Assembly: GCA_965232115.1 (NCBI GenBank)
Contig: OZ246958.1
Location: 960,076 to 1,024,075 of the forward strand
From: Candidatus Poribacteria bacterium
GTDB lineage: Bacteria; Poribacteria; WGA-4E; WGA-3G
Direction of reading: 5' to 3'
Length of the DNA: 64,000 nt
Shown: positions 1 through 64,000 of the stretch, one piece after another
How the letters are laid out: every line of letters starts with the position of its first letter
Position numbering within the stretch: the first letter of the stretch is position 1
Program-made: the position numbers and the translations under genes
The notes under the pieces: generated by a model
What the model was told of the DNA's origin: nothing
The model's input: the letters and a program-made list of their open reading frames with translations, nothing else
Databases searched by the model: none

Positions 1-916
1 GCCTGAAGACACTGCTGCGGAGGTTCAGGTTGCCGCTGAACGCGGGTACCGCGGTCTGAAATGCAAAGCGCGCGCCTTCTACGATGTCGTTGAGCAGTCA
101 AAGGCGATTCAAGACGTTGCACCGCCGGATTTTCGCGTGGAGTTTGACTTCAACGGTTCGCTCATCAATGTTGAGAAAGCATTGCCAATCCTGCGGGAAC
201 TGGAAAAGATTCCGGTTGTCAAAGGTCTTGAAGAGCCGATCTTTGCGTATGATGTAGAGGGTTGGCGGCGACTGCATCAAGAGATTCGGATTCCGTTTTA
301 TCTGCACGGGGTTGGTGTTATCCGAGAGGGCGCGTCGCGTCAACCCTCCGGTCCTTGGATTGGACTGCGATCGGGTGATTTTGACGGTGCGTTATGTAGC
401 CACGAAAGTGTCAAAAGTGCCTTGGCATCGGGGTGGGCTTTTGCTGCCGCGAACACGCCAATCCTGCTGCAGTATGTCGGTACGGGTATCACGGCAGCGT
501 TCGGGTGTCATCTGGGAGCGGTGATGCTGACGGCTACGCTACCGGGTGTCACGGCGAGTCATGCTTACGAAGACGACTTGATTGTTACATCGCACAAAGT
601 CCAACGCGGATTTATGCAAGTCCCAAAAGGTGCGGGTTTGGGTGTTGTATTGGACGAAGATGCTCTGGAACGCTATTCCCAAACGCCTGAACCGAAATGG
701 AAACGGCATATTTCTGTTGTCACACTACCGGGTGGCGTGAAGCACTACTATCGAAACCTACAGCAGGCTGAACGTCTCATGAAGCAAGGGGTAGACGAAT
801 CTTATGCGCCGGGTGTGCGTCTGGATGAGTGGGAAGATGACGGCAGTGAAGCCTTCGATAGGTTATTCAAGCGGTTGCAGGAGAGGGATTGGCCCGTATG
901 GGAAGCCTTGACTTAG
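1..916 (+). CDS. Enolase-superfamily enzyme (mandelate racemase/muconate lactonizing family), 5'-partial
   Basis: The frame is open from position 2 (PEDTAAEVQVAAERGYRGLKCKAR...) and continues into the 259-aa ORF. It has a KxK motif and MR/MLE-like C-terminal barrel residues. The gene starts upstream of the window. Confidence 0.55.
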   Translation, partial: PEDTAAEVQVAAERGYRGLKCKARAFYDVVEQSKAIQDVAPPDFRVEFDFNGSLINVEKALPILRELEKIPVVKGLEEPIFAYDVEGWRRLHQEIRIPFYLHGVGVIREGASRQPSGPWIGLRSGDFDGALCSHESVKSALASGWAFAAANTPILLQYVGTGITAAFGCHLGAVMLTATLPGVTASHAYEDDLIVTSHKVQRGFMQVPKGAGLGVVLDEDALERYSQTPEPKWKRHISVVTLPGGVKHYYRNLQQAERLMKQGVDESYAPGVRLDEWEDDGSEAFDRLFKRLQERDWPVWEALT

Positions 917-933
917 TAAAGGAGTGAAATGTT

Positions 934-1743
934 ATGATGACCCCTGAACAGCGGTATCTTTTTGATGTTACCGGATACCTTCATCTGAAGAATGTTATGA
1001 GTGAAGAAGAACTAAAAGCGGCGCAAGACGCAGCACAGGAATACATCAATACCCCTACCGAAAAACTCCCTCCCGGATTTGATTCCAGCGAAAAAAACCT
1101 CCCAAACGGCTTCGCCTTTGCGAAACCCTTAGAAGCACTTACGATGCACCGATCCACTTGGCCGATTATTAAAGAGTTAACCAATAACAAACCACAGCTC
1201 CTGCGCGGGACGATGATTGCGGATCGGGCGGGTGTGTCGGAATCGGCGGAAGGATTGCGCTTGCATTGCGCTCGAGAAGATTTTGGATGGCACGCCAATC
1301 GTTATGAGGTACGGAACGGTCGCATCTTTTGTGACGATTTTGTTATTTTTCCCTACCTATACGATGTGAACCCCGGAGATGGCGGGTTGCTGGTTGTTCC
1401 GGGTACACACAAAACTGTTTTTGATCGTCCTGAACACCTCTATAACAATGGGCAGATTAAGGATGCCGATGATATTCCAGAAGGGGTGGTTAACATCACG
1501 CCAAAGGCAGGGGATTTCGTAATCATCTCTGAACTCTTGACGCACGGTGCGCTGCCTTGGAAACCGAAGGATCGGTATCGTTGTGTCCTGACCTTACGCT
1601 ACAGACCGCAACACCGTGGTGAGAGTCGGGTGTCGGAAGAGGTTAGGAAACGATTGTCCCCGGAAACGTTGGAACTCATCTCCCAGGCAGGTCACTTTGA
1701 CACGAAAGAGATCGTTAAAAAGGACGTTATTACGTTGACATAA
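934..1743 (+). CDS. Phytanoyl-CoA dioxygenase (PhyH) family Fe(II)/2-oxoglutarate oxygenase
   Basis: 269-aa ORF with a PhyH-like N-terminus (LFDVTGYLHLKNVMSEEELKAAQDA). A Shine-Dalgarno sequence (AAAGGAG) sits 8 nt before ATG. Confidence 0.7.
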   Translation: MMTPEQRYLFDVTGYLHLKNVMSEEELKAAQDAAQEYINTPTEKLPPGFDSSEKNLPNGFAFAKPLEALTMHRSTWPIIKELTNNKPQLLRGTMIADRAGVSESAEGLRLHCAREDFGWHANRYEVRNGRIFCDDFVIFPYLYDVNPGDGGLLVVPGTHKTVFDRPEHLYNNGQIKDADDIPEGVVNITPKAGDFVIISELLTHGALPWKPKDRYRCVLTLRYRPQHRGESRVSEEVRKRLSPETLELISQAGHFDTKEIVKKDVITLT

Positions 1744-1807
1744 TCGGGGTTACAAACCCCTCCTACAGATGGATTATTTGGGGTTACAAACCCTCCCACG
1801 AATTTTA

Positions 1808-2683
1808 CTAATAGACGGGTCTCACTGCTGGAGCAGCGTGCTGCTCACACCATGCGGCGAGCGGGCTGTCACCACCACCGGCATAATACTCTTTCGTCTT
1901 CTTGAAGGGTTCTCCAACCAGATACTGACCGAGTGGCGATAGTTTATCCAACAATCTCTGTTCCTGCGTTCGGTAGTCCAGGGGCATCAGCCATCGGTAC
2001 CCATAGCCGAACATCACAGCCTTGCGAATTTGATCGGTTAAGTTCGCGCCGCCTGCGTGCAGGATACGGTTCTCAAACAGCAGGCAGTCCCCAGGTCGTA
2101 AACTCGGTTCAAATGCCCCCTCTGGATCTGTTTGTCCTTCTGGGACGGGAATCGGATCAGGAAGATTGTTGCTTCCGGGGACAACGAGTGTTGCACCGGA
2201 GTTGGGTTCACTCAGATCGGTCAGGTAGTAGGCGCATTTTAGTAGAACGCGTGGTACCTTGTCGCCGAGTACCTTTGTCGCGGTCCCGTAGTCGCGATGC
2301 CAACCGGGTACGCGAGCGGTATCGGGTGTGCCCGGTGGATCGGGATATTTGTATATCAGATGCGAGACCACTAATTGTAAGTGTGCGCCGAGAAGTTGTG
2401 CCACGACCGAGAGCATCGTCTTGTGGGCGAGTAGCGGGATGAAGGCATCGTCAATAGCGACGCAATTTCGGAAGCCGTCGTATAAGCCGCTGGGGTATGT
2501 TTGGCGTTTCTCACGCAGATCGCTTGCTATGAGTCGGTCGCTTGCTTCAATGAGTTTGTCAACCGTCTCCGAGTCGAGCACATTCCGTATGATGAGATAG
2601 CCTTTATCGTCAAAGTGCTGTATGTCCTCATTGGAGAGTGGGTGCCAGTCTAAGTCAGTTAACGCTTCGCTTGTGTGTGGCAT
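1808..2683 (-). CDS. Phytanoyl-CoA dioxygenase (PhyH) family protein
   Basis: 291-aa ORF with N-terminus LSNEDIQHFDDKGYLIIRNVLDSETVDKL, typical of PhyH. It is convergent with the previous gene. Confidence 0.7.
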   Translation of the reverse strand: MPHTSEALTDLDWHPLSNEDIQHFDDKGYLIIRNVLDSETVDKLIEASDRLIASDLREKRQTYPSGLYDGFRNCVAIDDAFIPLLAHKTMLSVVAQLLGAHLQLVVSHLIYKYPDPPGTPDTARVPGWHRDYGTATKVLGDKVPRVLLKCAYYLTDLSEPNSGATLVVPGSNNLPDPIPVPEGQTDPEGAFEPSLRPGDCLLFENRILHAGGANLTDQIRKAVMFGYGYRWLMPLDYRTQEQRLLDKLSPLGQYLVGEPFKKTKEYYAGGGDSPLAAWCEQHAAPAVRPVY

Positions 2684-2813
2684 TGCTTTTGCTCCCGTGT
2701 TTTTGTAAAAGCATCAATAAAGTTGTTTGGCTACACGCTGGTCTATTTACCTGCTATTTGTTTGATTTCCATATTTACAATAGAATTAAAGGTGGAGAAA
2801 TTGCGGTGAAAAT

Positions 2814-3140
2814 CTATTGGTTGACTAATAAAGATTGATTGGGTTTAAAATCTGTGCTGCCGCGAAAATCTTTGAACGATCTGATATGCGGTGCTACAAT
2901 TCTCCATTGCGTTCTAGCGTAAGCGTTGATGAATTCTGAAACAACAAGTACATCAATATAAATCTGACTATTTGCGTTCAGAATACGGTTAAAAACCTGC
3001 GAGTAGATTTGATTCCAATGATTTCGCGGCTCCCGGGGACCAAACAGGTACAACCAGATATTAGCATCTAGAAAGAATTTGTCTTGTGAAGTGAAGTTGT
3101 AGTGAAGCACCTCAGCTGTCTTATACTTCATCGTCATCAT
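2814..3140 (-). CDS. Putative PIN-like nuclease fragment (possibly C-terminally truncated)
   Basis: An FLDANIWLYLFGP motif resembles the first acidic motif of PIN domains, and a VVSEF motif follows later. The start is chosen at the internal Met (MKYK) overlapping the upstream gene stop. The ORF ends before a full PIN length. Confidence 0.3.
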   Translation of the reverse strand: MMTMKYKTAEVLHYNFTSQDKFFLDANIWLYLFGPREPRNHWNQIYSQVFNRILNANSQIYIDVLVVSEFINAYARTQWRIVAPHIRSFKDFRGSTDFKPNQSLLVNQ

Positions 3141-3486
3141 CGCCCATGACTTCTCGTACCGCTTGGTTGAACCTCTCTGGATCTTTGAAGTACAATTTGG
3201 CATTGTTAACAGCACTCTTCAACAGCCTAAGATCATTTTGTGCTGCATCCTCTACCTTCAACAGAGAACGAATTTTTTCTTCACTGAACGTCCCATATAA
3301 TTCACCGATCGCGGCAGTGAGAAAAGCTGTTGTTAAGGCAGTGACATTGTGAAATGAGAGGACGACATCTTGATTCGCTCTCAGCGCGGCATCAAGGTGT
3401 TTGTAAACTTTCTGACCGTCGTCAGAAGCAACACAGAAAGGGCTGCCTACGATTTCAAACATGGATATTCTAATATTTTCTGACAC
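3121..3486 (-). CDS. STAS-like DUF4325 family protein
   Basis: 121-aa ORF. FEIVGSPFCVASDDGQKVY...VVLSFHNVTALTTAFLTAAIGELY matches the DUF4325 (STAS-like) signature. It is overlap-coupled to the downstream PIN-like ORF. Confidence 0.55.
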   Translation of the reverse strand: MSENIRISMFEIVGSPFCVASDDGQKVYKHLDAALRANQDVVLSFHNVTALTTAFLTAAIGELYGTFSEEKIRSLLKVEDAAQNDLRLLKSAVNNAKLYFKDPERFNQAVREVMGDDDDEV

Positions 3487-3597
3487 AGTTATCTCCTTAA
3501 GAAATCATATTCCAGATAATCGTAATATTCCAGAATCTGTTTAAGGGCATTTACGACTTGCTGATTTTCCGATAAACTCATAAGACGAATCTCCGTG

Positions 3598-5661
3598 CTA
3601 TCCTAACATTTTCACAAAAGCCTCAATATCTGTTGTAGGAGCTTGACAGACGTAGTTCTCACACACATACGCCGTTGCGGTGTTGTCAATTTGGGTTTTA
3701 CCGGCGAGGAGTGGTAACGTTTGTCCGTCGGTGGATTCGCTCAAGGCGACGATTTTGTTGGGTTGGTAGATGCCGTGCAGTGCCGCTAACATTGCCTCTG
3801 TTTTCACATCTTCTTGTTCCCCAACAATCGCAATTTCTTTCGGTGTCGATAGCAGGAACGCTAACTCGCAGAGGAGCTGACCGGATCCTGATGGCATCCG
3901 CTCCATCTGATGGAAGTAGAGCAACAAGGTCTCAACGGCTGTGTCGTGGAATTCGGGGTTGTCGAGGTGTTTGGCAAGCCGCAGCAGACTATGGATCGCC
4001 ATAGATGCCCCAGAAGGTGTTGCGCCGTCGTAAGCGGATTTGGATTGGACGATAAGTGTCTCGTGCGCTTTCCCAGTGAAGAAGAATCCGTCGCCTGCGT
4101 CGTCCCCGAACTGGTCAATCATAATGTGTGCGAGACGTTCGGCTTCTGTGAGCCATCTCGGTTCAAAACTGGCTTCGTAGAGTGCTATCAATCCAGCGAT
4201 GAAATAGGAGTAGTCTTCAAGATAGGCGTTGAGGTGGCTCTTGCCATCACGGTAGGTGCGTAAGAGAAGACCGTTGTCTTGGGAAAGCGTCGTCAGGACG
4301 AATTCAGCGGATTTTTCGCACGCCTCAAGGTATTCGGATTTCCCGGTGAGTTGGTAACCCATCGCCATGCCGCGAATCATAATTCCGTTCCAACTGGTGA
4401 GGATTTTATCGTCCAGTCCGGGTTTAATCCGCTTTTCTCGCGCGTCAAACAGTTTCTGTTTCCCATCTGCGAGGAGCGTCTCCAGTTCGCTGACCTCCAT
4501 ACGGAGTTTTCGGGCAAAGATGTCGGGTGGCACTTGGACATGAAGAATGTTTTCACCTTCAAAGTTACCCTGTGGGGTGATGTCGTAGTACTCACAGAAG
4601 ATTTCGGCGTTCTCTTCACCGATGATGTCTTCCACATCGTTGGGTTCCCAGACGAAGAATTTGCCCTCTACGCCTTCACTGTCTGCGTCTTGCGTGGAGT
4701 AGAAACCGCCGTTTTCTGCGTCGTACATCTCACGGAGCACATAGTCGAGCGTTTCTGTGGCGATGTCGCGGTAGAACGGTTTTTGGGTGGCTTGATACGC
4801 CTCAAAATAGGCAACAACGAGTTGGGCATTGTCATAAAGCATCTTCTCGAAGTGTGGGACGAGCCAGTGTGCGTCGGTGGAGTATCGATGGAAACCGCCG
4901 CCGAGTTGGTCGTACATGCCCCCGCGTGCCATCTTCTCCAGTGTGAGTTCGACCATCTCTAAGGCGTTGGCGTTGCCACTGTGGTGCCAATAGCGGAGTA
5001 GGAACGGCAGTCCCATGCTGGGTGGGAATTTTGGGGCGTTACCGAATCCGCCGTGATGCGAATCGAATTGGGAACGGTAGTTTTGGAAAGCGTTGGTCAT
5101 GAGTTCTTCAGTGAGTTCGTGATGGTGTGGATCGACGACGTTGCTCATCTGCGCGAGATGTGCTGTGATTTGATCGGCTTGCTGCAGGACCTGTGTATTC
5201 TGATCGCTAAACGCCTCTGCTACAGCGTTCATCACTTTCGGGAATCCGGGTCTACCGTATCGGTCAGTCGGTGGATAATAGGTGCCGCCGTAAAAGGGTT
5301 TGAGATCTGGGGTGAGGAAAACCGTCATGGGCCAGCCGCCTTGCCGCGTCATGATTTGGACGGCGTTCATGTAGATTTCATCTAAATCGGGGCGTTCTTC
5401 TCTATCAACTTTGATGTTGATGAAGAGTTCGTTCATAACAGCTGCGATCTCTTCGTTTTCAAAGGACTCGCGTTCCATGACGTGGCACCAGTGGCATGCG
5501 GAGTAGCCGATACTTAGGAGGATGGGTTTCTGTTCTTGCTTGGCGCGTGCGAGTGCTTCTTCGCCCCACGGATACCAGTCGACGGGATTGTGTGCGTGCT
5601 GGAGTAGGTAGGGACTTGTTTCGTGGATAAGGCGGTTGGTGTGTTCGGGTGTATCGTGCAT
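3598..5661 (-). CDS. Thioredoxin-domain protein, YyaL/DUF255 family (N-acylglucosamine 2-epimerase-like fold)
   Basis: 687 aa with N-terminus [53 protein letters not shown], which is the DUF255 signature. Confidence 0.8.
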
Positions 5662-5743
5662 TGGTAGTTTCTCCAGCGTTTTTTAAAGACATGAAAAAAT
5701 GAGCGATCCCAAAGTGTGGCACCGCTCTTGTAGGTAAAGCAAA

Positions 5744-5815
5744 TACCGCTACGGGGATTCGAACCCCGGTTTGGTGGCTGAGAACCACCCGTCCTGACCC
5801 CTAGACGATAGCGGC
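5744..5815 (-). tRNA. tRNA-Glu (anticodon CUC)
   Basis: The reverse complement GCCGCTATCGTCTAGGGGTCAGGACGGGTGGTTCTCAGCCACC...GGTTCGAATCCCCGTAGCGGTA folds as a cloverleaf. The anticodon loop is UUCUCAG and the T-loop is GGTTCGAATCC. There is no encoded CCA. Confidence 0.8.
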
Positions 5816-5827
5816 GTATTAAAGAGA

Positions 5828-5898
5828 CTGCCCGGGAAGGACTCGAACCTTCACTACGTGGTCCAGAGCCACGCGTCCTACCATTAGACGACCGGGCA
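5828..5898 (-). tRNA. tRNA-Gln (anticodon CUG)
   Basis: The reverse complement TGCCCGGTCGTCTAATGGTAGGACGCGTGGCTCTGGACCACG...GGTTCGAGTCCTTCCCGGGCAG has a 7-bp acceptor stem. The anticodon loop is CUCUGGA. Confidence 0.8.
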
Positions 5899-5976
5899 TT
5901 GACGCGCGTTTATTTAAGACGCGCCGTGTTTTTTTAAGTATACCTTAATGAATCCTGCTTATTAATTTTTCATGGG

Positions 5977-6084
5977 TGAGTAATTTAACTTTTCTTGGCA
6001 TGTCTTATAGCAGTGCCTACGATTGTTCCCAAACCAGTGAGAAAAACAATGAACACACCGGCAATGACCCATTCCATCCAGTTC
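5977..6084 (-). CDS. Small single-TM peptide (35 aa, MNWMEWVIAGVFIVFLTGLGTIVGTAIRHAKKS)
   Basis: A strong GGAGG Shine-Dalgarno sequence sits 7 nt upstream of ATG. It lies 3 nt after the stop of the upstream 74-aa membrane ORF. It is below the 60-aa ORF-track cutoff. Confidence 0.3.
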
Positions 6085-6088
6085 ATTA

Positions 6089-6313
6089 CTATTCCTCCAA
6101 TTCATCAATCTTCCGATATGCTATCCTATTAATCAAGACATTTAGAAATGTGAGCAGAATTACCGCAAAAGCTCCTATTAGGAAAAGAAACGAATTAACT
6201 TTCCCATAATTTTGGACTAGCCAAGCGATTAAAGAAATATCAGTAGCGAGCAAAATAGCAAATATAACCTTTAACCAACCAATTTCTTCTTTGAGTTTAT
6301 CAATTCGTCCCAT
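6089..6313 (-). CDS. Small two-TM membrane protein (74 aa), hypothetical
   Basis: It has hydrophobic segments FAILLATDISLIAWLV and FLFLIGAFAVILLTFLNVLI. It is coupled to the downstream 35-aa peptide. Confidence 0.35.
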   Translation of the reverse strand: MGRIDKLKEEIGWLKVIFAILLATDISLIAWLVQNYGKVNSFLFLIGAFAVILLTFLNVLINRIAYRKIDELEE

Positions 6314-6414
6314 GTTGATCCATCATTTTTTGAATTGGGAAAAAACAACCTTTCTACAAATATTATACCTTAAAAATAGAACCTTGTGCAAGACAAAACA
6401 GAATTGTGGGAAAT

Positions 6415-7911
6415 TTACTGCATCGGTAGGACCGAAACGGATATATTGGAGAAGGTATAGAAGATATTGATAAACCCGATGAGGATTGTTGGGATTACAA
6501 AGACGCTCAAGAGGGCAAAAGTGCCGGTGGAAAAAGTGGTACTTGTGCTCGCTGTTTCATCGTCAGCGGCTTCGAGATACATCGCTTTCACAATACGAGC
6601 GTAATAGTAGAGCGAAACTACACTGTTCAGCAGACCGACGAACGCCAACCAGTAATACCCCTGCTCAAGGACGGCCGCGAAGAGGAGCCATTTCCCGAAG
6701 AAACCGGCGAACGGCGGGATGCCCGTTAGCGAGAAGAGGAAAATCGCCATTGCGCCTGCGACTAACGGTGCGCGTGAGGCGAGTCCGCGGTATCCTTCAA
6801 TCATTTCGCTGCCTTCTTCGTTTGCAATGAGGACAACAACATAGAATGCCCCCAAATTCATAAAGAGGTAGACGACGAGGTAAAAGAGGATCGCGCCGAT
6901 GCCTTCAGATGTAAGCAGGACACCCCCCATTAGTAGATAACCCCCGTGGGCGATGCTTGAATATGCCAATAGACGTTTCACGTTCTGCTGAGGGAGTGCA
7001 GCGAGGTTTCCGACAGTCATCGTCAAGGCGGAGACGATCGCCAACATAAGCGTCCAATCAACCGATTGCAGGACTTCAGAACTGCTAAACCCGGAATAGA
7101 AGAATCGAATGAACAAGGCAAATCCTGCGGATTTTGAGGCAACAGATAGGAAGGCAGTTATCGGGATAGGTGCGCCTTCATAAACATCTGGGGACCACAT
7201 GTGGAACGGCACGGAGGCTATCTTATAGCCGACACCGGCGAGGACGAAGATAATCGCAATCAACACAGTGAGCGGATAAACTTCACCGGCTGCTAAGAGT
7301 TCAGTGAGTCTTATGCTGATTTGCCCAAGATCACCCGTTCCAGCCATGCCGAACAGGAACGAGAGCCCGAACAGCATCGTTCCCGAGGCGACTGCACCAT
7401 ACGTGATATATTTGAACGCCGCTTCACTTGAGCGCGGACTGTGCGTTAGAAATCCGGCGAGAATGTAGGAGGTCAGACTCACCGTTTCCAACGATATGAA
7501 TATCATCAGTAAGTTGGTTGAGGATGCCATCAAGAACATTCCGAGCGTGATGGCTAATAGGAGTGCGTAGTACTCACCCTTCAACTGTGCATCAAGTTCC
7601 TCAGAACGGATGGAGAAAAGAATCGTTGCTGTGGTTGCGAGGAGGAGGAGCACCTTGAAGAAGGTAGAGAATGCGTCGAGCCGGATCATCCCCAGAAAGA
7701 GGGAGATGGAAGCTCTGTCCCCGAGCTGCCCGTGCGTGAGAAGGACTGCAACGAATACGCAGCCAATACCTGCGAGGGAAAGATAGGCAACGGTTGAACT
7801 CTCCCTGTTTTTCACGCCGAGATCGACGAGGATGACGACAATAGCAGAAACGACTAACAGCAGCTCCGGAGTGAAATAGAGAAGGCTTTCGATGTTGCTT
7901 AAGGGTTGCAT
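6415..7911 (-). CDS. nuoN: NADH-quinone oxidoreductase subunit N
   Basis: The start is set at the internal Met (MQPLSNIESLLYFTPELLLVVSAIVVILVDLG) with GGAGG 12 nt upstream. It is a polytopic antiporter-like subunit and the last gene of the operon. Confidence 0.9.
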   Translation of the reverse strand: MQPLSNIESLLYFTPELLLVVSAIVVILVDLGVKNRESSTVAYLSLAGIGCVFVAVLLTHGQLGDRASISLFLGMIRLDAFSTFFKVLLLLATTATILFSIRSEELDAQLKGEYYALLLAITLGMFLMASSTNLLMIFISLETVSLTSYILAGFLTHSPRSSEAAFKYITYGAVASGTMLFGLSFLFGMAGTGDLGQISIRLTELLAAGEVYPLTVLIAIIFVLAGVGYKIASVPFHMWSPDVYEGAPIPITAFLSVASKSAGFALFIRFFYSGFSSSEVLQSVDWTLMLAIVSALTMTVGNLAALPQQNVKRLLAYSSIAHGGYLLMGGVLLTSEGIGAILFYLVVYLFMNLGAFYVVVLIANEEGSEMIEGYRGLASRAPLVAGAMAIFLFSLTGIPPFAGFFGKWLLFAAVLEQGYYWLAFVGLLNSVVSLYYYARIVKAMYLEAADDETASTSTTFSTGTFALLSVFVIPTILIGFINIFYTFSNISVSVLPMQ

Positions 7912-7927
7912 ACCGGACAAAAACCTC

Positions 7928-9439
7928 CTATATCGCCTGTAGCACGTTGACGAGGTTGGTGACGGACTCTCTGAACATATCAATGGCGAAGTTGGGCCAT
8001 ACACCGAGTACAATCGTGAGGATACCCAGCGGTGCCAACGTCAAGATTTCGCGTCCGTTGATTTCAGGGAGTGCTTCATATTTTGGGTTGAGTGTTCCTA
8101 AGAAAACGCGTTGGAGCGTCCAGAGGAAATAGGCTGCACCGACAACAATACCTATCGTTGATAAGATGGTCAGCATCTTGAATTTGTCGTAAGCACCGAG
8201 TAAGGAGAGTGCTTCCCCGACGAACCCACTCAAGCCGGGCAATCCCAAAGATGCCATGAACGCGAGCGTGGTAATGCCGGTGTAGACTGGCATTTTCGCG
8301 CCGAGACCACCGAACCCATTGATCTCGCGGTGGTGTGCCCTATCGTAGAGAACACCGACGAGCAAGAAGAGCATCCCACTGATGACCCCGTGGTTGAACA
8401 TCTGAAGAATCGCTCCCGTGATGCCTTCTGTATTCCGAGCAGCAAGCCCCAAGATAACGAATCCCATGTGTCCGATACTCGAGTACGCCACCAATTTCTT
8501 GAAATCGGTTTGTGCCAAGGCGCAGAAAGAACCGTAGACGATATTAACGAATCCCAGGATGGCTAAACTGTTTCCCCATGTGCCGGTTCCGTTACAGAAA
8601 AAGTCCATGCCTTGTGGGAACATTGCCATATTAACCCGTACCAATCCGTAGGTTCCCATTTTTAGCAGAATGCCCGCAAGAATAACGCTGATTGCAGTCG
8701 GTGCTTCGACGTGTGCATCGGGGAGCCATGTATGGAACGGGAAGATTGGCACTTTCACGGCAAATCCGATAAAGAAACCGAGGAAGACCCAAATTTGGAA
8801 GTTGAGGTCGTTCAGCGCATGTCCTGCAGTCGCTGCTAAAGTAATAAGGGTTGGGATGTCAAATGTCCGCGCGCCGGGTGCGCCGCTGTTGAGATAGACT
8901 GCGATCATCGCAACCAGCATCAGTACACTGCCGAAGAGTGTGTAAAGGAAAAACTTAATTGCAGCGTATTCACGACGCGGTCCGCCCCACACACCGATAA
9001 GGAAATACATCGGCAGTAGTGTGAGTTCAAAAAAGACGTAGAAAAGGAAGAGATCCAACGCGGCAAAGAAACCCAACATTCCTGTCTCAAGCAACAGGAA
9101 CAGTGCCATGTATGCTTTGATTCCCTTTTCGATGTTCCGCCAGGAGGCAATAACACAGATGGGACCTAAGAGGGCAGTGAGAAGCAGGAGCGTGACACTC
9201 AGACCGTCAATACCGACGTGGTATTGGATATTAAACGCTTGAATCCAAGGGACATTGACAACGTACTGCGTTCCTGCAGCTGATCGGTCGTAGGATATGA
9301 ATAAAGCGACTGCGAGTGCGAGCGGAATGAGCGTAAAGAGGAGCGTAACACGTTTAACGAGTTCCTCTGACTCGCGTGGCAGCAGCAAAACAACAATCAT
9401 CCCGAGCAGCGGGATAAAAATCATTAGGGACAATAACAT
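7928..9439 (-). CDS. nuoM: NADH-quinone oxidoreductase subunit M
   Basis: 503 aa with the NuoM N-terminus MLLSLMIFIPLLGMIVVLLLPRE... Confidence 0.9.
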   Translation of the reverse strand: MLLSLMIFIPLLGMIVVLLLPRESEELVKRVTLLFTLIPLALAVALFISYDRSAAGTQYVVNVPWIQAFNIQYHVGIDGLSVTLLLLTALLGPICVIASWRNIEKGIKAYMALFLLLETGMLGFFAALDLFLFYVFFELTLLPMYFLIGVWGGPRREYAAIKFFLYTLFGSVLMLVAMIAVYLNSGAPGARTFDIPTLITLAATAGHALNDLNFQIWVFLGFFIGFAVKVPIFPFHTWLPDAHVEAPTAISVILAGILLKMGTYGLVRVNMAMFPQGMDFFCNGTGTWGNSLAILGFVNIVYGSFCALAQTDFKKLVAYSSIGHMGFVILGLAARNTEGITGAILQMFNHGVISGMLFLLVGVLYDRAHHREINGFGGLGAKMPVYTGITTLAFMASLGLPGLSGFVGEALSLLGAYDKFKMLTILSTIGIVVGAAYFLWTLQRVFLGTLNPKYEALPEINGREILTLAPLGILTIVLGVWPNFAIDMFRESVTNLVNVLQAI

Positions 9440-9463
9440 CTCGTAGGGATCCTCCTTATCCCA

Positions 9464-9640
9464 TTACCGGGAAATCAAAAAGACGAGAAACAAAAGTACT
9501 GGGAACACAATTGGAGCGAGTACGAGCAAAATCTGCCCTCTCTTACGCCGCGTTTCGGGGTTCGGATGACGGACGAGCAGCCAAGCGATAGCAGCACCAA
9601 GCGGTACTCCAAAAAACGGAAGCAATTTAAGCAATACCAT
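9464..9640 (-). CDS. Small hydrophobic ORF (58 aa) between nuoL and nuoM
   Basis: MVLLKLLPFFGVPLGAAIAWLLVRHPNPETRRKRGQILLVLAPIVFPVLLFLVFLISR, with AAGGA upstream. It exactly fills the nuoL-nuoM spacer in the operon orientation. Confidence 0.35.
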   Translation of the reverse strand: MVLLKLLPFFGVPLGAAIAWLLVRHPNPETRRKRGQILLVLAPIVFPVLLFLVFLISR

Positions 9641-9653
9641 AACAAGTCCATCC

Positions 9654-11927
9654 TTATAACGCCCGGAAAATTAAGATTAACACCACAATTCCTGCCAGTA
9701 CGACGAAAAGATAGGTCTGAATCGCTCCGGTCTGGATCCGACGGACTCTTCCACCGATTGACCATGTAACCTCAGCAACCCGATTAACGAGACCGTCGAC
9801 GATGCGGTTATCGAAAACGCCAACGAATGCGGCGAGGATGTCGCGGGTTACTTTTCCAACACCGTTGACGATGCCGTCAACGATAGTTCCATCAAATTGG
9901 GCAAAGAGTCGAGATTTCCATACTGTCACAGCGACTAAGACACCGTCGTAAAACTCGTCAAAGTAGTATTTGTGCCAGAAGAGATTATAAAGCGGTCGGA
10001 ACGTTGTTGCGACAGACTCAGCAGACAAGGTACGTCTATGGTAGAACAGCCATGACAGCAGTATGCCTAATCCGGCGACGATGATGGATAAGACCATCGC
10101 GATCGTGTGTGATGGTCCGTGTCCATGATGTGCGTCATCTCCGTGTGCGCCGTGTGTGTCGTCTGTGCCTTCTTCCGCTGCCACGGCTTCAGAGATTCCG
10201 AAGAGTGAGAAGGTGAGACCGGCTTCACCGACTTTGCTATCGGGTGAAACGTATGCATGTGTTGGTGCATGGAGATGCGGTTGTGCTGGTGGTTTAACGT
10301 AATCTGCGTTGAACCAGAGCGTGTTAACGACCGGAAAACTCAGGACAGCCAAGACGAGGAGCGGCGCGGTCATGCTCTTAGGGGACTCGTGTGCCATGTC
10401 GTGCATTTCTTGATTGCGCGGTTCACCAAAAAAGGTCATGAAGATGAGACGGAACATATAGAACGCCGTAATCCCAGCGGCAAAGAGTGCCATGCCGAAC
10501 AGGAGATAGTGGTGTACGGAGTTCCATTCCATTGCGCGACCGAGCACGCCGGCTAAGATTGCGTCCTTACTCCAGAAACCGGAGAAGATAAACGGGACAC
10601 CGGAGATCGACAACGTTGCGATGAGCATCGTTATGAAAGTAATCGGCATCTTATGGCGAAGGCCGCCCATGTTCCGCATATCTTGATCTGGCGGAATCTC
10701 AGGAATGGCTGTCGGCTGTCGGCTTTCAGCCATCAGCAAAGAGGTTTCTGATGAAGCGACCTCCTCTTGCTGACTGCTGACGACTGACTGCTGATGGCTA
10801 TCTTGTGAATGTTCGTGTGCGTGTTCATCGTCATGTCCGTGACCGTGCATCGCATGAAAGGCGTGGATAACGCTGCCGGAGCCGAGGAAAAGCAGTGCCT
10901 TGAAAAAAGCGTGCGTTGTGAGGTGAAAGAGTCCTGCGACATAGCTGCCAACGCCAATTCCAAGCATCATGTACCCCAACTGGCTGACTGTGGAGTATGC
11001 CAAGACGCGCTTGATGTCAAAGCGGACGATAGCGATAGTCGCAGCAATAATTGCTGTGATACCACCGATATAGGCGATGACCAGAGATGAGGTTTCTGTC
11101 AAGATTGGGAACATCCGAGCCGTGAGATAGACCCCAGCGGCAACCATTGTTGCGGCGTGAATCAGTGCACTGACAGGTGTAGGACCTTCCATTGCATCGG
11201 GCAACCAAGTATGTAGAGGGACTTGCGCGGATTTACCGACCGCCCCACAGAAAATGAGCACACCGGCAATAGAGAGCCAGACCATATCGCCTGTGTTTAA
11301 TTGGGATGCGGCTTCGGCGAAAATACCGCTTTCTCCGTAGAGTGAAAGCGTATCGAATTTAGTGAAAAGCATCATCATGCCGATGAACATACCGACATCG
11401 CCGACGCGCGTCGTCAGGAACGCCTTTTTGCAGGCATCCGCTGCCGAGTCCTTTTCAAACCAGAAACCGATGAGCAGATAGGAGCAGAGACCGACGAGTT
11501 CCCAACCGATGTAGATACCGAGCAGGTTATCCGATACAACCAAGAAGAGCATCGAGAAGGAGAAAAGCGAAAGGAAAGCAAAAAACCGTGGATACCTCGG
11601 ATCGCCGTGCATGTAGCCCATGGAGAAGATATGGACAAGGCTACTGACGAGCGTGACAACAATCAGCATGATTGCGGTAACGCTATCAAGGTAAAAACCC
11701 ATTGAGAAGGTAACACTACCGAGCGAAAGCCACTGAACAGTATGGGGTTCTGGATCGGGGACGACCTCTTGCAAGAGCAGAAGCGAGCAGACGAGTGCGA
11801 TGAGCATCGCTACTGTAGATAGGTAGTCCTGTCGGGGGAAACTCCGTTTCGCTAAGCCCAAAAGTCCGAAGATCGCGAAGGCAGCGAGGGGACAGAGCAA
11901 GATGAGACTGATTAAGAGTACAACCAT
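9654..11927 (-). CDS. nuoL: NADH-quinone oxidoreductase subunit L (elongated, 757 aa, with His-rich loop insertions)
   Basis: It has a conserved NuoL N-terminus and TM core (GWELVGLCSYLLIGFWFEKDSAADACKKAF). Two His-rich inserts are present (HAMHGHGHDDEHAHEH..., THGAHGDDAHHGHGPSH). Confidence 0.9.
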   Translation of the reverse strand: MVVLLISLILLCPLAAFAIFGLLGLAKRSFPRQDYLSTVAMLIALVCSLLLLQEVVPDPEPHTVQWLSLGSVTFSMGFYLDSVTAIMLIVVTLVSSLVHIFSMGYMHGDPRYPRFFAFLSLFSFSMLFLVVSDNLLGIYIGWELVGLCSYLLIGFWFEKDSAADACKKAFLTTRVGDVGMFIGMMMLFTKFDTLSLYGESGIFAEAASQLNTGDMVWLSIAGVLIFCGAVGKSAQVPLHTWLPDAMEGPTPVSALIHAATMVAAGVYLTARMFPILTETSSLVIAYIGGITAIIAATIAIVRFDIKRVLAYSTVSQLGYMMLGIGVGSYVAGLFHLTTHAFFKALLFLGSGSVIHAFHAMHGHGHDDEHAHEHSQDSHQQSVVSSQQEEVASSETSLLMAESRQPTAIPEIPPDQDMRNMGGLRHKMPITFITMLIATLSISGVPFIFSGFWSKDAILAGVLGRAMEWNSVHHYLLFGMALFAAGITAFYMFRLIFMTFFGEPRNQEMHDMAHESPKSMTAPLLVLAVLSFPVVNTLWFNADYVKPPAQPHLHAPTHAYVSPDSKVGEAGLTFSLFGISEAVAAEEGTDDTHGAHGDDAHHGHGPSHTIAMVLSIIVAGLGILLSWLFYHRRTLSAESVATTFRPLYNLFWHKYYFDEFYDGVLVAVTVWKSRLFAQFDGTIVDGIVNGVGKVTRDILAAFVGVFDNRIVDGLVNRVAEVTWSIGGRVRRIQTGAIQTYLFVVLAGIVVLILIFRAL

Positions 11928-12062
11928 ACTTTCTGTTTTTTTAACCTTTCTGTTAGCAGTCAGCGGTCAGCAAAGAGGTTTTGTGGATGGACAAACGTCT
12001 GCAACTGCCACACAATTTAGCTGACAACCGATTATTGACAACTGATGCCCATAAAAACTATT

Positions 12063-12371
12063 TTAACCCTTTAAGGTGTCCACTTCGTCGGGACGGATGC
12101 TACCGAATTCGCGGTAGATAGCGAGAATAATTGCTAAAAAGACAGCGGCTTCTGCGGCAGCGAGCACGATCCCAAAGATTGCGATAACCTGTCCGCTGAT
12201 ATCCTCTGGTGGTGTCATGAAACGCGCGAACGCTGCGAAGTTAAGATTGCACGAATTGAGAATAAGTTCGATGCCCATCAAAATGCTAATAGCGTTCCGT
12301 CGGGTTAAGACGGCAAAAATACCGAGCGTGAACAGAATCGCGCTGATGACGAGATAGTGTTGTAGGGTCAT
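12063..12371 (-). CDS. nuoK: NADH-quinone oxidoreductase subunit K
   Basis: 102 aa with MTLQHYLVISAILFTLGIFAVLTRRNAISILMGIELILN. Confidence 0.9.
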   Translation of the reverse strand: MTLQHYLVISAILFTLGIFAVLTRRNAISILMGIELILNSCNLNFAAFARFMTPPEDISGQVIAIFGIVLAAAEAAVFLAIILAIYREFGSIRPDEVDTLKG

Positions 12372-12889
12372 TCGTCCCTAACCTCCTTTCGGGAAATCAG
12401 GGTGGCACCGATTAAGGCGACTAACAACAACACAGAGACGACCTCAAACGGGAGGAGAAAGGGTCCATTCAAAATCAGTTCACCAATCCGTTCAGTTGTC
12501 GGTGGAAGTTCAGTCCCGTCATCGGTAAGGTTTTTCCATGCGGGTGTATTGGCAATAACCGTCAGGAGCAGCATAAGCAGCATCAAGGCAATCACACCCC
12601 CAAGTAGGAGCTGCCCGCGTTCAATATGGATACGCATCTCCAAGCGACCACTTGTCATCATAACCCCGAATAGAATCAAAACAAGTATACCACCGACGTA
12701 GACAATTACCTGCGTTGCGGCGAGGAAGTCAGCCTGTAGAAAGACGTAAAGTCCGGCAACACCGAAAAGCGTCACCATGAGCGAGAACGCTGCGTGAACA
12801 ATGTTTCGGACCGTGACGACGACGAGTGCCGAGGCGATTGTCATCAGCGCGAAGCCGTAAAAAATAAAAGTTTTAAGCGTAAATTCCAT
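12368..12889 (-). CDS. nuoJ: NADH-quinone oxidoreductase subunit J
   Basis: 173-aa membrane protein with a 4-nt overlap with nuoK. Confidence 0.85.
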   Translation of the reverse strand: MEFTLKTFIFYGFALMTIASALVVVTVRNIVHAAFSLMVTLFGVAGLYVFLQADFLAATQVIVYVGGILVLILFGVMMTSGRLEMRIHIERGQLLLGGVIALMLLMLLLTVIANTPAWKNLTDDGTELPPTTERIGELILNGPFLLPFEVVSVLLLVALIGATLISRKEVRDE

Positions 12890-12947
12890 TTTTTTAATGG
12901 TTGTTGGTTATCGGTTTTTGGTTATTGTAAACTTATGAAACAGATAA

Positions 12948-13667
12948 CTAATCCGCTGCTTCTGCGTCTACGGCACCATCTTTATTGTACATCTCCTGTT
13001 TGTCGAACTTGAAGATTAAATCTGACCGATCGAACTTGGAATACTCAATGCCTTCGAGTGTATCCTTCATGACGAGGCATTCTGTGGGGCAGACCTCAGT
13101 GCAAAGTCCACAATACATACAGAGGGACATATCAATATCGAATTGATCCAGATAGAACACAACCGGGTTTCGCGTAACGACCCGCGATATCTCATCGCTG
13201 GAGAAAGTCTCGGTTCGACTCTCATTCCCTGAAGATTCAAGCCGATCAATGACTTCCTGCGTCCCTAAGCGAGACGTGATATTTGTGACAGTTATTGAAT
13301 CTGCCGATTTTATCTTTTTATCATCGCCTTCGATGATGCCGATGACTTCTCGCCCGTCTTTGAGGTGCACGATGTTCATGCTATCCCACAGCTGTTCGCC
13401 TTTCGGGAGTTTGGTGCCTGTAATCGTAATGCAATCGACTGGGCAAATCATCTCACACTTCTTACATCCGATACAGTCTTCAATCCGATTGTAAAGCTGC
13501 CCGCGGTACCCTTTAGGAATCTCTCGAACGTTGCGTTTTTTCTCATAGTCATGTTCATACGGGTATTGATGTGTGACGTTCGGTTCAAAGAACTGCTTGA
13601 TTGTCACCCGCATTCCTACAAGAACGGTATAAACGCCTCTGTAGATGTTTCGTATGTATTTATCCAT
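12948..13667 (-). CDS. nuoI: NADH-quinone oxidoreductase subunit I (2x[4Fe-4S] ferredoxin-like) with a long inter-motif insertion
   Basis: It has motifs CIGCKKCEMICP and CMYCGLCTEVCP and a NuoI-like N-terminus. At 239 aa it is longer than the usual ~170 aa. Confidence 0.85.
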   Translation of the reverse strand: MDKYIRNIYRGVYTVLVGMRVTIKQFFEPNVTHQYPYEHDYEKKRNVREIPKGYRGQLYNRIEDCIGCKKCEMICPVDCITITGTKLPKGEQLWDSMNIVHLKDGREVIGIIEGDDKKIKSADSITVTNITSRLGTQEVIDRLESSGNESRTETFSSDEISRVVTRNPVVFYLDQFDIDMSLCMYCGLCTEVCPTECLVMKDTLEGIEYSKFDRSDLIFKFDKQEMYNKDGAVDAEAAD

Positions 13668-13716
13668 CTTTTAACTTTCCTTGCGGTTCGGTGAGATCGG
13701 TTTAGGTTTAAAAATC

Positions 13717-14985
13717 CTAACTCGGTTGTGGTGCTGGTCTCTGGGCGAAAGTCCGCCCAGCAACTTTATACGCCGTGATAAGTCCGATGTAGATAATAGC
13801 GCAGCTAATGGCAGTGCTAATCAGCGTATCCTCTGGGAAAATAAGCCCCCAGATGCCAGTGCCTAAGATGTTGAAGAAGGCAATCGGGATGAAGTATTTC
13901 CAACAGAGATTCATCAGCTGATCTACTCGCAAGCGCGGCAGCGTCCACCTCAACCACATCATCAAAAAGACGAGTGCTGAGGTTTTGATAACGAAACCTG
14001 GGAAGCCGCCGAGAATATCATAACCCGGTAGCACGCCTTCCCAACCGCCGAGGAAAAGCGTCACCGCGATTGCACTCACAGCGAACATATTCGCATATTC
14101 AGCGATAAAGAAGAGCGCGAAGCGCATTCCGCTATATTCGGTATGAAAACCAGCAACGATTTCAGACTCGGCTTCGGGCAAATCAAAGGGTGTCCGGTTT
14201 ACCTCAGCAATTGAAGATATGAAGAAAATAAAAAATGCAATAAAGGTAAAAGGCGTTCGGAAGATGAGCCAGCTGAAAATACCGTTGGATTGGTTTGCTA
14301 CGAGCTCCGACATGCTCAAACTTTCAACGAGCATAACAACCGTTAGGATAGAGAGGCCGAGCGGAATTTCGTAGCTAACTATCTGGGCGGCGGAACGGAG
14401 TGAACCCAACAACGACCATTTGCTGTTTGAAGACCAGCCCGCCATAATTACGCCCATGACAATGACAGAGGAGATCGCCATGATATAGAAGATGCCGATA
14501 TTAAAGTCGCTCACCAAAATATTTTGACCGAACGGAATGGCAGCAAAAACAGCAAAGGAGCAGGCAAAAATGACATAGGGCGCGAGCAGAAAAAGGAATT
14601 TGTCGCCTTGCGGTGGGATATAATCCTCTTTGAAGAGGAGTTTAACCCCGTCCGCTAACGTTTGGAGGGTGCCCCACGGTCCGACGCGCATGGGACCCGT
14701 TCGATTCTGAAAACGTGCGGAGACCTTTCGCTCTGCAAGCACTAACACTAAGGGGAGTAGGGGGACCACTCCAACAAAGATACCGGCACATCCGAACATA
14801 ACGAGGACCGTGCCTAATTCCACAGGGAAATGCGAAGCAACCGCTTCCGGCAATCGTGGAAGGACGACGTTCTGTATAAATTCCTCTGCCCAATTGAGTC
14901 CATCTTGCAAGTTCATATTTGGAAAGAAACTTTCAGATACGTTGAAATATGGGAAACCTGCAAGCATTACCCTAAAGTCCGACAT
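13717..14985 (-). CDS. nuoH: NADH-quinone oxidoreductase subunit H
   Basis: 422 aa with the NuoH signature LAERKVSARFQNRTGPMRVGPWGTLQTLADGVKLLFKED. Confidence 0.9.
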   Translation of the reverse strand: MSDFRVMLAGFPYFNVSESFFPNMNLQDGLNWAEEFIQNVVLPRLPEAVASHFPVELGTVLVMFGCAGIFVGVVPLLPLVLVLAERKVSARFQNRTGPMRVGPWGTLQTLADGVKLLFKEDYIPPQGDKFLFLLAPYVIFACSFAVFAAIPFGQNILVSDFNIGIFYIMAISSVIVMGVIMAGWSSNSKWSLLGSLRSAAQIVSYEIPLGLSILTVVMLVESLSMSELVANQSNGIFSWLIFRTPFTFIAFFIFFISSIAEVNRTPFDLPEAESEIVAGFHTEYSGMRFALFFIAEYANMFAVSAIAVTLFLGGWEGVLPGYDILGGFPGFVIKTSALVFLMMWLRWTLPRLRVDQLMNLCWKYFIPIAFFNILGTGIWGLIFPEDTLISTAISCAIIYIGLITAYKVAGRTFAQRPAPQPS

Positions 14986-15011
14986 CTAATCTCCTTATCT
15001 GACAAGTGCGT

Positions 15012-16217
15012 TTACCGGTCAACCTCTCCCATCACAATATCAATACTGCCGATGATAGCGATAATATCTGCCACCATCAAACCGCGACTGAGTTCCTGCA
15101 TCACACTCAAAGCACTAAAACAGGGAGAGCGTCCCTTCACGCGCACTGGCTTGGGGGTACCGTCGCTGACAATATAGAATCCGAGTTCACCGCGCGGGGC
15201 TTCACTGCGGAAATAGATTTCGCCTTTTGGCGGACGAACGGCTTTTAAATCTGCCATAACAGGACCGTCAGGGAGTCCTTCGGCTAAAATCTGGCGGACA
15301 ATCCGGACAGATTCCTTCATCTCGTCCATACGGATTTTATACCGACTCCAACAATCACCGACAACCGCGCCTAATTCTGGCACATCCACAGCAACCGGCA
15401 CGTCAAAGTCAAATCTGTCATAGATGGAGTAGGGTTCGTCTCGTCGGAGGTCCCAGTCTACACCGGAGCCGCGAAGGTTAGGGCCTGTTGCGCCGTAGCT
15501 AAGTGCCATCTCCGCTGACATAACAGCCACGTCAGTCGTGCGTTCCGAGAAAATACTGTTTTTCGTCAGGAGTTCGTTATACTCATCAATCTTCGGTTCA
15601 AAATAATCTAAAAATGCTTCTATCTCGTCCAAATAATTCTGCTCGGCAATAGAACCCGACTCCATAGGAATAATTTCGGAGACACCCCCGATACGGACGT
15701 AGTTATAGGTGAGTCGTGCGCCACAGACCTTCTCGAAAAGGAGAAGCAATCGTTCACGGTCGCGAAAGGCGTAAAGGAACGGTGTAAATGCACCGAGATC
15801 CATGCCATAAGTGCCAAATGAGAGCAGGTGGCTTGCGATACGGTTCAATTCACAGATAAGCACGCGTAGGTATTCTGCACGTTCTGGCACCTCAAAATCC
15901 CGACTTTCGTCCGCTTCCAATAACTTTTCGACAGCGAGACAAAATCCCCAATTCTGGTTCATCGCTGCGATGTAATCCATCCGGTCGGTAAACGGAATGA
16001 TTTGGGGATAAGAGAGGTTTTCGGAATGTTTCTCGAAACAGCGATGTAGGTAGCCGATATGCGGAATCGCTTCACGGACGACCTCGCCATCTAGCTTTAA
16101 CTCCAAGCGTAACACACCGTGTGTACTGGGATGCTGCGGTCCCATGTTCACCACCATCTCATCGGCGAACGGTTTTAATTCGATAATTTTGCTTTCGGTC
16201 TGTTGTGTCGTTTCCAT
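15012..16217 (-). CDS. nuoD: NADH-quinone oxidoreductase subunit D
   Basis: 401 aa with MVVNMGPQHPSTHGVLRLELKLDGEVV. Confidence 0.9.
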   Translation of the reverse strand: METTQQTESKIIELKPFADEMVVNMGPQHPSTHGVLRLELKLDGEVVREAIPHIGYLHRCFEKHSENLSYPQIIPFTDRMDYIAAMNQNWGFCLAVEKLLEADESRDFEVPERAEYLRVLICELNRIASHLLSFGTYGMDLGAFTPFLYAFRDRERLLLLFEKVCGARLTYNYVRIGGVSEIIPMESGSIAEQNYLDEIEAFLDYFEPKIDEYNELLTKNSIFSERTTDVAVMSAEMALSYGATGPNLRGSGVDWDLRRDEPYSIYDRFDFDVPVAVDVPELGAVVGDCWSRYKIRMDEMKESVRIVRQILAEGLPDGPVMADLKAVRPPKGEIYFRSEAPRGELGFYIVSDGTPKPVRVKGRSPCFSALSVMQELSRGLMVADIIAIIGSIDIVMGEVDR

Positions 16218-16338
16218 AATGTGGGTTTTACGAAGCTCAAAGTTGTTATTAATACCTATCTGTTTGCCCTATATATGATACCACTTTTGCGGTCCAATGT
16301 CAAGTCTTAACCTGTCTTTTCGGTTGTCAATTCTGTGG

Positions 16339-16370
16339 AAAAATGTTACACCAGTGTAACATTTTTTGTT
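16339..16370. promoter_or_regulatory. Perfect 11-bp inverted repeat AAAATGTTACA-CCAG-TGTAACATTTT (candidate operator) in the nuoC-nuoD spacer
   Basis: The palindrome is seen directly in the sequence. A third half-site, AAAGTGTAACATTTT, lies at 16453-16468. The spacer is 280 bp and sits inside an otherwise tightly packed operon. Confidence 0.35.
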
Positions 16371-16496
16371 TGGTATCTATGTCTAATAAACCCTTGTGCT
16401 GCCTGAGTTTTCAAAGCATTTCTGGTTCTGATGTTCCGATGGAAAAAAAGCCAAAAGTGTAACATTTTCAGGTGCTAAACGCCACACAAATCTGTC

Positions 16497-16982
16497 CTAA
16501 TATGGCACGCGCATGCCGCGATAGAATTCGGGTTCCTTGTAATCTTTGCGGAGCGGATACCCCTCCCAATCGTCGGGCAACAAGATGCGCCGCAGGTCAT
16601 TGTGTCCTTCAAAGAAGATTCCGTAGAGGTCGTAAGCCTCGCGTTCGTGCCAATCCGCCGTTTTCCAGATATGTGAGACGCTTGGAAGGTGTGGATTTGT
16701 TTTTGGTACCAAAGCTTTGATGACCACACTGTGTCGATGTCGCATGGAATAGAGGTGATAGACGACAGCAAACTCTTCATCGTTGGCATTCCGGTCGAGA
16801 CCGCTCAGACACATCAGGGAATCAAATGCCAATGAATCGGTTTCGGCGAGGTATTGACACACATCGGCGATGGCTGAGGGGGTAATATGGATGCTCGGGT
16901 CACCAGCGAGTTCGGTGTCAAAGTTGAGAACGGTTTCACTAAACTGCTTGGTTAGGACTTCATAGATTTCTTCTGGTTTCAC
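16497..16982 (-). CDS. nuoC: NADH-quinone oxidoreductase subunit C
   Basis: 161 aa with FAVVYHLYSMRHRHSVVIKALVP...DWHEREAYDLYGIFFEGH. Confidence 0.9.
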   Translation of the reverse strand: MKPEEIYEVLTKQFSETVLNFDTELAGDPSIHITPSAIADVCQYLAETDSLAFDSLMCLSGLDRNANDEEFAVVYHLYSMRHRHSVVIKALVPKTNPHLPSVSHIWKTADWHEREAYDLYGIFFEGHNDLRRILLPDDWEGYPLRKDYKEPEFYRGMRVPY

Positions 16983-17042
16983 GTAATTCCTACTCCATGG
17001 TCGCGGTTACAAATCGCATCTACCGTTAGATGCCTCGGTATG

Positions 17043-17651
17043 CTAAGCAGTGTTTTCTTCTGCGTTATCGTCTTCCGTAGGCGGTATTTCAGTCTCAATC
17101 TCGGTGTCAGTTCCCTCAAGTTCGTACCACTCCGTTTTGGTGAAGAGTCGTTTCAAGAACGGAACATGCTCACGTTTAGCGACGGTTTGGGTTCTGATCT
17201 TCTCTTGTAGTTTGAGCAATCCTTCGATAAGTGCCTCTGGACGCGGTGGGCATCCGGGTACATAAACGTCAACAGGGATGATACGATCGACACCTTTGAG
17301 GACGTGGTATCCGTGTTGCCAGTAAGGACCGCCACTTGTTGCGCAGCTCCCCATTGAGATGACGTATTTCGGTTCCGGCATCTGTTCATATAGCCGTCGG
17401 ATCCGGGTCGCCATTTTGAGCGTCACCGTCCCGGAGATAACCATCAAGTCGGATTGGCGCGGCGTTGCGCGCGGGACACCGGCACCGAACCGGTCGAGGT
17501 CGTAGTTGGAGGCGGCGGTCGCCATAAATTCAATAGCACAACAGGCAAGACCGAACGTCATGGGCCAGAGTGCCGAGGCGCGTGCCCAGTTAGCGACAGC
17601 GTCCACTGAGGTGACAATAACGTTCTTATCTAACTTCTCATCAATTATCAT
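17043..17651 (-). CDS. nuoB: NADH-quinone oxidoreductase subunit B
   Basis: The start is at MIIDEKL (GGAGGG Shine-Dalgarno), overlapping the nuoA stop. It has CCAIEFMA...[10 protein letters not shown]...VPGCPPRPE Fe-S ligand motifs and an acidic C-terminal extension. Confidence 0.9.
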
Positions 17652-18051
17652 AGCTTTCTTCCCTCCGGAGCGATTGGACTTCCAGCTGTGTGGAGCGGAT
17701 CCACTCCAGATCGCCTTTCGCCCAAACATAGGCAAGCCCGACTAAAAGGATGACGATGAAGACGAGCATCTCTAAGAACGCAAAAAGCCCAAAGTCCCGA
17801 AAAACAACTGCCCACGGGAAAAGGAACACGGCTTCCACGTCAAAGATGAGGAAGATCAGCGCGATGACATAAAAACGGGTGTTGAACTTAATCCGCGTAT
17901 CGCCAATCGGGTCTTCACCGCATTCATAGGGAATATACTTTTCGCCTGAAAATATCTTGGTGTGCAGGAGGCGAGAGATAGTCAGGTTTAGGACGACAAA
18001 TAGACTGCCAACAATCAAGAAAATTAGCACATTCGCAAAGTTAAAAAGCAT
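17641..18051 (-). CDS. nuoA: NADH-quinone oxidoreductase subunit A
   Basis: 136 aa with [40 protein letters not shown]. It is the first gene of the operon. Confidence 0.9.
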
Positions 18052-18221
18052 TCTGGATTATCCTTGAAAACCGCGGGGTTACAAAACTTTTGTGCGTATT
18101 ACGATTCTGTTTTTAAAATTATATATTATTTTCCGTTGATTTGCAAGTAAAAAATTTTAACCTATCCGAGATTTTCGTGTGCGCATCTATTTTTTTAAAG
18201 CCTCTCTTGTGAAGGACAAAC

Positions 18222-18722
18222 TCAGTTTTGATTCTTGACTGTCCCCCATGTTGTTATCAACGAGAACGCTGAAGGTTCGACAGATACAGTTACCGCTGGA
18301 TCAAACCAAATTGCTTCTGAATTGAGCATTTCATGAGCGATATAGGCAACCTGATTGCCATCGGGTGACCAAGTCGGTTCCACTCTATATCTCGGTTCAG
18401 TGAACATCGGTTTGGCGTCTGTTCCATCAGCGTTCATGATATGTATGTCGTGCTTGCCTTTGTGGTCGGAGCAGAAAAGCATTCGCTGTCCTGACGGCTC
18501 CCAAGCGATGTGGTTAATACCTCTACTACGGGATTTACTGATGAGGTTCACTAAATCGCTGCCATCAGGGTTCATCATATAGATGTTGGATTGGTAGATC
18601 CCCGGCGGATTTATACCTCTTGACACGAAAGCGATTTTTGCGGTTGTGGGAGCTTGCGCAAAAGTAGGGAGGCATAGCAATAGACTGAGGCTACAGAGTA
18701 GGAGCAAACGGAATACCTTCAT
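18222..18722 (-). CDS. Secreted TolB-like/PD40 beta-propeller repeat protein
   Basis: It has a signal peptide (LLLCLPTFAQA) and PD40-like repeats (IYMMNPDGSDLVNL, IHIMNADGTD, PTWSPDGNQVAY). Confidence 0.6.
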   Translation of the reverse strand: MKVFRLLLLCSLSLLLCLPTFAQAPTTAKIAFVSRGINPPGIYQSNIYMMNPDGSDLVNLISKSRSRGINHIAWEPSGQRMLFCSDHKGKHDIHIMNADGTDAKPMFTEPRYRVEPTWSPDGNQVAYIAHEMLNSEAIWFDPAVTVSVEPSAFSLITTWGTVKNQN

Positions 18723-18731
18723 GGGAGAATC

Positions 18732-19502
18732 CTATTCTATTGTTAGTGTGATTTCGTTGGATACGAGGGATGCCTTTCCACGACGTGCCTTGACAGGTAG
18801 ATAGATATTCCTCTGCTCGTCCTTGCTTCTCTCTTGAATGAATTTAATCTGTTCTTGATAGTAGTTCGTCGCGTCCTGCTTGGCAGCGGCTTGAAGATTC
18901 GGGTCGTTCTGAAGCCGTGCGAGGTCTCGTCTTAACTCCGCTATTTCTGGATGTTCTTCGGTTATGGATTCCCGGTATACCTCTAAGTCAATCGCGAGTG
19001 TGACAGTATACGTGCCGGATTGTAACTGATAGTATCTCTGTATGTCTTTTAGCGTCAGTTCTTGGTTCATGGATGCTTTGAAATCAAACCCCTGGATGCA
19101 ACGGACAGATTTTCCATCCTGTTGGACGTATTTTTGTGGGTTTTCTTGTGTGATTGCACGCTTCGGTTCAACGATTTGCCCGTTTGCGTCCTTCACTGTT
19201 ACTTGTGTGAAAGCGCCCTTCGTCGCGACAGCGAAAAAGGGCACGAGTAGATCGAATTTACCGTTCTGAATGTTGACCTGAAGAGGGATTTCTTCCTTCG
19301 CCGTATAATTTGTTTTAAGGGTTGACAGTTGGAGCTCGGCAATCGGTCGCGCTGGTTCTTCCGTTTCTGTGGTGGCAGCGGTTTCATTGCTTTCCTGCTG
19401 CATCGTTTGCATACTTCCGACACATCCAGAGAGGGTAAAAAGAAAAAGAAAAAGCGTGGCGAATTTTGATATGACTTTCAAGTTGGTATTGGAAAGTATC
19501 AT
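18732..19502 (-). CDS. Lipoprotein, hypothetical
   Basis: It has a signal sequence with lipobox LSGC. No recognisable domain follows. Confidence 0.5.
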   Translation of the reverse strand: MILSNTNLKVISKFATLFLFLFTLSGCVGSMQTMQQESNETAATTETEEPARPIAELQLSTLKTNYTAKEEIPLQVNIQNGKFDLLVPFFAVATKGAFTQVTVKDANGQIVEPKRAITQENPQKYVQQDGKSVRCIQGFDFKASMNQELTLKDIQRYYQLQSGTYTVTLAIDLEVYRESITEEHPEIAELRRDLARLQNDPNLQAAAKQDATNYYQEQIKFIQERSKDEQRNIYLPVKARRGKASLVSNEITLTIE

Positions 19503-19627
19503 TTTATGCTCCTGATGTTTATTATCTCTAACGCAAGTTATTGCCTGTTTATTAGTTTGACTTTCCGACCGGGCGCAAACTAAAGGTTTACGCTACAAAA
19601 TCTTGTAGATAGCAACTTGGGTTAGGT

Positions 19628-20707
19628 CTAAAGTGTAATGCCTAATCCCGGTCGGTCCGGGACTTCAAGGAATCCGTCGACGATCTTCTCTGGTGGTGAG
19701 ACAAGAGAAGCGCGCCATGCTACCTCTCCCCAAGCGTATTCGAGGATAGCGAAATTCGGGACGCTTGCCATGCATTGCACACTCGCAGCCGTTGCAACGG
19801 GACCACTCGGATTGTGAGGCGTTACCATGACGTTGCGCGCAGCAGCGAGTATGGCGATTTTTTTCAACCCCGAAATTCCGCCGACGTGTTTGACATCCGG
19901 TAGGATATAATCTACTTCTGCGTGTCTGAGCAATCTATCGAAAGCTTCAGGGGTTCGTAAGCGTTCACCGGTTGCAATCGGAATGCTGATAGAACGGCTG
20001 ATATGCGCGAAAGCATCAAGATTGTCCAACGGGACTGCGTCTTCAATCCAGAAGAGGTGCAAGTCCTCCAGTTCTTTTGCGACCTGTATGAGGATACCCG
20101 GGTTAAAGCGGCTGTGGCAGTCTACCATCAAGTCGATGTCACTACCGATTGCGGCGCGGATTGTGCGAATCCGATCGATACCCGTATAGATGGCAGGAGT
20201 GAGACTCCCGCTCGATATATTTGCCGTTGAAACGTCGTCAAAGGGTGCGCATTTTATAGCGGTGAATCCTTCGGCAACGGCGCGCTCGGCGTTGCTGGCG
20301 AACCCGGACGGACTCCGATCAACTGTCGCACGGTTAATATTTGCGTAGAGACGGATTCTTTCTCGACACTTGCCGCCTAACAGTTGATAACTCGGGACGT
20401 TCAACGCCTTGCCTGCCAGATCGCACATTGCTTGCTCAATCCCACTAAGTGCGGTGTGATAGGTGTGGCTTTCGGTATCACGATAGAAACGCTGACGGAA
20501 TGCCTCCAATTGGAAGGGATTCCACCCAATCAGTGCGGGTTTGAGGGTGTCAATGACGTGTTGAACACGACTGTCATCTCTACCGTGGGAAGCCTCACCG
20601 ACACCGACTGTGCCATCGTCGGCGTGGAGCTTGACGAAGAGCCAATTGCCGCGATGATTTACCTCAACGACTTCGGTTTCTATGGTTTTGATTTTGAGTG
20701 TAGGCAT
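19628..20707 (-). CDS. Enolase-superfamily dehydratase/racemase (MR/MLE family)
   Basis: 359 aa with an N-terminal capping domain and barrel residues (KCAPFD, ...DCHSRF..., IEDA). Confidence 0.75.
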   Translation of the reverse strand: MPTLKIKTIETEVVEVNHRGNWLFVKLHADDGTVGVGEASHGRDDSRVQHVIDTLKPALIGWNPFQLEAFRQRFYRDTESHTYHTALSGIEQAMCDLAGKALNVPSYQLLGGKCRERIRLYANINRATVDRSPSGFASNAERAVAEGFTAIKCAPFDDVSTANISSGSLTPAIYTGIDRIRTIRAAIGSDIDLMVDCHSRFNPGILIQVAKELEDLHLFWIEDAVPLDNLDAFAHISRSISIPIATGERLRTPEAFDRLLRHAEVDYILPDVKHVGGISGLKKIAILAAARNVMVTPHNPSGPVATAASVQCMASVPNFAILEYAWGEVAWRASLVSPPEKIVDGFLEVPDRPGLGITL

Positions 20708-20765
20708 TATATTTATATTTTAAGCAGTGGTGCGGCGAGGCAGTTGTGCCTCGCCGTGCGGTATT

Positions 20766-21413
20766 CTATGATGCCGCTGCCCATTTTACCCCTTGGGTAA
20801 GAAATTTCTGCATACCTTCGCGCTCAAATGTTCCGGGTCCGTGTCCCAAGGTGGTGTAAAAGACGCGTCCAGAACCGTAAGGCTTTACCCACGCCATGGG
20901 GTGTGCTTTACCGAACCATTCGGCGGATGCCAAGACATGGATGTGCGGATCGTGTGCGGAGATATAGATTTCATCTTCTACATCGAAATCTTCAACGCCT
21001 TGTGTCGTTGGGTGCGCGTTATCCTCGATATGGACAGTAAAGGTTGAGCCGGGTGGATGCCAATTGGACGCACCCCCGATGAGGTCCATTGCCTGACCGC
21101 CGATCCACCATGCGGTGCCGTGGATTCCGACCAACCCTTTGCCTTCACTGACGAATTGGAACAAGCCTTCTTCTTCAGCGGGGGCTAAATCGGAAACACG
21201 CTCGACAGATCCGTCTTCTCGGCGTTCCGTACGCGTGAAGCCTGTACCAAAGACGCAGGCATCGTAGGTGTTCAAGTCAGGTGATGCTAAGATCCCTTTG
21301 TCCTCGGTGAGCGTTGTTGCAATATCGGCATCTTTAGAAAGAAAATCGTGAATGACCTCGGCACTTGCATTAAAGCGGTGATTTTCGCCTGATAGCACGA
21401 GAATTTTCGACAT
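20766..21413 (-). CDS. ThuA-like (type-1 glutamine amidotransferase-like) protein
   Basis: The start is at MSKILVLSG with an AAGGAGG Shine-Dalgarno sequence. HPMAWVKPYGSGRVFYTTLGHG is typical of ThuA. Confidence 0.7.
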   Translation of the reverse strand: MSKILVLSGENHRFNASAEVIHDFLSKDADIATTLTEDKGILASPDLNTYDACVFGTGFTRTERREDGSVERVSDLAPAEEEGLFQFVSEGKGLVGIHGTAWWIGGQAMDLIGGASNWHPPGSTFTVHIEDNAHPTTQGVEDFDVEDEIYISAHDPHIHVLASAEWFGKAHPMAWVKPYGSGRVFYTTLGHGPGTFEREGMQKFLTQGVKWAAAS

Positions 21414-21654
21414 AAGAGCCTCCTTTAGAAACGGCACTGAATCCGCCGCTTACGGTGAAAAAATTTAACCTTAAAACGCCACTTTGCGCACATAGTGTAA
21501 CGCAAAATTGAAATTGTGTCAAACCAATTCTGTCGACCGTCGCGAGCATGAAGAAATCCGCAGAAATACCCTATCAAAGATCCCAAGCAATACGCAGAAA
21601 CATCCAAGCAAAAATATTCGCTTCTACAGAAGGCGGATGTTTAAAAAAGATTTT

Positions 21655-21683
21655 TTGACAATAATATGGCATCGTGGTAAAAT
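21655..21683 (+). promoter_or_regulatory. Sigma70-like promoter (TTGACA-17 nt-TAAAAT) upstream of the helicase-nuclease gene
   Basis: Near-consensus -35 and -10 hexamers are seen in an AT-rich 270-bp intergenic region. An AAGGA-type ribosome-binding site sits before the ATG at 21708. Confidence 0.35.
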
Positions 21684-21707
21684 CAAGGAAAAAAGGGATA
21701 ATTCTAA

Positions 21708-24700
21708 ATGCCCCGCATTTTCGATAATATTGACCAACCGTTACTGCCTGCCCTCCAACAAACTCTTGAAACTGCTACACATGCCGACTTTTGCGTCGGT
21801 TATTTCAACCTCCGGGGATGGAGAGGGCTCGGCTCTTACATCCAAAATTGGAGGGGTGGCGATGGTGAATGTTGTCGTCTACTCGTCGGCATGCAGCGAC
21901 TGCCTGAAGATGAACTTCGCGAAGCCAAACGACTTGCTCAGCAGCGCGGTGGAATTGATAACCAAACCGCACTTCGCCTCAAACGTAGATTGGCAGCGGA
22001 GTTCCGCGAACAACTGCCCGTGGGGGTGCCGACACGGACGGACGAAATCGGTTTGCGCCAATTGGCACAGCAGCTTCGCGACGAGAAGGTCAAGGTAAAA
22101 CTCTTCCTTCGATACCCGCTTCACGCAAAACTCTATCTCATCTATCGCGCTGACACGATTACGCCAACAGTCGGTTATCTCGGCAGTAGCAACCTGACCC
22201 TGTCTGGGCTTTCACTACAGGGAGAACTTAACATTGACGTTGTTGATGCCGATGCTTGTGAGAAGTTAGCGGATTGGTTTGAAGACCGATGGGAAGATCG
22301 ATGGTGTATTGATATTTCTAAGGAACTGGTCGAAATTATTGAGGAAAGTTGGGCGCGTGAGGCACGCATTCCGCCGTATCATATCTATATCAAAATGGCG
22401 TATCACTTGTCGCAGGAAGCACGCGCCGGGTTAACGGAATTTCAGATTCCTCGTGAATTTCAAGACAAACTCTTTGAATTCCAGACCGCTGCCGTGAAAA
22501 TTGCCGCACATCACCTCAATAGACGCGGTGGTGTACTCATCGGTGATGTTGTCGGTCTCGGTAAGACCCTGATGGGAACTGCACTGGCACGTATACAAGA
22601 AGATGATTATGATCTCGACACACTAATTATATGTCCGAGGAATCTTGTTGATATGTGGGAAAACTATCGGGAGGCATATCGTTTGCGCGGACGGGTTCTC
22701 TCGATTAGCCGAGTCATCAACGATCTCCCGGAACTTCGACGGTATCGACTCGTTATGATTGACGAAAGCCATAACCTCAGGAACCGTGAGGGTAAACGCT
22801 ATCGCGCCATTCAGGAGTATATCCAGCAAAATGAGAGCAAGGTTATCCTCCTTTCGGCAACGCCCTATAATAAAACCTATCTTGATCTCTCTAACCAACT
22901 CCGTCTCTTTGTGGACGAAACTGAGGACCTCGGCATTCGACCGGAACAATACATCAAGGCGTTAGGCGGCGAACTCCAGTTTAGACGGAAGCATCAAAGC
23001 GGTGTCCGAACGCTTTCGGCGTTTGAACAGAGCGAGTATATTGACGATTGGCGGGAATTGATGCGTCGGTATCTCGTGCGCCGTACCCGCAGTTTTATCA
23101 GGGAAAACTATGCCGCAACAGACCCTAAAACAGATAGGAAATTCCTCTCCTTTCCTGATGGCAGGCACTCCTATTTCCCTACACGTCGACCGAAAACCGT
23201 CCAGTTCACGATCGATGACCAAAACCCTGAAGATACCTACGCCCAGCTGTATTCGTCTGCTGTTGTGAACATAATTAGCAATCTCAAGTTAGCGCGATAT
23301 GGACTCGCCAATTACGAGATCAGTGAACATTCATCGGAATCTCTTTCTCAAAATGAGAGGACAATACTGGAAAACCTTTCTCGTGGTGGACAACGGTTAA
23401 TGGGATTTTGCCGAACCAACCTTTTCAAACGCCTGGAAAGTAGTGGGCAAGCGTTCATTCAATCTGTTGATCGGCACATTCTTCGCAATTATATCTTCCT
23501 TCACGCCATTGAGAATGACGAACCGCTACCTATCGGTGGGCAAGATGCCGAAATGCTTGATACCCGGTTTGAAGATAGAGATACCGATGATGCCAATCTT
23601 ATCGTGGATGCTTTTGGTGATGAGGATGATACAGAGATTAATGGGATCGATTCGCCATATAGTGGATATACAGCCGATGCATACAAACAGCGCGCTGCCG
23701 AGATTTATGGGCTTTACGAGACGCGGTATCAAAGCCGATTTAAATGGATCCGTTCAAATCTCTTCCATTCAATGCTTCGCGAAGATCTCACGGATGACGC
23801 GATCGCACTCACTGAAATCTTGAAACAATACGGGACATGGGACCCCGAAAAAGACGTAAAACTTAACGCGCTGCAAAACCTTTTAACCCAGACACACCGT
23901 AAGGAGAAGGTCCTCGTTTTCACCCAGTTCGCGGATACGGTGCAGTATCTGACAGATGCGCTCTCAGAACGCGGCCTCACGCAAATTGCCGCTGCAACCG
24001 GCAGCTCAGCAGATCCGACGGGATTGGCGTGGCGATTCAGTCCTGTGAGCAACGATAAACGGCGTAGAATTAAGCCCCAAGACGAGTTGCGGATACTCAT
24101 CAGCACAGATGTTCTGAGTGAGGGGCAGAATCTGCAAGACTGTTCAATCGTCGTCAACTACGACCTACCGTGGGCTATCATACGCCTTGTGCAGCGCGCG
24201 GGTAGGGTTGACCGGATTGGGCAAACCGCTGAAGAAATTTTATGCTATTCGTTTCTACCCGCCGAAGGTGTAGAACGCATTATTGATTTACGTGGACGCG
24301 TCCGCGCACGCCTCCAGCAGAACAGAGAGGTCATTGGCACGGACGAAGCCTTCTTTGAAGATGACGGTGATGAGGGCAATGAGACAATCGTTAATCTCTA
24401 TAATGAACAGGCAGGTTTGCTTGATGATGAGCAAGATAACGATGTCGATCTCGCCTCTCATGTGTATCAGATTTGGAAAAATGCGATTACGCAGGATCCA
24501 CACTTAGAGAAAGTTATTTCAGAACTTCCTTCTGTCGTTTATTCGACCCGACCGCACGTCCCTAACGATAATGCCCCGGAAGGTGCTCTCGTCTATATCC
24601 GTACAGGGCAAGAAAATGACGCACTTGCATGGATAGACCGGGATGGGCAGAGCGTCACGGAATCCCAATTTGCGATTCTTCAAGCCGCGGCTTGCCAACC

Positions 24701-25112
24701 GGATACTGAAGGACTCCTCCCCCTTGAAGGGCATCACCGTCTCGTAGAAGAAGCCGCGAGGCTAATCGTCTCTGAGGAGCGGTCGGTTGGCGGGCAACTT
24801 GGACGACCATCGGGGGCGCGTTTCCGGACTTATGAACGTTTGAAAGATTACGCCTCTGAAGTGGAAGGCTCGTTGTTTGTGGATATGCAGAAACTTGAAA
24901 GAGTCATTCAAGCGATCTACCGGCACCCACTCCGTCAAACAGCAACCGACTCCCTCAATCGCCAACTCCGCAGTGGTGTCTCCAATGAAGACCTCGCAGC
25001 ACGCGTTATAGAGTTATGGGAGGACGAGCGACTCTGTATTATTGAGGAAGAACGCCAAACACGAGAACCACAGATCGTTTGCTCGCTGGGACTTCGCGCA
25101 GATGATGCCTAA
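21708..25112 (+). CDS. HKD (PLD-like/NgoFVII-like) nuclease domain fused to SNF2-family helicase, 1134 aa
   Basis: It has a single N-terminal HKD motif (PLHAKLYLIY...GSSNLT). SNF2 motifs are present: VVGLGKTLMG, LVMIDESHNLRN, LLSATPYNKT. The helicase C-terminal domain carries ILISTDVLSEGQNLQD and QRAGRVDRIGQ. Confidence 0.85.
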   Translation: MPRIFDNIDQPLLPALQQTLETATHADFCVGYFNLRGWRGLGSYIQNWRGGDGECCRLLVGMQRLPEDELREAKRLAQQRGGIDNQTALRLKRRLAAEFREQLPVGVPTRTDEIGLRQLAQQLRDEKVKVKLFLRYPLHAKLYLIYRADTITPTVGYLGSSNLTLSGLSLQGELNIDVVDADACEKLADWFEDRWEDRWCIDISKELVEIIEESWAREARIPPYHIYIKMAYHLSQEARAGLTEFQIPREFQDKLFEFQTAAVKIAAHHLNRRGGVLIGDVVGLGKTLMGTALARIQEDDYDLDTLIICPRNLVDMWENYREAYRLRGRVLSISRVINDLPELRRYRLVMIDESHNLRNREGKRYRAIQEYIQQNESKVILLSATPYNKTYLDLSNQLRLFVDETEDLGIRPEQYIKALGGELQFRRKHQSGVRTLSAFEQSEYIDDWRELMRRYLVRRTRSFIRENYAATDPKTDRKFLSFPDGRHSYFPTRRPKTVQFTIDDQNPEDTYAQLYSSAVVNIISNLKLARYGLANYEISEHSSESLSQNERTILENLSRGGQRLMGFCRTNLFKRLESSGQAFIQSVDRHILRNYIFLHAIENDEPLPIGGQDAEMLDTRFEDRDTDDANLIVDAFGDEDDTEINGIDSPYSGYTADAYKQRAAEIYGLYETRYQSRFKWIRSNLFHSMLREDLTDDAIALTEILKQYGTWDPEKDVKLNALQNLLTQTHRKEKVLVFTQFADTVQYLTDALSERGLTQIAAATGSSADPTGLAWRFSPVSNDKRRRIKPQDELRILISTDVLSEGQNLQDCSIVVNYDLPWAIIRLVQRAGRVDRIGQTAEEILCYSFLPAEGVERIIDLRGRVRARLQQNREVIGTDEAFFEDDGDEGNETIVNLYNEQAGLLDDEQDNDVDLASHVYQIWKNAITQDPHLEKVISELPSVVYSTRPHVPNDNAPEGALVYIRTGQENDALAWIDRDGQSVTESQFAILQAAACQPDTEGLLPLEGHHRLVEEAARLIVSEERSVGGQLGRPSGARFRTYERLKDYASEVEGSLFVDMQKLERVIQAIYRHPLRQTATDSLNRQLRSGVSNEDLAARVIELWEDERLCIIEEERQTREPQIVCSLGLRADDA

Positions 25113-25222
25113 ACCTGTGTAAGCAGAGGTTTGTAACTTCACCTTCCAAAAAATGTTGAACGCCAATAGGATATCGTATATAATTTGCATAAATCTAATA
25201 TCTTCTCATACGGAGGTTTCCT

Positions 25223-25444
25223 ATGAACTTAACTTCACAAAGCATATTGGAGTCATTCAATCAACTCCCTGAAGTAGAAAAACATGAACTCGCCTCTGAA
25301 ATCATAAGGAGCGTAGTTATGCTAAATTTTCCACCTTTAACAGATGAAGCACTCGCCGAAGTTGCTGATGCTCTTTTCATTGAACACGAAGAGATGGAGG
25401 CAAATGATGCCCAAGCCGAAACGAGGGGAAGTTTGGCTGGTTGA
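25223..25444 (+). CDS. Putative antitoxin (MazE/PemI-like partner), 73 aa
   Basis: It is a small acidic ORF with GGAGG 7 nt upstream of ATG. Its 3' end overlaps the MazF-like gene. Confidence 0.4.
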   Translation: MNLTSQSILESFNQLPEVEKHELASEIIRSVVMLNFPPLTDEALAEVADALFIEHEEMEANDAQAETRGSLAG

Positions 25445-25724
25445 CCTCGGTATGGTTGCAAAAGTTAGACCTTGCCTTGTTATAAGCACTCCTGCTCTTG
25501 TGCAAGACCGCGCCCTTGTTACCGTGGTGACCCATACAACCGCTTCGCGTCGCTCAAGGTTTGAGGTCTTTGTAGAAACAAGATTTCTAAATGCCACTGG
25601 TGTTTTTGACGCACAGAGTTTAATTACTGTCTCAGAAGCGAAATGTTTGAAAAAATTGGGAGATCTTCTGCCCTCCCAATTATCTGCAGTTGAAGATGCA
25701 GTGCGTCAATGGCTAAACCTTTAA
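25404..25724 (+). CDS. MazF/PemK-family endoribonuclease toxin
   Basis: From the internal Met it reads MMPKPKRGEVWLVDLGMVAKVRPCLVIS...VTVVTHTTASRRSRFEVFVE, matching MazF/PemK motifs. Confidence 0.65.
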   Translation: MMPKPKRGEVWLVDLGMVAKVRPCLVISTPALVQDRALVTVVTHTTASRRSRFEVFVETRFLNATGVFDAQSLITVSEAKCLKKLGDLLPSQLSAVEDAVRQWLNL

Positions 25725-25747
25725 CGTTAAGTTAACAGAAAACCCTA

Positions 25748-28700
25748 ATGCTGAACCTCCAAGAAACACGCCAATACCTCAGAGAATCCGACTTTGAAAA
25801 CCTCTTTACACAACAACTCGGTTGGGAGTATCACACCCAAACCCTCAACATCGCAGTAGACGAAACCGAATATCAACTCACCGCAATCGCTGAAAAACGC
25901 GGGGTGATTGTCTTTGAGTGTCCAGCAATTGAAACCGACGGACGCATCCCCGATTACGCCACCCGCCGCAAGATCCAAAAACAGGTCGCCAAATCCGCCC
26001 ACGAACACTTTATCATCTACACCGACGCTGACAAAACCATACAGATATGGCAGTGGGTCAAACGGGAACAAGGCAAACCCGACGCCTGTCGTGAACACCG
26101 CTATAACAGCAACGAACACTCCGGCGAATCCCTCATTCAAAAATTGCGCGATATTGTTTTTACGCTTGACGAAGAAGAGGAACTTGGGCTCTTCGGCGTA
26201 ATAGGAAGAGTTCAGACTGCTTTCGACGTTGAAAAGGTCACCAAAAAATTCTATGACCATTTTAAAAGAGAACATACCGCGTTCCTCAAATTCCTCAAAG
26301 GGGTGCCCGATGATGATATGCAAAAGTGGTATGTCTCTGTAATGCTCAATCGTCTAATGTTCATCTACTTCATTCAGAAGAAAAGTTTCCTTGATAACAA
26401 CGAAAATTATCTGCATGCCAAACTGGTACGGAGCCAAGCGAACGGGACCAACCGATACTACAAAGACTTCCTTTGTCCCCTTTTCTTTGAAGGGTTCGCC
26501 AAGCCAGAAAACGAGCGGAGCAGAGAGATGAAACGTCTGCTCGGCAAAATCCCGTATCTCAACGGCGGTATCTTTCAAAAACATCAACTGGAGACACTTC
26601 ACGGCGAAAACATTGAGATCCCCGACAAGGCATTTGAACAGATTTTCAAATTCTTTGAGCAATACCAGTGGCACCTTGATGACCGTCCGCTACGGAACGA
26701 TAACGAGATTAACCCCGATGTACTTGGTTATATCTTTGAAAAGTACATCAACCAGAAACAGATGGGTGCCTACTACACCAAAGAGGACATCACGGAGTAC
26801 ATCAGCAAAAATACCATCATTCCGTTTCTCTTTGACAAGGCGAGAAAGGCTTGTAAAATCGCATTTGAAGGCGATGCTTCTGTGTGGCAACTCCTGCAAG
26901 ACGACCCTGGCCGCTACATCTACGATGCTGTCAAAAAAGGTGTCAGAGAACAACTCCCACCAGAAATCGCTGCTGGCATCAACGATATTTCCAAACGTAC
27001 CGAGTGGAATGAACTTGCACCCGATAAATACGCCTTACCGACAGAAATTTGGCGCGAGACCGTCGCACGGCAGCAACGTTGTAAAACCCTCCAAGGCAAA
27101 CTCGCAAACGGGGAAATAGACAACATCAACGATCTGATTACCTATAACTTGAACATCCGCCAATTCGCGCAGGATGTCATTGAAAATTGTGAGGGACCTG
27201 AGTTACTCCGCGCCTTCTGGAAATCCATCACTGAGGTGACAATTCTTGATCCTACCTGTGGTTCCGGTGCGTTTCTCTTTGCTGCCTTGAATATCCTTGA
27301 ACCGCTTTATGAGGCGTGTCTTGATCGGATGCAAGTTTTTCTTGACGAGGTACGCGCGGTTTCCGAATCGCGATCCTCCCGTAGATACAGGGACTTCCGC
27401 GAACTCCTTGACCGCATTGAGGAGCATCCGAATCGCAAGTATTTTATCCTCAAATCCATTATCATTAATAACCTCTACGGTGTAGACATCATGGACGAAG
27501 CAGTTGAGATTTGCAAGCTCCGTCTCTTCCTCAAAATGATCGCACAGATTGAGGATGTCCGACGGATTGAACCGCTGCCAGACATCGACTTCAACGTTCA
27601 GGCAGGCAATACCCTTGTCGGCTATGCGACTTATGATGCGGTGGAAAGACCGGAGAAAGGTAGGTTTGATTTTGAGAATGCAATGGTGCGTATTAAAGAA
27701 AAGGCTGAGGACGTGAAAATTCTATTTCAAGAATTTCGCAGACAACAGACAACATTAGGCGGTGCCGTGACACCAGCCGATAAACAGAACTTGCAGAGTA
27801 GACTCCAAGAATTAGAAGATGAACTCAACTTATATCTTGCCGACGAGTATGGCGTTGATCCGAACAAACAATCTGATTACGAAAAGTGGTTGAATTCACA
27901 CAAACCTTTTCACTGGTTTATTGCGTTTTATGGTATTCTCGAAGACGGTGGATTTGATGTGATTATTGGTAACCCGCCGTATAAGGAGTATAGGGAGGTC
28001 AAGAAGCAATACACAGTAAAAGGATACAAGACCGAAGATTGTGGGAATTTGTATCCGATGTCTATTGAAAGGTCTTTCGACTTGAGCAAGGGATCGGTAG
28101 GAATGATTGTTCAACTGCCTTTAGTATGCACCGATCGTATGATTTCAGCACAATCGCTTTTTAAGACTCAAAATAGGAAAAGTTGGTTTGCCAATTTCGA
28201 TGACAGACCCGGAAAACTCTTTGACGATCTTCAGCATATACGAGCTACTATTTTTCTTTCTAAGAAAGAAGTGAATCTGAATACAGCAACAGTGTATTCC
28301 ACGCAATATAAAAGATGGTTCACAGAAACCCGTTCAACTCTGTTTCAAGGAATATTTTATGCAAATATAACGAATATCTGCCTTAAAGGTATATTTCCTA
28401 AGATAGCGGGTTGCGTTGGGAAAAGTATTGTCAACAAACTCAAGAATACAAAGAAAGCCTTTTTGAGTTTTAAGACTGGAAAATTCGCCTGCCGTTTTCA
28501 CAATTCGCCTCAATACTGGATTCGCGCCACCGATTTTGTTCCCTACTTCTGGAATGAACGGGACGGAAAAAAACAGTCCCAGCAAATAAAGGATCTACGT
28601 TTCAGCAAAAAGGAAAACGCCTTTGCGTTTTGCTGCTTACTCAACAGTTCTTTGTTTTATTGGTGGTTTATCATTTCCTCCGATTGCCGACATCTTAATA

Positions 28701-28996
28701 TGAGAGAAATTGTCAATTTTTCTTTTACTCCCGAGAATTTAAATCAGATGCAGTTGATTCAATTGTCCAAAATAACGGAAGAACTAATGGAGGACTATCG
28801 TAAGCACGCAAATCGCAAAGAAACAAACTACAAAACCACTGGTAAAGTAATCTATGATGAGTTTTTTCCCCGTCACTCCAAATCCATCATAGACAAAATT
28901 GACCGTGTGCTTGCCGAACACTACGGCTTCACAGACGAGGAATTGGATTTCATCATCAACTATGATATTAAGTATCGTATGGGGTTAGGAAATTGA
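25748..28996 (+). CDS. Gamma-class N6-adenine DNA methyltransferase with large N- and C-terminal extensions (MmeI/PglX/Eco57I-like), 1082 aa
   Basis: It has motif X-like GAYYTKEDIT, motif I ILDPTCGSGAFLFAAL and motif IV VIIGNPPYKEY. The upstream helix RLMFIYFIQKKSFL resembles the MmeI/PglX family. A long C-terminal target-recognition region follows. Confidence 0.85.
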   Translation: MLNLQETRQYLRESDFENLFTQQLGWEYHTQTLNIAVDETEYQLTAIAEKRGVIVFECPAIETDGRIPDYATRRKIQKQVAKSAHEHFIIYTDADKTIQIWQWVKREQGKPDACREHRYNSNEHSGESLIQKLRDIVFTLDEEEELGLFGVIGRVQTAFDVEKVTKKFYDHFKREHTAFLKFLKGVPDDDMQKWYVSVMLNRLMFIYFIQKKSFLDNNENYLHAKLVRSQANGTNRYYKDFLCPLFFEGFAKPENERSREMKRLLGKIPYLNGGIFQKHQLETLHGENIEIPDKAFEQIFKFFEQYQWHLDDRPLRNDNEINPDVLGYIFEKYINQKQMGAYYTKEDITEYISKNTIIPFLFDKARKACKIAFEGDASVWQLLQDDPGRYIYDAVKKGVREQLPPEIAAGINDISKRTEWNELAPDKYALPTEIWRETVARQQRCKTLQGKLANGEIDNINDLITYNLNIRQFAQDVIENCEGPELLRAFWKSITEVTILDPTCGSGAFLFAALNILEPLYEACLDRMQVFLDEVRAVSESRSSRRYRDFRELLDRIEEHPNRKYFILKSIIINNLYGVDIMDEAVEICKLRLFLKMIAQIEDVRRIEPLPDIDFNVQAGNTLVGYATYDAVERPEKGRFDFENAMVRIKEKAEDVKILFQEFRRQQTTLGGAVTPADKQNLQSRLQELEDELNLYLADEYGVDPNKQSDYEKWLNSHKPFHWFIAFYGILEDGGFDVIIGNPPYKEYREVKKQYTVKGYKTEDCGNLYPMSIERSFDLSKGSVGMIVQLPLVCTDRMISAQSLFKTQNRKSWFANFDDRPGKLFDDLQHIRATIFLSKKEVNLNTATVYSTQYKRWFTETRSTLFQGIFYANITNICLKGIFPKIAGCVGKSIVNKLKNTKKAFLSFKTGKFACRFHNSPQYWIRATDFVPYFWNERDGKKQSQQIKDLRFSKKENAFAFCCLLNSSLFYWWFIISSDCRHLNMREIVNFSFTPENLNQMQLIQLSKITEELMEDYRKHANRKETNYKTTGKVIYDEFFPRHSKSIIDKIDRVLAEHYGFTDEELDFIINYDIKYRMGLGN

Positions 28997-29115
28997 CGAG
29001 GCCAACCGGTAAGGTCATCTAGCGGGGGTCAACACATTCCATATATTTACGGAACAATCGAGTATGTTTAACCCAATGAAGTGCCAACGCTTATTAGGGC
29101 CAGAATTTAGCAAAG

Positions 29116-29958
29116 TTAAGATAAGTTTTGTCTCTCAAATTCGGCTGGAGTCAGATACCCTAACGCCGAGTGAGGACGTTTCTGATGATACACCTGTCTG
29201 ATAAAATGCCCAATGCGGGTTCTCGCTTCATGGATGTCCTGATAGTCGTTGAGACAAACTTCTGCTTCCTTGAGCGTTCGGATCAACCTTTCGGCGTATC
29301 CGTTCTCCCAAGGACACCCGCTGCGCGCTACCGAAATCTGAATACCGTGTGCTTTGAGTATTGAGAGATACGCCTTTGAAAGATACTGCGCGCCTTGATC
29401 GGAATGATGGATCTCTGGAGACCCGCTTTGGTCTAAGGCTGTCTCCAAGGGTTTCAAAGTCAGTGATTGCGTCAAGTGTGGACCCAGATGCCACGCTCTT
29501 ATCATCCGAGTGAAAACATCCATGAGCAAAGCGAGATAGATGAAGCGTCTGTTGAGACGGACGTAGGTAATATCACCGACCCAGACCTGATCGGCTCGAG
29601 AGACTTCAAGCCCCTGAACTCTATTGACCCAGGGGATTTCACCTTCAAGGGATCTCGTGGTTTGACAGGTCCGTTTCACTGATACACACAGGTGTGCTGC
29701 TTTCATCAACCGAGCAATACGTCGATACCCAACGCGGTATCCCATACGCACCAATAACTTCGTGATACGTCGATACCCATACTTTGGATATCGCAGGGCT
29801 AACGCCTCTATTTCCGCTCGGAGCTCGGCTTCAGAAGGGTCGCTTTTCGGTTGATAATAGAACAGGTTCGGGTTGAAACCCAGCACCTGAGAAATCTCTC
29901 GCACCGAATGTTGCGTCCGCAACTTCTCAACGAGGCATCGCTGTTGAGACGGTGTCAC
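29116..29958 (-). CDS. IS3-family transposase OrfB (DDE integrase core)
   Basis: It contains HSDQGAQYLS...ENGYAERLIRTLKEAEV (DDE / rve domain). Confidence 0.8.
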   Translation of the reverse strand: MTPSQQRCLVEKLRTQHSVREISQVLGFNPNLFYYQPKSDPSEAELRAEIEALALRYPKYGYRRITKLLVRMGYRVGYRRIARLMKAAHLCVSVKRTCQTTRSLEGEIPWVNRVQGLEVSRADQVWVGDITYVRLNRRFIYLALLMDVFTRMIRAWHLGPHLTQSLTLKPLETALDQSGSPEIHHSDQGAQYLSKAYLSILKAHGIQISVARSGCPWENGYAERLIRTLKEAEVCLNDYQDIHEARTRIGHFIRQVYHQKRPHSALGYLTPAEFERQNLS

Positions 29959-30240
29959 TCCAAGAAAGTCAATGCTTTTTTTTCGATGTCCATTGCCACG
30001 GCCATTCTCCCAACGAGGCGTTCAAGGTGCGCGATACGCTCAGCATCCTTGCTTGCTTGCTAATCCGTGGAGACAAACAGCGTCGCCACATTTTCAACGA
30101 CTTGCTGCTTCCACTTCGAGAGCTGTTGTTCGCTGAGGTTATGGTGTCTACACAGTTCTGCTTGCGAAGTTTCACCACGGGGTGCCTCAAGCACGACTTC
30201 TGCTTTAAACTCGGGGGTGAAGTTTCTTCGTTTTGCCATC
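29956..30240 (-). pseudogene. IS3 orfA (HTH/leucine-zipper) interrupted by an in-frame TAG
   Basis: It reads MAKRRNFTPEFKAEVVLEAPRGETSQAELCRHHNLSEQQLSKWKQQVVENVATLFVSTD-TAG-QASKDAERIAHLERLVGRMAVAMDIEKKALTFLE, with the amber codon at 30061-30063. The slippery sequence A AAA AAA G is intact downstream. Confidence 0.6.
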
Positions 30241-30409
30241 GGAATGCTCCTTTCAGTAGATTGTTATTCTATCACAATCTTGTTTTAGAGGGTGGCCCTA
30301 ATTCCCGATGGCAGTACACAAGTTGCTACTTACACGATTTTAGACATGCATACCCCGTTTTTTACTCAAAACTGTCGATGATCGAGGCGTTTTGTAGCGC
30401 AAACTGTAT

Positions 30410-30512
30410 GAAGTTTAAGAAAATATTTCGGTAATATTCGATGCGGTTAGGAAACCGCACCTACCGGGTTTGGGGTGAATTAGAATTACCGAATTAATAA
30501 ATTAATCTTCAT
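30410..30512. repeat. MITE-like repeat family A, copy 1 (~103 bp; terminal inverted repeats ATTTCGGTAAT/ATTACCGAAT)
   Basis: It is near-identical (~95%) to 51858-51960. It contains the conserved hairpin GTGCGGTTAGGAAACCGCAC. Confidence 0.5.
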
Positions 30513-30664
30513 TTAGTTTGCGTCTTCAGATGCACAACTTAACAGGTTATGCTACAAACTGGCAACTTGGGTTATGTTTACTGTAAATAATTTAAATTAT
30601 TGCCTCAATTGTCAACTTATGTTAAAATAATTCGTCAAAGTGTATAGAGAAGATAAATTAAACT

Positions 30665-31489
30665 GTGCGAAAACAATTAAGCGAAACAGGTTCTAAACAT
30701 CCAATGAAAACAACACAATCCACCATAATATATGAGAACCCGCCTATTGACGAGATCGTTTGCGGTATACGCTTCGATCCAATTAAGCAGTTACAATCGG
30801 GGCATTTCGGTGTGCTATGGCAAAAGTTCAGAAGCGATTTTCCGATGACCGAAGACCAAATCATAGTGGGGCCTGTGTCCGAAGAAGATTTTGGAAGCCC
30901 TGACAAGTTTCCATTACCAAGGGTCTGGTTCATACACGAAAACGAAAACGGACTTATCCAAGTACAACGGAACCGCTTCCTTCATAATTGGCGAAAAAGA
31001 CGACCAGAGGATAAATATCCGGGTTACGAAAAAGTTGTCGAGGACTTTGAAAAATATCTATTTGGTTTCCAAGAATTTCTGTTAGAGGAAAACTTAGGGA
31101 ATCTTGTACCAAGGGAATACGAATTAACATATATTGACCTCATTCCCAAAGGACACGGGTGGGAAAATCCTGGCAATTTGGAAAATATTTTCCCAAACTT
31201 ATTATCTCTCACAAGACAGGGCATACCTTTAAACAATGTAAGAGGTATCAATTGGCAAACTATCTTAGATTTACCAGGCAGCTTGGGACAGTTAAGAACC
31301 TCAATTCGTAGTGCCCGTCGGATTTCTGACAATCAAGAAGTCCTTCACATGGAATTTAACGCACTAAGTGACCAACCATATCAACCGAGGCAAACCTGGT
31401 TTGAAGATGCACATAATGCAATTACCAACCTTTTTACTTCTCTTGTGAACGACGAAATTCAAGAGAAGTTTTGGGGGCGAAAATCGTGA
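30665..31489 (+). CDS. Hypothetical protein A of the AT-rich three-gene operon (274 aa; GTG start, alternative ATG at 30704)
   Basis: It is a long ORF in a region of lower GC with no recognisable catalytic motif. Its stop overlaps the next start as GTGA. Confidence 0.5.
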   Translation: MRKQLSETGSKHPMKTTQSTIIYENPPIDEIVCGIRFDPIKQLQSGHFGVLWQKFRSDFPMTEDQIIVGPVSEEDFGSPDKFPLPRVWFIHENENGLIQVQRNRFLHNWRKRRPEDKYPGYEKVVEDFEKYLFGFQEFLLEENLGNLVPREYELTYIDLIPKGHGWENPGNLENIFPNLLSLTRQGIPLNNVRGINWQTILDLPGSLGQLRTSIRSARRISDNQEVLHMEFNALSDQPYQPRQTWFEDAHNAITNLFTSLVNDEIQEKFWGRKS

Positions 31490-31938
31490 GAACTCGCTAC
31501 ACACAAGAAGCAACAACAATAAATAGGGATATAGTCTTTCCATCTCTCCATGGTGAAGCGGAAAAGTTGGATATTTTAAAACCTTTCCAGCAAAGCGTGA
31601 AAACAAGGTCTGGATTTGGCACTACTGTAGCAGTAATAGTTGGAAGTGCAATTTTCCTGCTCGGTGAAAGTGGAACATCAGACATCCCAGAACCTTTCGC
31701 GCAAGACCCAAGTGCATCCCTTGAATTAAACTTTGGCGAAAAGATAGAATCTGGCGTAACCCAAGATTTTGCAGATATACGACAGCAACTACCTCCTTTT
31801 CCAGTCTATAATGAAGAGGATATTCTTAACCTGGATGCTGATATAATCACTCCTCGGTGTGAATTTAGCACAATACGAGTTAAATTGATATACGAAGAAC
31901 CAAGTAAACCAACTCCGGTTGAGGATCCTTGGGAATAA
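31486..31938 (+). CDS. Hypothetical protein B (about 150 aa; GTG start overlapping the stop of A)
   Basis: There is a GTGA start/stop overlap. It has a central hydrophobic segment (FGTTVAVIVGSAIFLLG). Confidence 0.45.
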   Translation: MRTRYTQEATTINRDIVFPSLHGEAEKLDILKPFQQSVKTRSGFGTTVAVIVGSAIFLLGESGTSDIPEPFAQDPSASLELNFGEKIESGVTQDFADIRQQLPPFPVYNEEDILNLDADIITPRCEFSTIRVKLIYEEPSKPTPVEDPWE

Positions 31939-31954
31939 TAAACATCTGTTCCTT

Positions 31955-32491
31955 ATGAATATTGTGAAAACAACTTATCCTTGGTATTGTTTGGTAGATA
32001 GTGATGAAATAGAGCAAGGAGATATTCTGGAAGGTTGTCCTATATTTCTTCCACCGGCCAATTTGACCCTAAATTCCTTAGAAGCAAATTTCAGGTTGAC
32101 ACGACGGAATGTGATCGTTATGTCCCAAAGTTGTGATATGGTTAAGGGTAGAGAAAAAATCACCCAGGTCTTGCTCTGCTTTTTATGGAATCGTTCAGAA
32201 TACACACAGGGACATTTAGCTACGAACAAAGGTATGGAAGAAGCACGTAGGGGGCAACTTCCAGCTCATCACCTGCTAAACGAGTGTGAATTACCTAATG
32301 CAGAAAGAGAATTCAGAATTGTTGACTTTCACAATACTTACACGCTTCCGTTAGATTTTTGTAGGGCGTTTGTGGGAGAATCCCAAAATCGTATTCGGTT
32401 GCTCCCTCCATACCGAGAACATCTCTCTCAGGCTTTTGCCCGTTTTTTCATGCGGGTTGGCTTACCTACCGATATTCCCGCGTTCAGATGA
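31955..32491 (+). CDS. Hypothetical protein C (about 178 aa from MNIVKTTYPWYC; possible TTG start at 31919)
   Basis: The ORF ends with TGATAA immediately before the methyltransferase 3' remnant. It has several Cys residues (WYC, EGCP, SQSCD). Confidence 0.45.
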   Translation: MNIVKTTYPWYCLVDSDEIEQGDILEGCPIFLPPANLTLNSLEANFRLTRRNVIVMSQSCDMVKGREKITQVLLCFLWNRSEYTQGHLATNKGMEEARRGQLPAHHLLNECELPNAEREFRIVDFHNTYTLPLDFCRAFVGESQNRIRLLPPYREHLSQAFARFFMRVGLPTDIPAFR

Positions 32492-32521
32492 TAACCCGAT
32501 CTGACCTTGTCCTCGCCCAAC

Positions 32522-32599
32522 CACTACGGCTTCACTGATGAAGAATTAGACTTCATCACCAACTACGACATCAAATATCGGGTGGGTTTAGGGAATTGA
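32522..32599 (+). pseudogene. Remnant of the last 25 codons of a second MmeI/PglX-like methyltransferase gene
   Basis: It translates as HYGFTDEELDFITNYDIKYRVGLGN-stop, compared with HYGFTDEELDFIINYDIKYRMGLGN-stop at 28919-28996. The two are about 83% identical at the nucleotide level, with mostly synonymous differences. Stop codons lie immediately upstream in the same frame. Confidence 0.6.
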
Positions 32600-33081
32600 T
32601 ACGGCTGGTTGTCTAAATCGCGGATTTTACCGCGTTCAGGGACAGCGGCATTGGCTCTACACAGTCGCTAATTACTAATTTATCCAGACAGTTCGCATGG
32701 ATATTTCGTTAATTCTAATTTACCATTTCGTGTTTCACGGAGAGAGGCTATATTGCGTTCCACGGACCCCCTGACCTTAAAAAGATCTCCGTGAATCGCA
32801 TTGAAACCTACCACAGAAAGCATCTTCCTCGGTAGACTAAAGAACGTTGTCCCTTTCCTATCCTGAAAATCCCATAATCCTGCAAATCCTGATTCAGACA
32901 GTATAAATCTAAGTCCTTCCTCCTATAAAATTTCAGAGTAAGCCTTCCGAGAACCTTTCTCCAAAAACCGCCTAAAACTCAGTCCCAGTATGGATTTACA
33001 ATCCTTATTCAAATGTATCACTTTTCAGACTTTACTCTGAAGTACTCTGAAACGCGCTATTTTCTTTTTGGGATTTTTGCT

Positions 33082-33223
33082 AGGGCTATTTAGTTTTAAG
33101 AGTTAAGTTTACCTACATAAAACCTTCCCGTTTCCGGATGCCCGAATGTATTCGGGATAGCACACTTTTCCCGAACAAGTTCGGGCTTCCGGACTCAAAT
33201 TATTGGAAAACTAAATGCCCCTG
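33082..33223. repeat. MITE-like repeat family B (~142 bp; terminal inverted repeats CAGGGCTATTTAGTTTT / AAAACTAAATGCCCCTG)
   Basis: It is homologous to 58772-58903. Internal palindromes are CCCGAATGTATTCGGG and CCCGAACAAGTTCGGG. Confidence 0.5.
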
Positions 33224-33460
33224 GATTTTTACACAATACGGTTGCACGTATTCCCAACTTCTGTTAAAATTGTATGCAAAAGGAGCAGGACTTACGCAAT
33301 TTTGACCGTAATGCATGCTGTGAGATAGGAATTCTTGGACAAACATAAACGTTTGGAAGGCACGGATTGGGAAACCCAACCCCTACACCGGTTATGCTAC
33401 AAAAGAGCAGCATACGTAAGTGCTAAGGAGTCCTAAACATATTGTGAGACCTGAAAAATT

Positions 33461-34843
33461 ATGGAAATCACTGATCTCAAACAATACATTGCACAAGGCG
33501 AAAATGCCACGACCGAATTCAAAGAAAACTTCGATCAGGAAGCCATTGAGACCGCTGCTGCGTTTGCCAATACCGACGGTGGCACTGTTCTTATAGGTGT
33601 GTCTGATAGCGGAGAAATTAGGGGAATTACTATCGGCAAAGAGACCCTAAGAAATTGGTCAAACCGAATTGACCAAGCGACTGAGCCACGGGTGAATATA
33701 GAAGTTGGAGTCGTTGGCGTGGAAGGGAAATTGGTGCTGTGGATACGTGTTGCAGAGTGCTCGATAAAACCTGTCTCTGTTAAAGGACGGTGCTATAAAA
33801 GAGTAGGGAATAGCAACCGCGTCATGTCTCCCCAAGAGATTGCCCAGATGCACCTTGATGCCACTGGACACACCTGGGATGGTCTCTTAGTTACACGCGC
33901 TGGCATGGATGATATAGATGAGAAAAAAGTTGAGTGGTACCTCACCCGTCGAGAGACAATCCGAAATGTGTCTAAACCGCAAGGTATGAGCATGGCAGCA
34001 TTTTTGAAAAACATTAATGGTGTCGGCGATGATGGCACGCCAACCCACGCTGGCCTTCTTTTTTTCAGTAAGCACCCCCAACGCAGATTCTTCTACAACG
34101 CACAATTACGGGTCGTTAGGTTCAAGGGAACATCCGTTCTCCATCCGGTCATTGATCGCGTTGACTGCTTTGAAACCTTATGGGAGAACGTTAATACCGC
34201 TGAGGAATTCATAAGAAGAAACATCCGCCTTCTCAGTTTTCGGACCTCAAGGAGTTTCCAACGCGATGATAAGTTTGAATACCCACTTAATGCACTACGA
34301 GAGGCGATTATCAACGCCTTGATTCATCGCGACTATCAAGAAACCGCGGATGTCCGCGTTTTCATATTTGACAATCGCGTTGAGATCATTAACCCCGGCA
34401 CTTTTCCAGAAGGTGTTAGCCCAGATGAACCGACTCACAAACCGGTGAACCCTACTTTGAGTCAATTCATGTTTGATATTGGTTTTATTGAACGGTACGG
34501 TGCTGGTATCAGAATGATGCGAAGACTCTGTGAGGAGTGGGGAAACAAAGCACCGCGTTATGTATTTCACCCGCTTGAGACGAAAATCATCTTTGATTCC
34601 CCGATTCAAGAGAGCACTTTTATAGAAATCGATGATATTTCAGAGCAGTTGAACGAGCGTCAAAAGAAGGCTCTATTTTATGTAGAAAATAACGGGCAAA
34701 TTGCGACAAAAGAGTACGTAGAGCTCAACAATGTCTCGCGCCGGGTTGCCTATGAGGAACTAAAAAACATGGCTGATAAAGGTTTATTACACGTAATAGG
34801 CAAGGGAAGAGGAACCAAGTACGTACAAAAAGTAAGCGATTAG
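33461..34843 (+). CDS. Schlafen/AlbA_2-like divergent ATPase with HATPase_c_4 and C-terminal HTH (often misannotated as RecG-like)
   Basis: AlbA_2 N-terminus TTEFKENFDQEAIETAAAFANTDGGTVLIGVSDSGEIRGI. The later motif ALREAIINALIHRDY is typical of this family. Confidence 0.8.
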   Translation: MEITDLKQYIAQGENATTEFKENFDQEAIETAAAFANTDGGTVLIGVSDSGEIRGITIGKETLRNWSNRIDQATEPRVNIEVGVVGVEGKLVLWIRVAECSIKPVSVKGRCYKRVGNSNRVMSPQEIAQMHLDATGHTWDGLLVTRAGMDDIDEKKVEWYLTRRETIRNVSKPQGMSMAAFLKNINGVGDDGTPTHAGLLFFSKHPQRRFFYNAQLRVVRFKGTSVLHPVIDRVDCFETLWENVNTAEEFIRRNIRLLSFRTSRSFQRDDKFEYPLNALREAIINALIHRDYQETADVRVFIFDNRVEIINPGTFPEGVSPDEPTHKPVNPTLSQFMFDIGFIERYGAGIRMMRRLCEEWGNKAPRYVFHPLETKIIFDSPIQESTFIEIDDISEQLNERQKKALFYVENNGQIATKEYVELNNVSRRVAYEELKNMADKGLLHVIGKGRGTKYVQKVSD

Positions 34844-34921
34844 GTAAGCGATTAGGTAAGCGATTAAGTGAACGATTCGCACAAGGAGTTATCATAACAG
34901 TTAAGAAACCTTGCGAGTGAA

Positions 34922-35563
34922 GTGATGCAACCCGTTCAAGTTATCAGACGAACAGACACGAATTATCCAGCAGGATTGGAGCGGTATTTAAAAACAGAAA
35001 CTCCAGAAACGATCTGGACACGCGGGAATCTCAACTTGTTACCTGGACAAAACACCGCCTTAAATGGAGACCTCTGGGCACTTTTCTGCTCCAGCAAATG
35101 TCCGGGGGAGATCATCCTAAAAGCACACGACTTGGCACAGGAATTTAGAAAAGCAGGCATCCCAACAATCGGTGGGTATCACTCTCCAGTTGAACAGGAG
35201 TGCCTACGCGTTTTACTGCGTGGTTCACAACCGATCCTCGTTTGCCCTGCAAGGAGTATCGAACGGATGCGACCGAAACCGGCGTGGAAGGATGCATTAT
35301 CCCAAGATCGTCTCTTGATTCTGTCTATTTTCGAGAATCAGGAACGAACGACAGCAGCATTGGCGAACCGGCGCAACGCCTTTGTTGCGGCATTTGCTGA
35401 TAATATCTGTATTGCGCATGCTGCAGCGGATAGTAAAATCTTGGAATTTGCGCAGATGATAATCGCTTGGGGTAAATCTGTTTTCACCTTTGACACACCA
35501 GCAAATGACGCACTTTTTCGACTTGGGGCGCGACGGATTGAACCGTCCCTAAGTGTAAAGTAA
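34922..35563 (+). CDS. DprA/Smf-like Rossmann (SLOG superfamily) protein
   Basis: LFCSSKCPGEII...AGIPTIGGYHSPVEQECLRVLLRGSQPILVCPARSIER resembles the DprA core (..S.GLA.GID..AHR.AL..GG.TIAVL..GLD). The assignment is tentative. Confidence 0.45.
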   Translation: MMQPVQVIRRTDTNYPAGLERYLKTETPETIWTRGNLNLLPGQNTALNGDLWALFCSSKCPGEIILKAHDLAQEFRKAGIPTIGGYHSPVEQECLRVLLRGSQPILVCPARSIERMRPKPAWKDALSQDRLLILSIFENQERTTAALANRRNAFVAAFADNICIAHAAADSKILEFAQMIIAWGKSVFTFDTPANDALFRLGARRIEPSLSVK

Positions 35564-35717
35564 GGATCAATTGTGTAAGACGCACAATTACTTGGACCCT
35601 GACAGTGGATGAGGTGTTTTTGGGAGTTCTCTCCTACAGAAGAAAGATTAGATTTTTTTGACATTTATGTTGGATAATGGTACAATGGAATTAAATTTAA
35701 GAGAGGGACTGGAGTGT

Positions 35718-36260
35718 ATGAAAAAAAGTAGTGTCACGTTAACCCTTGGGCAAATTGCTGCTGGGAGTATTGTTGGGCTATTAGGCGGTTGGATCTGCCT
35801 ATTGGTGTTTGAGAATTTTATTTGGCAAGTGCTACTCGGGGATCGGATTCGCCATGGCTTTTGGGTCGGTTTGCTGCTCCTCATTTCCTTGAGTGTCTGG
35901 TACGCAACGGTGATCATCGGAGCGAGCCAAGGTATCCGTTTTGTGAGTCAAAAATTCGGTGTTAGCATCCCCTTAAAACCGCTTTATTCAGGGGCATTTT
36001 TGGGGCCGCCCGCTGTCGTCGGTTTGCTTGCGCTGCTTAACGTTCCATGGGAGATATTTGGTAGACCGAACCTGATTTTGGCGTTGATCCTTCCGCTGCT
36101 TAAGGCACTGGCGTATGTTATTTCGTTACCCATGCGCGGGTGGGTGTCGTTGGGTTTACCGGTCGAGATTTGGTATATTCTTGCTGTTCCTATCGGCGCG
36201 ATATTCGGATACCGATTGGCAGCATCTGAAAATACCGAAGTCAGCGCGGAACATGGATAA
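35718..36260 (+). CDS. Polytopic membrane protein, hypothetical
   Basis: The start is at MKKSSV with GGAGTG upstream. It has four or more hydrophobic helices. Confidence 0.4.
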   Translation: MKKSSVTLTLGQIAAGSIVGLLGGWICLLVFENFIWQVLLGDRIRHGFWVGLLLLISLSVWYATVIIGASQGIRFVSQKFGVSIPLKPLYSGAFLGPPAVVGLLALLNVPWEIFGRPNLILALILPLLKALAYVISLPMRGWVSLGLPVEIWYILAVPIGAIFGYRLAASENTEVSAEHG

Positions 36261-36309
36261 ATATTAGAAAGGTTATTTTTCATGAACGGTTGCGAAGATC
36301 TAAAAGCGT

Positions 36310-37743
36310 ATGCTGGAGGTTTTACTCGCCAACATGCAATATGATGATAAACCAAAGGACGAATGCGGTGTCTTCGGTGTCTTCGGTCACCCTAAAGCGG
36401 TAGAGCTAACCTATTTGGGGTTACGTGCCCTGCAGCATCGGGGGCAAGAGAGCAGTGGGATTATCGCGTCAGATGGTGAAAAGTTTACGTATCACCACGG
36501 CATGGGTCTTGTCCATTCTGTCTTTACGACTGAGGTTTTAGCGCAACTCAATGGTCATATCGCTATTGGACACAACCGATATTCCACAGCGGGGGAAAGT
36601 ACACTGGAGAACGCGCAGCCGCTGGTTCGGAATTACAAGCAGGGTCCCCTCGCGCTTGGTCATAACGGCAATCTGGTCAACTCATCGTACATTCGGAACC
36701 ATCTGGAGAATGCGGGTTCAATCTTCAGCACAAGTTTAGATACCGAGGTTTTTTTCCATCTTATAGCACATTCTCGGAAACAGGTTTTGGAAAATAGAAT
36801 TATTGACGCACTTCGGAGTATTGAAGGGGCTTATTCCTTCGTGTGCATGGATAAGAATACACTCATAGGTGCGCGCGATGCGCACGGATTCCGTCCGCTC
36901 TGGCTGGGTAAACTTGATGATGCTTATGTCCTTGCGTCCGAAACGTGTGCGCTTGATGTGATTGAAGCGGAGCCGATCCGTGAGGTGGAACCCGGTGAGT
37001 TGATATTTATACGTTCTGCGCGTCGCGGCGTAGAATCCTTCCGTTTTCGTAGGAGAGAGCCAAAATTATCGCAGTGTATCTTTGAATATATCTATCTGGC
37101 ACGCCCGGATGGTATGATGTTCGGTCAGAGCGTGAATAGTACGCGCCGTGAATTCGGTAGGCAGCTCGCCCGTGAGCATCCCGTCAAAGCGGATGTTGTT
37201 ATCCCGGTCCCCGATTCTGCAACAATTGCCGCCCTCGGTTATGCTGAGGAGTCTGGTATTCCTTTCGATTTAGGATTGTCGAGAAATACCTTCGTTGGAC
37301 GCTCTTTTATGAATCCTACGCAGGATATCAGAGAACTCATGGTGAAGATAAAGTTGAATCCGATACGCGATGTCCTCCGCGGCAAACGGGTCGTGCTTGT
37401 AGATGATTCGATTATGCGTGGGACGAATAGTAGGAAACTCATCAAAATCGTTCGGCAAGGTGGCGCGACCGCTGTCCACCTCCGTATTGCATCCCCTCCG
37501 AATAAATTTTCATGTTTCTATGGTGTGGACACGCCGACACGTGGCGAGTTGATTGCCAGTTCACACACGATTGAACAGATCCGTAAATATATTCGTGCTG
37601 ACAGCCTCGGTTATCTGAGCATTGATGGCATGCTCAACTCGGTGAAGGCATCTCAAGACTTTTGTACCACCTGTTTTGATGGAGAATATCCAATCCCGTT
37701 TGTGGACGAGCCTTCAGAGCAGCTACCCTTGATTGTAGATTAG
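36310..37743 (+). CDS. purF: Amidophosphoribosyltransferase
   Basis: It has DECGVFGVFGH at the N-terminus (Ntn Cys after a propeptide), a PRTase motif VVLVDDSIMRGTN, and C-terminal Cys residues for Fe-S. The start may instead be at 36334. Confidence 0.9.
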   Translation: MLEVLLANMQYDDKPKDECGVFGVFGHPKAVELTYLGLRALQHRGQESSGIIASDGEKFTYHHGMGLVHSVFTTEVLAQLNGHIAIGHNRYSTAGESTLENAQPLVRNYKQGPLALGHNGNLVNSSYIRNHLENAGSIFSTSLDTEVFFHLIAHSRKQVLENRIIDALRSIEGAYSFVCMDKNTLIGARDAHGFRPLWLGKLDDAYVLASETCALDVIEAEPIREVEPGELIFIRSARRGVESFRFRRREPKLSQCIFEYIYLARPDGMMFGQSVNSTRREFGRQLAREHPVKADVVIPVPDSATIAALGYAEESGIPFDLGLSRNTFVGRSFMNPTQDIRELMVKIKLNPIRDVLRGKRVVLVDDSIMRGTNSRKLIKIVRQGGATAVHLRIASPPNKFSCFYGVDTPTRGELIASSHTIEQIRKYIRADSLGYLSIDGMLNSVKASQDFCTTCFDGEYPIPFVDEPSEQLPLIVD

Positions 37744-37846
37744 TGGATTATGGGTACTGGGTTGTGGGTACTGGGTTGTGGGTTATGGGTTGAAGTGCGT
37801 AAGTCCAGTGTAAGTTTGGATTAGTGTTGCCCGACAAGGAACTTTT

Positions 37847-38155
37847 ATGCAGTATAGACAACGTGGTAAACAGAAAAGACCGAATCCGATAGGGACAGCG
37901 CAAGGGCGGCATACGCTCATCTCTTTGCTCGGATGTGCGATCCTCGGTATGGTTCTCAGCAGGGTTCTCCCGCCCCTAATTGGGAAATTACGACCCGGTA
38001 TGACACCGGCTGAAGCCGAGGATACAGGTGTTCTCATTGCGTTGGTTATTAGCGGCATTGTATTGGTCATTAGCCTATTGAGACCGCGAAAACAAAGTGT
38101 TTCACCGCTGCGCAAACAATTAATGAAGGAACAAGAAAAATCAGATGGCAGATAA
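37847..38155 (+). CDS. Small membrane protein, hypothetical (102 aa)
   Basis: It has two hydrophobic helices. It lies between purF and purM, overlapping the purM start by 11 nt. Confidence 0.35.
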   Translation: MQYRQRGKQKRPNPIGTAQGRHTLISLLGCAILGMVLSRVLPPLIGKLRPGMTPAEAEDTGVLIALVISGIVLVISLLRPRKQSVSPLRKQLMKEQEKSDGR

Positions 38156-39185
38156 AAAGCCGTTGACATACGCCGATGCGGGTGTCTCATTTGAAGCCGA
38201 AGCCGAGGCGATAAAACGGCTAAAAGGACTGGTTCAGACGACCTATCGTCCCGAAGTACTCAGTGATGTTGGAAGTTTTGGCGGGTTGTTCGCACTTAAA
38301 GCGTATGACGAACCTGTTCTCGTCTCCAGTACAGATAGTGTCGGTACGAAATTAAAAGTTGCGTTTAAAGCCTCGCGACACGATACCGTTGGGTTTGATA
38401 TTGTTGCCCATTGTGGAAACGACATCGTTGTGCAGGGTGCTGAGCCGCTCTTCTTTCTTGATTATATCGGCATTAATAAAGTGGTGCCATCGGTGATTGA
38501 GCAGGTTATTGACGGTTTGGCATCGGGTTGCCGGGAGATTGGATGCGCGCTCATCGGTGGTGAGATCGCGGAACTCCCTGACTTCTACGCCGTTGGTGAA
38601 TACGATTTGGTTGGTACAATCGTCGGTGTAGTAGAAAAAAAAGATGTGATTACTGGCGATACAATTACACCTGGAGATCAGCTCATCGGGTTAGGCTCGG
38701 CGGGTTTACATACTAACGGCTTTTCGTTGGTGCGTCGTATTCTGTTTGAACGGTGCAACTACGACGTTGACACCTACCTACCAGAACTCTCAGAAACGGT
38801 TGGGGACACCCTCCTCGCGTCCCACAAGAGTTATGTAAAATCTGTGTTGGCACTCCGCGAGGTATGTCAGATTAAAGGACTGGCGCATATCACCGGTGGT
38901 GGGCTCCCGGCGAATGTGCTGCGGATTCTACCCGATGACTGTGTAGCCGAAATCCAAAAAGGGACGTGGGAGATTCCGTCTATTTTTTCGTTTTTACAGG
39001 CAAAAGGGGACGTTGAAGACGCAGAGATGTATAGGGTTTTCAATATGGGAGTTGGGATGGTGGTCGTCCTTTCGCCAGATGATGTCGATATTGCGCTATC
39101 GTCTCTCAATGCATCTGGAGAGTCTACCTACCTCATCGGTGAAGTGGTCGCAGGCGAAAAGGGGGTACGAGGTGTCACTTCCTAA
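38145..39185 (+). CDS. purM: Phosphoribosylformylglycinamidine cyclo-ligase (AIR synthetase)
   Basis: 346 aa with LTYADAGVSFEAEAEAIKRL...GGLFAL...VSSTDSVGTKLKVAF. Confidence 0.9.
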   Translation: MADKKPLTYADAGVSFEAEAEAIKRLKGLVQTTYRPEVLSDVGSFGGLFALKAYDEPVLVSSTDSVGTKLKVAFKASRHDTVGFDIVAHCGNDIVVQGAEPLFFLDYIGINKVVPSVIEQVIDGLASGCREIGCALIGGEIAELPDFYAVGEYDLVGTIVGVVEKKDVITGDTITPGDQLIGLGSAGLHTNGFSLVRRILFERCNYDVDTYLPELSETVGDTLLASHKSYVKSVLALREVCQIKGLAHITGGGLPANVLRILPDDCVAEIQKGTWEIPSIFSFLQAKGDVEDAEMYRVFNMGVGMVVVLSPDDVDIALSSLNASGESTYLIGEVVAGEKGVRGVTS

Positions 39186-39201
39186 TACAGACGCACAGGC
39201 G

Positions 39202-39933
39202 ATGTCTCCGCTTTTAGATGAAGCTGCGCTAAAAGAATTGGTGGTTTTGCTTGATGAGACCCATCCACAAGTTGTTTTGACAGCGTTCCAAAATGTAGAC
39301 GACACCGATGCTGCTGTGTTTTTTGTGATGTGTGCCCACTTGGAGAGTGACCTCATCGGCAATGCTCTTGCTGCATACGCCGGGAAACTTTTCGCGCAGT
39401 TACCCTTCGACAGGAAGGTGAGTATTGCTGAGCAGATAACTGCTACAGAGGTCATTGATGCTGAACGTGCGACTCAAATATGGCATGAGCATATCGCTAA
39501 AATTAAGGAGACACTCCAGCAAACCACTTTCTTAGGGAAAGGCACAACAAACCTTGCCAAATTATTATCCTACATGGATGTAGCGGAACAGAATCAGTTG
39601 TTGGAAACTTTGGCAGAAAAAAACCCCAAGATGGTAAATAGTGTCTCTGAACAACTGTTTACCTTTGAGGGTTTAGGTGAATTAGAGAACGAGGCGATTA
39701 AAACCGTCCTGAAAGTACTCGACAAGCAAACCTTAGCGGTTGCGTTGCACAACGCGCCCGTTACAGTACACGATCGATTCTTTGAGAATATGTCTGGGTC
39801 AGAGGCAGAAGCACTGGAAGCGGAAATCGCAGCACTGACGTTTGAACAGACGCAAATCGCTGAGACAGCCCGTCAATCTGTTGTCAATTTAGTGCGGAAT
39901 TTCGCAGCAAAGGGGTTACTGAAAATAGGGTAA
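39202..39933 (+). CDS. FliG C-terminal / MgtE N-terminal-like domain protein (stand-alone)
   Basis: IKTVLKVLDKQTLAVALHNAPVTVHDRFFENMSGSEAEALEAEIAAL resembles the FliG C-terminal armadillo-like motif. The start is at MSPLLDEA after the purM stop. The annotated 306-aa ORF overlaps purM in another frame. Confidence 0.5.
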   Translation: MSPLLDEAALKELVVLLDETHPQVVLTAFQNVDDTDAAVFFVMCAHLESDLIGNALAAYAGKLFAQLPFDRKVSIAEQITATEVIDAERATQIWHEHIAKIKETLQQTTFLGKGTTNLAKLLSYMDVAEQNQLLETLAEKNPKMVNSVSEQLFTFEGLGELENEAIKTVLKVLDKQTLAVALHNAPVTVHDRFFENMSGSEAEALEAEIAALTFEQTQIAETARQSVVNLVRNFAAKGLLKIG

Positions 39934-39982
39934 ATTCTGTCCTGAAGTAAGGACGGAGACGCTACATCAGTAAGTGGTATTC

Positions 39983-40942
39983 TTAGTTATCCTTAAGCTT
40001 GAAATCAACGGGTATTTCGACTTCCAGACTGATCGGTTCTCCACCTTTTGTAGCGGGACGAAAGGTGCTCTTCTTTAAGATCTCAATTGCCGCTTCCTCA
40101 AATCCAAACCCGAGGCTTGTCAGTGCTACAATGTCTCGTGGAATACCATTTTCGTCGATAGTTACTTTCAGAATAACCTTGCCTTCTTTCTCTGCTCTTT
40201 TTGCTGCATCTGGATAATAATCCTTCGGATCCGGAATGTACTTCCTTGCTGGTGGAACAACACCAGGTTCAGGCTCGAAATCGACACTCCCCAATCCGGG
40301 GCCTGCTTCTAATGAGTCACCGACATCAAGTTTGTTAATCAGTGATGGTGCTTCACGCTGAATTTCAAAGCCCTGTGTCTTTGTCTCTGGTTCCAATGAC
40401 CGCGAGGGTTGGGCGAAATTTCGCTCGACCTCTATCATTTTGGGACCTTCGTCTGCGCCAGGTGTTGACAGGTCAACGGTTGCTTCCGCGCCTTGCGGGA
40501 TGACGAATCCGTCCCTTGAGGGCAATTGTGAAGTGGCGGTCGCAAGCGGGCGCTGAATAAGAACTTGCTGCTGTTGTGGTTTTGTTTCAAACTTTGGTGT
40601 CTCTCTGCGTCGGAGTCGACGCTTGGTTTTTGGCTCTTCTGTGACGATGCTAATATCAAACGTCTCTTGATTCATTTCAATCTGCTCGGCAATAAAGAAA
40701 GCACTAATAACAAACCCAATAATTACGTGAAATGCGATTGCTACTGAAAACGCTGTGGAACTCCGCCCGACGTGCTTTTGTGTGATCGGATGCTTCACTA
40801 CGTTTGCTTTTGCAGTGGAAATACCTTGTTGTTGACTGGCATCCAGCGAAACCTTCTTCAGTGCAACAAAACGCTTCGGTTTTTTGCGCTCTGCCCGACG
40901 TTGCCGCATTTCAGTAAGCATGCCGGAAGTTCTGCTACTCAT
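39983..40942 (-). CDS. TonB-family energy transducer
   Basis: It has an N-terminal TM segment, a Pro-rich linker (EPEPGVVPPARKYIPDPKDYYP) and a C-terminal TonB domain (GIPRDIVALTSLGFGFEEAAIEILKKSTFRPATKGGEPI). Confidence 0.7.
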   Translation of the reverse strand: MSSRTSGMLTEMRQRRAERKKPKRFVALKKVSLDASQQQGISTAKANVVKHPITQKHVGRSSTAFSVAIAFHVIIGFVISAFFIAEQIEMNQETFDISIVTEEPKTKRRLRRRETPKFETKPQQQQVLIQRPLATATSQLPSRDGFVIPQGAEATVDLSTPGADEGPKMIEVERNFAQPSRSLEPETKTQGFEIQREAPSLINKLDVGDSLEAGPGLGSVDFEPEPGVVPPARKYIPDPKDYYPDAAKRAEKEGKVILKVTIDENGIPRDIVALTSLGFGFEEAAIEILKKSTFRPATKGGEPISLEVEIPVDFKLKDN

Positions 40943-41210
40943 CTGTCTTCCTCCTATAAAAAGAAGAACCTATGATTTCGGTTCGGAACCTGTCTATATG
41001 GACCCGATTCTAAGAGGTTTAACTGAAACGGGTCTGTGAAAAAACTAAAAACCATTTATAATCGCACGTACTTATTTTGACATCAAATGCTAAGAGAAGG
41101 TTTAATGGTCTCTATAGAATATAGCACAATTTGGATATAAAACGCTCTAATTGTACCACATTTCTCTTTTTATGTCAATTTTTTCAAATTCGATGGATTT
41201 GGTCTTCACA

Positions 41211-43541
41211 TTAGGGGTTCCACCAATAGGTCATCTTTGCCACAACCGTGGAATCCAGGAGTGTAGATTGTGTTGCGCCATCGGTATCGTAAGTCTGATT
41301 GAAAACGAAATAGAAATCGCTTCCAGGACGATAGATGTAATTAACCAGGAAGTTCATAGACACAACGTCTGCATCCGTATTCCATTGTGCAAAGACTTTT
41401 GCGAAGAGTTCCGTGGAAAAGGAATAGTCGAGTCTACCTCGGAAAAGATTGACATAAACAGGATGAGGTTCTCCGTCGGTGAAGTAAGTTACAGGCAGGT
41501 CAACGATCTGATTAAATTGGTATTCTGCCCGCATAGCGATATTTCCATTCGGTTTAAGGACGGTTTCTATAGAGGCTCTGCGAACTTCACCCTCGTAGAA
41601 ATCCTCAATACCGACATCCAGCGTTCCACCAATTACTCGACTATCATTACTGGAGAGACGGACACTGTATGTGTTAGTGTGGTAGCTGCCTATTGGAATT
41701 TCTACACCGTCCCGAAAATCGAAAATCTCGTCCAACCGCTCAAAACTGCGCCTACCCCTGAACATGATATAGTCACCGGTGTTGAACTCAAACCAATTGA
41801 GATAGGAGATATCCCATTCTTGCACTTTGTTGTCGTGATCGAGCAGATAATTCATCTCGGGTCCTGTCCAAACCTGCCGTACCCCGAATTTTTGGGGTCT
41901 TGGTGTCCAGCGCATCTCGCTTCGGAAATGACGGATGCCGGTACGGCGGACGTATCCTACGGCGGGATTGAAATCCTCGCCGATGTCGGTATATGAACCC
42001 TCTACACGAAAAACATTGCTCTGCCATTGGGAACCGAGATACCAAGAGTTGTTTTGCCCAAACATACTGGACGTCCCGGGTTCGGCAGTCAATGCCCACA
42101 TACCCCGTACATTTAAACGATCACTGGGTCGATATTCAAAGTCGAGACCGCCGGCGCGGTTGTAATCCCCGAATTCGTCTTTATTGACGCCAATTACTCC
42201 GACCCGCGAACCCGCGGCAATGTCTTTTGTGAGTCGAAGCACGGAAAAGTTCGTTCGGGGTACATTGACAGGATCATCATCGGTAATGTCATCGTGGAAT
42301 TCATCGGTAAGGACGTTGAGAAACCCAACCCCGTAAGATCCGATTTTACCTGTTGTTTTTCCACCGAAAATAATAGGAATGGCGTTTCCTTCAGCAAGTC
42401 CAATGCGTCGACTATAGAAGAGGAGCATCGGTGGGGGTCGGCGGAAACTCGTCCGCGGGACTCCAAAATCAAAAAGTCCTGCGCCTTCCAAAAAGAACGG
42501 ACGTTTTTCGGGGAAGAAGAGGCTAAATCGGGTGAGATTTACCTGTTCGTCATCTGCTTCAACTTGGGCAAAGTCTGTGTTATAGGTAATATCAGCGGTG
42601 AGGTTTGAAGTGATACCATATTTTGCGTCAAAACCGAGTTTAAATTCGCGGGTCGTTTCGAGGTTTGCGTCGTCGTCACTGACCTGGGCGATTCCGGGCA
42701 GAATATAGGGGAGAACTTCTAAGTTTCGGGAGGGTGCGATCCCTTCTAATCCGACGAGGCTTCCGACGTGTGCTGTTCGGTATTTGGCTCTACCGCCGTA
42801 AGAGGAGGGGACGGGATTCCAGATTGCTTCTTCTCGTGAACGGGCGATCCCACGTCCGGCATTGATGCCCCATGTCATTGGATCGTTCTTTTCAAAGCGG
42901 AGTTGACTAAACGGAACGCTGAGTTCCGCCGTCCAGTAGGAATCGTTGATTTTCGATTTGCATGCGACGACAGCATCCCAATCCGAGTTAAATGTATCAC
43001 CACTGTTCGTAATAGCTCTGTCTTGTACTGCACCGAGAGCGTTCATCCGAAAGAAAAAGCCGCTCCGTTTGTCGTTATATGTGTCCAATAGTACGAAAAC
43101 ATTGTCATTTTCGTGTAGGTCGCGTGAATCTCGGCGCATTTCATTGGCGATGAGTTTGGACATCTCCGAATCGTAACAGGTGAAACCGAAATAGATGTTT
43201 TCATCGTCGTAGAGAATCCGGAGTTCCATTGGTTCGGAAAGGTCTTCGCCTTCATAAGGCTCGACTTGGATAAATCGGTCCATAACCTCTGCGTGCTGCC
43301 AATCCTCTTCCGTTAAATCGCCATCAATCTCAATGCTCTGGTAGGTACGGTATGCTTTAATCTGCTTGTTGTGCAGTTCGGCGTGGACGCTAACAAAACC
43401 GTTCAATAGCGTAACAGCAATCAAAAAAATTGTAAGTCTCTGAAAGTGTAGTAAAGAAGATAGATACTCGTTCACAAACGTTGCCTCCTTTGAGGGGCCC
43501 TCAATTTTCGTTTTTTGCCCATTTTCATTAAAAAATCGCAA
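41211..43541 (-). CDS. DUF5916 / carbohydrate-binding-family-9-like domain outer-membrane protein (paralog 1)
   Basis: It has a signal peptide, then a CBM9-like region (YRTYQSIEIDGDLTEEDWQHAEV...IYFGFTCYD). It is about 60% identical to the neighbouring paralog. Confidence 0.6.
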   Translation of the reverse strand: MRFFNENGQKTKIEGPSKEATFVNEYLSSLLHFQRLTIFLIAVTLLNGFVSVHAELHNKQIKAYRTYQSIEIDGDLTEEDWQHAEVMDRFIQVEPYEGEDLSEPMELRILYDDENIYFGFTCYDSEMSKLIANEMRRDSRDLHENDNVFVLLDTYNDKRSGFFFRMNALGAVQDRAITNSGDTFNSDWDAVVACKSKINDSYWTAELSVPFSQLRFEKNDPMTWGINAGRGIARSREEAIWNPVPSSYGGRAKYRTAHVGSLVGLEGIAPSRNLEVLPYILPGIAQVSDDDANLETTREFKLGFDAKYGITSNLTADITYNTDFAQVEADDEQVNLTRFSLFFPEKRPFFLEGAGLFDFGVPRTSFRRPPPMLLFYSRRIGLAEGNAIPIIFGGKTTGKIGSYGVGFLNVLTDEFHDDITDDDPVNVPRTNFSVLRLTKDIAAGSRVGVIGVNKDEFGDYNRAGGLDFEYRPSDRLNVRGMWALTAEPGTSSMFGQNNSWYLGSQWQSNVFRVEGSYTDIGEDFNPAVGYVRRTGIRHFRSEMRWTPRPQKFGVRQVWTGPEMNYLLDHDNKVQEWDISYLNWFEFNTGDYIMFRGRRSFERLDEIFDFRDGVEIPIGSYHTNTYSVRLSSNDSRVIGGTLDVGIEDFYEGEVRRASIETVLKPNGNIAMRAEYQFNQIVDLPVTYFTDGEPHPVYVNLFRGRLDYSFSTELFAKVFAQWNTDADVVSMNFLVNYIYRPGSDFYFVFNQTYDTDGATQSTLLDSTVVAKMTYWWNP

Positions 43542-43631
43542 GAGGGAGTTTACCTCTACAGCGAAATGTCCGGATTCGGCACCGTCCTAAAAAACTAAAT
43601 TCCCTTAATCAAACAGGTTCTGGCACTTCTA

Positions 43632-45896
43632 TTATGGGTTCCACCAATAGGTCATCTTTGCGACAACGGTTGAATCCAACAGTGTAGACTTCGTGGCACC
43701 GTCGGTATCATAAGTCTGATTGAATACGAAATAAAAATCACTTCCCGGACGGTAGATATAATTGATTAGGAAGTTGGTAGATACAACGTTCGAGTCAGTA
43801 TTCCATTGTGCGAAGAGTTTTGCGAAGATTGCCGTGGAAAAAGAGTAATCAAGTCTACCCCTGAAAAGGTTGGCGTAGACAGGACGGGGCTGCCCGTCGG
43901 TAAAATACACTTCTGGTAGGTCCACCACCTGGTTAAATTGATATTGTGCGCTCAAACTTATATGCGGATTCGGTTTAAGAGTCGTTTGGATATAGGCTCT
44001 ACGCACTTCGCCTTTGTAGAAATCCTCGATACCGCCCCCGAGAGTTGCGCTGATTGGACGGCTATCACTGGTGGAGACACGGACGCTATATGCGTTAGAG
44101 GCGTAGTCGCCTATCGGAATTTCCACGCCGTCCCTAAAATCGAAGACTTCGTTGAGTCGCTCGAAGGTGCGTCTGCCGTTGAAAAGGATATAGTCTCCAG
44201 AGTCGAATTCAAACCAATTGGTATAGGAAACGTTCCATTCTTCTAATTCATTGTCGTGATTGAGGATATAGTTCATCTCTGGTCCGGTCCAGATCTGTCG
44301 AATTCCGAATTTTTGGGGCATTGGGGTCCAACGCATCTCACCGCGGAAGTGCCGGATGCCGGTACGTCTCACATATCCGACAGCGGGGTTGAAGTCTTCG
44401 GCAATATCAGTATACGAACCCTCCAGACGAAAACGATTACGCCGCCAATTGGAACCGATATACCATGCATCATTTTGTCCAGACGCATTCGGTTCAAATG
44501 TACGGGACCACAAGCCGCGGATGTCCATGCTATCGTTGGGACGGTACTCAAAATCGAAACCGCCTGCGCGATTGTAATCCCCGAATTCGTCCTTATTCAC
44601 AGCGATCATTCCGATCCGCGAACCCGAAGCTACGTCTTTTGTGATTCGCATCACGGAATAGTTAGTGCGCGGGATGTCAATTGGGTCATCGACCGGGTCG
44701 GCATCGTAATATTCGTCTGTCATGACGTTAAGGAACCCTACACCGTAGGAACCGACCTTACCACTCGCTTTTCCGCCAAATATAATCGGAATCGCGTTTC
44801 CTTCAGCGAGCCCAATGCGTCGGCTATAGAAAAGGAGCATTGGTGGCGGTCTACGGAAACTCGTCCGGGGCACTCCAAAATCGAAAAGACCAGCACCCTC
44901 CAAAAAGAACGGACGCTTTTCAGGGAAAAACAGGCTAAATCGGGTGAGATTTACCTGTTCCTCATCTGCTTCCACCTGTGCGAAGTCAGTGTTATAAGTG
45001 ATGTCAGTGGTCAGGTTTGACGTGATGCCGTATTTGGCATCAAAACCTACCTTGAATTGTCCTTCGGTTTCAAGTCTTGCATCATTCCCATTAATTTGGG
45101 TCACACCGGGCAGGATATATGGCAGCACTTCTAAATTTCGAGACGGAGCAACGCCTGAAAGCCCAACAAGTTTTCCCATGCTGGCGGTCCGATACTTTGC
45201 CATGCCCCCATAGGACGCTGGAACAGGTGCCCATATCATCTCTTCTTGATTTCGCGCGAGTTCGCGACCGGTGTTCATACCCCACACTATCTGATCGCTC
45301 TGTTTAAAACGGAGTTGACTAAACGGAATACTAAGCTCGGATGTCCAATAGGTATCGTTGATTTTCGACTTACACGCCACAACTGCATCCCAATCCCCGT
45401 TGAGCGTGTCGCCGCTGTTCGTTACGGCTCTGTCCTGTATTGCCCCAAGCGCGTTCATCCGAAAGAAAAAGCCGCTTCGCTGGTCGTTATATGTGTCGAG
45501 TATCAAGAACACAGTGTCATTGTCGTGCAGGTCCCGAGAATCGCGGCGCATCTCATTCGCAACAAGTTTTGATATATCCGAATCAAAGCAAGTAAAGCCG
45601 AAGTAGATGTTCTCATTATCGTAGAGAACCCGGACCTCCATTGATTCGGAACCGATTTCGCCTTCGTAGGGCTCAATTTGCACAAACCTGTCAATTACTT
45701 CTGCGTGTTTCCAGTCTTCTTCTGTTAAATCTCCATCGATTTCGATGCTTTGGTAGGTCCGATACGCTTTAATTTCGTGATCTTGCGATTCAGCGTTGAT
45801 GCTGGTGCTATTAATCTGAAACAGCGTGACGATAAGAAAGAGAATAGTGAGTTTTCGGAATGCCGAAAAAGAAAATAGGTGATCGTCCACAAACAT
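43632..45896 (-). CDS. DUF5916 / CBM9-like domain outer-membrane protein (paralog 2)
   Basis: It is a tandem paralog of 41211-43541 with the same motifs and the same C-terminal ...MTYWWNP. Confidence 0.6.
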   Translation of the reverse strand: MFVDDHLFSFSAFRKLTILFLIVTLFQINSTSINAESQDHEIKAYRTYQSIEIDGDLTEEDWKHAEVIDRFVQIEPYEGEIGSESMEVRVLYDNENIYFGFTCFDSDISKLVANEMRRDSRDLHDNDTVFLILDTYNDQRSGFFFRMNALGAIQDRAVTNSGDTLNGDWDAVVACKSKINDTYWTSELSIPFSQLRFKQSDQIVWGMNTGRELARNQEEMIWAPVPASYGGMAKYRTASMGKLVGLSGVAPSRNLEVLPYILPGVTQINGNDARLETEGQFKVGFDAKYGITSNLTTDITYNTDFAQVEADEEQVNLTRFSLFFPEKRPFFLEGAGLFDFGVPRTSFRRPPPMLLFYSRRIGLAEGNAIPIIFGGKASGKVGSYGVGFLNVMTDEYYDADPVDDPIDIPRTNYSVMRITKDVASGSRIGMIAVNKDEFGDYNRAGGFDFEYRPNDSMDIRGLWSRTFEPNASGQNDAWYIGSNWRRNRFRLEGSYTDIAEDFNPAVGYVRRTGIRHFRGEMRWTPMPQKFGIRQIWTGPEMNYILNHDNELEEWNVSYTNWFEFDSGDYILFNGRRTFERLNEVFDFRDGVEIPIGDYASNAYSVRVSTSDSRPISATLGGGIEDFYKGEVRRAYIQTTLKPNPHISLSAQYQFNQVVDLPEVYFTDGQPRPVYANLFRGRLDYSFSTAIFAKLFAQWNTDSNVVSTNFLINYIYRPGSDFYFVFNQTYDTDGATKSTLLDSTVVAKMTYWWNP

Positions 45897-46138
45897 TGCC
45901 TCCTTCGGAAAAAGGGATCTTATTGATATTGAGCTACTTTTAATAATAATTTAGACGCTTGTTTTGAAAATAGGTGTATTTATTTATGGTAAGGTTTAGA
46001 ATTAATTGGACACTCCGCACCGGCGAGGTTAGGAAACCTCGCCTACCAGGGGAAAAGTGTCTATTTATTTTTAGGTTTTACTGTAAAAAAAGAGGAATTT
46101 TGGATGAGGACTTGATGAATCTCACTGGCACAGGTTAA

Positions 46139-48268
46139 TCAAAATTCGAGCGTCAGTGCGATGAAGGGAACGATAGGTAATTGCGCGATCGGTACCTCTT
46201 TTGTGTAATCTTGATTGTAACGGACTTGAAGGATATTAGTACGGTTATAAGCATTCCACAGTTCAAAGGTGACTCCGCCTTTCCAGTTGTTGATGTGAAT
46301 GAAGTACCAATGGAATTCCTCAATCTGAAGAGACCGATGGAACCGTAGATCCAAGCGATGATATGCTGCGGTGCGTTCTGGATCGCCGTAGATTGGCAGC
46401 CACGTCTCGTTTTTTGTAAACGGATTGGTATAGGGTTCTCTATCTAACAACGGTGAATACAAAATGCCGCTCTTATATTGCCAATTCGCGCCAAATTCCC
46501 AAGATCCCAATAGATAATTCAGACCAATTCCCAAAACATGTGGTGTGCTATACATATAAAAGCGCTCCTCGTCCCTTGGTGAGTCTTGACGTTTGGAGAT
46601 GGTATAGGCATAGGAGAGCCAACTCCGAAAGGTGTTACCGATTTCATGTTCCACTGAAATTTCAATGCCTCTGACGTATCCAGTCCGCTGATTCTGATAG
46701 CGGCTTTCGGATTCATTGTAGGTAATCATATCTTGAAGGTCTTTGTAATAACCAGAGACTCCTACCCTCATTTGTGAGCCTAAGGACTTCTGCGGTTTTA
46801 GCACTTTTTCCAAAGTTACAACATAATGCCTTGCGAGGCTTGGGGCAATCTCTGGATTTTCCTCTCCAAGTACCACCTGGTAAAGCTGCGGGTTCTGCGT
46901 ATAAACCCCGTACATGAAGCGGAGGTCTACTGGGAAGAGGGATAGTCCATCGGTGTTGGTCGAATCTTGACCGAGTGTTACCCCCAGCAGTCCGCGCGGC
47001 TGCAGTGAAAACGTGTTTACCAGATTGAAGTGACTCAACCGCATCCCGACAGTCGCATAGAAGTCAGTATAACGGAACGAAGGCAGGTCCTGCGTTGCTT
47101 GCAAATAGCCTTCAATGCGCCTCAAGGCTTTGGATGTCGATGTGAAAATTTTTGCGCCATCTCGCTTGAGCCTAAAGTTATAATCTGGATCCCCTTCTTC
47201 AAATGGACGTGCACCGCCGCTAACGAGTGTTGAAGGCAGAACGGAAAGGGCAAAACCCGACTCCAATAACGTCATCGGGAACTTAGCCCAATACTCAAGG
47301 TCACCGCGCAAAGCATAGGTGCTTTCTGAGGTCCCATAGAAGTAACCTTCGCCAAAATTAAGTGTTGTCCGAGAAAACGAGCGCGTCAGAGATACAACAG
47401 AGTTGAACTGATTCTCTTTCTCAGAATAGAAATGGATACCCTGTGAATCGAACGGGTTATCCGAGCTCAGGGGTCCCTGCAGATCGCTTTCAGACACTTC
47501 GTCAGTAAAATTAAATTGAGCGGAATCGTCTGCCGCAATTGCATTAATGACTAATTTGTGAATGCTGCTTAGTTGATAGACCGCTTTTCCCTGATAACTC
47601 CAGAAACTCGGTACCTCGGTTACCGAGTCGTTTTCGATTTCCAATAGACGAGGTAGCAATTCAAAGAGCGGCTCCATATAACTCCGCCGTCCAAAGGCGT
47701 ACCAGTACCCGCGTTCTCCTACGTTTCCTTCAAAGAAGGCTTGTCCATATACTGGGTTAAAGTTGACTGTTCCTCCGAAAGGCGTATCGGTCCGCGTGCG
47801 AGAATGGATGTCAATCACGGCTTGTGAGTCGGAACCGAATTCTACCCCGTATCCACCCGGATAAACTTCAATATTTTCAATTACCTCAGCGTTGACTGTC
47901 GAAACAATTCCTTGGAGGTGATATGGGTAACCTAACGGCAGTCGGTCGAAGTAGTAAAGATTATCTTCAGGTCCGCCCCCGCGTACGGAGAGGATTCCGA
48001 CGAAGTCGTTTAGGAGGCCGACACTTGGGAGGCTGTTTAGCACGCGGATCGGATCCCCGCCGCTCCCCATCGCACTCCGGATTTCCCTACCGCTGAAGGT
48101 ATGACGCGGCTTCTTCTCTAACCGTTGGACTTCAACCGGGATTGGGTCTAAACGGGTAACCTCGCCTGATGTGTCGTTCTCAGTTGGATCCAGCTTTTCG
48201 GTATCATCGGTTTGTGCAAAGGCATTCAGTGTACCTACCAGCATCAAAAGAATTAATATATATCTCAC
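46139..48268 (-). CDS. TonB-dependent receptor-like outer-membrane beta-barrel
   Basis: It has a signal peptide, a plug-like region (VLNSLPSVGLL...RGGGPEDNLYYFDRLPLGYPYH) and a C-terminal aromatic residue (LTLEF). Confidence 0.7.
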   Translation of the reverse strand: MRYILILLMLVGTLNAFAQTDDTEKLDPTENDTSGEVTRLDPIPVEVQRLEKKPRHTFSGREIRSAMGSGGDPIRVLNSLPSVGLLNDFVGILSVRGGGPEDNLYYFDRLPLGYPYHLQGIVSTVNAEVIENIEVYPGGYGVEFGSDSQAVIDIHSRTRTDTPFGGTVNFNPVYGQAFFEGNVGERGYWYAFGRRSYMEPLFELLPRLLEIENDSVTEVPSFWSYQGKAVYQLSSIHKLVINAIAADDSAQFNFTDEVSESDLQGPLSSDNPFDSQGIHFYSEKENQFNSVVSLTRSFSRTTLNFGEGYFYGTSESTYALRGDLEYWAKFPMTLLESGFALSVLPSTLVSGGARPFEEGDPDYNFRLKRDGAKIFTSTSKALRRIEGYLQATQDLPSFRYTDFYATVGMRLSHFNLVNTFSLQPRGLLGVTLGQDSTNTDGLSLFPVDLRFMYGVYTQNPQLYQVVLGEENPEIAPSLARHYVVTLEKVLKPQKSLGSQMRVGVSGYYKDLQDMITYNESESRYQNQRTGYVRGIEISVEHEIGNTFRSWLSYAYTISKRQDSPRDEERFYMYSTPHVLGIGLNYLLGSWEFGANWQYKSGILYSPLLDREPYTNPFTKNETWLPIYGDPERTAAYHRLDLRFHRSLQIEEFHWYFIHINNWKGGVTFELWNAYNRTNILQVRYNQDYTKEVPIAQLPIVPFIALTLEF

Positions 48269-48289
48269 GTTCCTGGGTCCTAAAAATGA

Positions 48290-50545
48290 TTAGAATTCTG
48301 CTGTAATCCCTAAATAAGGGATGATTGGTAACTGGTTGATGTCGTTTCGTCTTTCGCGGCAGTCCTCTGGTGTTCGACAATCCTCGGGATAATTGAAATC
48401 GAGCAAGTTTGCGCGGTTATAGGCGTTCAGGAGTTCGAGGAATGTCCCGAGTTTCCAGTTGCCGAATTGGAAGGTTTTACTGACGCGCAGATCCAACCTG
48501 TGATACGGTGGCAAACGGTCCGAATAAGTTTCTGCGAAAATTGGGATAAAGATAGGTTCTCCGTTCCTTGGGTCAATCCCGATATTTGTGCCTTCCCGAG
48601 GCGTATAGGGGTTCCCGGTTCGGTACTGCCATTTCGCGCCGAACTCCCAGGTAGGCGTGAGGTTGTAGCTTGCGGCGATCGTTGCCACATGTGTCTGATC
48701 AAAGGAGTAGGGTCGATAGGGTTCACCGGGGCGGTCTCTACGTTCAGAAAGCGCGTAGGCGTAAGAAATCCAACCGAAAAATCGTTCGCCACTCTGGTGC
48801 CGTAGGAAGATTTCGGTGCCTTGTGCGTAACCTTCACCTTGGTTCAGATAAGCGGCTTCCTCATCAACAGTCACCAAGCCCCTCAGGTCCTTGTAATAAG
48901 CCGCCATTTTGATTTCTGTGTCTTGCGAGAGTTGCCGTTTGAGTTCAAGGATATAGTGGCTTGCCTGACTTGACTTTAAAGCCGGGTTTCCTATGCTCGG
49001 AGAGAGGAGTGCTGGCAGGGGGGTCTGGTTGTAAAGTCCGTAAGCGAATTGGATTTCAGAACCGCTGGGAAGTTCGACGAGCAGGCTGCCACGCGGTTGG
49101 ATAGAGAGTTCATCAATACGGTTGAAATAGTCGAAGCGGAGCCCAAATACCACCGATAAAAATGGTAGGAGTGTGTACCTATCCTGCAAATAGCCTTCGA
49201 TACGTTGTCCGCGCACGTATTCGTCTAAATCGACCTTTTCTTCAAGTCGGATATCAAAGTCGACTTCCCCCTCATCGGGTATCCGAGTGAAAGTGCCAGT
49301 AACCTGTCCGGGTTCGAGTCCGAGAATTAACCCGGATTCCAAACGGTGCCTCGGATTTAGTTCGTATATAAGGTCTTCACGAAGTGTGTAGTTGGGCGCG
49401 TCAATTTTCAAGGAAATCGTTGGACCGAAATTGGCATCAAAGAGGAAATCTGATCGGGTTAGTGATAGGTAAGAGGTGAGTCGATCTGTGAGAAAGGAGC
49501 GGAGGTGGAGGCCTGCGCCCTCGAAACCGCTCTCGAAACTGATGTTTCCTCTAAAATCTTCGTCTACGTCTTCACCGTCGAGTTTCAGGGCAAATCGGTC
49601 GCCTGAGGCAAAGAGATTAAAAAAGAGTTGATGTTTTTCACTCAGATCGTATCCTGCCTTGAGTTGATAGTCCCAGAAACGCGGAAAAGCAGTGATAGCA
49701 CCAGCGTCAAACGCCAGCGATCCGACGAATAGGTCAATGTAGCTTCTACGGCCCGCGGCATACCAGAACCCGTTTTCACCGATTTTACCTTCGAGAAGAC
49801 CCTCTGAGTAGAGAAGGTTGAGATTAAACTTTCCACCGAGATTCGCTCGGCTATTATCTTGTGAGTAGATGTCAATTACGGCTTGGGAATCCACGCCATA
49901 CTCGGCACCATAGCCCCCAGCATAGACATCAATTCGATCGATGATTTCGGAGCTTAAGGACGAGACGAGTCCGCCAAAGTGATATGGGTAACCGACAGGA
50001 ACTCTGTCGAAGTAGTAGAGGTTATCTTCATCGGAGCCACCGCGGATATAAAGTGCCCCGCTGAAATCGTTCGCAACACCAATTCCCGGAATGGCGGGAA
50101 GGGCGCGGAGCGCGTCACCACCTGTGCCAGGTAGACGTGTAATTTCTTGTGATTGGATACTTTTTTTGCTGACGGTTTTAGGGTCCCGTTCGCCGGTTAC
50201 CTCGACCTCATCAAGACGGTACTGCGCTGTACCGACGTAAATCTCTGGCTTTGAGGTCTGCCCTGCTACAACAAGAATTGAGGTTTCATGTGTTAATTCG
50301 GGGTCAACCGAAGTTGTGACTAAGGTGTAGGCACCCTCAGGGACGGTGCTGAAAACGAACTTTCCATTTTCATCTGTTTTTTGACGTTCATCTGTCTGGA
50401 CAATCCGGACTTCTGCATCTACTAACGGTTCCTGTGTAATGTTGTTATAGGCGGTGCCTTCGATGGTTCCTGTTTGGGAAAAGGCAACAGTTGGCACGAA
50501 AAGGAACGTTAGCAGGCAGAGAAATGTTTTCATGGCGGTTGGCAA
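48290..50545 (-). CDS. TonB-dependent receptor with N-terminal carboxypeptidase-regulatory-like domain
   Basis: It has a CarbopepD_reg-like beta-sandwich (GTIEGTAYNNITQEPLVDAEVRIV...ENGKFVF), a plug (LRALPAIPGI...RGGSDEDNLYYFDRVPVGYPYH) and terminal ITAEF. Confidence 0.75.
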   Translation of the reverse strand: MPTAMKTFLCLLTFLFVPTVAFSQTGTIEGTAYNNITQEPLVDAEVRIVQTDERQKTDENGKFVFSTVPEGAYTLVTTSVDPELTHETSILVVAGQTSKPEIYVGTAQYRLDEVEVTGERDPKTVSKKSIQSQEITRLPGTGGDALRALPAIPGIGVANDFSGALYIRGGSDEDNLYYFDRVPVGYPYHFGGLVSSLSSEIIDRIDVYAGGYGAEYGVDSQAVIDIYSQDNSRANLGGKFNLNLLYSEGLLEGKIGENGFWYAAGRRSYIDLFVGSLAFDAGAITAFPRFWDYQLKAGYDLSEKHQLFFNLFASGDRFALKLDGEDVDEDFRGNISFESGFEGAGLHLRSFLTDRLTSYLSLTRSDFLFDANFGPTISLKIDAPNYTLREDLIYELNPRHRLESGLILGLEPGQVTGTFTRIPDEGEVDFDIRLEEKVDLDEYVRGQRIEGYLQDRYTLLPFLSVVFGLRFDYFNRIDELSIQPRGSLLVELPSGSEIQFAYGLYNQTPLPALLSPSIGNPALKSSQASHYILELKRQLSQDTEIKMAAYYKDLRGLVTVDEEAAYLNQGEGYAQGTEIFLRHQSGERFFGWISYAYALSERRDRPGEPYRPYSFDQTHVATIAASYNLTPTWEFGAKWQYRTGNPYTPREGTNIGIDPRNGEPIFIPIFAETYSDRLPPYHRLDLRVSKTFQFGNWKLGTFLELLNAYNRANLLDFNYPEDCRTPEDCRERRNDINQLPIIPYLGITAEF

Positions 50546-50825
50546 CTCCTTTTTTTAATGTCTTAGAGGATAGTTTCTGACGTATGCAAACGTTAGCAGC
50601 CAGCAAAGTGTTTACAGGACAGTTTGAGGCTGCTCTCCTTGGTGTTTAAGAAAATTGTGTGTGGTGTTATGCAATAGAAATTATACAATTTTCTGTTGTA
50701 GAATTGCCAAGCAAATGGAAAAGTAGGGGTTTTAACTTTCTGGGAAGTTTAATTTCCGTTGGTTTGGGACTTTGTAGGCATTCTATTTAAGGGCGGGTTT
50801 GGCTCCCGCCCATTGTTTTTGTATT

Positions 50826-51674
50826 CTAACGGGCGACCGCCTCAGCACCGAGATTTTCCTGAATCCATGTGCGGAGTGGTACATCTTTTTCACCGGGAGA
50901 GGTGTAGCCGTGTCCGCCCGTGCTTTTTCCCAAAATCTGCTGACGAATTGGGTCGGAACGTTCCATCCAGTGTGCCACGGTCATGTCGTCGCGAGGTTGC
51001 AACCAGCGGTAGCTATAGCCGTAGAAGAGGACTTTACGAATGACATCGGAGGTATTTCGTCCTGCGGCATGCCAGAGTCTTCGGTCAAAAAAGACGGCGG
51101 TTCCGGGTTTGGCGAAAACAGGGGTTGCGTTTTCAGGATCCGCGGTCTTGTCTTCGGGCATCTCGATTGTATTCCATTTCTGGCTCCCCGGTATCACGGA
51201 GAAGTTGCCGCGTCCGGGAATAGATGTGTCAGTGAGGAAAAATGCGACTTTCAAGGATACACGTGGGCGCGGCTCGCCCTCCAACTCGAAGTTGAGTCTA
51301 CCACTGTCTTGATGCCAGCCGAGACGTTTCTGCTCGTTATGTTCCTCCGGCGGCAGCGGGGGCATCACAATCAAGTGAGAATGGTAGAGTTTGATGTTCC
51401 ACCCCAAAATTCCCCACACTTTTGGGAAAGTTGTGTGCCAATCGAGTAATTCAATAAAGGCTTCGTCCCTGCCGACGAAATCGAGGAGATTGAAGCGCGC
51501 ATCGGTGGGAAGTTCCTCTTTACCTAAATGCTCCGCTCCGACTCGGTCAACAGCGGCGATCAATCTGTTGACCATCTCTTGTGGGATCGCATCCTCAACT
51601 GCAAAGAAACCGTTCTCCTCAAATTGCTGTTTTTCTGACTCAGTCAAACAGTGTTCTAAACATAGCGGGTTCAT
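50826..51674 (-). CDS. Phytanoyl-CoA dioxygenase (PhyH) family protein
   Basis: 282-aa ORF. The PhyH-family call rests on resemblance to the two PhyH-family ORFs at 934-1743 and 1808-2683, and it carries a WHQD motif. Confidence 0.7.
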   Translation of the reverse strand: MNPLCLEHCLTESEKQQFEENGFFAVEDAIPQEMVNRLIAAVDRVGAEHLGKEELPTDARFNLLDFVGRDEAFIELLDWHTTFPKVWGILGWNIKLYHSHLIVMPPLPPEEHNEQKRLGWHQDSGRLNFELEGEPRPRVSLKVAFFLTDTSIPGRGNFSVIPGSQKWNTIEMPEDKTADPENATPVFAKPGTAVFFDRRLWHAAGRNTSDVIRKVLFYGYSYRWLQPRDDMTVAHWMERSDPIRQQILGKSTGGHGYTSPGEKDVPLRTWIQENLGAEAVAR

Positions 51675-51857
51675 TGTTTTCCCCTTGTAGAAGCGACTTT
51701 GCGTCGCGATGCATTAATTTGTGAAAAGTTTACACTGAATTTAAATTCACGTCAACATCAAAGATATTTCTAAAAGACTTACACAAAATTGATTTGAGGT
51801 GCTTATCTTTGGACAGTAAGGGTTCTTATTCCTATTATAGGATCGGTGCGGTTAGAT

Positions 51858-51960
51858 GAAGTTTAAAAAAATATTTCGGTAATGTCCGGTGCGGTTAGGA
51901 AACCGCACCTACCGGGTTTGGGGTGAATTAGAATTACCGAATTAATAAATTAATCTTCAT
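51858..51960. repeat. MITE-like repeat family A, copy 2
   Basis: It is about 95% identical to 30410-30512. A related partial hairpin follows at 51961-51986 (CGCACCT-ACCAGTG-AGGTGCG). Confidence 0.5.
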
Positions 51961-51996
51961 GAAACCGCACCTACCAGTGAGGTGCGTAAGTCCAGC

Positions 51997-53076
51997 CTAA
52001 TGAGAAGTTACAAAGTTTTCAGAGGCTACCTGCTTCGCACGCTTCACGGCGCGCCATCTTCTCCAAAAATTGACACCGGCACTACAGAGAAAACCGAGGC
52101 CGATAATACCAGCGGTTGCACCCCCTAATGCTAACTCAGGTTTCACCGTAATACCGTAAACTGCTCCACCGATAAGGAAAGCGGCAATCAGTATATCTTT
52201 GAAGCTATTTTTCTCTGTCCGTTTTTGAAGGAGCTGCAGATTCGCCAGTTTTCGTTGCTTTATATAGTCAATAAGCGGCTCTATGGGAACATGTACTGAC
52301 GCAACTTGCCCGGGCGGTGCCTCCCGCACGCAACGGAATCCGATATTACCGGCAGTATAATCTGGTGGCGCGTGTAAGCGATTGGCACACCGAAAATAGC
52401 GTTCCGCCGTTCCATCACGGACTTCCAACCACGAGCCGCCGCGTAGGGTTTTGTGTTTATCGTCCAGATTGCGTCCATTTTTTTGACGCTTTGTGTCGGG
52501 ATAGGGTTGATACCAATCTGCAGTCCATTCCCAAACATTTCCGACGGCTTCGCCGATTCCGTAAGGACTCACTATAGCAGGACGCACACCTATAGGGGTG
52601 AGGTGTGCTGTTAGGATTTCTGAACTTTCTGGCGCGGTTTCTGCCGATTCAGATTCCTCAGAAACAAAAATATTGCCCCACGGATAAATCCGACCATCAG
52701 GACCGCGACAGGCTTTCTCCCATTCTGCCTCTGTCGGAAGCCGCTTGTTTGCCCATTGTGCGTATTCGTTACTGTCATACCAACTTACATGGACGACAGG
52801 GAGATTTGCTTCTTCGGGTGTGAAGTTCCCATTTTTCCAATGTGATGGTGGAGAATGACCGGTTTCCCGCACGAAAAGGGCGTATTCGGCGTTGGTTACC
52901 GGATACTGCTCAATGAGATATGCTTCAAGAAAGCGGACGTGCATTGGTGCCTCATCGAGTTTGGCATGCTCGGAATTCGCTAAGGCGGTGCCGTAAAAGG
53001 CTTCAATGTCAGTACCCATAATAAACGCACCGGATGGGATGAGCACAGTTTTAGGAGGTTTTTGCCCTTGATTCAT
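51997..53076 (-). CDS. Formylglycine-generating enzyme (SUMF1/FGE-sulfatase domain) family protein with C-terminal TM segment
   Basis: It contains MHVRFLEAYLIEQYPVTNAEYALFVRETGH...RLPTEAEWEKACRG...RGGSW. Confidence 0.75.
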   Translation of the reverse strand: MNQGQKPPKTVLIPSGAFIMGTDIEAFYGTALANSEHAKLDEAPMHVRFLEAYLIEQYPVTNAEYALFVRETGHSPPSHWKNGNFTPEEANLPVVHVSWYDSNEYAQWANKRLPTEAEWEKACRGPDGRIYPWGNIFVSEESESAETAPESSEILTAHLTPIGVRPAIVSPYGIGEAVGNVWEWTADWYQPYPDTKRQKNGRNLDDKHKTLRGGSWLEVRDGTAERYFRCANRLHAPPDYTAGNIGFRCVREAPPGQVASVHVPIEPLIDYIKQRKLANLQLLQKRTEKNSFKDILIAAFLIGGAVYGITVKPELALGGATAGIIGLGFLCSAGVNFWRRWRAVKRAKQVASENFVTSH

Positions 53077-53079
53077 CGA

Positions 53080-53859
53080 TTAAAAGTTCCACGTCGGTGT
53101 GGTATACTTGGTTTCGGCTAAGGTTTCTGCTTGTGCACGCTCCACCGATGACAATTTACCTGAATAAAACGCAATGCCGATGTTAAATGTTTCAGATATT
53201 GCTTTGATGAGTGCGCTTTTAGTTATGGAACGTCCATCTGTATTGATGGCAGTCGATTTTTCGATCAATATCTGCTGAACTTCGCAGTCTCTTGAGACAC
53301 GTCTAAGGATAGACACAGGCGGCATATTTAAGGAAATATAGCCTTGAAACATCATCCCGTTTCGGTTTCGCCTGACAGAAACGCCTGCCAATTTTTTGCC
53401 GTTGCACATAACATCGTAATCGGCGGGGTTTGTTAGACAAATATTTTGGCTGGTTTGCGAGACATCGGTATCCACAGCATGGCACTCCGCGGGGATACCG
53501 AGTGTTTTAAATGCCTTGACGAGGCCTTCTCCGAGACATTGATACACTTCGGAGATACTCTTTTCGCCTGTATGACGCGGGAGGATTAGCGTATAAGTTA
53601 AATCCCATCCATGTACGACAGTGCCGCCGCCTGTCATCCGTTTCACTAACTCGATGCCATCTGCACGACACGCCTCCACGTCAACTTCTGAGGCAATGTC
53701 TTGGAAATAGCCGAAGCTGAATGCTGGGGATGACCATGTGTAAAATCGCAGTGTCGGATTCGGTTGTTCTTTCTGTGAAAGCAGCATCGCTTCGTCAACT
53801 GCCATATTCATTGGGGCAGAGCTTGCGCCCATCTTCAATAGTCGTCCAATTGTTTGCAT
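53080..53859 (-). CDS. Lipoate/biotin protein ligase (BPL/LPL catalytic domain) family protein
   Basis: It contains RFYTWSSPAFSFGYFQ...LVKRMTGGGTVVHG. The start at MQTIGRLL forms a TAATG overlap with the upstream gene's stop. Confidence 0.6.
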   Translation of the reverse strand: MQTIGRLLKMGASSAPMNMAVDEAMLLSQKEQPNPTLRFYTWSSPAFSFGYFQDIASEVDVEACRADGIELVKRMTGGGTVVHGWDLTYTLILPRHTGEKSISEVYQCLGEGLVKAFKTLGIPAECHAVDTDVSQTSQNICLTNPADYDVMCNGKKLAGVSVRRNRNGMMFQGYISLNMPPVSILRRVSRDCEVQQILIEKSTAINTDGRSITKSALIKAISETFNIGIAFYSGKLSSVERAQAETLAETKYTTPTWNF

Positions 53860-54491
53860 TACGATAACGCTACGCGGCACACTGCTGTGGTGTGTGCATC
53901 GCAGTACCAGAAATATCCATCCCAGTACGTCATTCCGTGGGGTTCGGGATGCGGTTCGGGTATCTCGATTTTGTTCAGATGGCTGCCGTCCTCTGGGTTG
54001 AGGTGAAAGATTGCGCGATGGTTCGTCTCAACACACCAAAGATCGTCGCCAATCCATGCGATGCCGTGGGGTCGGTCGCCGGGAGCAGGGAGCGTGTGAA
54101 TCACCTTGAAACCGTCTTCGACATTGACCTGATAGATGGTTGCAGCGGGCGGCACTGCCAACCAGAGTTTATTATCTCGCCATTCTAAGCCGTGTGCACC
54201 TGTCTGTCCTGCACCGGGTGTGTCGTAAGAAGCGAGGGTTTTACCGGTTTCTGGATCCGTTGAAAGGATTTCACAACTATAAGTGGAGGCGAGCCAAAGG
54301 GTATCGCCTGTATCTGTAATACCGCTGCCTCTGTCGGAGCCTGTAGCGAGTGTCTTTTTTACATCGCCGTCGTAGGAGACGAGATGCACCTCATTGGTCT
54401 GCTGGTCGAGAATCCAGAGACCTTCTGCTGTGGCTTGCATTCCGTTGGGTTGTGGACCTGGGGAGTCAAAAACTTTTTCGATTGTCGGCAT
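53859..54491 (-). CDS. Beta-propeller repeat protein (NHL/virginiamycin-lyase-like)
   Basis: It has repeated blades, each with a ...LW.. motif plus a HG-containing loop. The family is uncertain. Confidence 0.4.
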   Translation of the reverse strand: MPTIEKVFDSPGPQPNGMQATAEGLWILDQQTNEVHLVSYDGDVKKTLATGSDRGSGITDTGDTLWLASTYSCEILSTDPETGKTLASYDTPGAGQTGAHGLEWRDNKLWLAVPPAATIYQVNVEDGFKVIHTLPAPGDRPHGIAWIGDDLWCVETNHRAIFHLNPEDGSHLNKIEIPEPHPEPHGMTYWDGYFWYCDAHTTAVCRVALS

Positions 54492-54755
54492 GGGAAACCT
54501 CCGTATAGGATATGTTTTACTTGAGTAGAACCTACGCGGAAAAATTCATAAGTCCCCTTGCGAAGGGAAATTTAGAAAGTTAAATCTAACTTTCTGTGGG
54601 GTTCCAACCCCTAACCCCCTTATTAGGCAGGGAATGCGTGAGTCCTATTGAGGTTTTATTGTAAATGACGTTGAAAAGAATGTCAAGTTTTTACAGATGA
54701 AGTGAAATCAGTTATTGAATATCATTGTAATATTATGTCTTGGGCTCACTTCGTC

Positions 54756-55865
54756 TCAAGGTCCTGTAAGGACTTCGTAGTCAATGATCCGGACCTCGTA
54801 GTGTCCTTCAGGTCGATTAGCAGTGGGGTCAATAATATTATATTCACTGGGATCTTTGCCATCGTTAATAACACTAGAAATTAAGAAGGCAATTCTGTCA
54901 GGAAGATTCCATTCCTTAAAATCCAGATTCTGAAGATGAGGGATATCGAAAATGCTGTTGCGAGTGACATCCGTTGTTGCGCCAGCAGGTATAGGACCCG
55001 ATACTCTCACAACATCAAAACCACTATATCTCTGTAGCTCATCATAGAAAAACACAACGCAATGAATATCTTTTACAGTCCAGCGGTGTTTATTTTTTAG
55101 GTAAAATGTATAAGTAGCAGTTCCGGTCCAGATTCGCTGTGGGTTGGCAACCCATGTTACTCCTTCGAATTTTGTTAGGAATAAGGGCTTAAGATTTGCT
55201 GGCTTAGAGAGAAGTAGCGAAAGATCATTTGAAGGAATCGCGAAATTGAGATTCTGTCCATCACGAAAACTTGCGAAGGAAACCCCTATAACTCCACCTT
55301 TGCTGTTTAGTACGGGACCGCCGCTGCTACCTTGAGAAGTTGGGGCGGTCATCTGAATCAGTTTGTCAATGCCAACTGATCGGATACTACTGATAATCCC
55401 TTGTGAGAACGTACCTTCCAATCCCCGCGGATTGCCTACAGCATAGACGGTCTCGCCAACCTGAGCGAGATCACTATTGCCAAGTGAAACTGCTTGTGTG
55501 CCAAAAGCGGCAACCTTTAGGATTATTAAATCCCGTTTCTCATCAACCGCGGTGTAGCCTTCTATGTTAAATTTTGTCTCTTTGCCTACCAGTTTTGCGT
55601 AGCCTCTTACTGCCCCTTCTACAACGTGGAGATTTGTCGCAATCTGGCTCTCTCTGACGAAGAATCCACTACCCAATGAGAGCGGTTGACCGTTGGCATC
55701 TTCCATGACAAGCAATACTGTGGAACGGAAGGCTTTTTGAGCGATTTGTTGAGGAGTCTGAGCAGTTGCCGTGGTTACTATACAAGGTAGGAAAAATACT
55801 GAAAATACCAAAGATGCAAAGTGCTTTATCCTTTTTTTGTATTCGATCATGATTTTCCTTTCCAT
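54756..55865 (-). CDS. Trypsin-like (S1C/HtrA-like) serine protease with non-PDZ C-terminal domain
   Basis: It has the catalytic triad context NLHVV (His), DLIILKV (Asp) and GSSGGPVLN (Ser). An N-terminal TM/signal segment is present. The roughly 150-aa C-terminal part is unrecognised. Confidence 0.7.
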   Translation of the reverse strand: MERKIMIEYKKRIKHFASLVFSVFFLPCIVTTATAQTPQQIAQKAFRSTVLLVMEDANGQPLSLGSGFFVRESQIATNLHVVEGAVRGYAKLVGKETKFNIEGYTAVDEKRDLIILKVAAFGTQAVSLGNSDLAQVGETVYAVGNPRGLEGTFSQGIISSIRSVGIDKLIQMTAPTSQGSSGGPVLNSKGGVIGVSFASFRDGQNLNFAIPSNDLSLLLSKPANLKPLFLTKFEGVTWVANPQRIWTGTATYTFYLKNKHRWTVKDIHCVVFFYDELQRYSGFDVVRVSGPIPAGATTDVTRNSIFDIPHLQNLDFKEWNLPDRIAFLISSVINDGKDPSEYNIIDPTANRPEGHYEVRIIDYEVLTGP

Positions 55866-55951
55866 TGTCTAATGATGGAGTCGTAAGTTTCATCTGAGGC
55901 GCAATGAATTGCGACTTAACACAGGCGATAAATCACCTTACTACGAACCGA

Positions 55952-56176
55952 TTAACGTTCTCGTCTTGCATAACCGGGCCGAAAGTCGTTGATGAATCTG
56001 TTCAACCCGTTGCCTTCTCGCGCTAATTCTTTCATCTCTTCAATGTCATCCTCGTCTGCACTGTCGTAGGTGTACAGATAGACACCACCACTCGTAAACT
56101 GGATTCTGATGAAATCCGGTCCCTCCTCATAAGCAGCGATTCCCGAATTTCCGTGACGATTTCCATAGCGTTTCAT
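55952..56176 (-). CDS. KTSC-domain protein
   Basis: The start is at MKRYGN. IRIQFTSGGVYLYTYDSA is the KTSC signature. Confidence 0.55.
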   Translation of the reverse strand: MKRYGNRHGNSGIAAYEEGPDFIRIQFTSGGVYLYTYDSADEDDIEEMKELAREGNGLNRFINDFRPGYARRER

Positions 56177-56557
56177 GTTTCTCTTCTCTATGAATTCAGA
56201 AATTCCATAATGCGCAATGAATTGCGGTACTACGAACCATACCTCTTTTGATACCCACATATATTTTGAAGATGCATCTATTGGTAGTCAGGCGATTTAT
56301 CATCTGTCTGTGTAGATTCTAATAGAAATCATCTCATTCATAGAATAGCACAGCCAAACCTCGTTTTCAAGTAAAATTATCCCAAGAATCAAGATGGAAA
56401 GGTCAGGGTGGCGGATAGAAAGTCTCTATTTTTTCACATCCTGACTTTACCCGCTTTTGTTTGACTCTTATTCCTTTTTGTGGTATACTATCTGCTAACT
56501 GATTTTAGTAATTACGGGTTTCTCTAAACCGTTTTGATCCTCTTCAAGGAGACACTC

Positions 56558-56896
56558 ATGGCGAATAGCACACCAACGATCCCTGAAGACCACTGGAGCC
56601 GTCCAGTGGCTCTGGCTCCTGATGGACAGTGGCTCTCTTTACGGAAAGTGGTAGAAGAAGAACCCGCCCGGTTTTCCTTTATCCAATTGACCCCTGAGCA
56701 ACAGTCAGAATTGGTTGCGGAACGCATTCGACAGCGTCCCAAATTTGATATAGGTATCCTTGGGTTAGGGGTCCTGAGCAAAAAGCGTGCTATTAATGAA
56801 GTTCAGGCGCGAACGCGCATAGGACGCACCCTAATTGAAGTTGAACAGCGAATGATTGCACGTTTGATTGAACGGGCACGCGAAGGGAACCTCTGA
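56558..56896 (+). CDS. Hypothetical protein (113 aa)
   Basis: An AAGGAG Shine-Dalgarno sequence sits 7 nt upstream of ATG (MANSTPTIPE...). No domain is recognised. Confidence 0.35.
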   Translation: MANSTPTIPEDHWSRPVALAPDGQWLSLRKVVEEEPARFSFIQLTPEQQSELVAERIRQRPKFDIGILGLGVLSKKRAINEVQARTRIGRTLIEVEQRMIARLIERAREGNL

Positions 56897-57226
56897 TCTG
56901 CCAAATAGGATGTTATTTCCCACCAGAGGCCCTGTGTTGCATTAGGACCTGATTTGAAAATTCTTGTTTGCGGCGTAAAGCCTCGGCGAGTGTCCCACGC
57001 GTGCTCGGCGTTGATTTGGAATGCCCCACGCGCGTTCCGTGTTGGTTCACGCGACGGGCATCATGGAACAAAAGAGCAGCATGCATCAGTTGCCAAGACT
57101 CGCACTACTTGCTACTAAGACCTGACACGGTGTCCTTGAGAAGAACGGTAGTCAACAAGTTACCCTCGGCCCATCTATAACCTTGGCTGGCATTCATGAC
57201 AAATTTCCTCGCCCTTTAGGGTGGGG

Positions 57227-58360
57227 TTACTGACTTGCCTTCACAATAGTGTATTCCTGGGGTTGACCATCAACAATTTTGAACACGCGGATACCCGCAG
57301 CAGGTTTGATAGGATGACGGTTCTCATCAAAGCCGGAAATAGTTGTTGCCCCTTGGTAGTCAGTGATAGCTGTAACTGCATCCCGAATCATAACAGGGTC
57401 TGTTGATTGCACGTTTTCAATGGCTATTGCCAATAATTTCATGGCATCGTAACCTAATGGTGCAATACCAATAGTCTGATCTCCAAACATAGTTTTATAA
57501 GCCACAGTAAAATCTGGGTCAAGCTCGTCTGAGATACTACAATAGTAGGAATTTTCGAGGGGTGTGTTATCCTCTAAAATGTCTAACATCAACGAATCAT
57601 CCCAACCATCGCTGCCAATAAAGGTGGATTTAATGCCCATCTCCCGTGCCTGCTTTACTATGAGCGGGCTCTCTGGCGGAAAACTTGCGAGAAGCAGAAC
57701 GTCAGGGCTTGCCTCTTTGATTATCGCAAGTTGTGCGTCAAACATTGTATCGTCTTGCTCATACGTTTGACTGACAACAATGCGCCCGCCAAGTTTCCTG
57801 AAAATCGCGTCAAATGTGTTAACGAAACCTTTAGAGTACACATCCCCGTTCTGCCAAATCATGGCTGCAGTTTTCTTTCCGAGGTCGTTCACCACAAAAC
57901 CTGCCATGACTTCTGCTTGCAAGGCATTTGAATTCGCCACGAGAAAGAGGAAATCTCTCGGGTCATTACCAGTGTTCGTCACGTCGGCTCCTGTTGCCCC
58001 CACAATAACAGGGATATTGATGATCGGTCCAACTTTAACAGCACTACTTGAAAACATGGGACCTAATATAGCGACAACATTCTCTATTTCAGCTAATTCT
58101 TTGGCAGCATCAGCAATGCTTCCTATTTCTACTTTATAGATAAATTCTACCTGCCTCCCAAGAACACCGCCTGTCTTATTGATTTCGGCTAATGCGAGTC
58201 TTGCTCCGTCGCCAAAAGTAGCGTAATTTAGCAACGGATGAATCAAACCCACTTTAAGTGGAGCCATTGGTTCTTCAGCTATTCCGACATCTTCAGAAAG
58301 GTAAGCGACTGAGAGTGTGAGTAATATACATAGTGTTACCCTAAAAATTTTCGGATTCAT
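57227..58360 (-). CDS. ABC transporter periplasmic substrate-binding protein (LivK-like, type 1 periplasmic-binding fold)
   Basis: It has a signal peptide, then VGLIHPLLNYATFGDGARLALAEINKTGGVLGRQVEF typical of branched-chain amino acid binding proteins. Confidence 0.75.
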   Translation of the reverse strand: MNPKIFRVTLCILLTLSVAYLSEDVGIAEEPMAPLKVGLIHPLLNYATFGDGARLALAEINKTGGVLGRQVEFIYKVEIGSIADAAKELAEIENVVAILGPMFSSSAVKVGPIINIPVIVGATGADVTNTGNDPRDFLFLVANSNALQAEVMAGFVVNDLGKKTAAMIWQNGDVYSKGFVNTFDAIFRKLGGRIVVSQTYEQDDTMFDAQLAIIKEASPDVLLLASFPPESPLIVKQAREMGIKSTFIGSDGWDDSLMLDILEDNTPLENSYYCSISDELDPDFTVAYKTMFGDQTIGIAPLGYDAMKLLAIAIENVQSTDPVMIRDAVTAITDYQGATTISGFDENRHPIKPAAGIRVFKIVDGQPQEYTIVKASQ

Positions 58361-58523
58361 AAACTACTCCTATGTTTTTAGGCCAAAGCCTCCAGGTTCA
58401 GTCTAATATTCAGTTGATAGCAGCCGAGAAGCGTCCATAGACTTCAGGATTCCCCACATAGACGTTGGTAATGGCTTTGAGAAACGGTGCCAAAATGCCA
58501 AAACTTAGGCAATGTAAACACGA

Positions 58524-59064
58524 CCTAGGGCTGTTTAGTTTTAAGAATTTATCGAGCCGCGTGTCTGTTTTACTGAGCCAGCGAAGTTAGGAAACCTCGC
58601 CTACCGGGTGGGAAGGTCAAAAAAGCCTGAAAAATATTCACAGATATAACGTAAATATATAAACTAAACGACCCCGGACCTAAACCTTTTCAAACACACG
58701 TTAATATCTAAGAATTATACTAAATTTTCGCATTTTAGTCAAGTAGGACTTAACCTTCAATCAGGGCTATTTAGTTTTAAGAGATAAGTTTACTTATGTG
58801 GAGGAGATATCTTGATGGATGCCCGAATTTATTCGGGATAGCACACTTTCCCGAACAAGTTCGGGCTTCCGGACGTAAATTATTGGAAAACTGAATGACC
58901 CTGAACCTTCAATCAGGGCTATTTAGTTTTAAGGTTTTTGTCCAGTTTATCCGAAAAGTCGGGATTAGGAAATAATCAATGGTATGAATGCCTTAATGGC
59001 ATTCCCCGTCCTACAGCGGATCTGCGGAAATGGAAACTCTAAAATTTTGGAAAACTAAATGACC
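58524..59064. repeat. Cluster of MITE-like family-B repeats (full copies 58772-58903 and 58913-59064; solo left terminal inverted repeat at 58524)
   Basis: CAGGGCTATTTAGTTTTAAG and TTGGAAAACTAAATGACCCTR terminal inverted repeats recur. The region also contains a family-A hairpin motif at 58571-58610. Confidence 0.5.
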
Positions 59065-59174
59065 CTAGTTAAATGTCTCAATATAGATTTGCAAGCTGCG
59101 AGAAAAAATGGTATAATTCCGTCATTGATACATTCAATCATGCCCACTATAAGAGGGCTGTCAAGGAGAAGGAC

Positions 59175-59459
59175 ATGGAAACTATCACATATACCCAAGT
59201 TCAGCAGTTAGTCGAAAAACTTCCAGAAACCAAGTTGGTGGTCGCGTATCATTTATTGCTTGAGTTGGTTGGAAAAGAGGCGGAACCTCAGTCCCCACAA
59301 GCGGAATTCATAAAACTTTCTGCAGAAGAACAGCAAATACTTCTCTCGCAGCAAGCGGAACAGATGAAAATACATTATGAACAGACAACCGATGAACGTA
59401 CCGAATGGCAGGCAGGAGATTTCATTGATGAGCGTGAGAGGTGTCGCCTCAAGCGATGA
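59175..59459 (+). CDS. Hypothetical protein (94 aa)
   Basis: AAGGAG is upstream of ATG (METITYTQVQQLVEKL...). No domain is recognised. Confidence 0.35.
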   Translation: METITYTQVQQLVEKLPETKLVVAYHLLLELVGKEAEPQSPQAEFIKLSAEEQQILLSQQAEQMKIHYEQTTDERTEWQAGDFIDERERCRLKR

Positions 59460-59517
59460 GAACGATTGTTGTGGCAATTGCAGCAGTGGTTCAATACTGA
59501 ACTAAGAGCGTAATACC

Positions 59518-60768
59518 TTGGAGATTACTTTGAATATTGAAACATTAAAAGGAAAAACAGTGGGTGCCGCTGTTTCGGGCGGTTTGGATAGTTGTACTAT
59601 CACCAAGTGGTTGGTCGATAACGGCGTTAAAGTCGTCTGCTTTACGGCAGATCTCGGACAACCTGATGAACGAGACGTATCTGAAATTAAAGAACGGATG
59701 TTGGCATGCGGTGCCGAAGACGCTATTATTGTAGATGCGAAGGACGCGCTTGCAGAAGACGGTATTCGCCTCGTCCAGTGCCAAGCGATGTATGAAGGCG
59801 GTTATTGGAATACAACAGGTATCGCACGGCATGTCACGGTGAAAGCTCTCCTGCCGGAGATGGAGAAACGCGATATTTCCATTTTAACGCACGGTGCAAC
59901 CGGTAGAGGCAACGACCAGGTTAGATTTCAACTCGCTACTAATATGCTGAATCCACGTTTTGAGGTATACGCGCCGTGGCGGGATCCTGAATTTCTCAAA
60001 AATTTCGGTGGTAGGAAAGAGATGATAGACTTCTGCCAAGCACACAACCTCCCGATTACCGCCACACACGAAAAACCTTATTCGACCGATGCGAATCTCC
60101 TCGGATTGACGCATGAAGCTGGGCGACTCGAATCCCTGAAAACCGCTGCAGGATTTATTAGTCCGGGTATGGGCGTGCATCCGAAAGACGCCCCTGACGA
60201 TGTAGAGCATTTTACTGTTACGTTTGCGCGGGGAATACCTGTTGAGGTTAACGGAAGCCCCGTCACACCGCTCCAGAGTCTACTGGAGGCGAATCGTATC
60301 GGCGGTCGAAATGGTGTCGGTATCGGCATCCATACCGTTGAAAATCGGTTTGTCGGGATTAAAAGCCGCGGGGTCTATGAGTCTCCAGGGATGGAATTGC
60401 TTGGAAAGTGTTATGAATATCTACTCCAACTGATTTTCGACAGACGGGCGCGCCGACACTTTGATGGCGTTGCGGCTACAATCGCTGAGCAGGTCTATCA
60501 AGGCTATTGGTTCGATGCTGCTACACAGGCGCTGTTGGCTTCTATTGCGCCGCTAACCCAATTGGCGAGTGGAACTATCACAGTAGCACTTTATAAAGGG
60601 AATGTTGCGTTCCATGCCGCAGGTGGTGCGCCACATTCACTCTATTCTGAGGAGACGGCATCTATGGAAGCGGTTGGTGACTTCGACCATGCGGATTCAG
60701 AGGGATTCCTGTCGGTACTCGGTGTAGGGGCGCGGGCATCGGCTGTTGCTGGACATACGCAGGAGTAA
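59518..60768 (+). CDS. argG: Argininosuccinate synthase
   Basis: It has AVSGGLDS (PP-loop) and the type-I ArgG core. Confidence 0.9.
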   Translation: MEITLNIETLKGKTVGAAVSGGLDSCTITKWLVDNGVKVVCFTADLGQPDERDVSEIKERMLACGAEDAIIVDAKDALAEDGIRLVQCQAMYEGGYWNTTGIARHVTVKALLPEMEKRDISILTHGATGRGNDQVRFQLATNMLNPRFEVYAPWRDPEFLKNFGGRKEMIDFCQAHNLPITATHEKPYSTDANLLGLTHEAGRLESLKTAAGFISPGMGVHPKDAPDDVEHFTVTFARGIPVEVNGSPVTPLQSLLEANRIGGRNGVGIGIHTVENRFVGIKSRGVYESPGMELLGKCYEYLLQLIFDRRARRHFDGVAATIAEQVYQGYWFDAATQALLASIAPLTQLASGTITVALYKGNVAFHAAGGAPHSLYSEETASMEAVGDFDHADSEGFLSVLGVGARASAVAGHTQE

Positions 60769-60828
60769 AAAGAATGGAAGGTGGCAACGGCGGAAAAGTG
60801 AAGTATTGAAGAAGGGAAGGAAGGGTTC

Positions 60829-61821
60829 TTAAGGTACTTCAATCTTCGCAAACACTTGTGCAATAATGCTCTCAACATCACGACCATCCGCTTCCGCTTC
60901 GTAACTGATAATCACCCGATGCCTTAGCACATCCATGCCGACGGCGTGAATATCTTCAGGGGTAACGTAGCCGCGTTGGGAGAGGAACGCTCGCGCCCTC
61001 GCAGCAAATGCCAAAAAGATGGTCGCACGCGGCGATGCGCCGTATTCAATCAAGCTGCTAAGTTCATCTAATTGATAAGCTTCGGGTGTCCGCGTCGCAC
61101 ACACCAGATCGACGATATAGTTCTCCAACTGTTCAGCCATATAGATACTGCGGACGATTTCTCGGAATCGGATAATATCTTTCGGGGAAATCACTTGCTG
61201 AATTGCTGAGATTTCTTCAGTTGTCATCCGTCGGAGGATTTGCAATTCTTCTGCGTGCGAAGGATAGTCAACTTTAATCTTTAGCATAAACCGATCCACC
61301 TGTGCTTCTGGAAGTGGATAGGTGCCTTCATGTTCAATTGGGTTCTGGGTTGCCAGAACAAGGAATGGGTCATCAAGTGGATAGGTCGTTCCACCGATTG
61401 TAACTTGCCGTTCCTGCATCGCTTCGAGGAGCGCGCTTTGGACTTTGGCAGGGGCGCGGTTTATCTCGTCTGCGAGGATGACGTTGGCGAAAATAGGTCC
61501 CTTTTTCGTGTAGAAATCACCCTTCTGTTGGTCGTAGATGAGTGTGCCGATGAGGTCTGCGGGGAGTAGGTCGGGCGTGAATTGTAGGCGGTTGAAGGAA
61601 GCGGCAATCGTTTGCGCGAGCGCGCTCACGGCGGTTGTCTTTGCCAGTCCAGGTACGCCTTCAAGCAGAATATGTCCATTGCAGAGCAGCCCGATGAGCA
61701 ATCCTTCCAATAACTCGCTTTGCCCGACGATAACTTTTCCCGACTCTGTGAGGATCTGCTGTATGTGCCCACTGTCCGCTTGGATGCGGGCATTCATCGC
61801 TTCTAAATCGTAATTTTGCAT
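60829..61821 (-). CDS. MoxR-family AAA+ ATPase
   Basis: It has Walker A (GVPGLAKT), Walker B (ILADEINRAPAKVQSALLEAMQERQVTI) and ...LVLATQNP. Confidence 0.85.
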   Translation of the reverse strand: MQNYDLEAMNARIQADSGHIQQILTESGKVIVGQSELLEGLLIGLLCNGHILLEGVPGLAKTTAVSALAQTIAASFNRLQFTPDLLPADLIGTLIYDQQKGDFYTKKGPIFANVILADEINRAPAKVQSALLEAMQERQVTIGGTTYPLDDPFLVLATQNPIEHEGTYPLPEAQVDRFMLKIKVDYPSHAEELQILRRMTTEEISAIQQVISPKDIIRFREIVRSIYMAEQLENYIVDLVCATRTPEAYQLDELSSLIEYGASPRATIFLAFAARARAFLSQRGYVTPEDIHAVGMDVLRHRVIISYEAEADGRDVESIIAQVFAKIEVP

Positions 61822-61940
61822 ATTAGATGGCTGTCAGCAGTCGGCTTTCAGCGGTCAGTAAGAAACCCTTATGGTAGGCGCAAGCGTTTTCAATTACCAC
61901 AAGTGAGTGGCTGAAGCCGATGACTGATTGCTAACCGGAA

Positions 61941-63335
61941 TTAAAAGAAAGCTTGCGTTTCGCCTTCCTGGAAGGACTGCTCAAGCCATGGATCCTCGGT
62001 TTTCTGTCTGAAGTCGATGACCTTTTGGCGCATTTCGTTGGCGATGTCTTGTAACGCTGGCACGTCAATAAGATTTTGTGATTCTGCTGGATCGTTTTCT
62101 ATGTCAAAGAGTGCCTCGCGCCCTTGGTGTAGAAAGTCTGTCCGCTGTCGTTCACCGAGTTGTTGGACGTTATCGTTCCGAACGGCTGTCCATGAGATAG
62201 ATCGGAACAGGTCACTGGGGAGCGGTGTCTCTAATTGATACGCCAGATTCCGGACGTACTTATACCGTCGACCGCGCAACACGCGATAGGGATAGTAGTT
62301 GGTCACCTCGTGGAAGCAATGAGAAAAATAGGTTTCTTCCCATTCACCGTTCCCTGGATGCGCGCTGTCATCTTCGAGGATGGAGAGAATAGACCTGCCC
62401 GGGAGTGCGTCCGTGCCATCGGGATGCTCGACACCGCACCACTCTAACATCGTTGGACAGAAATCGACCCAATTGACGAGTGCTTGGTTGTGGAAGCCGC
62501 GTTTTTGTTGTGTAGGGCTGGCGATAAGCAGTGGGCAGTGGTGTCCGCTGTCAAAGCTCGATGCTTTCGCGCCCGGAAACGGCATGGCGTGATCTGTTGT
62601 GACGAAAACGAGGGTTTCGTCTGCGCGTCCAGAAGCGTCCAGGGCATCTAATACCCCTCCCACTACAGCATCCCATCGTGAAACGCTTTCGTAATAGTCA
62701 GCGAGGTCTTCACGGACTGCTGGGACATCTGGCAGGAAATTCGGCACGATTATTTCGTCCGGGCTATAGGGGTCGGATTCAATACCGGCATGTGTCCGGT
62801 CATTTCCGAAGCCTTTGCCTGCTCGGTGTGGATAGCTGCTACCGATGTGGAGATAGAACGGTTTGTCGGCGTTCTCAGCGAGAAAGTCATTTACCTTCGC
62901 TGCCATATCTACAGGGCTTCTCGCGTCGACCCTCGGCTCATAATCAAACGGATAGACTGTGGCGGGTTCGACGTGTTTCTTTCCGATACACGCTGTAGCA
63001 AATCCGTGTGCTTTCAGGATTTTCGGCACTGATGTGATATGTTCATGCGTGCGGAAGCCATGAATGCCGTGGCAGTGTCCGTATTGTCCATGTGTGTGGC
63101 TGTGTTGTCCTGTGAGAATGCAGGCGCGACTCACAGCACAAGATGGACTTGTACAGAATGCATGGTCAAACACGACACCGCGTTCGGCGAAGGCATCAAT
63201 GTTGGGTGTACGAATAATATCGTTTCCGTAGCATTTTGCGATGCGGCTCCAGTCGTCCGCGATAACGAACATGACGCTTTTGTAGGAATTGTTCATGGTT
63301 CTCCTAAATAAATATTTTTTTTTACTGCACCTCAC
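61941..63335 (-). CDS. Sulfatase (arylsulfatase family)
   Basis: The N-terminal motif CAVSRACILTG is a C-x-x-S-R variant of the sulfatase C-x-P-x-R signature. Metal ligands (DHG..., ...GKKH) are present. Confidence 0.8.
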   Translation of the reverse strand: MRCSKKKYLFRRTMNNSYKSVMFVIADDWSRIAKCYGNDIIRTPNIDAFAERGVVFDHAFCTSPSCAVSRACILTGQHSHTHGQYGHCHGIHGFRTHEHITSVPKILKAHGFATACIGKKHVEPATVYPFDYEPRVDARSPVDMAAKVNDFLAENADKPFYLHIGSSYPHRAGKGFGNDRTHAGIESDPYSPDEIIVPNFLPDVPAVREDLADYYESVSRWDAVVGGVLDALDASGRADETLVFVTTDHAMPFPGAKASSFDSGHHCPLLIASPTQQKRGFHNQALVNWVDFCPTMLEWCGVEHPDGTDALPGRSILSILEDDSAHPGNGEWEETYFSHCFHEVTNYYPYRVLRGRRYKYVRNLAYQLETPLPSDLFRSISWTAVRNDNVQQLGERQRTDFLHQGREALFDIENDPAESQNLIDVPALQDIANEMRQKVIDFRQKTEDPWLEQSFQEGETQAFF

Positions 63336-63375
63336 GGCGTTACAAGCGTTTTTATGGGTAAGAGATAACCCACTC

Positions 63376-64000
63376 TTACACCAAACCGCCCCGTTTCCTT
63401 AGAAACCACTCGAAACCAAGTAGGGCGATGACCAACCCGAAAATTAGGGGCATATCCCAAATATCTACATCCGTAATCTTTGACGTTGCACTCTCGACGA
63501 GTGGAATCCGATTGGCAAGTTGCGATGCTTCTTCGGGACTGTAGTATGCCCCACCGCTACCTTCAGCGAGTGTTTTGAGAAGCTCGACGTTGAGTTCGGC
63601 GTTGCTGAATTCGGCGTAGGAGGTCTTTACCTCAAACAGACTCTGTTGTTCTCCGAGGTTTTCACCATCAAGGGTACCGGTAGCAGTGACAGTGTATTCG
63701 CCGTACCGATTCGGAATAAAACGCGCTGTATAAAACCCGTCTTTACCGAGGACCTGCTCAAGTTTCAGTTCCCGTCGTTTTCCCGTTTCATCAACCACAA
63801 CCGCTCGGAGTTTTGCGTTGTTTGTGGGTTCAAACTGCGGATCTGTAGCGGTAACCTCAATTATCACGGGTTCTTTCAGGGAATAGGCGGTTTTTGCAAT
63901 ATCGAGTCTAATATGTTCCTTGGGTGCGGTTGTCAACCACTTGGCGACCTGTCGCCAGAACCGTTCATAACTATCGTCTTCGTGCGGTGTATGCATCCGC
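63376..64000 (-). CDS. C-terminal part of a membrane-anchored protein (3'-partial in window; N-terminus beyond 64000)
   Basis: The reading frame is open to the window edge. A C-terminal TM segment (IWDMPLIFGLVIALLGFEWFLRKR) is present. Its function is unknown. Confidence 0.35.
   Translation of the reverse strand, partial: RMHTPHEDDSYERFWRQVAKWLTTAPKEHIRLDIAKTAYSLKEPVIIEVTATDPQFEPTNNAKLRAVVVDETGKRRELKLEQVLGKDGFYTARFIPNRYGEYTVTATGTLDGENLGEQQSLFEVKTSYAEFSNAELNVELLKTLAEGSGGAYYSPEEASQLANRIPLVESATSKITDVDIWDMPLIFGLVIALLGFEWFLRKRGGLV

Follow-up and report, generated by a model that had tools for sequence, protein, structure and literature searches.

A fused HKD-SNF2 helicase-nuclease paired with an Eco57I/MmeI-type adenine methyltransferase: a candidate restriction-modification-like operon in Candidatus Poribacteria

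The window analyzed here is a 64,000-nucleotide stretch of DNA from a Candidatus Poribacteria bacterium (GCA_965232115.1 OZ246958.1:960076-1024075). It contains two large genes on the same strand, encoding an HKD nuclease fused to an SNF2 helicase and an N6-adenine DNA methyltransferase, along with a smaller DprA-like gene and several cargo or accessory genes. Translation of the window places both large open reading frames exactly at 21708-25112 and 25748-28996, as in a first-pass annotation of this DNA; at more than 1000 codons each and with the E-values given below, their existence is far beyond chance. The features of the locus are as follows.

21655-21683, + strand: sigma-70-like promoter, TTGACA, 17-nt spacer, TGgTAAAAT (extended -10); a pattern match only, 11/12 positions
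21708-25112, + strand: HKD(PLD)::SNF2 helicase-nuclease, 1134 aa, proposed restriction effector (Pfam, PADLOC, homologue alignment)
22053-22292, + strand: its single HKD phospholipase-D-type nuclease domain, aa 116-195, H139/K141/N162 (PLDc_2, RE_NgoFVII)
22455-24317, + strand: its SF2/SNF2 ATPase core, aa ~250-870 (Walker A GLGKT, DESH, SATP, Helicase_C, motif VI)
24318-25109, + strand: its conserved C-terminal region, aa 871-1134 (homologue conservation)
25223-25444, + strand: antitoxin-like ORF, 73 aa, embedded cargo, overlapping the toxin start; promoter-like site at 25156-25184
25344-25724, + strand: PemK/MazF-family toxin, embedded cargo (HMM 2.5e-13); probable start 25404/25407
25748-28996, + strand: gamma-class N6-adenine DNA methyltransferase, 1082 aa, proposed modification and specificity subunit (Pfam, PADLOC, alignment)
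25748-26152, + strand: its N-terminal alpha/beta domain, aa 1-135 (AF2, pLDDT 83-91 in the domain)
27215-28117, + strand: its catalytic region, aa 490-790, with DPTCGSG (motif I) and NPPY (motif IV)
28118-28882, + strand: its hypervariable C-terminal region, aa ~791-1045, proposed target-recognition domain (pairwise identity)
29116-29958, - strand: IS3-family transposase (rve; HMM), inserted just past the methylase and not a system component
30665-32491, + strand: three-ORF cargo cassette in the methylase-DprA junction, a TIGR04255-family protein of 274 aa, then ORFs of 155 and 190 aa
33461-34843, + strand: AlbA_2 (Schlafen-like), HATPase_c_4 and winged-helix protein, 460 aa, accessory (HMM), directly upstream of the DprA-like gene
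34922-35563, + strand: DprA-like protein (DNA_processg_A, Rossmann/SLOG), 213 aa, the conserved third gene closing the operon (Pfam 1e-11; PADLOC PsyrA 5e-16)

The domain calls of the first-pass annotation, a PLD/HKD-SNF2 fusion next to an N6-adenine methyltransferase, were borne out by Pfam matches and by invariant motifs. The helicase-nuclease matches PLDc_2 (residues 120-195, 1.4e-8) and RE_NgoFVII (7e-6) as well as SNF2-rel_dom (4e-11) and Helicase_C (1.2e-17), and its closest solved relatives in profile searches are RapA, a Sulfolobus SNF2 protein, and Rad26/CSB. The nuclease motifs HAKLYL (with H139 and K141) and GSSNLT (159-164) are invariant in 37 homologues down to 35% identity, as are Walker A GLGKT (283-287), DESH (352-355), and motif VI QRxGRxDRxGQ (829-839). 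Each chain carries only one HKD motif; because of this, a dimer would be needed to build one nuclease active site, as the analogy with BfiI, Nuc, SauUSI, and MtsD suggests. The SNF2 core holds an insert of ~330 aa between its lobes that includes an acidic stretch. The AF2 model of the protein is poor (pLDDT 43) and confident only around aa 1037-1110. Pfam, PADLOC, and other profile searches returned no HMM match for the C-terminal region (aa 871-1134), and these 260 residues could be a DNA or modification reader. Upstream of the gene, a consensus-like promoter was recovered as annotated, ending 25 nt before the ATG, although such sites are not enriched over the region (28 versus 21.5 +/- 4.4 in shuffles).

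The methylase belongs with Eco57I (3.7e-23) and MmeI_Mtase (7e-9) in Pfam, with a further match to DUF7814. Its motif order is that of the gamma class, with DPTCGSG (501-507) upstream of NPPY (742-745), and both NPPY and DPxxGSG are invariant among homologues. Downstream of the catalytic core the protein changes character: mean pairwise identity falls to 0.21-0.30 over aa ~800-1050, versus 0.55-0.88 upstream, and returns to 0.72 in the final 30 aa. Pairwise identities of the helicase and of the methylase core track one another (Spearman 0.49), and from these sequences the two are co-inherited. Identity in the recognition region is correlated with neither the helicase nor the methylase core (-0.03 and 0.07), and therefore specificity appears to shift without a change of nuclease.

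Gene order across genomes indicates that the two proteins work together. Of 81 related loci (a genome scan gave 80, to which L002 was added), 76 have a methylase directly downstream in the same orientation, which upholds the earlier view of the pair as a functional module. Of the other five, three are cut off by the end of the contig with no methylase sequence reached, one is an inverted variant, and one has no methylase. The gap between the two genes has a median of ~35 bp; individual pairs are 8-60 bp apart, or the stop codon of one overlaps the start codon of the next. These loci span at least 15 phyla, including Poribacteria, Latescibacterota, Desulfobacterota, Nitrospirota, Acidobacteriota, Verrucomicrobiota, Chloroflexota, Bacillota, Planctomycetota, and Proteobacteria. 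Relatives occur in at least 564 of 185,579 species-representative genomes, and databases hold more than 8000 homologues of the helicase-nuclease. Homologues are found on 57 plasmids (23 of them at 80% or more of the helicase-nuclease length), and no full-length homologue was found in phages.

It could be argued that the two genes are merely independent neighbours, namely a self-contained Type IIG methylase with its own N-terminal nuclease beside a SauUSI-like, Type IV-like ATP-dependent nuclease. The PADLOC model REase_MTase_IIG PDLC03628 covers the methylase end to end at 1150 bits, its N-terminal domain has a predicted restriction-endonuclease-like topology (alpha-beta-beta-beta-alpha-beta by AF2, in a whole-protein model that is otherwise poor at pLDDT 55), and SauUSI is a PLD-helicase protein able to work alone. 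We nevertheless regard this explanation as unlikely. The N-terminal domain shows no conserved D...(D/E)xK motif in the homologue alignment, ten diverse methylases gave no Pfam match to any nuclease family (MmeI_N, HSDR_N, and Mrr included) even at E<=10, and Foldseek with this domain returned nothing significant. HMM searches of the helicase-nuclease detected no SRA, PUA, or other modification-reader domain, and a Type IV enzyme next to a working adenine methylase would turn against its own system if their specificities did not differ. The near-obligate, closely spaced pairing across phyla and the co-inheritance of helicase and methylase core also count against independence. The methylase does share its core and its layout (helical region, MTase, TRD) with the Type IIG enzymes Eco57I and MmeI and with BREX PglX/BrxX. 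It differs from Type IIG enzymes in having no conserved nuclease motif or nuclease-family domain (the MmeI match is very weak, E=0.035) and in having a near-obligate helicase-nuclease partner, and it has no BREX partners.

The first-pass annotation took class-1 DISARM (DrmA, DrmB, DrmC, DrmD, DrmMI) as its reference system, and a degenerate or streamlined version of it, with DrmA and DrmB lost or encoded elsewhere, would account for a PLD nuclease, an SNF2 helicase, and an N6A methylase in one locus, the domain set of DrmC, DrmD, and DrmMI. Weak matches to the DrmD and DrmMI models point the same way, but both score far under cut-off (DrmD 122 bits versus an NCBIfam cut-off of 610), and in the operon PLD and SNF2 are fused in one protein. 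Scanning each of the 50 large ORFs with PADLOC confirmed the earlier statement that the window holds no gene of the DrmA/DrmB (DUF1998), BrxC, or PglZ type. Nor does any such gene form a conserved cluster among 80 related loci with 10-kb flanks. In addition, the syntenic relative L001/L002 has the helicase-methylase pair alone among housekeeping genes. A DISARM remnant is thus hardly credible. The nearest described relative is instead the HKD::SF2 effector of the Type-2 'BREX-related' systems: the best PADLOC match of the helicase-nuclease is C3a139 'HKD+Snf2' (8e-53), ahead of DrmD (4e-33), PLD_Helicase (4e-27), and HmaA (3e-20).

These Type-2 systems are also known as MANTIS (MtsA-D), Gao_RL, and Gao_29; their MtsD is an HKD and SF2 dimer that acts downstream of the methylase complex and needs its nuclease and Walker A residues for restriction, although MANTIS cleavage has not been reconstituted in vitro (bioRxiv 10.64898/2026.09.23.753747; PMC12839542). 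The operon resembles MANTIS in its effector, where one HKD nuclease domain at the N-terminus is joined to an SF2/Swi2-Snf2 ATPase, in its N6-adenine methyltransferase with short, probably asymmetric sites, and in the proposed logic, which leaves site finding to a methylase complex and cutting to a dimer of the motor-nuclease. It differs in that MANTIS is defined by a DUF499 AAA+ ATPase (MtsA) and a DUF3780 protein (MtsB), both needed for MANTIS methylation; the window has no DUF499/DUF3780 gene, and related loci do not conserve one. Moreover, the operon methylase is of the Eco57I/MmeI/PglX type (~1080 aa), carries a recognition region of its own, and has NPPY where MtsC has DPPY. The operon also adds a DprA-like third gene. 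The helicase match to 'HKD+Snf2' is partial (178 bits), and its family is therefore different from the MANTIS effector. Since DrmA/DrmB, BrxC/PglZ, and DUF499/DUF3780 are absent from the window and not conserved in related loci, the operon is not DISARM, BREX, or MANTIS.

A BREX-like exclusion without degradation was weighed as well, in which the methylase would mark self, the SNF2 motor would block replication of unmarked DNA without cutting, and the HKD domain would be structural or regulatory. The solved structures nearest to the methylase core are PglX/BrxX (8c45, 9ewz; 7e-10), and the SNF2 core is RapA-like, as is that of BrxHII. Even so, H, K, and N of the HKD motif are invariant throughout the family, which points to a working phosphodiesterase; the equivalent H122A substitution in MANTIS abolishes restriction (bioRxiv 10.64898/2026.09.23.753747; PMC12839542); and BrxC and PglZ are missing from the window. 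Together these observations make non-degradative exclusion rather improbable.

Other systems share parts of this design. Hma (Type-1 'BREX-related') also joins an SNF2 helicase-nuclease to a methylase and often has other defence genes inserted inside, but it also includes the DUF499 ATPase HmaC, its nuclease is a C-terminal PD-(D/E)xK domain, and the HmaA model reaches only 70 bits on the window protein. SauUSI (Type IV) likewise couples a PLD-family nuclease to an SF2 ATPase, and SauUSI and MtsD are structurally similar dimers; unlike the operon, SauUSI reads DNA through an SRA domain of its own and targets DNA that is methylated. The same coupling is found in CglI/NgoAVII-type enzymes, which carry nuclease and helicase on separate proteins. 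A parallel in logic is Type III R-M (Mod and Res), with its two-gene core of a specificity-bearing methylase and a dependent helicase-nuclease, its ATP dependence, and its asymmetric sites expected to become hemimethylated. The components are not homologous: a gamma-class Eco57I-like methylase stands against beta-class Mod, an SNF2 motor against a Res-type one, and an N-terminal HKD nuclease against a C-terminal PD-(D/E)xK.

We propose, at a probability of roughly 0.6, that the operon is an ATP-dependent restriction-modification-like defence following Type III R-M and MANTIS logic. This reading builds on the computed domains, catalytic-residue conservation, gene order, hypervariable recognition region, and absence of other core genes. 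The methylase would read a short, probably asymmetric DNA sequence through its variable C-terminal region and N6-methylate one adenine per site on host DNA. On incoming DNA, methylase bound to unmethylated sites may recruit or license the HKD::SNF2 protein, which would dimerize through its single HKD domains into one nuclease active site; the SNF2 motor would then move along or remodel double-stranded DNA before the protein cuts. Recruitment, translocation, cleavage, and any dependence on site orientation are steps that we infer, as is the role of the DprA-like protein, a probable accessory that most likely binds DNA or nucleotide and acts on the motor-nuclease or the methylase by restraining or licensing it.

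A homologue that has been studied experimentally bears on this proposal in two ways. Aligned end to end, the window methylase shares 49% identity with Slr6050 (M.Ssp6803IV) of Synechocystis PCC 6803, whose gene sits in the same operon type with VapBC embedded. Slr6050 was studied as a methyltransferase and assigned to the GA(m6A)GGC motif in GAAGGC, and its mutant could not be segregated; the authors label the gene 'essential' (PMC6105098). This outcome is compatible with a toxic partner nuclease. It is harder to square with the methylase as targeting subunit, because a full knock-out should then be harmless, as for the MANTIS mtsC deletion; polar effects or the embedded VapBC could be alternative causes. 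The label 'essential' could also speak for a non-defence role in epigenetics or DNA repair, with the SNF2 ATPase aiding methylation or transcription, as SNF2 ATPases can drive methyltransferases (e.g., Dnmt5) and MANTIS methylation requires the ATPase MtsA. Such a role is very unlikely in light of the patchy distribution with 60-65% identity between phyla, consistent with horizontal transfer, the plasmid-borne members, the decay or loss of the operon at the same chromosomal site in related genomes, the hypervariable recognition region, the conserved nuclease motif, and the toxin-antitoxin and defence cargo embedded in both gene junctions across loci.

As for novelty, full-text literature searches found no published name for the helicase-nuclease plus methylase architecture, and RefSeq labels extend only to 'helicase-related protein', 'NgoFVII family restriction endonuclease', and 'DNA methyltransferase'. 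The suggestion of an undescribed architecture thus stands for the name; it falls short in that Slr6050 has been studied (PMC6105098) and a full-length PADLOC 'Type IIG' model exists. Current tools classify the operon as a lone 'Type IIG' enzyme.

The description of the system as two-component likewise holds for the helicase-methylase core and needs extending for the DprA-like gene, which lies outside the coordinates first annotated and is the last gene of the operon in 38 of the 57 loci that are informative on this point. Roughly a third of loci do without it, and it is therefore not essential to the core. The sole PADLOC match of the window protein is PsyrA, limited to the DprA domain. PsyrTA/RqlHI similarly encode a DprA-like Rossmann protein as partner of an SF2 helicase, a RecQ-like toxin, in a defence locus, but the operon has no phosphoribosyltransferase domain and no RecQ-type PsyrT, and a functional analogy with PsyrTA is speculative. 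The MazF cassette, the TIGR04255 trio, and the IS element would be cargo or accessories in the two junctions, and the same is probably true of the AlbA_2 protein. MazEF does not belong to the system; it is one of many alternative cassettes that the helicase-methylase junction carries across loci; the toxin is absent from the syntenic locus L001/L002, and the 73-aa 'MazE' ORF gave no HMM match. The AlbA_2 protein recurs as an accessory across loci, and Nostoc pNPUN01 and L082 each encode a methylase with an AlbA_2 domain fused to it. The TIGR04255 trio is found again in locus L016.

ORF calls and translations bear out the two open reading frames of the first-pass annotation, both on the plus strand, and the features of the locus are listed below. 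The domains, conservation, gene order and variability described here were all obtained by computation.

Features of the locus, in window coordinates
Ends 25 nt upstream of the helicase-nuclease ATG, plus strand: promoter-like site TTGACA-17-TGgTAAAAT
21708-25112, plus strand: helicase-nuclease, 1134 aa (ORF and translation)
25748-28996, plus strand: methylase, 1082 aa (ORF and translation)
29116-29958, minus strand: IS3-family transposase (rve, HTH_21), inserted 120 bp past the methylase stop
30665-32491, plus strand: three-ORF cassette, a TIGR04255-family protein of 274 aa, then ORFs of 155 and 190 aa without an HMM match
33461-34843, plus strand: AlbA_2/HATPase_c_4 protein, 460 aa, just upstream of the DprA-like gene
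34922-35563, plus strand: DprA-like protein, 213 aa (DNA_processg_A, 1e-11)

The helicase-nuclease is indeed the fusion of PLD and SNF2 parts that it was first taken for, with Pfam matches to PLDc_2/RE_NgoFVII (aa 116-195), SNF2-rel_dom, fragments of ResIII and DEAD, and a complete Helicase_C. Its one HKD motif (H139-A-K141, then G159-SSNLT) and its SF2 motifs (GLGKT, DESH, SATP and QRAGRVDRIGQ) do not vary among 37 homologues, the most divergent of them 35% identical. The SNF2 assignment holds because, in a profile search with the family, the solved proteins ranked closest are RapA, the Sulfolobus SNF2 ATPase (1z63), Rad26 and CSB; Walker A, DExH and motif VI are all present in a protein whose closest similarity is to SNF2 proteins. 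The top PADLOC match is a partial one to the model "C3a139 HKD+Snf2" (8e-53, 178 bits), which we infer from the model description to represent MtsD, the helicase-nuclease of the MANTIS system. AlphaFold2 gave poor models of both full-length proteins (pLDDT 43 for the helicase-nuclease and 55.5 for the methylase), probably owing to input that consisted only of homologues of 65-96% identity. The consensus-like promoter claimed for this gene exists as a site in the expected place, as a pattern match only.

The methylase is a gamma-class N6A enzyme as annotated, with DPTCGSG preceding NPPY and Pfam matches to Eco57I, MmeI_Mtase and DUF7814. A single-sequence search of the PDB with it returned no match; with a profile, matches were confined to the catalytic cores of PglX/BrxX and TaqI and, at a weak level, of MmeI. 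Across phyla, mean pairwise identity is 0.55-0.88 over aa 100-750, drops to 0.21-0.30 over aa 800-1050 and is back at 0.72 in the last 30 residues. Judged by sequence, this hypervariable C-terminal region has the pattern of a swappable target-recognition domain. Identity within it is uncorrelated with that of the methylase core (0.07) or of the helicase (-0.03), and the latter indicates that the helicase-nuclease does not track specificity.

A methyltransferase and a putative target-recognition domain within one polypeptide are what a Type IIG enzyme has, and the PADLOC "Type IIG" model PDLC03628 covers the methylase over its full length at 1150 bits. The model match favors reading the locus as an independent Type IIG enzyme next to a Type IV-like nuclease. 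The competent endonuclease domain that a Type IIG polypeptide also carries appears to be missing from the methylase. In 10 diverse members, no nuclease-family Pfam domain was found at E<=10. The AlphaFold2 model is confident solely for the N-terminal 135 residues (pLDDT 83-91), whose predicted topology, alpha-alpha-beta-beta-beta-alpha-beta-beta-beta-alpha, is restriction-endonuclease-like. The conserved residues of this domain are G25, W26, K50, G52, P68, R73, K75, E86, H87, W101, Q102 and W103, with G25, W26, G52, P68, R73, I76, H87, W101 and W103 invariant within aa 1-130; D...(D/E)xK is not among the conserved residues, and Foldseek found no match to the domain in the PDB with E<=0.001. 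The Type IIG label is thus unsupported at the level of the nuclease domain, the core operon has by its motifs no nuclease with a conserved active site other than the HKD domain, and we regard two independent enzymes as an unlikely account.

Each of the two proteins has more than 8000 database relatives, and many of the best matches of each are on contigs of identical length, which suggests that the two share a contig. At least 564 of 185,579 genomes in a species-representative scan carry a relative, and the best 80 of these, 60-94% identical and full length, were kept. These 80 loci include Poribacteria, Latescibacterota, Desulfobacterota, Nitrospirota, Nitrospinota, Acidobacteriota, Verrucomicrobiota, Chloroflexota, Bacillota, Planctomycetota, Gemmatimonadota, Armatimonadota, Alpha- and Gammaproteobacteria and others; the family reaches at least 15 phyla, with the loci closest to the window, among the matches listed, in Poribacteria. 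With a syntenic relative (L002) added to the scan set, a methylase homologue lies downstream on the same strand in 76 of 81 non-redundant loci, at a median gap of about 35 bp, so the neighborhood check proposed for the pair came out in its favor. The other five comprise three loci that stop at a contig edge before methylase sequence, one inverted variant and one locus without a methylase. A close relative at 89% identity (L001/L002) has the same order of nuo genes, ThuA, helicase-nuclease, methylase, purF and purM, and there the pair stands alone with no MazF, IS element or other defense-like gene. Locus pairs with more similar helicases also tend to have more similar methylase cores (Spearman 0.49 across 496 non-independent pairs), consistent with joint inheritance of the two as far as sequences can tell. 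A helicase-nuclease homologue is found on 57 plasmids, with a coverage of 80% or more of the protein in 23 cases, and phage records contain no full-length one. The idea of a streamlined restriction-like module built from a PLD-SNF2 protein and a methylase holds at its core.

One Poribacteria chromosome (OZ242310.1; locus L003) has the closest helicase among the scan matches listed, at 94% identity, and its methylase is a 94-aa N-terminal stub (14316-14600). The helicase-nuclease there retains all catalytic motifs, a single case that fits a nuclease harmless without its targeting subunit.

The first-pass annotation had likened the pair to class-1 DISARM and had reported that the window holds no DrmA/DrmB or BREX core genes. 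The second statement is right: PADLOC found no DrmA, DrmB, BrxC, PglZ or DUF499-type protein among the 50 large ORFs of the window, and DrmA/DrmB (DUF1998), BrxC/PglY and PglZ are not conserved in the 80 loci with their 10-kb flanks. The helicase-nuclease scores 122.5 bits against the NCBIfam model DISARM_DrmD and 77.7 against DrmD_b, for which the cut-offs are 610 and 950, and the values for DpdE (95 against 500) and a "phospholipase D anti-phage protein" (146 against 1100) are similarly low. The methylase reaches 72 bits with BREX_1_MTaseX, for which 500 is needed, and no protein of the system attains the cut-off of any NCBIfam family. With the core genes absent and scores this far below curated cut-offs, the locus is neither DISARM nor BREX. 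A degenerate DISARM, for which a partial match of the methylase to the PADLOC model DrmMI (71 bits) and the shared domain repertoire might speak, is hardly credible given these results. A BREX-like exclusion without cleavage would draw on the likeness of the methylase to PglX, which is limited to the catalytic core; the HKD motif is invariant in homologues, and we think exclusion of this kind quite improbable. The resemblance to Type III restriction-modification is functional only, as that type combines a beta-class Mod with a Res bearing PD-(D/E)xK, whereas the methylase here is gamma-class, the nuclease is an N-terminal HKD domain and the ResIII Pfam match is partial. PADLOC found no RecQ-like gene (PsyrT) among the same 50 ORFs, and the locus does not qualify as PsyrTA.

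The nearest described kin is MANTIS, not DISARM. Rakesh and Krishnan defined DUF499-centered "BREX-related" systems; in their Type 2, the DUF499 ATPase is accompanied by a DUF3780 protein, an N6-methylase and a helicase with an N-terminal HKD nuclease (PMC12839542). A 2026 preprint renamed this system, previously Gao_RL, as MANTIS, and reported that it hemimethylates 6-bp asymmetric sites, for which MtsA, MtsB and MtsC are needed, that restriction depends on the full set of four proteins, with the HKD histidine and the Walker A lysine of MtsD both required, and that MtsD, which resembles SauUSI, is a dimer with a single PLD active site (bioRxiv 10.64898/2026.09.23.753747). Deletion of the methylase gene was harmless, and a catalytically dead methylase was tolerated only with a dead nuclease (bioRxiv 10.64898/2026.09.23.753747). 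The window protein shares with MtsD the N-terminal HKD domain and the Swi2/Snf2-type helicase. In contrast, neither DUF499/AAA+ (MtsA) nor DUF3780 (MtsB) occurs in the window or is conserved across the 80 loci; the methylase is a different, larger, PglX/Eco57I-like protein with a built-in recognition region, and a DprA-like gene stands in the operon instead of DUF499/DUF3780. By analogy the system would function like MANTIS and Type III, and given these three differences it is a member of neither. On PLD-SNF2 proteins with a methylase, the literature searched, which omits many subscription papers, yielded only DUF499-centered systems, Hma, DISARM and SauUSI, and no name for the present architecture, with or without DprA.

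The description of the module as undescribed would stand for the architecture and fails for one of its members, which has been studied as a methylase. Plasmid pSYSX of Synechocystis PCC 6803 encodes, in order, a helicase-related protein, VapBC and a DNA methyltransferase of 1100 aa. This methyltransferase, Slr6050, shares 49% identity with the window methylase over the full length. Hagemann and colleagues tentatively assigned GA(m6A)GGC to Slr6050 as M.Ssp6803IV; expression in E. coli failed, and they called slr6050 essential because the knock-out did not segregate (PMC6105098). Their report makes no mention of the upstream helicase (PMC6105098). A toxic cognate nuclease is a possible and natural, though not the sole, explanation for the failure to delete the gene; for both the motif and the non-deletability, the source is one paper on a single homologue (PMC6105098). 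We see very little chance that the family is instead an epigenetic module outside defense; the partner gene encodes an HKD nuclease with an invariant motif.

The most likely scheme, to which we give a probability of about 0.6 as a whole, is a restriction-modification-like mechanism in four steps. With its variable domain the methylase would recognize a short asymmetric sequence, where it would methylate a single adenine of the host's DNA. Bound to incoming DNA at sites that lack this mark, it would recruit or license the HKD::SNF2 protein. The latter would dimerize through its HKD domains and, using ATP, translocate along or remodel the duplex, and cut. The DprA-like protein may bind DNA or a nucleotide and hold back, or license, either the motor or the methylase. 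Recruitment, translocation, cleavage, the site-orientation rules and the role of the DprA-like protein are what we infer here, the last of these speculatively, by analogy, from its resemblance to PsyrA and from the DprA fold. DprA has a DNA-binding Rossmann fold.

The DprA-like gene shows that the system is not strictly two-component. All-against-all clustering of ORFs from the 80 loci with 10-kb flanks left the helicase, the methylase and the DprA-like protein as the only conserved real families. Among the 57 loci with an intact methylase and enough downstream sequence, a DprA-like homologue lies downstream of the methylase on the same strand in 38. It abuts or overlaps the methylase stop codon in nine loci (offsets -25 to +4), and the remaining downstream copies are 0.1-5.6 kb beyond the methylase; in two loci the gene is upstream of the helicase. 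In a reciprocal check with three DprA-like homologues chosen blind to their neighborhoods, two lie downstream of a family methylase (L087, and L088 at the same purF locus), and the third is in a decayed island copy (L086) with IS elements in place of helicase and methylase. The sole PADLOC match of the window ORF is to PsyrA (5e-16), in the DprA domain only (residues 94-251 of 398).

The AlbA_2 protein was considered as a fourth core gene and rejected, since as a separate gene it recurs in only about 10 loci, mostly Poribacteria. An AlbA_2 domain is also found at the methylase C-terminus in Nostoc punctiforme pNPUN01 (L084) and in a Chloroflexia locus (L082), and these fusions point to a functional link between AlbA_2 and the methylase. 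The fused methylases are about 1340 aa long (L084 13078-17103; L082 13603-17625, minus strand) and carry the RefSeq name "RNA-binding domain-containing protein". In PADLOC, the window AlbA_2 protein also matches a pAgo model (1e-22) and models for SIR2-associated partners of Argonaute, presumably by way of shared Schlafen-like or DNA-binding domains.

Both junctions between the frame genes hold variable cargo. An insert of 0.3-2.9 kb separates helicase and methylase in 24 of the 76 loci (for example L019 13427-16344 and L083 12487-13120), mostly toxin-antitoxin genes (MazE, ParE, AbiEii/AbiEi, PIN/VapC, HicA, PemK) and small PD-(D/E)xK (PDDEXK_3) proteins. The MazEF of the first-pass annotation is supported in its toxin, a PemK/MazF ORF between the two genes (PemK 2.5e-13), while the 73-aa antitoxin-like ORF upstream of it has no match to MazE or any other HMM. 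The window MazF cassette and the Synechocystis VapBC are both instances of this interchangeable cargo and not components of the system. The methylase-DprA junction varies by locus, with AAA_15/AAA_21 ATPases, PIN, MTaX1-HNH, RhuM, DUF3800, YhcG, Fic and uncharacterized proteins. Among the recurrent neighbors, a protein of about 1000 aa, the AAA_15/AAA_21 ATPases, MTaX1-HNH and RhuM were considered as hidden core components and rejected, each being present in few loci and none being DUF499. In the window this junction contains the IS3-family transposase, with no convincing orfA upstream, and the TIGR04255 trio, which also occurs in the same junction of another Poribacteria genome (L016, 17290-19090) and may be an embedded cassette. 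The junction also includes about 970 bp (32492-33460) where both strands lack an ORF of at least 60 aa and Rfam has no match at E<=0.1; this stretch could represent a decayed gene or regulatory sequence. Rfam likewise matched nothing across 21000-36500. Hma systems, too, are reported to carry such insertions inside the operon.

We tentatively suggest, as a possibility less likely than not, a distinct and widespread defense family built on three frame genes. An HKD::SNF2 protein would be its motor-nuclease, specificity would reside solely in a PglX/Eco57I-like methylase, and a DprA-like protein would act as sensor or brake. Such a family would perform MANTIS-like restriction without a DUF499/DUF3780 loader, and its two junctions would be dedicated slots that capture and co-express toxin-antitoxin or defense cassettes as backup effectors. 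Annotation pipelines see an orphan "Type IIG" enzyme and a "helicase-related protein", and defense censuses consequently misfile a common family. As a minimal form of the HKD-helicase and methylase idea, the system could reveal which components of MANTIS, of BREX-related systems and of DISARM the discrimination of self from non-self requires, and how an SNF2 motor couples to a metal-independent nuclease. It also offers a possible explanation for the non-deletability of slr6050 in a model cyanobacterium. The family methylases form a large untapped set of new adenine-methylation specificities, and the cargo slots are a possible place to find new defense genes.

Several minor observations concern the surroundings of these loci. 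On pSYSX, genes for a ThiF-like E1, an E2/UBC, a multiubiquitin and a DUF6527 protein adjoin the system (L083 16924-19545, minus strand), followed by an HTH/ImmA pair, which together suggest a defense island. At L086 3733-10651, the same nuo/ThuA site, a DDE transposase and IS605 OrfB/TnpB replace helicase and methylase, and an AlbA_2 stub, an AAA_15/AAA_21 pair and the DprA-like gene are left as remnants. Just past the DprA-like gene of the window, a strong promoter-like site at 35658-35686 (plus strand; TTGACA-17-TACAAT with an upstream TG, 11 of 12 positions) lies where a 200-aa membrane-like ORF begins, ahead of purF.

Follow-up and report, generated by a model that had tools for sequence, protein, structure and literature searches.

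A repeated methyltransferase 3′ end as a probable displacement scar in a cassette array of Candidatus Poribacteria

The operon and the cargo it contains

The sequence analysed is a 64-kb window of DNA from a Candidatus Poribacteria bacterium (hereafter the window), which was compared with related loci designated by L-numbers (L002, L003 and so on). The host is a sponge symbiont. The window carries a restriction-like operon of sponge-symbiont bacteria with a conserved three-gene order: an HKD/SNF2 helicase, an Eco57I-type methyltransferase (MTase) and a DprA-like gene (Table 1). The helicase matches the PADLOC 'HKD+Snf2' model C3a139 (178 bits) and lies 5′ of the MTase gene in 70 related loci. 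The MTase matches PADLOC REase_MTase_IIG (PDLC03628, 1150 bits) over its whole length, and the 120 homologues listed, at 65–100% identity, have a nearly invariant C-terminal tail. The DprA-like gene was found in 53 related loci; it scores 39 bits against NCBIfam dprA, under that model's cut-off.

Two junctions in this operon vary in length. In 16 compact loci, most of them belonging to other phyla, the DprA-like gene starts 0–89 nt past the MTase stop, and cargo of 0.7–9 kb separates the two genes in 30 of the 34 Poribacteria loci (the window included) with a DprA-like gene found downstream of the MTase. The spacer between helicase and MTase is a second variable site, measuring 8–66 nt in most loci outside Poribacteria (130–840 nt in a few) and 130–1450 nt in most Poribacteria loci (17–96 nt in six compact ones). 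In L002, a ParE-type pair occupies the position of the window's PemK/MazF cassette in this spacer.

Table 1. Features of the operon and its cargo, in window coordinates
Position	Strand	Feature	Basis
21708..25112	+	HKD (PLD-type nuclease) + SNF2 helicase, operon gene 1	Pfam PLDc_2, SNF2-rel_dom, Helicase_C
25223..25724	+	Small ORF + PemK/MazF toxin, toxin-antitoxin cassette	Pfam PemK_toxin, 2.5e-13
25748..28996	+	Eco57I/MmeI-type N6-adenine DNA methyltransferase (MTase), 1082 aa	Pfam Eco57I, MmeI_Mtase
28899..28996	+	Intact MTase tail (copy 1; last 32 codons + stop)	Repeat comparison
28997..29076	+	ORF1-3 cassette 5′ leader, left part, interrupted by IS3	Homologous to L003 14933-15005
29077..30318	-	IS3-family insertion sequence, 1242 bp	NCBIfam transpos_IS3, 254 bits; Pfam rve, HTH_Tnp_1
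30408..30512	.	Dispersed MITE-like repeat in cassette leader, 105 nt	96%-identical copy at 51856-51960
30600..30628	+	Predicted sigma-70-like promoter of ORF1-3 cassette, TTGCCT-17-TAAAAT, TG-extended	Promoter-motif match
30704..31489	+	ORF1, TIGR04255-family protein	NCBIfam TIGR04255, 69 bits (cut-off 30)
31486..31938	+	ORF2, small partner protein	GTGA overlap with ORF1 stop
31955..32491	+	ORF3, 178 aa, predicted MazF/CcdB/Kid-like toxin fold	
32502..32599	+	Putative remnant of a displaced MTase 3′ tail (copy 2); 1-nt insertion shifts the frame	Repeat + profile match
32600..33460	+	Non-coding region native to the MTase's downstream side	Matches L015, L007, L009, L002, L077, others
33242-33270	+	Promoter-like site, TTGCAC-17-TAAAAT, highly conserved	33235-33285 100% identical to L015
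33461..34843	+	SLFN_AlbA_2 / HATPase_c_4 / wHTH protein (cargo family F4)	Pfam
34922..35563	+	DprA-like (DNA_processg_A) protein, operon gene 3, right border of variable region	PADLOC PsyrA, 5e-16

The original prediction described a diverged direct repeat of the MTase 3′ end (28919–28996 and 32522–32599, about 83% identical), and this was confirmed: 64 of 78 nt (82%) are identical, and the 14 codons that differ comprise 12 synonymous and two non-synonymous changes (I→T, M→V). Self-comparison showed the pair to be the longest direct-repeat family within 25–34 kb, the runner-up measuring 36 nt, and a profile of intact MTase 3′ ends matched the remnant with E = 1.4e-29. The remnant is about 98 nt long and frameshifted, because homology extends 19 nt further on the 5′ side (28900–28918 / 32502–32520), reaching 32502, and this extension contains a 1-nt insertion in the remnant. 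Stop codons lie just 5′ of it as predicted, the ORF3 TGA being followed by TAA (32489–32494). The last 57 nt of the remnant are 93% identical to the intact tails of L007, L008 and L022 vs. 81% to the tail in its own genome, which bears out the claim that it comes from a functional homologue rather than a recent duplication.

The IS3 element and three-gene operon predicted between the repeats are present, but they do not constitute a single 3.6-kb insertion. IS3 carries terminal inverted repeats of its own (TGaAgTGCCAaCG..ATTAGGGCCA) and is flanked by a duplicated 3-bp target (CAA, 29074–29076 and 30319–30321), and therefore arrived separately; it is a later, secondary insertion into the cassette leader. 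Codon 60 of its orfA is an in-frame TAA, and the element is probably inactive; a copy in L012 is 74% identical and ends the same. AT-richness, ascribed to the three-gene operon in the original prediction, does not distinguish it, as the 3′ third of the MTase gene has an equal GC content of ~0.38 in this genome and in homologues. No Phage_integrase or Resolvase domain was found in the DNA between the repeats, in agreement with the predicted absence of a tyrosine or serine integrase.

The cassette leader can be traced in other loci. The L003 homologue of its left part (14933–15005) adjoins ORF1-3 on the 5′ side, and window positions 28940–29069 align to L003 14876–15005, spanning the first remnant and the ORF1-3 leader of L003; the match includes the last ~12 nt of the tail and the next 73 nt. 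The extreme 3′ end of the window's intact MTase tracks the cassette leader. Further on, the MITE-like repeat is flanked by a 38-nt inverted repeat (30398–30435 / 30485–30522). Cassette homology to L074, L011 and L003 starts at 30573–30600, and in L074 the ORF1-3 promoter element begins 3 nt past the MTase stop. ORF1 has orthologues in L003, L010, L018, L027, L074 and L083–L085. ORF2 had no match in Pfam, NCBIfam or PADLOC; its C-terminal ~47 aa (31784–31938) form a module that recurs 5′ of several different effector genes (38 matches in 26 loci), and also beside ORF3 in Acidobacteria and other contigs without the MTase.

Remnants, cargo and empty sites in related loci

ORF1-3 and the remnant occur as one module in L003, L018 and L074 (73–77% nucleotide identity to the window) and in L083–L085, where the ORF3 protein is 86% identical. 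The module is old. The junction of ORF3 with the remnant, common to at least five other loci (L003, L018, L074, L083–L085), was therefore not made by a recent 3.6-kb insertion in the window's genome.

Same-strand MTase-tail remnants, one or two per locus and 30–98 nt long, are found at cassette borders in at least 17 Poribacteria loci, and one Binatia locus also carries one. They lie 3′ of the intact MTase, with two each in L003, L018 and L019, and all remnants examined follow a cassette, from directly past its last stop to ~230 nt on. Conversely, cargo families F9 and F14 and the ORF1-3 leader begin 3–64 nt after a tail, intact or remnant. The cargo is highly variable across loci, as the original prediction anticipated, and includes SLFN/AlbA_2 proteins, an AAA_15/21 ATPase pair, toxin-antitoxin pairs and the TIGR04255 / small partner / MazF-fold ORF1-3. 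Wherever a cargo gene has homologues at two or more loci it is oriented like the MTase, barring a few reverse-strand elements such as IS3 and the enzyme-like F38 and F70.

Other cargo genes also leave 3′-end remnants of very variable length. The F4 SLFN gene, in the window an older cassette, is full length in 15 related loci, C-terminal-only in seven and N-terminal-only in none, and its remnants measure 84 to 600 nt; L018 retains a 175-nt duplicate comprising the 3′ end of ORF3 and the tail. Displacement is directional on this evidence.

Empty sites were sought, as had been proposed, by aligning related loci. In L015 and L007, the intact MTase end continues directly into the DNA that follows the window's remnant: window positions 32502–33079 and 33235–33285 are collinear with the intact MTase and its downstream DNA in both, and L015 is syntenic with the window, with purF downstream. 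These loci serve as empty sites, and compact loci with the DprA-like gene next to the MTase also exist. On this alignment, 32502–32599 would be the original end of an MTase that formerly ran straight into 32600 onwards. The non-coding DNA beyond it (32600–33460) holds dispersed repeats, with 33082–33223 resembling window positions 58763–58903, and contains no Rfam family.

The empty sites also bear on whether a second, tandem MTase was lost by ordinary deletion, unrelated to the arrival of cargo, and left the remnant as its final fragment. Tandem arrangements do occur: L030 has two complete systems less than 10 kb apart, and the cyanobacterium L057 has a 5′-truncated tandem MTase copy. However, the original prediction had itself named a decayed tandem copy as evidence against it, and none was found in Poribacteria loci, where no MTase fragment of more than ~100 nt lies 3′ of an intact gene. 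The remnants recur at cassette borders, at most two per locus, and the DNA past the remnant is the same as that which, in L015 and L007, follows a single, intact MTase. This reading is largely refuted, and we regard it as the least probable of those considered.

The flanks of the window and the syntenic L002 share 93–97.5% identity. The last ~900 nt of the two MTase genes are 97–100% identical in 150-nt windows, the sequences become unrelated from ~10 nt before the MTase stop, and the cargo differs. The two align again, at 97.5% identity, from 34893 onwards, a point 29 nt short of the DprA-like gene's start. Shared flanks with different cargo bear out the predicted cargo hotspot, and the predicted rebuilding of the MTase 3′ end likewise holds.

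How the cassettes may have accumulated

The original prediction likened the site to the tRNA 3′ ends used by genomic islands. A dedicated system of this kind, integron-like or mobilisable-islet-like, would use the MTase 3′ end as attachment site, with the recombinase supplied in trans from a gene at another place. It would account for arrays of compact, mostly MTase-oriented cassettes each bounded by a tail copy, for remnants never longer than ~100 nt with 5′ limits in three groups (about −98 to −87, −63 to −51, and −30), and for a left border of the recent window/L002 difference within ~10 nt of the stop codon. However, boundaries vary in nucleotide position and between junction types: 5′ limits range from −98 to −30 with at least eight junction types, and no fixed breakpoint was found across junctions. 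Synonymous sites in the tail vary freely, without constraint (synonymous codon entropy 0.6–1.0 at two-fold sites), and no hairpin or attC-like folding was found in the tail on either strand (folding z-scores −1.0 to +0.1). SLFN and ORF3 genes likewise leave 3′ remnants, at arbitrary positions. No recombinase or integrase was found in the scanned set, which comprised the window's genes between 21.7 and 35.6 kb plus one set of ten representatives of other recurrent cargo families rather than whole genomes. F6 and several smaller families lay outside this set; for the F6 gene of L002, precomputed Pfam calls give AAA-type ATPase domains only. Site-specific targeting was not borne out by these results, and we consider it quite improbable.

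We favour, and hold to be rather likely, sequential displacement through tail-anchored recombination, which would make the repeat a scar left in a cassette array where an older gene end was displaced. The ancestral unit would have been the helicase, the MTase and a DprA-like gene starting a few bases past the MTase stop, and in Poribacteria the MTase/DprA-like junction has become a hotspot collecting defence-type cassettes. New cargo would arrive from the MTase side through recombination anchored in the MTase gene, notably its last ~30 codons, which are near-invariant in protein sequence. The incoming DNA would bring a fresh MTase end with its cargo, and the resident gene end and what followed it would be shifted downstream as a short remnant. 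Repeated rounds would give tail-cassette-tail-cassette arrays. Cassettes or whole arrays could then be shuffled, deleted or replaced when one tail recombines with another, or when the flanks on the MTase and DprA-like sides recombine. The anatomy of the array, its recurrence, the empty sites and the directionality are observed in the loci; as for the enzymology, we infer that no dedicated recombinase would be involved and that recombination would be of the RecA type or of the homology-facilitated illegitimate kind.

Applied to the window, sequential displacement would start from an MTase ending at 32599 and running straight into 32600 onwards. The ORF1-3 module would have been set before that end long ago, the junction being ~75% identical in other genomes; the upstream MTase would later have been swapped for an L002-like allele, and IS3 would have entered the cassette leader last.

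The length of the remnants speaks against this explanation. Remnants may be short because homologous recombination would quickly remove longer direct repeats of so conserved a gene, and the new cargo along with these. Against this, a tandem MTase repeat of 1.4 kb, 98% identical, persists in L057 (Dolichospermum). About ten independent MTase remnants are all ≤100 nt, vs. 84–600 nt for SLFN, and with uniform breakpoints over the 3.25-kb gene the chance of ten such short remnants is near (100/3250)^10. In its classical form, homology-facilitated illegitimate recombination usually causes loss of the recipient's DNA past the anchor and not duplication of a part of it. To explain a duplicated tail, something more must therefore be assumed, for example that the tail itself was broken, that a circular intermediate formed or that exchange was unequal. 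Among the loci compared, no event was found that is recent enough to show junction microhomology.

Homologous recombination from tail to tail may instead be the main engine of cassette mobility, a doubtful reading that nevertheless overlaps sequential displacement and differs in which step dominates. A cassette with one partial tail would loop out as a circle, or exchange unequally, between flanking tails and, through one Campbell-type crossover, re-enter at whichever MTase tail it meets; tails would be portable homology handles, with illegitimate joining once per cassette type. The ORF3/tail and F9/tail junctions are each kept across several genomes with the 5′-side tail intact or remnant, which favours this reading. 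Remnants are also better conserved than adjoining genes (86% identity between the window and L003, counted from the sequences, vs. 77%) and retain a codon-like substitution pattern; in ORF3-linked remnants the last ~69 nt are clean (0–4 unusual positions) and the first 30 nt decayed (3–11). This pattern fits refreshment from functional tails. The intact tail and remnant of L083 are 95% identical, with the first ~50 nt identical by reading both sequences; like the refreshment pattern, this supports sequential displacement as well. The window's intact tail looks mosaic, L002-like to about −12 and then L003-remnant-like through the leader. The 2.1-kb contig L085 begins and ends within the tail with a 27-nt overlap, but this could equally be an assembler product at a repeat. 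The window's two tails differ evenly over 78 nt, without the shared block expected from a recent Campbell insertion, tails of 50–98 nt at 80–90% identity are poor RecA substrates, and the model leaves unexplained why circles would never hold more than ~100 nt of MTase.

Relation to known systems

Like integron arrays and CALINs, the locus has compact, mostly co-oriented cassettes, each followed by a recombination-associated element, with the newest adjoining the entry point and defence genes among the cargo. Unlike integrons, it has no IntI gene, its inter-cassette element is a coding-sequence fragment without an attC-type hairpin, and several cassettes have their own promoters. As with islands and prophages at tRNA, tmRNA or protein-gene 3′ ends, a replacement 3′ end keeps the target intact, the displaced original end persists as a direct repeat, and tandem accretion yields several repeats. 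In contrast to those self-mobile elements with an identical core, the units here are 1–2-kb cassettes without a tyrosine or serine integrase, the repeats are only 82% identical, and boundaries differ between junctions.

In gene content the locus resembles BREX and BREX-related loci with embedded auxiliary effectors, which, according to PMC12839542, combine an RM-like core (HKD-SNF2 helicase and N6-MTase) with 'backup' effectors such as Schlafen-type proteins, OLD/ABC-type ATPases and toxin-antitoxin pairs. That work covers gene content, and a term search of it found neither gene-end remnants nor an accretion mechanism. The core described here has a DprA-like third gene and lacks DUF499 and PglZ, and is therefore not a defined BREX or BREX-related type.

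The V. cholerae T6SS effector-immunity arrays (PMC5361080) and Rhs loci (PMC2935791, PMC3967940) have the same architecture and proposed mechanism; Rhs 'C-terminal displacement' (PMC2935791) and orphan Rhs/CdiA-CT modules (PMC3967940) have been described. Polymorphic-toxin arrays are explained in these papers by recombination anchored in the conserved part, an illegitimate distal join and frequent homologous exchange of whole arrays. Rhs, CDI and T6SS arrays likewise begin with a conserved gene, downstream of which co-oriented modules gained by horizontal transfer are lined up; every module has a short piece of that conserved gene left at its border, and new modules join beside the intact gene as older ones shift downstream, without an integrase. 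Unlike in those arrays, what is repeated here is an enzyme gene's extreme 3′ end rather than a motif before a variable toxin domain, the MTase protein is not diversified, and the cargo consists of defence or toxin-antitoxin-type operons instead of toxin tips and immunity genes. The array also lies inside an operon, between genes two and three, in an uncultured sponge-symbiont phylum.

Repeat of the methyltransferase gene end and its setting

The last 25 codons and stop codon of the methyltransferase (MTase) gene (28919-28996) recur on the same strand at 32522-32599, with 64 of 78 nt identical (82%). Fourteen codons differ between the two tails, 12 of them synonymously and two not (I to T and M to V), and the differences are spread across all 78 nt. 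Local alignment carries the match 19 nt further upstream (28900-28918 and 32502-32520), where the downstream copy has a 1-nt insertion, so this remnant is about 98 nt long and frameshifted. Directly 5′ of it lie the TGA of ORF3, the third gene of the intervening cassette, and a TAA (32489-32494). The pair is by far the longest direct repeat within 25-34 kb, and a nucleotide profile of intact MTase 3′ ends detects the remnant with E = 1.4e-29. The last 57 nt of the remnant are 93% identical to intact tails of other genomes vs. 81% to the tail of its own genome. The original prediction had described this repeat, the stop codons just upstream of the remnant, and an IS3 element and a three-gene segment between the tails, all of which are present. 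Its proposal that the remnant comes from a different allele or functional homologue, without recent local duplication, agrees with the mostly synonymous differences from the local tail and with the closer match elsewhere.

Features of the locus, in window coordinates
Feature	Position	Evidence or remarks
HKD (PLD) nuclease + SNF2 helicase	21708-25112	
Small ORF + PemK/MazF toxin	25223-25724	
Eco57I/MmeI-type N6-adenine MTase	25748-28996	PADLOC REase_MTase_IIG, 1150 bits end to end (PDLC03628, positions 3-1095/1100)
IS3-family element	29077-30318	NCBIfam transpos_IS3, 254 bits; orfA (HTH), orfB (DDE rve)
105-nt dispersed repeat	30408-30512	96%-identical copy at 51856-51960
Promoter-like site	30600-30628	Upstream of ORF1; TTGCCT-17-TAAAAT
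ORF1		TIGR04255 family; 69 bits vs. NCBIfam cut-off of 30; model positions 2-251/252
SLFN_AlbA_2 / HATPase_c_4 protein (family F4)	33461-34843	
DprA-like protein	34922-35563	PADLOC PsyrA, 5e-16; NCBIfam dprA below cut-off
purF homologue, 477 aa	36310 onwards	GATase_6/7 domains in the identical gene of L001

The MTase has the domains of a gamma-class N6-adenine MTase with a C-terminal specificity region (Pfam Eco57I, 3.7e-23; MmeI_Mtase), and DUF7814 is the sole Pfam match in its N-terminal 480 aa. Because the HKD nuclease is carried by the separate helicase protein and not on the MTase polypeptide, the core looks like a split, helicase-dependent RM-like system. Within the cassette, ORF2 has no family match. 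ORF3 is predicted to adopt the SH3-like barrel fold of MazF/CcdB; since it matches neither Pfam PemK_toxin nor CcdB at E ≤ 0.01, we describe it as having a predicted MazF-like fold and do not file it as a MazF family member. None of the papers found mentions TIGR04255. ORF2-like and ORF3 genes also adjoin each other in Acidobacteria and other contigs that lack the MTase and its tail, and the ORF1-3 cargo is therefore probably an independent toxin-antitoxin or abortive-infection-like module captured here.

In 26 loci, between one and three small ORFs of 67-160 aa finish with a module like the C-terminal ~47 aa of ORF2 (31784-31938); these ORFs lie roughly 15-30 nt upstream of diverse genes, namely the SLFN gene F4, F10, F63, and ORF3. 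Examples among the related loci, labelled L, are L043 (14526-14675), L004 (14953-15112), and L019 (19473-19599 and 20668-20811); the SLFN gene of the window has no such module. The module may serve as an antitoxin or adaptor domain of promiscuous use; alternatively, it may be another type of recombination handle.

Terminal inverted repeats that begin with TG bound the IS3 copy, its orfA and orfB overlap at an A8 run, and 3 bp of target sequence, CAA, are duplicated around it (29074-29076 and 30319-30321). An in-frame TAA at codon 60 of orfA means that it is probably inactive. We rejected it as the cause of the tail duplication, as it has its own target duplication, lies within the cassette leader, and is absent from orthologous cassettes. 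A second dispersed pair of ~140 nt (33082-33223 vs. 58763-58903, 84%) resembles the 105-nt repeat in being noncoding cargo-region DNA found again 20-25 kb away; both are MITE- or REP-like, and a related motif, GGTTATGCTACAAA, occurs at 30545 and 33390. A 51-nt stretch at 33235-33285, holding TTGCAC-17-TAAAAT (33242-33270), is 100% identical to L015 and matches L077 at 40 of 40 positions, the surrounding noncoding DNA being just 75-86% identical. This site and the one before ORF1 have CAACTTnTGTTAAAAT in common and may be under one regulator. An Rfam scan of 28.8-33.6 kb returned no family.

Recurrence of remnants and exchange of cargo

The exact MTase and its locus at 99.9% identity were found on an ENA metagenome contig (L001), a sign that this population has been sampled before, at 3.9x, and 79 genome loci, mostly from Candidatus Poribacteria MAGs of sponges, contain MTase homologues. 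A helicase gene precedes the MTase in 70 loci, and a DprA-like gene follows it in 53. Sixteen loci are compact, with 0-89 nt between the MTase stop and the start of the DprA-like gene; apart from two Poribacteria, these belong mostly to other phyla (Latescibacterota, Desulfobacterales, Anaerolineae, and others), from which we deduce that the ancestral unit was probably a tight three-gene operon. Variable cargo of 0.7-9 kb separates the MTase and DprA-like genes in 30 of the 34 Poribacteria loci with a downstream DprA-like gene (the window counted).

Protein-level and profile searches downstream of intact MTase genes revealed at least 17 Poribacteria loci with one or two remnants, all on the plus strand and at cassette borders. 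Two remnants each are present in L003, L018, and L019, and one in the window and in L009, L012, L016, L021, L022, L023, L025, L027, L032, L040, L042, L074, and L077; L083-L085 bear tail remnants as well. Outside Poribacteria, extra tails occur in L075 (Binatia) and L062 (Nitrospira). A degenerate tail pattern retrieved 120 environmental loci, 113 of them matching the tail profile. A second tail is present in four of the 113, and in a fifth locus one tail is split into two matches. Given so few second tails, the arrays appear to be mainly a Poribacteria feature, and some of the four may be half-gene copies like that of L057.

The recurrent cargo comprises F9 (SLFN_AlbA_2 + TPR, ~515 aa), F14 (~543 aa), the SLFN gene F4 (window copy at 33461), the AAA ATPase pair F6/F8, ORF1-3, and Gp49/HigB-type toxin-antitoxin pairs. 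F9, F14, and the ORF1-3 leader start 3-64 nt past a tail, intact or remnant, and every examined remnant follows a cassette, at its last stop codon or up to ~230 nt further on. ORF1-3 and the remnant are collinear in L003 (14999-17069, 77% nucleotide identity), L018 (14360-16274, 74%), and L074 (2477-4447, 73%); L083-L085 match at the protein and profile level, with ORF3 86% identical and the remnant 41 nt past its end. Sharing of the ORF1-3 and remnant arrangement among these loci indicates that the ORF3-remnant junction formed long ago and was inherited or moved as a unit. The intact tail of the window and the next 73 nt correspond to the first remnant of L003 followed by the same cassette leader, and in L074 the cassette promoter starts 3 nt past the MTase stop. 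The IS3 element and the MITE-like repeat arrived in the leader later than the ORF3-remnant junction; the bracketed segment is composite and old.

Two observations concern relatives of this cassette. On L083 (2910-6585), in a complete 5.05-Mb Poribacteria chromosome, the cassette-adjacent MTase is called as ORFs of 866 and 377 aa and the upstream helicase is not called; this may represent a copy in decay at another position of the chromosome, or a long-read frameshift error. L085, a 2106-nt Logan contig (6 samples, 10 similar places) equivalent to L083 6502-8607, contains exactly one ORF1-3 cassette, with both ends inside the MTase tail and a 27-nt identical overlap. We considered it as evidence for a circular cassette-plus-tail form and set this aside, since a repeat-induced assembly break also gives such an overlap.

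Cargo exchange is seen by comparison with L002, a syntenic relative in which, as in the window, nuo genes and ThuA lie at one end of the locus and the DprA-like gene, purF, and AIRS at the other; its flanks are 93-97.5% identical to those of the window. The last ~900 nt of the two MTase genes are 97-100% identical in 150-nt windows; similarity ends ~10 nt before the MTase stop and resumes 29 nt before the DprA-like start. Between these points the cargo of L002, an SLFN-TPR gene and an AAA_15/21 ATPase pair, is unlike that of the window. Closely similar flanks around different cargo support the predicted cargo-exchange hotspot with a rebuilt 3′ end. Empty sites, which the original prediction had proposed looking for, are supplied by L015 and L007, in which the end of an intact MTase gene and the DNA that follows are collinear with window positions 32502-33079 and 33235-33285; L015 also has purF downstream. 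From this collinearity the remnant appears to be the original end of an MTase gene that formerly ran straight into 32600 onwards. The AT-richness of the cargo was rejected as a sign of foreign origin: the 3′ third of the MTase itself is equally low in GC in every homologue, and GC content is therefore uninformative on recent transfer. A search of JGI metagenomes for an exact 32-mer of the tail common to the window and L002 yielded no close relative.

Aligned over their full lengths, the MTase genes of the window (25748-28996) and L002 (10001-13255) form a mosaic, with identity of 80-96% mid-gene and lowest near 26.9-27.5 kb, a pattern that indicates probable recent recombination inside the gene, independent of cargo. 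The helicase-MTase spacer is enlarged by toxin-antitoxin-sized inserts: it measures 130-1450 nt in most Poribacteria loci (17-96 nt in six) and 8-66 nt in most loci of other phyla (130-840 nt in a few). It is a second cassette site (window 25113-25747, L002 9226-10000), where the window has a small ORF and PemK/MazF toxin vs. a ParE-type pair in the 93%-identical L002, swapped between ~90 nt past the helicase stop and the MTase start codon. No gene-end remnants were found at this site, as helicase C-termini and MTase N-termini gave single matches except in L063.

Directionality and possible mechanisms

MTase remnants are 3′ ends without exception. Of the SLFN gene, 15 loci retain the full length and seven a C-terminal part alone (28-200 aa); no locus has an N-terminal part alone. 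L018 carries a 175-nt duplicate (13766-13940 vs. 16091-16267, 86.5%) of the last 50 nt of ORF3, the spacer, and the MTase tail; it lies upstream of the complete ORF1-3, with a Gp49/HigB-type toxin gene and a truncated partner just before it, and is evidence that cassettes themselves were probably displaced and truncated from the 5′ side. Partial DprA-like fragments suggested by ORF clustering were unconfirmed by tblastn and are probably single-linkage artefacts, e.g., antitoxins beside Gp49/HigB-type toxins. The directional pattern would fit replacement running from the conserved upstream gene to an arbitrary downstream point, and seems unlike the action of a recombinase on a defined site.

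The 5′ limits of the remnants fall at ~205-225, 240-250, and 270-274 in a 303-position profile, which places them 98 to 30 nt ahead of the last base of the stop codon, and the sequences bordering them on the upstream side are of at least eight kinds. Across 44 intact genes the synonymous codons of the tail vary freely, with entropy as expected for free variation. When both tails were folded as DNA on either strand, z-scores relative to shuffles were -0.97 to +0.07, with no stable hairpin. A recombination site or regulatory element within the tail was rejected on these grounds, together with the lack of an Rfam family. Among the named ORFs of 29-32.5 kb, Pfam and NCBIfam identified only the IS3 DDE transposase and TIGR04255, two ORFs being unmatched; a Pfam scan of ten representatives of the other recurrent cargo families (F6 and several smaller families excepted) found no integrase. 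The original interpretation is thus supported for the hotspot and its empty sites and unsupported for the tRNA-like targeting it invoked, there being no integrase in the cargo scanned, no identical core, and variable limits. All of the ~10 independent MTase remnants are at most 100 nt long, however, and because this limit is unexplained, a site-preferring mechanism survives as a minority reading.

Several features of the tails are signs of probable ongoing recombination among them. Besides the closer match of the window's remnant to tails of other genomes, ORF3-linked remnants show decay over the first 30 nt and a clean sequence over the last ~69; by our own count, the remnants of the window and L003 are 86% identical vs. 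77% for adjacent coding DNA; the two tails of L083 are 95% identical, with the first ~50 nt identical by our own reading; and the intact tail of the window resembles that of L002 to about -12 and, past this point and on into the cassette leader, the L003 remnant.

The anatomy, recurrence, empty sites, and directionality of the arrays are established, and we infer the following route. Recombination anchored in the MTase gene, above all in its invariant tail, would bring cassettes in from the MTase side, the incoming DNA providing a new gene end and cargo and pushing the resident end downstream. Later homologous exchanges between tails and at the MTase and DprA-like flanks would shuffle, delete, or replace cassettes and arrays. 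The remnants may be short because longer repeats of the conserved gene would be lost by homologous recombination, along with the new cargo. None of the junctions here is recent enough for microhomology to be read.

Long repeats can exist, as in L057 (Dolichospermum planctonicum NIES-80), where a second, 5′-truncated MTase copy (residues 161-1079; 14222-16942) lies 1 kb downstream of the intact gene (10001-13240) in a tandem repeat whose identity is 98% across 1.4 kb and 96% within the tail. At the nucleotide level, no match between the copies is detectable in the presumed specificity region; the second may be kept for switching, and looks like a silent alternative half-gene for changing specificity.

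A bolder reading, which we consider improbable, is that the MTase tail is a functional, selected recombination handle and the operon an integrase-free platform for building up a stock of defence modules between genes two and three. Incoming DNA would dock at the invariant 30-codon tail for homologous recombination, possibly aided by the DprA-like protein, tail-by-tail deletions would reshuffle the MTase-adjacent cassette, and the three recurring remnant lengths would be preferred entry points. True DprA loads RecA on transforming DNA. If true, a tail acting as a selected docking site would be a new kind of cassette-capture system.

Relation to known arrays

Rhs/CDI orphan and T6SS effector-immunity arrays share with this locus an intact conserved gene followed by same-strand fragments bordering modules. 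The same architecture is found in Rhs "C-terminal displacement" (PMC2935791) and in orphan Rhs modules (PMC3967940), and for the effector-immunity arrays of V. cholerae homology-facilitated illegitimate recombination has been proposed and a parallel with integrons noted (PMC5361080). As in sequential displacement, older material here loses its 5′ side and keeps its 3′ side, and the remnant is a different allele of horizontal origin; structurally, the feature can be classed, on sequence grounds, as a sequential displacement array. Unlike islands placed by integrases at gene 3′ ends, the locus has no tyrosine or serine recombinase among the cargo proteins scanned, no identical core, and no fixed crossover, and does not appear to be a tRNA-style integrase island. 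Nor does it appear to be an integron or CALIN, as the genes flanking the array (helicase, MTase, and DprA-like) do not include IntI and no attC fold is present. Embedded auxiliary effectors have been catalogued in BREX-related loci that carry HKD-SNF2 helicases and MTases (PMC12839542); that catalogue is not known to describe gene-end scars or accretion. What is new is the context: the inside of an RM-like helicase/MTase/DprA-like operon, with defence and toxin-antitoxin cargo, in Poribacteria.

This adds an RM-like defence system of an uncultured phylum of sponge symbionts to the polymorphic toxin loci in which sequential displacement is known. Defence genes cluster in hotspots, and to our knowledge little has been documented on how cassettes enter and leave without mobile-element machinery. 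In this case they enter within an operon, and each round of acquisition leaves a datable scar, a fragment of a gene with a near-invariant protein, so that the order and origin of acquisitions can be read from sequence. Extra copies of a conserved gene end also provide a handle for finding such arrays in metagenomes. By-products of the analysis are a helicase/MTase/DprA-like operon spread across many phyla and a widespread, uncharacterised module of a TIGR04255 protein, a small partner, and a predicted MazF-fold protein, the last with >5000 homologues.

What the first reader, a model, noticed from the sequence alone, without database searches (positions are those of the whole stretch)
30665..32491. 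AT-rich, translationally coupled three-gene operon of unknown function inside the defense island
Three ORFs (274, about 150 and about 178 aa) sit in markedly lower GC than the flanks. They are joined by overlapping stop/start codons (GTGA at 31486-31489). The operon ends precisely at the methyltransferase-remnant breakpoint.

None of the ORFs shows a motif I can assign to a known family. The middle protein has a hydrophobic segment, and the third is Cys-rich (WYC, EGCP, SQSCD).

The context is an IS element, a methyltransferase fragment and a Schlafen-like ATPase downstream. Low GC and tight coupling are typical of horizontally acquired anti-phage cargo. This is the best candidate in the window for an undescribed system.
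Basis: partly seen in the sequence, partly recalled or inferred. Interest (0 to 1): 0.75.

Follow-up and report, generated by a model that had tools for sequence, protein, structure and literature searches.

The report
Three-gene MazF-fold toxin–antitoxin-like module
The three ORFs are a real cassette conserved across phyla: a MazF-like predicted toxin, a small two-part partner that looks like its antidote, and a protein of the uncharacterised TIGR04255 family, so it is probably an undescribed variety of toxin–antitoxin or phage-defence module and not a wholly new kind of system.

Summary
The genes are ORF1 30704-31489, ORF2 31486-31938 and ORF3 31955-32491. Only ORF1/ORF2 overlap (GTGA). GC is 41.3% against 47.6% for the window. 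ORF3 is followed directly by a methyltransferase-tail remnant.

A small gene carrying ORF2's conserved C-terminal ~45 residues sits directly upstream of ORF3 in nearly all 95 loci. TIGR04255 precedes it in about half. ORF2 is about 150 aa when a first gene is present and about 80 aa when none is. One locus fuses ORF1 and ORF2. A recombination breakpoint lies inside ORF2.

Best reading: ORF3 is the toxin, ORF2 a bipartite antitoxin/adaptor, and ORF1 an accessory stabiliser or sensor, analogous to but not homologous with SecB-type toxin–antitoxin–chaperone systems. The window context is a genuine defence island. Elsewhere the neighbours are housekeeping genes. Nothing here was tested experimentally.

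The parts
30600..30628 (+). Candidate promoter, and left edge of the shared cassette (TTGCCT-17 nt-TAAAAT with TG)
   Evidence: Consensus scan only. Nucleotide homology to the Poribacteria loci L007 and L020 begins at about 30600. Promoter function was not shown.
30704..31489 (+). ORF1, a TIGR04255 family protein (261 aa from ATG; an alternative GTG at 30665 gives 274 aa). Proposed accessory partner (stabiliser or sensor) of ORF2.
31486..31938 (+). ORF2 (150 aa). Its GTG start overlaps the ORF1 stop (GTGA). Proposed bipartite antitoxin/adaptor.
   Evidence: No Pfam, NCBIfam, PADLOC or PDB match. A homologous small gene lies directly upstream of ORF3 in 78 of 95 loci by HMM, and in most of the rest by eye. 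Length tracks the presence of a first gene.
31786..31935 (+). Conserved C-terminal module of ORF2 (residues ~101-150; consensus EEDhLDWD..PPPRxSGTIxVxLxYxGRxKPxPxxDPWE). Proposed ORF3-binding part.
   Evidence: This is the only part of ORF2 conserved across phyla. It is inherited together with ORF3: 95-100% nucleotide identity to L007 from about 31800 onward, against 70-85% before.
31955..32491 (+). ORF3 (178 aa), a MazF/CcdB-fold protein. Proposed toxin/effector.
32495..32599 (+). Remnant of the C-terminal tail of a type IIG methyltransferase, and right edge of the shared cassette
   Evidence: 83-nt repeat, 81% identical to 28914-28996. Translations. The same ORF3-remnant junction occurs in L007 and L008, and homology stops just after the remnant's stop codon. 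Remnants follow ORF3 in L009, L010, L011, L020 and L023.

Best explanation
The operon is a tripartite toxin–antitoxin-like module.

- **ORF3** is the effector. It is a MazF/CcdB-fold protein that most likely arrests growth when free. RNA cleavage is the default guess from the fold. Its conserved residues (QGD, SQSCD, PPYREHLSQ.FAR.FMRVGLP) are not those of MazF, so the chemistry is open.
- **ORF2** is a two-part antidote/adaptor. Its conserved acidic, Trp-containing C-terminal ~45 residues bind and neutralise ORF3, as the C-terminal tails of MazE, Kis and CcdA do. Its variable N-terminal extension docks onto ORF1.
- **ORF1** (TIGR04255) is an accessory protein that holds or stabilises ORF2. 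Loss or titration of ORF1, for example by a phage product, would expose ORF2 to decay and free ORF3. This is the logic of SecB-type toxin–antitoxin–chaperone (TAC/CmdTAC) systems, carried out with unrelated proteins.

Shown here: gene reality, the folds, conserved gene order, the bipartite conservation of ORF2, and the link between ORF2 length and the presence of a first gene.

Inferred only: toxicity, all binding steps, the trigger, and any anti-phage role.
For: - **Obligate pairing, antitoxin-first order.** An ORF2-type small gene lies directly upstream of ORF3 in 78 of 95 loci by HMM and in most of the others by eye. Only L054 lacks one, in a genome with two complete pairs.
- **Asymmetry expected of toxin and antidote.** Orphan ORF2-like genes without ORF3 occur in L010 and L015.
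- **ORF2 is bipartite.** Only its C-terminal ~45 aa are conserved across phyla. A recombination breakpoint at about 31800 separates ORF1 plus the ORF2 N part (70-85% identity to L007) from the ORF2 C part plus ORF3 (95-100%).
- **ORF2 length tracks the first gene.** ORF2 is 152 aa (median) with TIGR04255, 159 aa with a 219-aa alternative first gene, and 80.5 aa with none (Mann-Whitney p = 4e-9).
- **Natural fusion.** L085 has a single ORF1-ORF2 reading frame of 333 aa.
- **Tight coupling.** The gap from ORF1 stop to ORF2 start is -31 to +3 nt in 35 of the 36 TIGR04255 loci; L056 is the outlier at -87 nt.
- **Ancient trio.** The three-gene order persists where ORF3 is only 31-45% identical, in IMG/VR contigs L093-L096 and L099, and in L091, L092, L100, L102 and L104.
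- **TIGR04255 is modular.** It also heads other tightly coupled three-gene operons with unrelated genes 2 and 3, on a Mycobacterium plasmid next to MobF and on a phage-like contig.
- **Selfish or defence lifestyle.** The family is sporadic (493 of 185,579 species genomes, many phyla plus one archaeon), sometimes multi-copy per genome, has low GC, includes decayed copies (L002, L023, L080, L084), and here sits in a defence island.
- **TAC precedent.** An antitoxin extension recognised by a dedicated chaperone, and phage sensing through it, are described in PMC5105189, PMC11618068 and bioRxiv 10.1101/2024.02.24.581848 (abstracts).
Against: - No sequence-level link to MazF/PemK. There is no Pfam hit at E <= 1, and hhalign against B. 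subtilis MazF gives probability 0.3%.
- ORF3 is unusually conserved for a toxin (50-70% identity between phyla). It carries two invariant and two nearly invariant Cys that MazF lacks.
- ORF2 has no recognisable DNA-binding domain, so the classical type II autoregulation is missing.
- ORF1 is not SecB-like. Its best fold matches are enzymes: guanidino kinases, McsB and glutamate-cysteine ligase.
- ORF3 is absent from 72,556 plasmids and 50,697 phage genomes.
- In 32 non-Poribacteria loci the neighbours are housekeeping genes, so a defence role is not supported by context in general.
- No binding, toxicity or phage test was possible here, and both structure-prediction jobs went on monomers.
Confidence: 0.5

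Rival explanations
1. A plain two-component toxin–antitoxin (addiction or selfish) module, ORF2-ORF3. ORF1 is only a frequent passenger or regulator, with no chaperone or sensor role and no anti-phage function.
For: The ORF2-ORF3 pair is the universal core. About half of the loci have no TIGR04255 gene, and many have only a short ORF2 plus ORF3. Neighbours outside Poribacteria are housekeeping genes, as is typical of scattered chromosomal TA loci.
Against: ORF1 and ORF2 are translationally coupled. The ORF2 N-terminal extension appears only when a first gene is present. An ORF1-ORF2 fusion exists. ORF1 and the ORF2 N part are co-inherited. The trio survives deep divergence. ORF3 is absent from the plasmid collection, which argues against a classical plasmid-addiction role.
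Confidence: 0.2
2. ORF1 is an enzyme of the guanidino-kinase / glutamine-synthetase-like fold. It would covalently modify ORF2, ORF3 or a target, making this a type VII-like TA system or a modification-based effector system.
Against: Across divergent TIGR04255 members the invariant columns are E17, Y105, A236 and F244. F24, Y143 and W232 are nearly invariant, and H237 is replaced by Arg in two of ten sequences. There is no conserved Arg/Lys/Asp set for nucleotide binding. Sequence identity to the kinases is 6-9%. The repeated beta-alpha-beta(4)-alpha half-fold is also shared with non-enzymes such as TBP and Med18/20.
Confidence: 0.12
3. Not a toxin system. ORF3 would be a MazF-fold RNA-binding protein or Cys-dependent enzyme with a cellular (non-conflict) role, with ORF2 and ORF1 as its subunits or regulators.
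For: ORF3 is very highly conserved between phyla and has two invariant and two nearly invariant Cys plus a nearly invariant His156. Neighbours are housekeeping genes in 32 loci. ORF3 is absent from the plasmid and phage collections.
Confidence: 0.15
4. A type III (ToxIN/CptIN/AbiQ-like) system in which ORF3 is held by an RNA antitoxin.
Against: No tandem repeat array lies upstream of ORF3. There is no Rfam match. The upstream sequence is a conserved protein-coding gene. MazF scores higher than the type III toxins.
Confidence: 0.03

Closest known systems
MazEF / Kis-Kid (PemIK) / CcdAB type II toxin–antitoxin systems
   Different: There is no detectable sequence similarity. ORF3 is about 65 residues longer and has different conserved residues, including two invariant and two nearly invariant Cys. 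ORF2 has no AbrB or RHH DNA-binding domain. A third gene (TIGR04255) is often attached. ORF3 is far more conserved between phyla than I would expect for MazF toxins (my expectation, not measured here).
Toxin–antitoxin–chaperone (TAC) systems: M. tuberculosis HigBA-SecB(TA) and CmdTAC
   Same: Both have three genes. In both, the antitoxin carries an extra segment found only when the third protein is encoded. Here that segment is the N-terminal extension of ORF2; in TAC it is the ChAD element (PMC5105189). In CmdTAC the chaperone also takes part in phage sensing (PMC11618068; bioRxiv 10.1101/2024.02.24.581848).
   Different: ORF1 is not SecB-like by sequence or by fold. The gene order is partner-antitoxin-toxin. 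The extension is N-terminal rather than C-terminal. The toxin fold differs. Chaperone dependence was not tested.
Type III ToxIN / CptIN / AbiQ abortive-infection systems
   Different: No RNA repeat antitoxin is present. Here the antidote is a protein.
TIGR04255 family (NCBIfam, 'sporadically distributed', function unknown)
   Same: ORF1 scores 69 bits against a cut-off of 30 over the full model. Relatives in other trios score 92-130 bits.
   Different: Nothing is known about the family. No paper in the searched library mentions it. This work adds its operon context and a fold prediction.

Membership tests
MazF/PemK–CcdB toxin superfamily | SH3-like beta-barrel MazF/CcdB fold | tested here: met
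MazF/PemK–CcdB toxin superfamily | Sequence match to the family profile (Pfam PF02452 PemK_toxin, or CcdB) | tested here: not met
   No Pfam hit at E <= 1 apart from an irrelevant CxC2 match at 0.057. hhalign of the family profile against B. subtilis MazF gives probability 0.3%. A PDB sequence search with the profile found nothing.
MazF/PemK–CcdB toxin superfamily | Cognate protein antitoxin gene directly upstream in the same operon | tested here: met
   An ORF2-type gene lies directly upstream of ORF3 in 78 of 95 loci by HMM and in most others by inspection.
MazF/PemK–CcdB toxin superfamily | Antitoxin with an N-terminal DNA-binding (AbrB/RHH-type) dimerisation domain | tested here: not met
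   ORF2 matches no Pfam, NCBIfam or PDB entry. Short forms are only 64-93 aa, of which about 45 aa are the conserved C-terminal module.
MazF/PemK–CcdB toxin superfamily | Growth inhibition by the toxin (endoribonuclease or gyrase poisoning), relieved by the antitoxin | not testable with these tools
   Needs expression and RNA-cleavage assays.
Toxin–antitoxin–chaperone (TAC) systems | Third component is a SecB-like chaperone | tested here: not met
Toxin–antitoxin–chaperone (TAC) systems | Antitoxin carries an extension present only in three-gene forms (chaperone-addiction element) | tested here: met
   This is met by analogy only. Median ORF2 length is 152 or 159 aa with a first gene against 80.5 aa without (p = 4e-9). 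The extension is N-terminal.
Toxin–antitoxin–chaperone (TAC) systems | Antitoxin stability or activity depends on the third protein | not testable with these tools
   Needs in vivo stability and rescue assays.
TIGR04255 family | Score above the curated NCBIfam cut-off over the full-length model | tested here: met
   69 bits against 30, model positions 2-251 of 252.
Type III TA (ToxIN/CptIN/AbiQ) | Tandem-repeat RNA antitoxin upstream of the toxin gene | tested here: not met
   Tandem Repeats Finder found only three trivial repeats, none between ORF1 and ORF3. No Rfam match.
Known or candidate anti-phage systems in PADLOC-DB v2 | Match of any component to a PADLOC model | tested here: not met
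   None of the three proteins matched any family at E <= 1. The flanking genes do match: type IIG RM, HKD+Snf2 and a PsyrA-like protein.

The most novel reading that the evidence does not exclude
TIGR04255 proteins are a previously unrecognised class of dedicated partner proteins (chaperone-like holders or infection sensors). They grip the N-terminal extension of small bipartite antitoxins and are combined with different effector pairs. This operon would then be a non-SecB analogue of TAC systems. Its effector would be a MazF-fold protein that has swapped the MazF active site for a conserved Cys/Asp/His set, and may therefore act by a chemistry other than the MazF RNase.
Probability: 0.3. Interest if true: 0.7.

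Novelty: new variant of a known kind. Interest (0 to 1): 0.55.

Why it matters
- It would give a first functional context to two sizeable orphan families. One is the ORF3 family: about 2,300 clusters at 50% identity, with no Pfam or NCBIfam model. The other is TIGR04255, a named family with no literature.
- It would add a second, evolutionarily independent example of the three-part logic known from SecB-type TAC systems: a toxin, an antitoxin with an addiction extension, and a holder protein.
- The carriers are mostly uncultured environmental and symbiotic lineages (Poribacteria, Planctomycetota, Acidobacteriota, Verrucomicrobiota). Defence catalogues built on enterobacteria sample these poorly.
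- The bipartite ORF2 and the exchangeable first gene make clear predictions that are cheap to test.

Tried and rejected
- **Sequence families for ORF2 and ORF3.** Pfam, NCBIfam, PADLOC and PHROGs gave nothing meaningful.
- **PDB sequence searches.** Single sequences and family profiles of ORF1, ORF2 and ORF3 found nothing.
- **Profile comparison of ORF3 with MazF.** No signal against B. subtilis MazF.
- **Membrane-protein idea for ORF2.** The hydrophobic stretch (Kyte-Doolittle 1.78) is specific to a few close relatives. It is replaced by charged residues in L007, L008 and L001.
- **Type III RNA antitoxin.** No repeats and no Rfam hit.
- **Plasmid or phage carriage in cultured collections.** ORF3 has no match.
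- **Is the 219-aa alternative first gene a remote TIGR04255?** hhalign gives probability 0.14%, so this is unproven.
- **Are genes 2 and 3 of other TIGR04255 trios related to ORF2/ORF3 or to each other?** No. This was checked for the Mycobacterium plasmid and L088.
- **Defence enrichment around non-Poribacteria copies.** The 128 nearest neighbours are mostly housekeeping, with no recurrent family.
- **Literature.** 'TIGR04255' occurs in no searched paper.
- **Runs that failed.** The afdb50 fold library was unavailable.
- **Not possible here.** The model coordinates are not exposed, so the spatial clustering of the conserved Cys, His and Asp residues could not be measured.
Full report
**1. The observation**

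Region 30665-32491 holds three ORFs on the + strand.
- ORF1 is 274 aa from the GTG at 30665. Most homologues are 261-263 aa and begin at the position of the ATG at 30704, so I take 30704-31489.
- ORF2 starts at the GTG at 31486, which overlaps the ORF1 TGA. ORF2 ends at 31938 and is 150 aa.
- ORF3 is best started at the ATG at 31955, where homologue N-termini align. That leaves a 16-nt spacer, so ORF2 and ORF3 do not overlap.
- The trio has GC 0.413 against 0.476 for the window. Only 1.4% of equally long windows are as low. The 3' part of the neighbouring methyltransferase gene is equally low, at 0.404.
- ORF3 ends TGA TAA. It is followed in frame by PDLTLSSPNHYGFTDEELDFITNYDIKYRVGLGN*, a copy of the last ~25 residues of the 1082-aa methyltransferase.

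The description is therefore essentially right, with small corrections.

**2. What the three proteins are**

*ORF1.* It is a TIGR04255 family protein (NCBIfam 69 bits, cut-off 30). The family is named but uncharacterised, and no paper in the library mentions it.
- The AlphaFold model is confident (pLDDT 85.9). It is a two-fold repeat of beta-alpha-beta(4)-alpha.
- Across divergent members the invariant columns are E17, Y105, A236 and F244. F24, Y143 and W232 are nearly invariant. H237 is His in eight of ten sequences and Arg in two.
- This does not look like a nucleotide-using active site. I treat ORF1 as a binding module rather than an enzyme, without certainty.

*ORF3.* It matches no Pfam, NCBIfam, PADLOC or PDB sequence, but it belongs to a large family.
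- A word-indexed search found 5,243 clusters at 90% identity.
- A full HMMER scan of 1.84 billion representatives found 2,278 clusters at 50% identity, nearly all single-domain proteins of 170-190 aa.
- Identity between phyla is 50-70%. The invariant motifs are QGD, SQSCD and PPYREHLSQ.FAR.FMRVGLP. Cys60 and Cys111 are invariant; Cys28 and Cys75 are nearly invariant.
- The model is confident (pLDDT 87.4, pTM 0.83).
- Profile comparison with B. subtilis MazF shows no sequence signal. The link is at fold level only.

*ORF2.* It has no family and no PDB match.
- Only its C-terminal ~45 residues are conserved across phyla: EEDhLDWD..PPPRxSGTIxVxLxYxGRxKPxPxxDPWE.
- The rest is variable. The exception is a short Thr-rich N-terminal motif in the copies that follow a TIGR04255 gene.

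**3. Conservation of the arrangement**

- *Distribution.* A scan of one genome per species found ORF3 relatives in 493 of 185,579 genomes. They occur in Poribacteria, Planctomycetota, Acidobacteriota, Verrucomicrobiota, Microcoleus, Spirochaetia, Hydrogenedentota, Chloroflexota, Actinobacteria, a Competibacteraceae MAG and an Alphaproteobacteria MAG, and one Aenigmatarchaeota MAG. Some MAGs carry two or three copies.
- *The window's origin.* The window's ORF3 is 98% identical to copies in Poribacteria MAGs. The flanking genes are syntenic with Poribacteria chromosomes. The window is most likely from a Poribacteria genome.
- *The ORF2-ORF3 core.* Of 95 loci carrying ORF3, 78 have an ORF2-type gene directly upstream by HMM. 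Most of the rest have a small gene with the same C-terminal pattern by eye. Only L054 lacks one, in a genome with two complete pairs.
- *The first gene.* A TIGR04255 gene precedes ORF2 in 47 of 95 loci. Its stop lies -31 to +3 nt from the ORF2 start in 35 of 36 classified loci; L056 is at -87 nt. Nine loci have an unrelated, tightly coupled 219-aa first gene. Three Poribacteria loci have a 540-aa gene. The others are two-gene forms.
- *Deep persistence.* The three-gene order survives where ORF3 is only 31-45% identical, on IMG/VR contigs L093-L096 and L099. It also appeared in all further TIGR04255 look-ups of this subfamily (L091, L092, L100, L102, L104).
- *Other TIGR04255 trios.* TIGR04255 also heads tightly coupled three-gene operons whose genes 2 and 3 are unrelated to ORF2 and ORF3. 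One is a 261+180+142 aa operon next to the MobF relaxase on a Mycobacterium paragordonae plasmid. Another is a 253+191+157 aa operon on a phage-like contig.

**4. Evidence that ORF2 links ORF1 to ORF3**

- *Length.* The ORF2 reading frame is 152 aa (median) after TIGR04255, 159 aa after the 219-aa gene, and 80.5 aa when no first gene is present (Mann-Whitney p = 4e-9).
- *Fusion.* In L085 ORF1 and ORF2 form a single 333-aa reading frame that ends in the ORF2 C-terminal pattern.
- *Mosaic inheritance.* Against L007 the window is 70-85% identical from about 30600 to about 31800, and 95-100% identical from about 31800 to 32499. ORF1 plus the ORF2 N part, and the ORF2 C part plus ORF3, are therefore inherited as two separate units. 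The breakpoint lies inside ORF2.
- *Orphans.* Short ORF2-like genes without ORF3 occur in L010 and L015, whereas ORF3 almost never occurs alone. This is the asymmetry expected of an antidote and a poison.

**5. Mechanism proposed**

ORF3 is the toxin or effector. The ORF2 C-terminal acidic, Trp-containing module neutralises it, as the MazE, Kis and CcdA tails do in systems with the same toxin fold (that comparison is my knowledge of those families).

The ORF2 N-terminal extension binds ORF1, which stabilises or monitors it. The closest functional parallel is the toxin–antitoxin–chaperone family. There a SecB-like chaperone recognises an addiction element on the antitoxin, and in CmdTAC it couples phage sensing to toxin release (PMC5105189; PMC11618068; bioRxiv 10.1101/2024.02.24.581848).

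Only the anatomy is shown here. Toxicity, binding, the trigger and any anti-phage role are inferred. I put about 0.6 on the ORF2-ORF3 toxin–antitoxin reading and about 0.35-0.4 on the holder/sensor role of ORF1.

**6. Context**

In the window the cassette lies in a genuine defence island. In order, the genes are:
- a PLD+SNF2 helicase (21708-25112);
- a canonical small-antitoxin/PemK pair (25223-25724);
- a type IIG restriction-modification enzyme (25748-28996; PADLOC 1150 bits);
- an IS3 element (29116-30239);
- the trio and the methyltransferase-tail remnant;
- a Schlafen/AlbA_2-HATPase protein (33461-34843);
- a DprA-like protein (34922-35563);
- purF.

The order helicase - RM - [first gene-ORF2-ORF3] - tail remnant - Schlafen - DprA is shared by several Poribacteria chromosomes. 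The IS3 is a later insertion.

Outside Poribacteria, the 128 nearest neighbours in 32 loci are mostly housekeeping genes with no recurrent family. ORF3 is absent from 72,556 plasmids and 50,697 phage genomes. Seven IMG/VR contigs carry it. A defence role is plausible but is not established by context.

**7. Comparison with known systems, and novelty**

- ORF3 meets the fold criterion and the gene-order criterion of the MazF/CcdB superfamily. It fails the sequence-profile criterion. Its partner lacks a DNA-binding domain.
- The trio resembles TAC systems in logic, but the third protein is not SecB-like.
- It is not a type III system: there are no RNA repeats.
- No component is in PADLOC v2.

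I rate it a new variant of a known kind: a fold-level MazF-type toxin–antitoxin module with a new, modular third component.

Interest is moderate, at 0.55. It is a good, testable candidate that would annotate two orphan families. New toxin–antitoxin varieties are, however, found often, and nothing here contradicts current understanding.

Noticed in passing
window 25223-25724: A canonical MazEF-type pair sits inside the same island, between the PLD+SNF2 helicase and the type IIG RM gene. A 73-aa acidic ORF (25223-25444) overlaps a PemK/MazF toxin ORF (25344-25724; Pfam PF02452, E 2.5e-13).
   Followed up: partly
window 28914-28996 and 32517-32599; L010 8249-8332 and 10574-10663; L007, L008, L009, L011, L020, L023 just after ORF3: The C-terminal tail of the type IIG methyltransferase occurs twice: once at the end of the intact gene and once as a remnant right after ORF3 (81% nucleotide identity). 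The same ORF3-remnant junction is shared by several Poribacteria genomes, and L010 has two remnants flanking the trio. This looks like repeated cassette (Campbell-type) insertion at the 3' end of the RM gene.
   Followed up: partly
window ~31800 (inside ORF2): A recombination breakpoint. Against L007, nucleotide identity jumps from 70-85% (30600-31799) to 95-100% (31800-32499). Homology to relatives starts at about 30600 and stops at about 32604.
   Followed up: yes
L085 70-1071: A natural fusion of a TIGR04255 protein with an ORF2-like C-terminal module in one 333-aa reading frame, directly upstream of ORF3. A sequencing frameshift cannot be excluded.
   Followed up: partly
L010 12362-12583; L015 7901-8137 and 12517-12780: Orphan short ORF2-like genes (74-88 aa) with no ORF3 next to them. 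In L010 one lies 25 nt upstream of the Schlafen/AlbA_2 gene. In L015 one is followed by an XRE-like HTH ORF.
   Followed up: partly
L087 (Mycobacterium paragordonae plasmid NZ_CP025547.1, 79746-81485); L088-L090: TIGR04255 genes head other overlapping three-gene operons (261+180+142 aa next to MobF; 253+191+157 aa on a phage-like contig). Their genes 2 and 3 are unrelated to ORF2/ORF3 and to each other.
   Followed up: partly
window 30545-30558 and 33390-33403: An exact 14-nt direct repeat, GGTTATGCTACAAA, lies about 150 nt upstream of ORF1 and about 60 nt upstream of the Schlafen gene. With up to 2 mismatches allowed, 3 matches were found against 0.29 expected by chance. Its meaning is unknown.
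   Followed up: no
window 29116-30239 (- strand): An IS3-family element (HTH_Tnp_1 ORF 30060-30239; rve integrase ORF 29116-29958) is inserted between the RM gene and the trio. It is absent from the syntenic Poribacteria loci.
   Followed up: partly
L008 1106-1276: A fragment encoding the first 57 residues of the PLD+SNF2 helicase (95% identical) lies just upstream of the trio in this 3.9-kb contig. It looks as if the helicase-RM block had been deleted there.
   Followed up: no
window 32600-33460: About 860 nt with no ORF of 60 aa or more and a strongly negative GC skew (-0.19 to -0.24). There is no Rfam match. It may be a decayed minus-strand gene.
   Followed up: no
L012, L013, L019 (e.g. 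L012 7716-9338); L015 6243-7874: In some Poribacteria a 540-aa protein with no Pfam, NCBIfam or PADLOC match takes the place of the TIGR04255 gene upstream of ORF2-ORF3, at the same chromosomal site. L015 appears to carry both cassette types in tandem; its 543-aa ORF is inferred from size and position only.
   Followed up: partly
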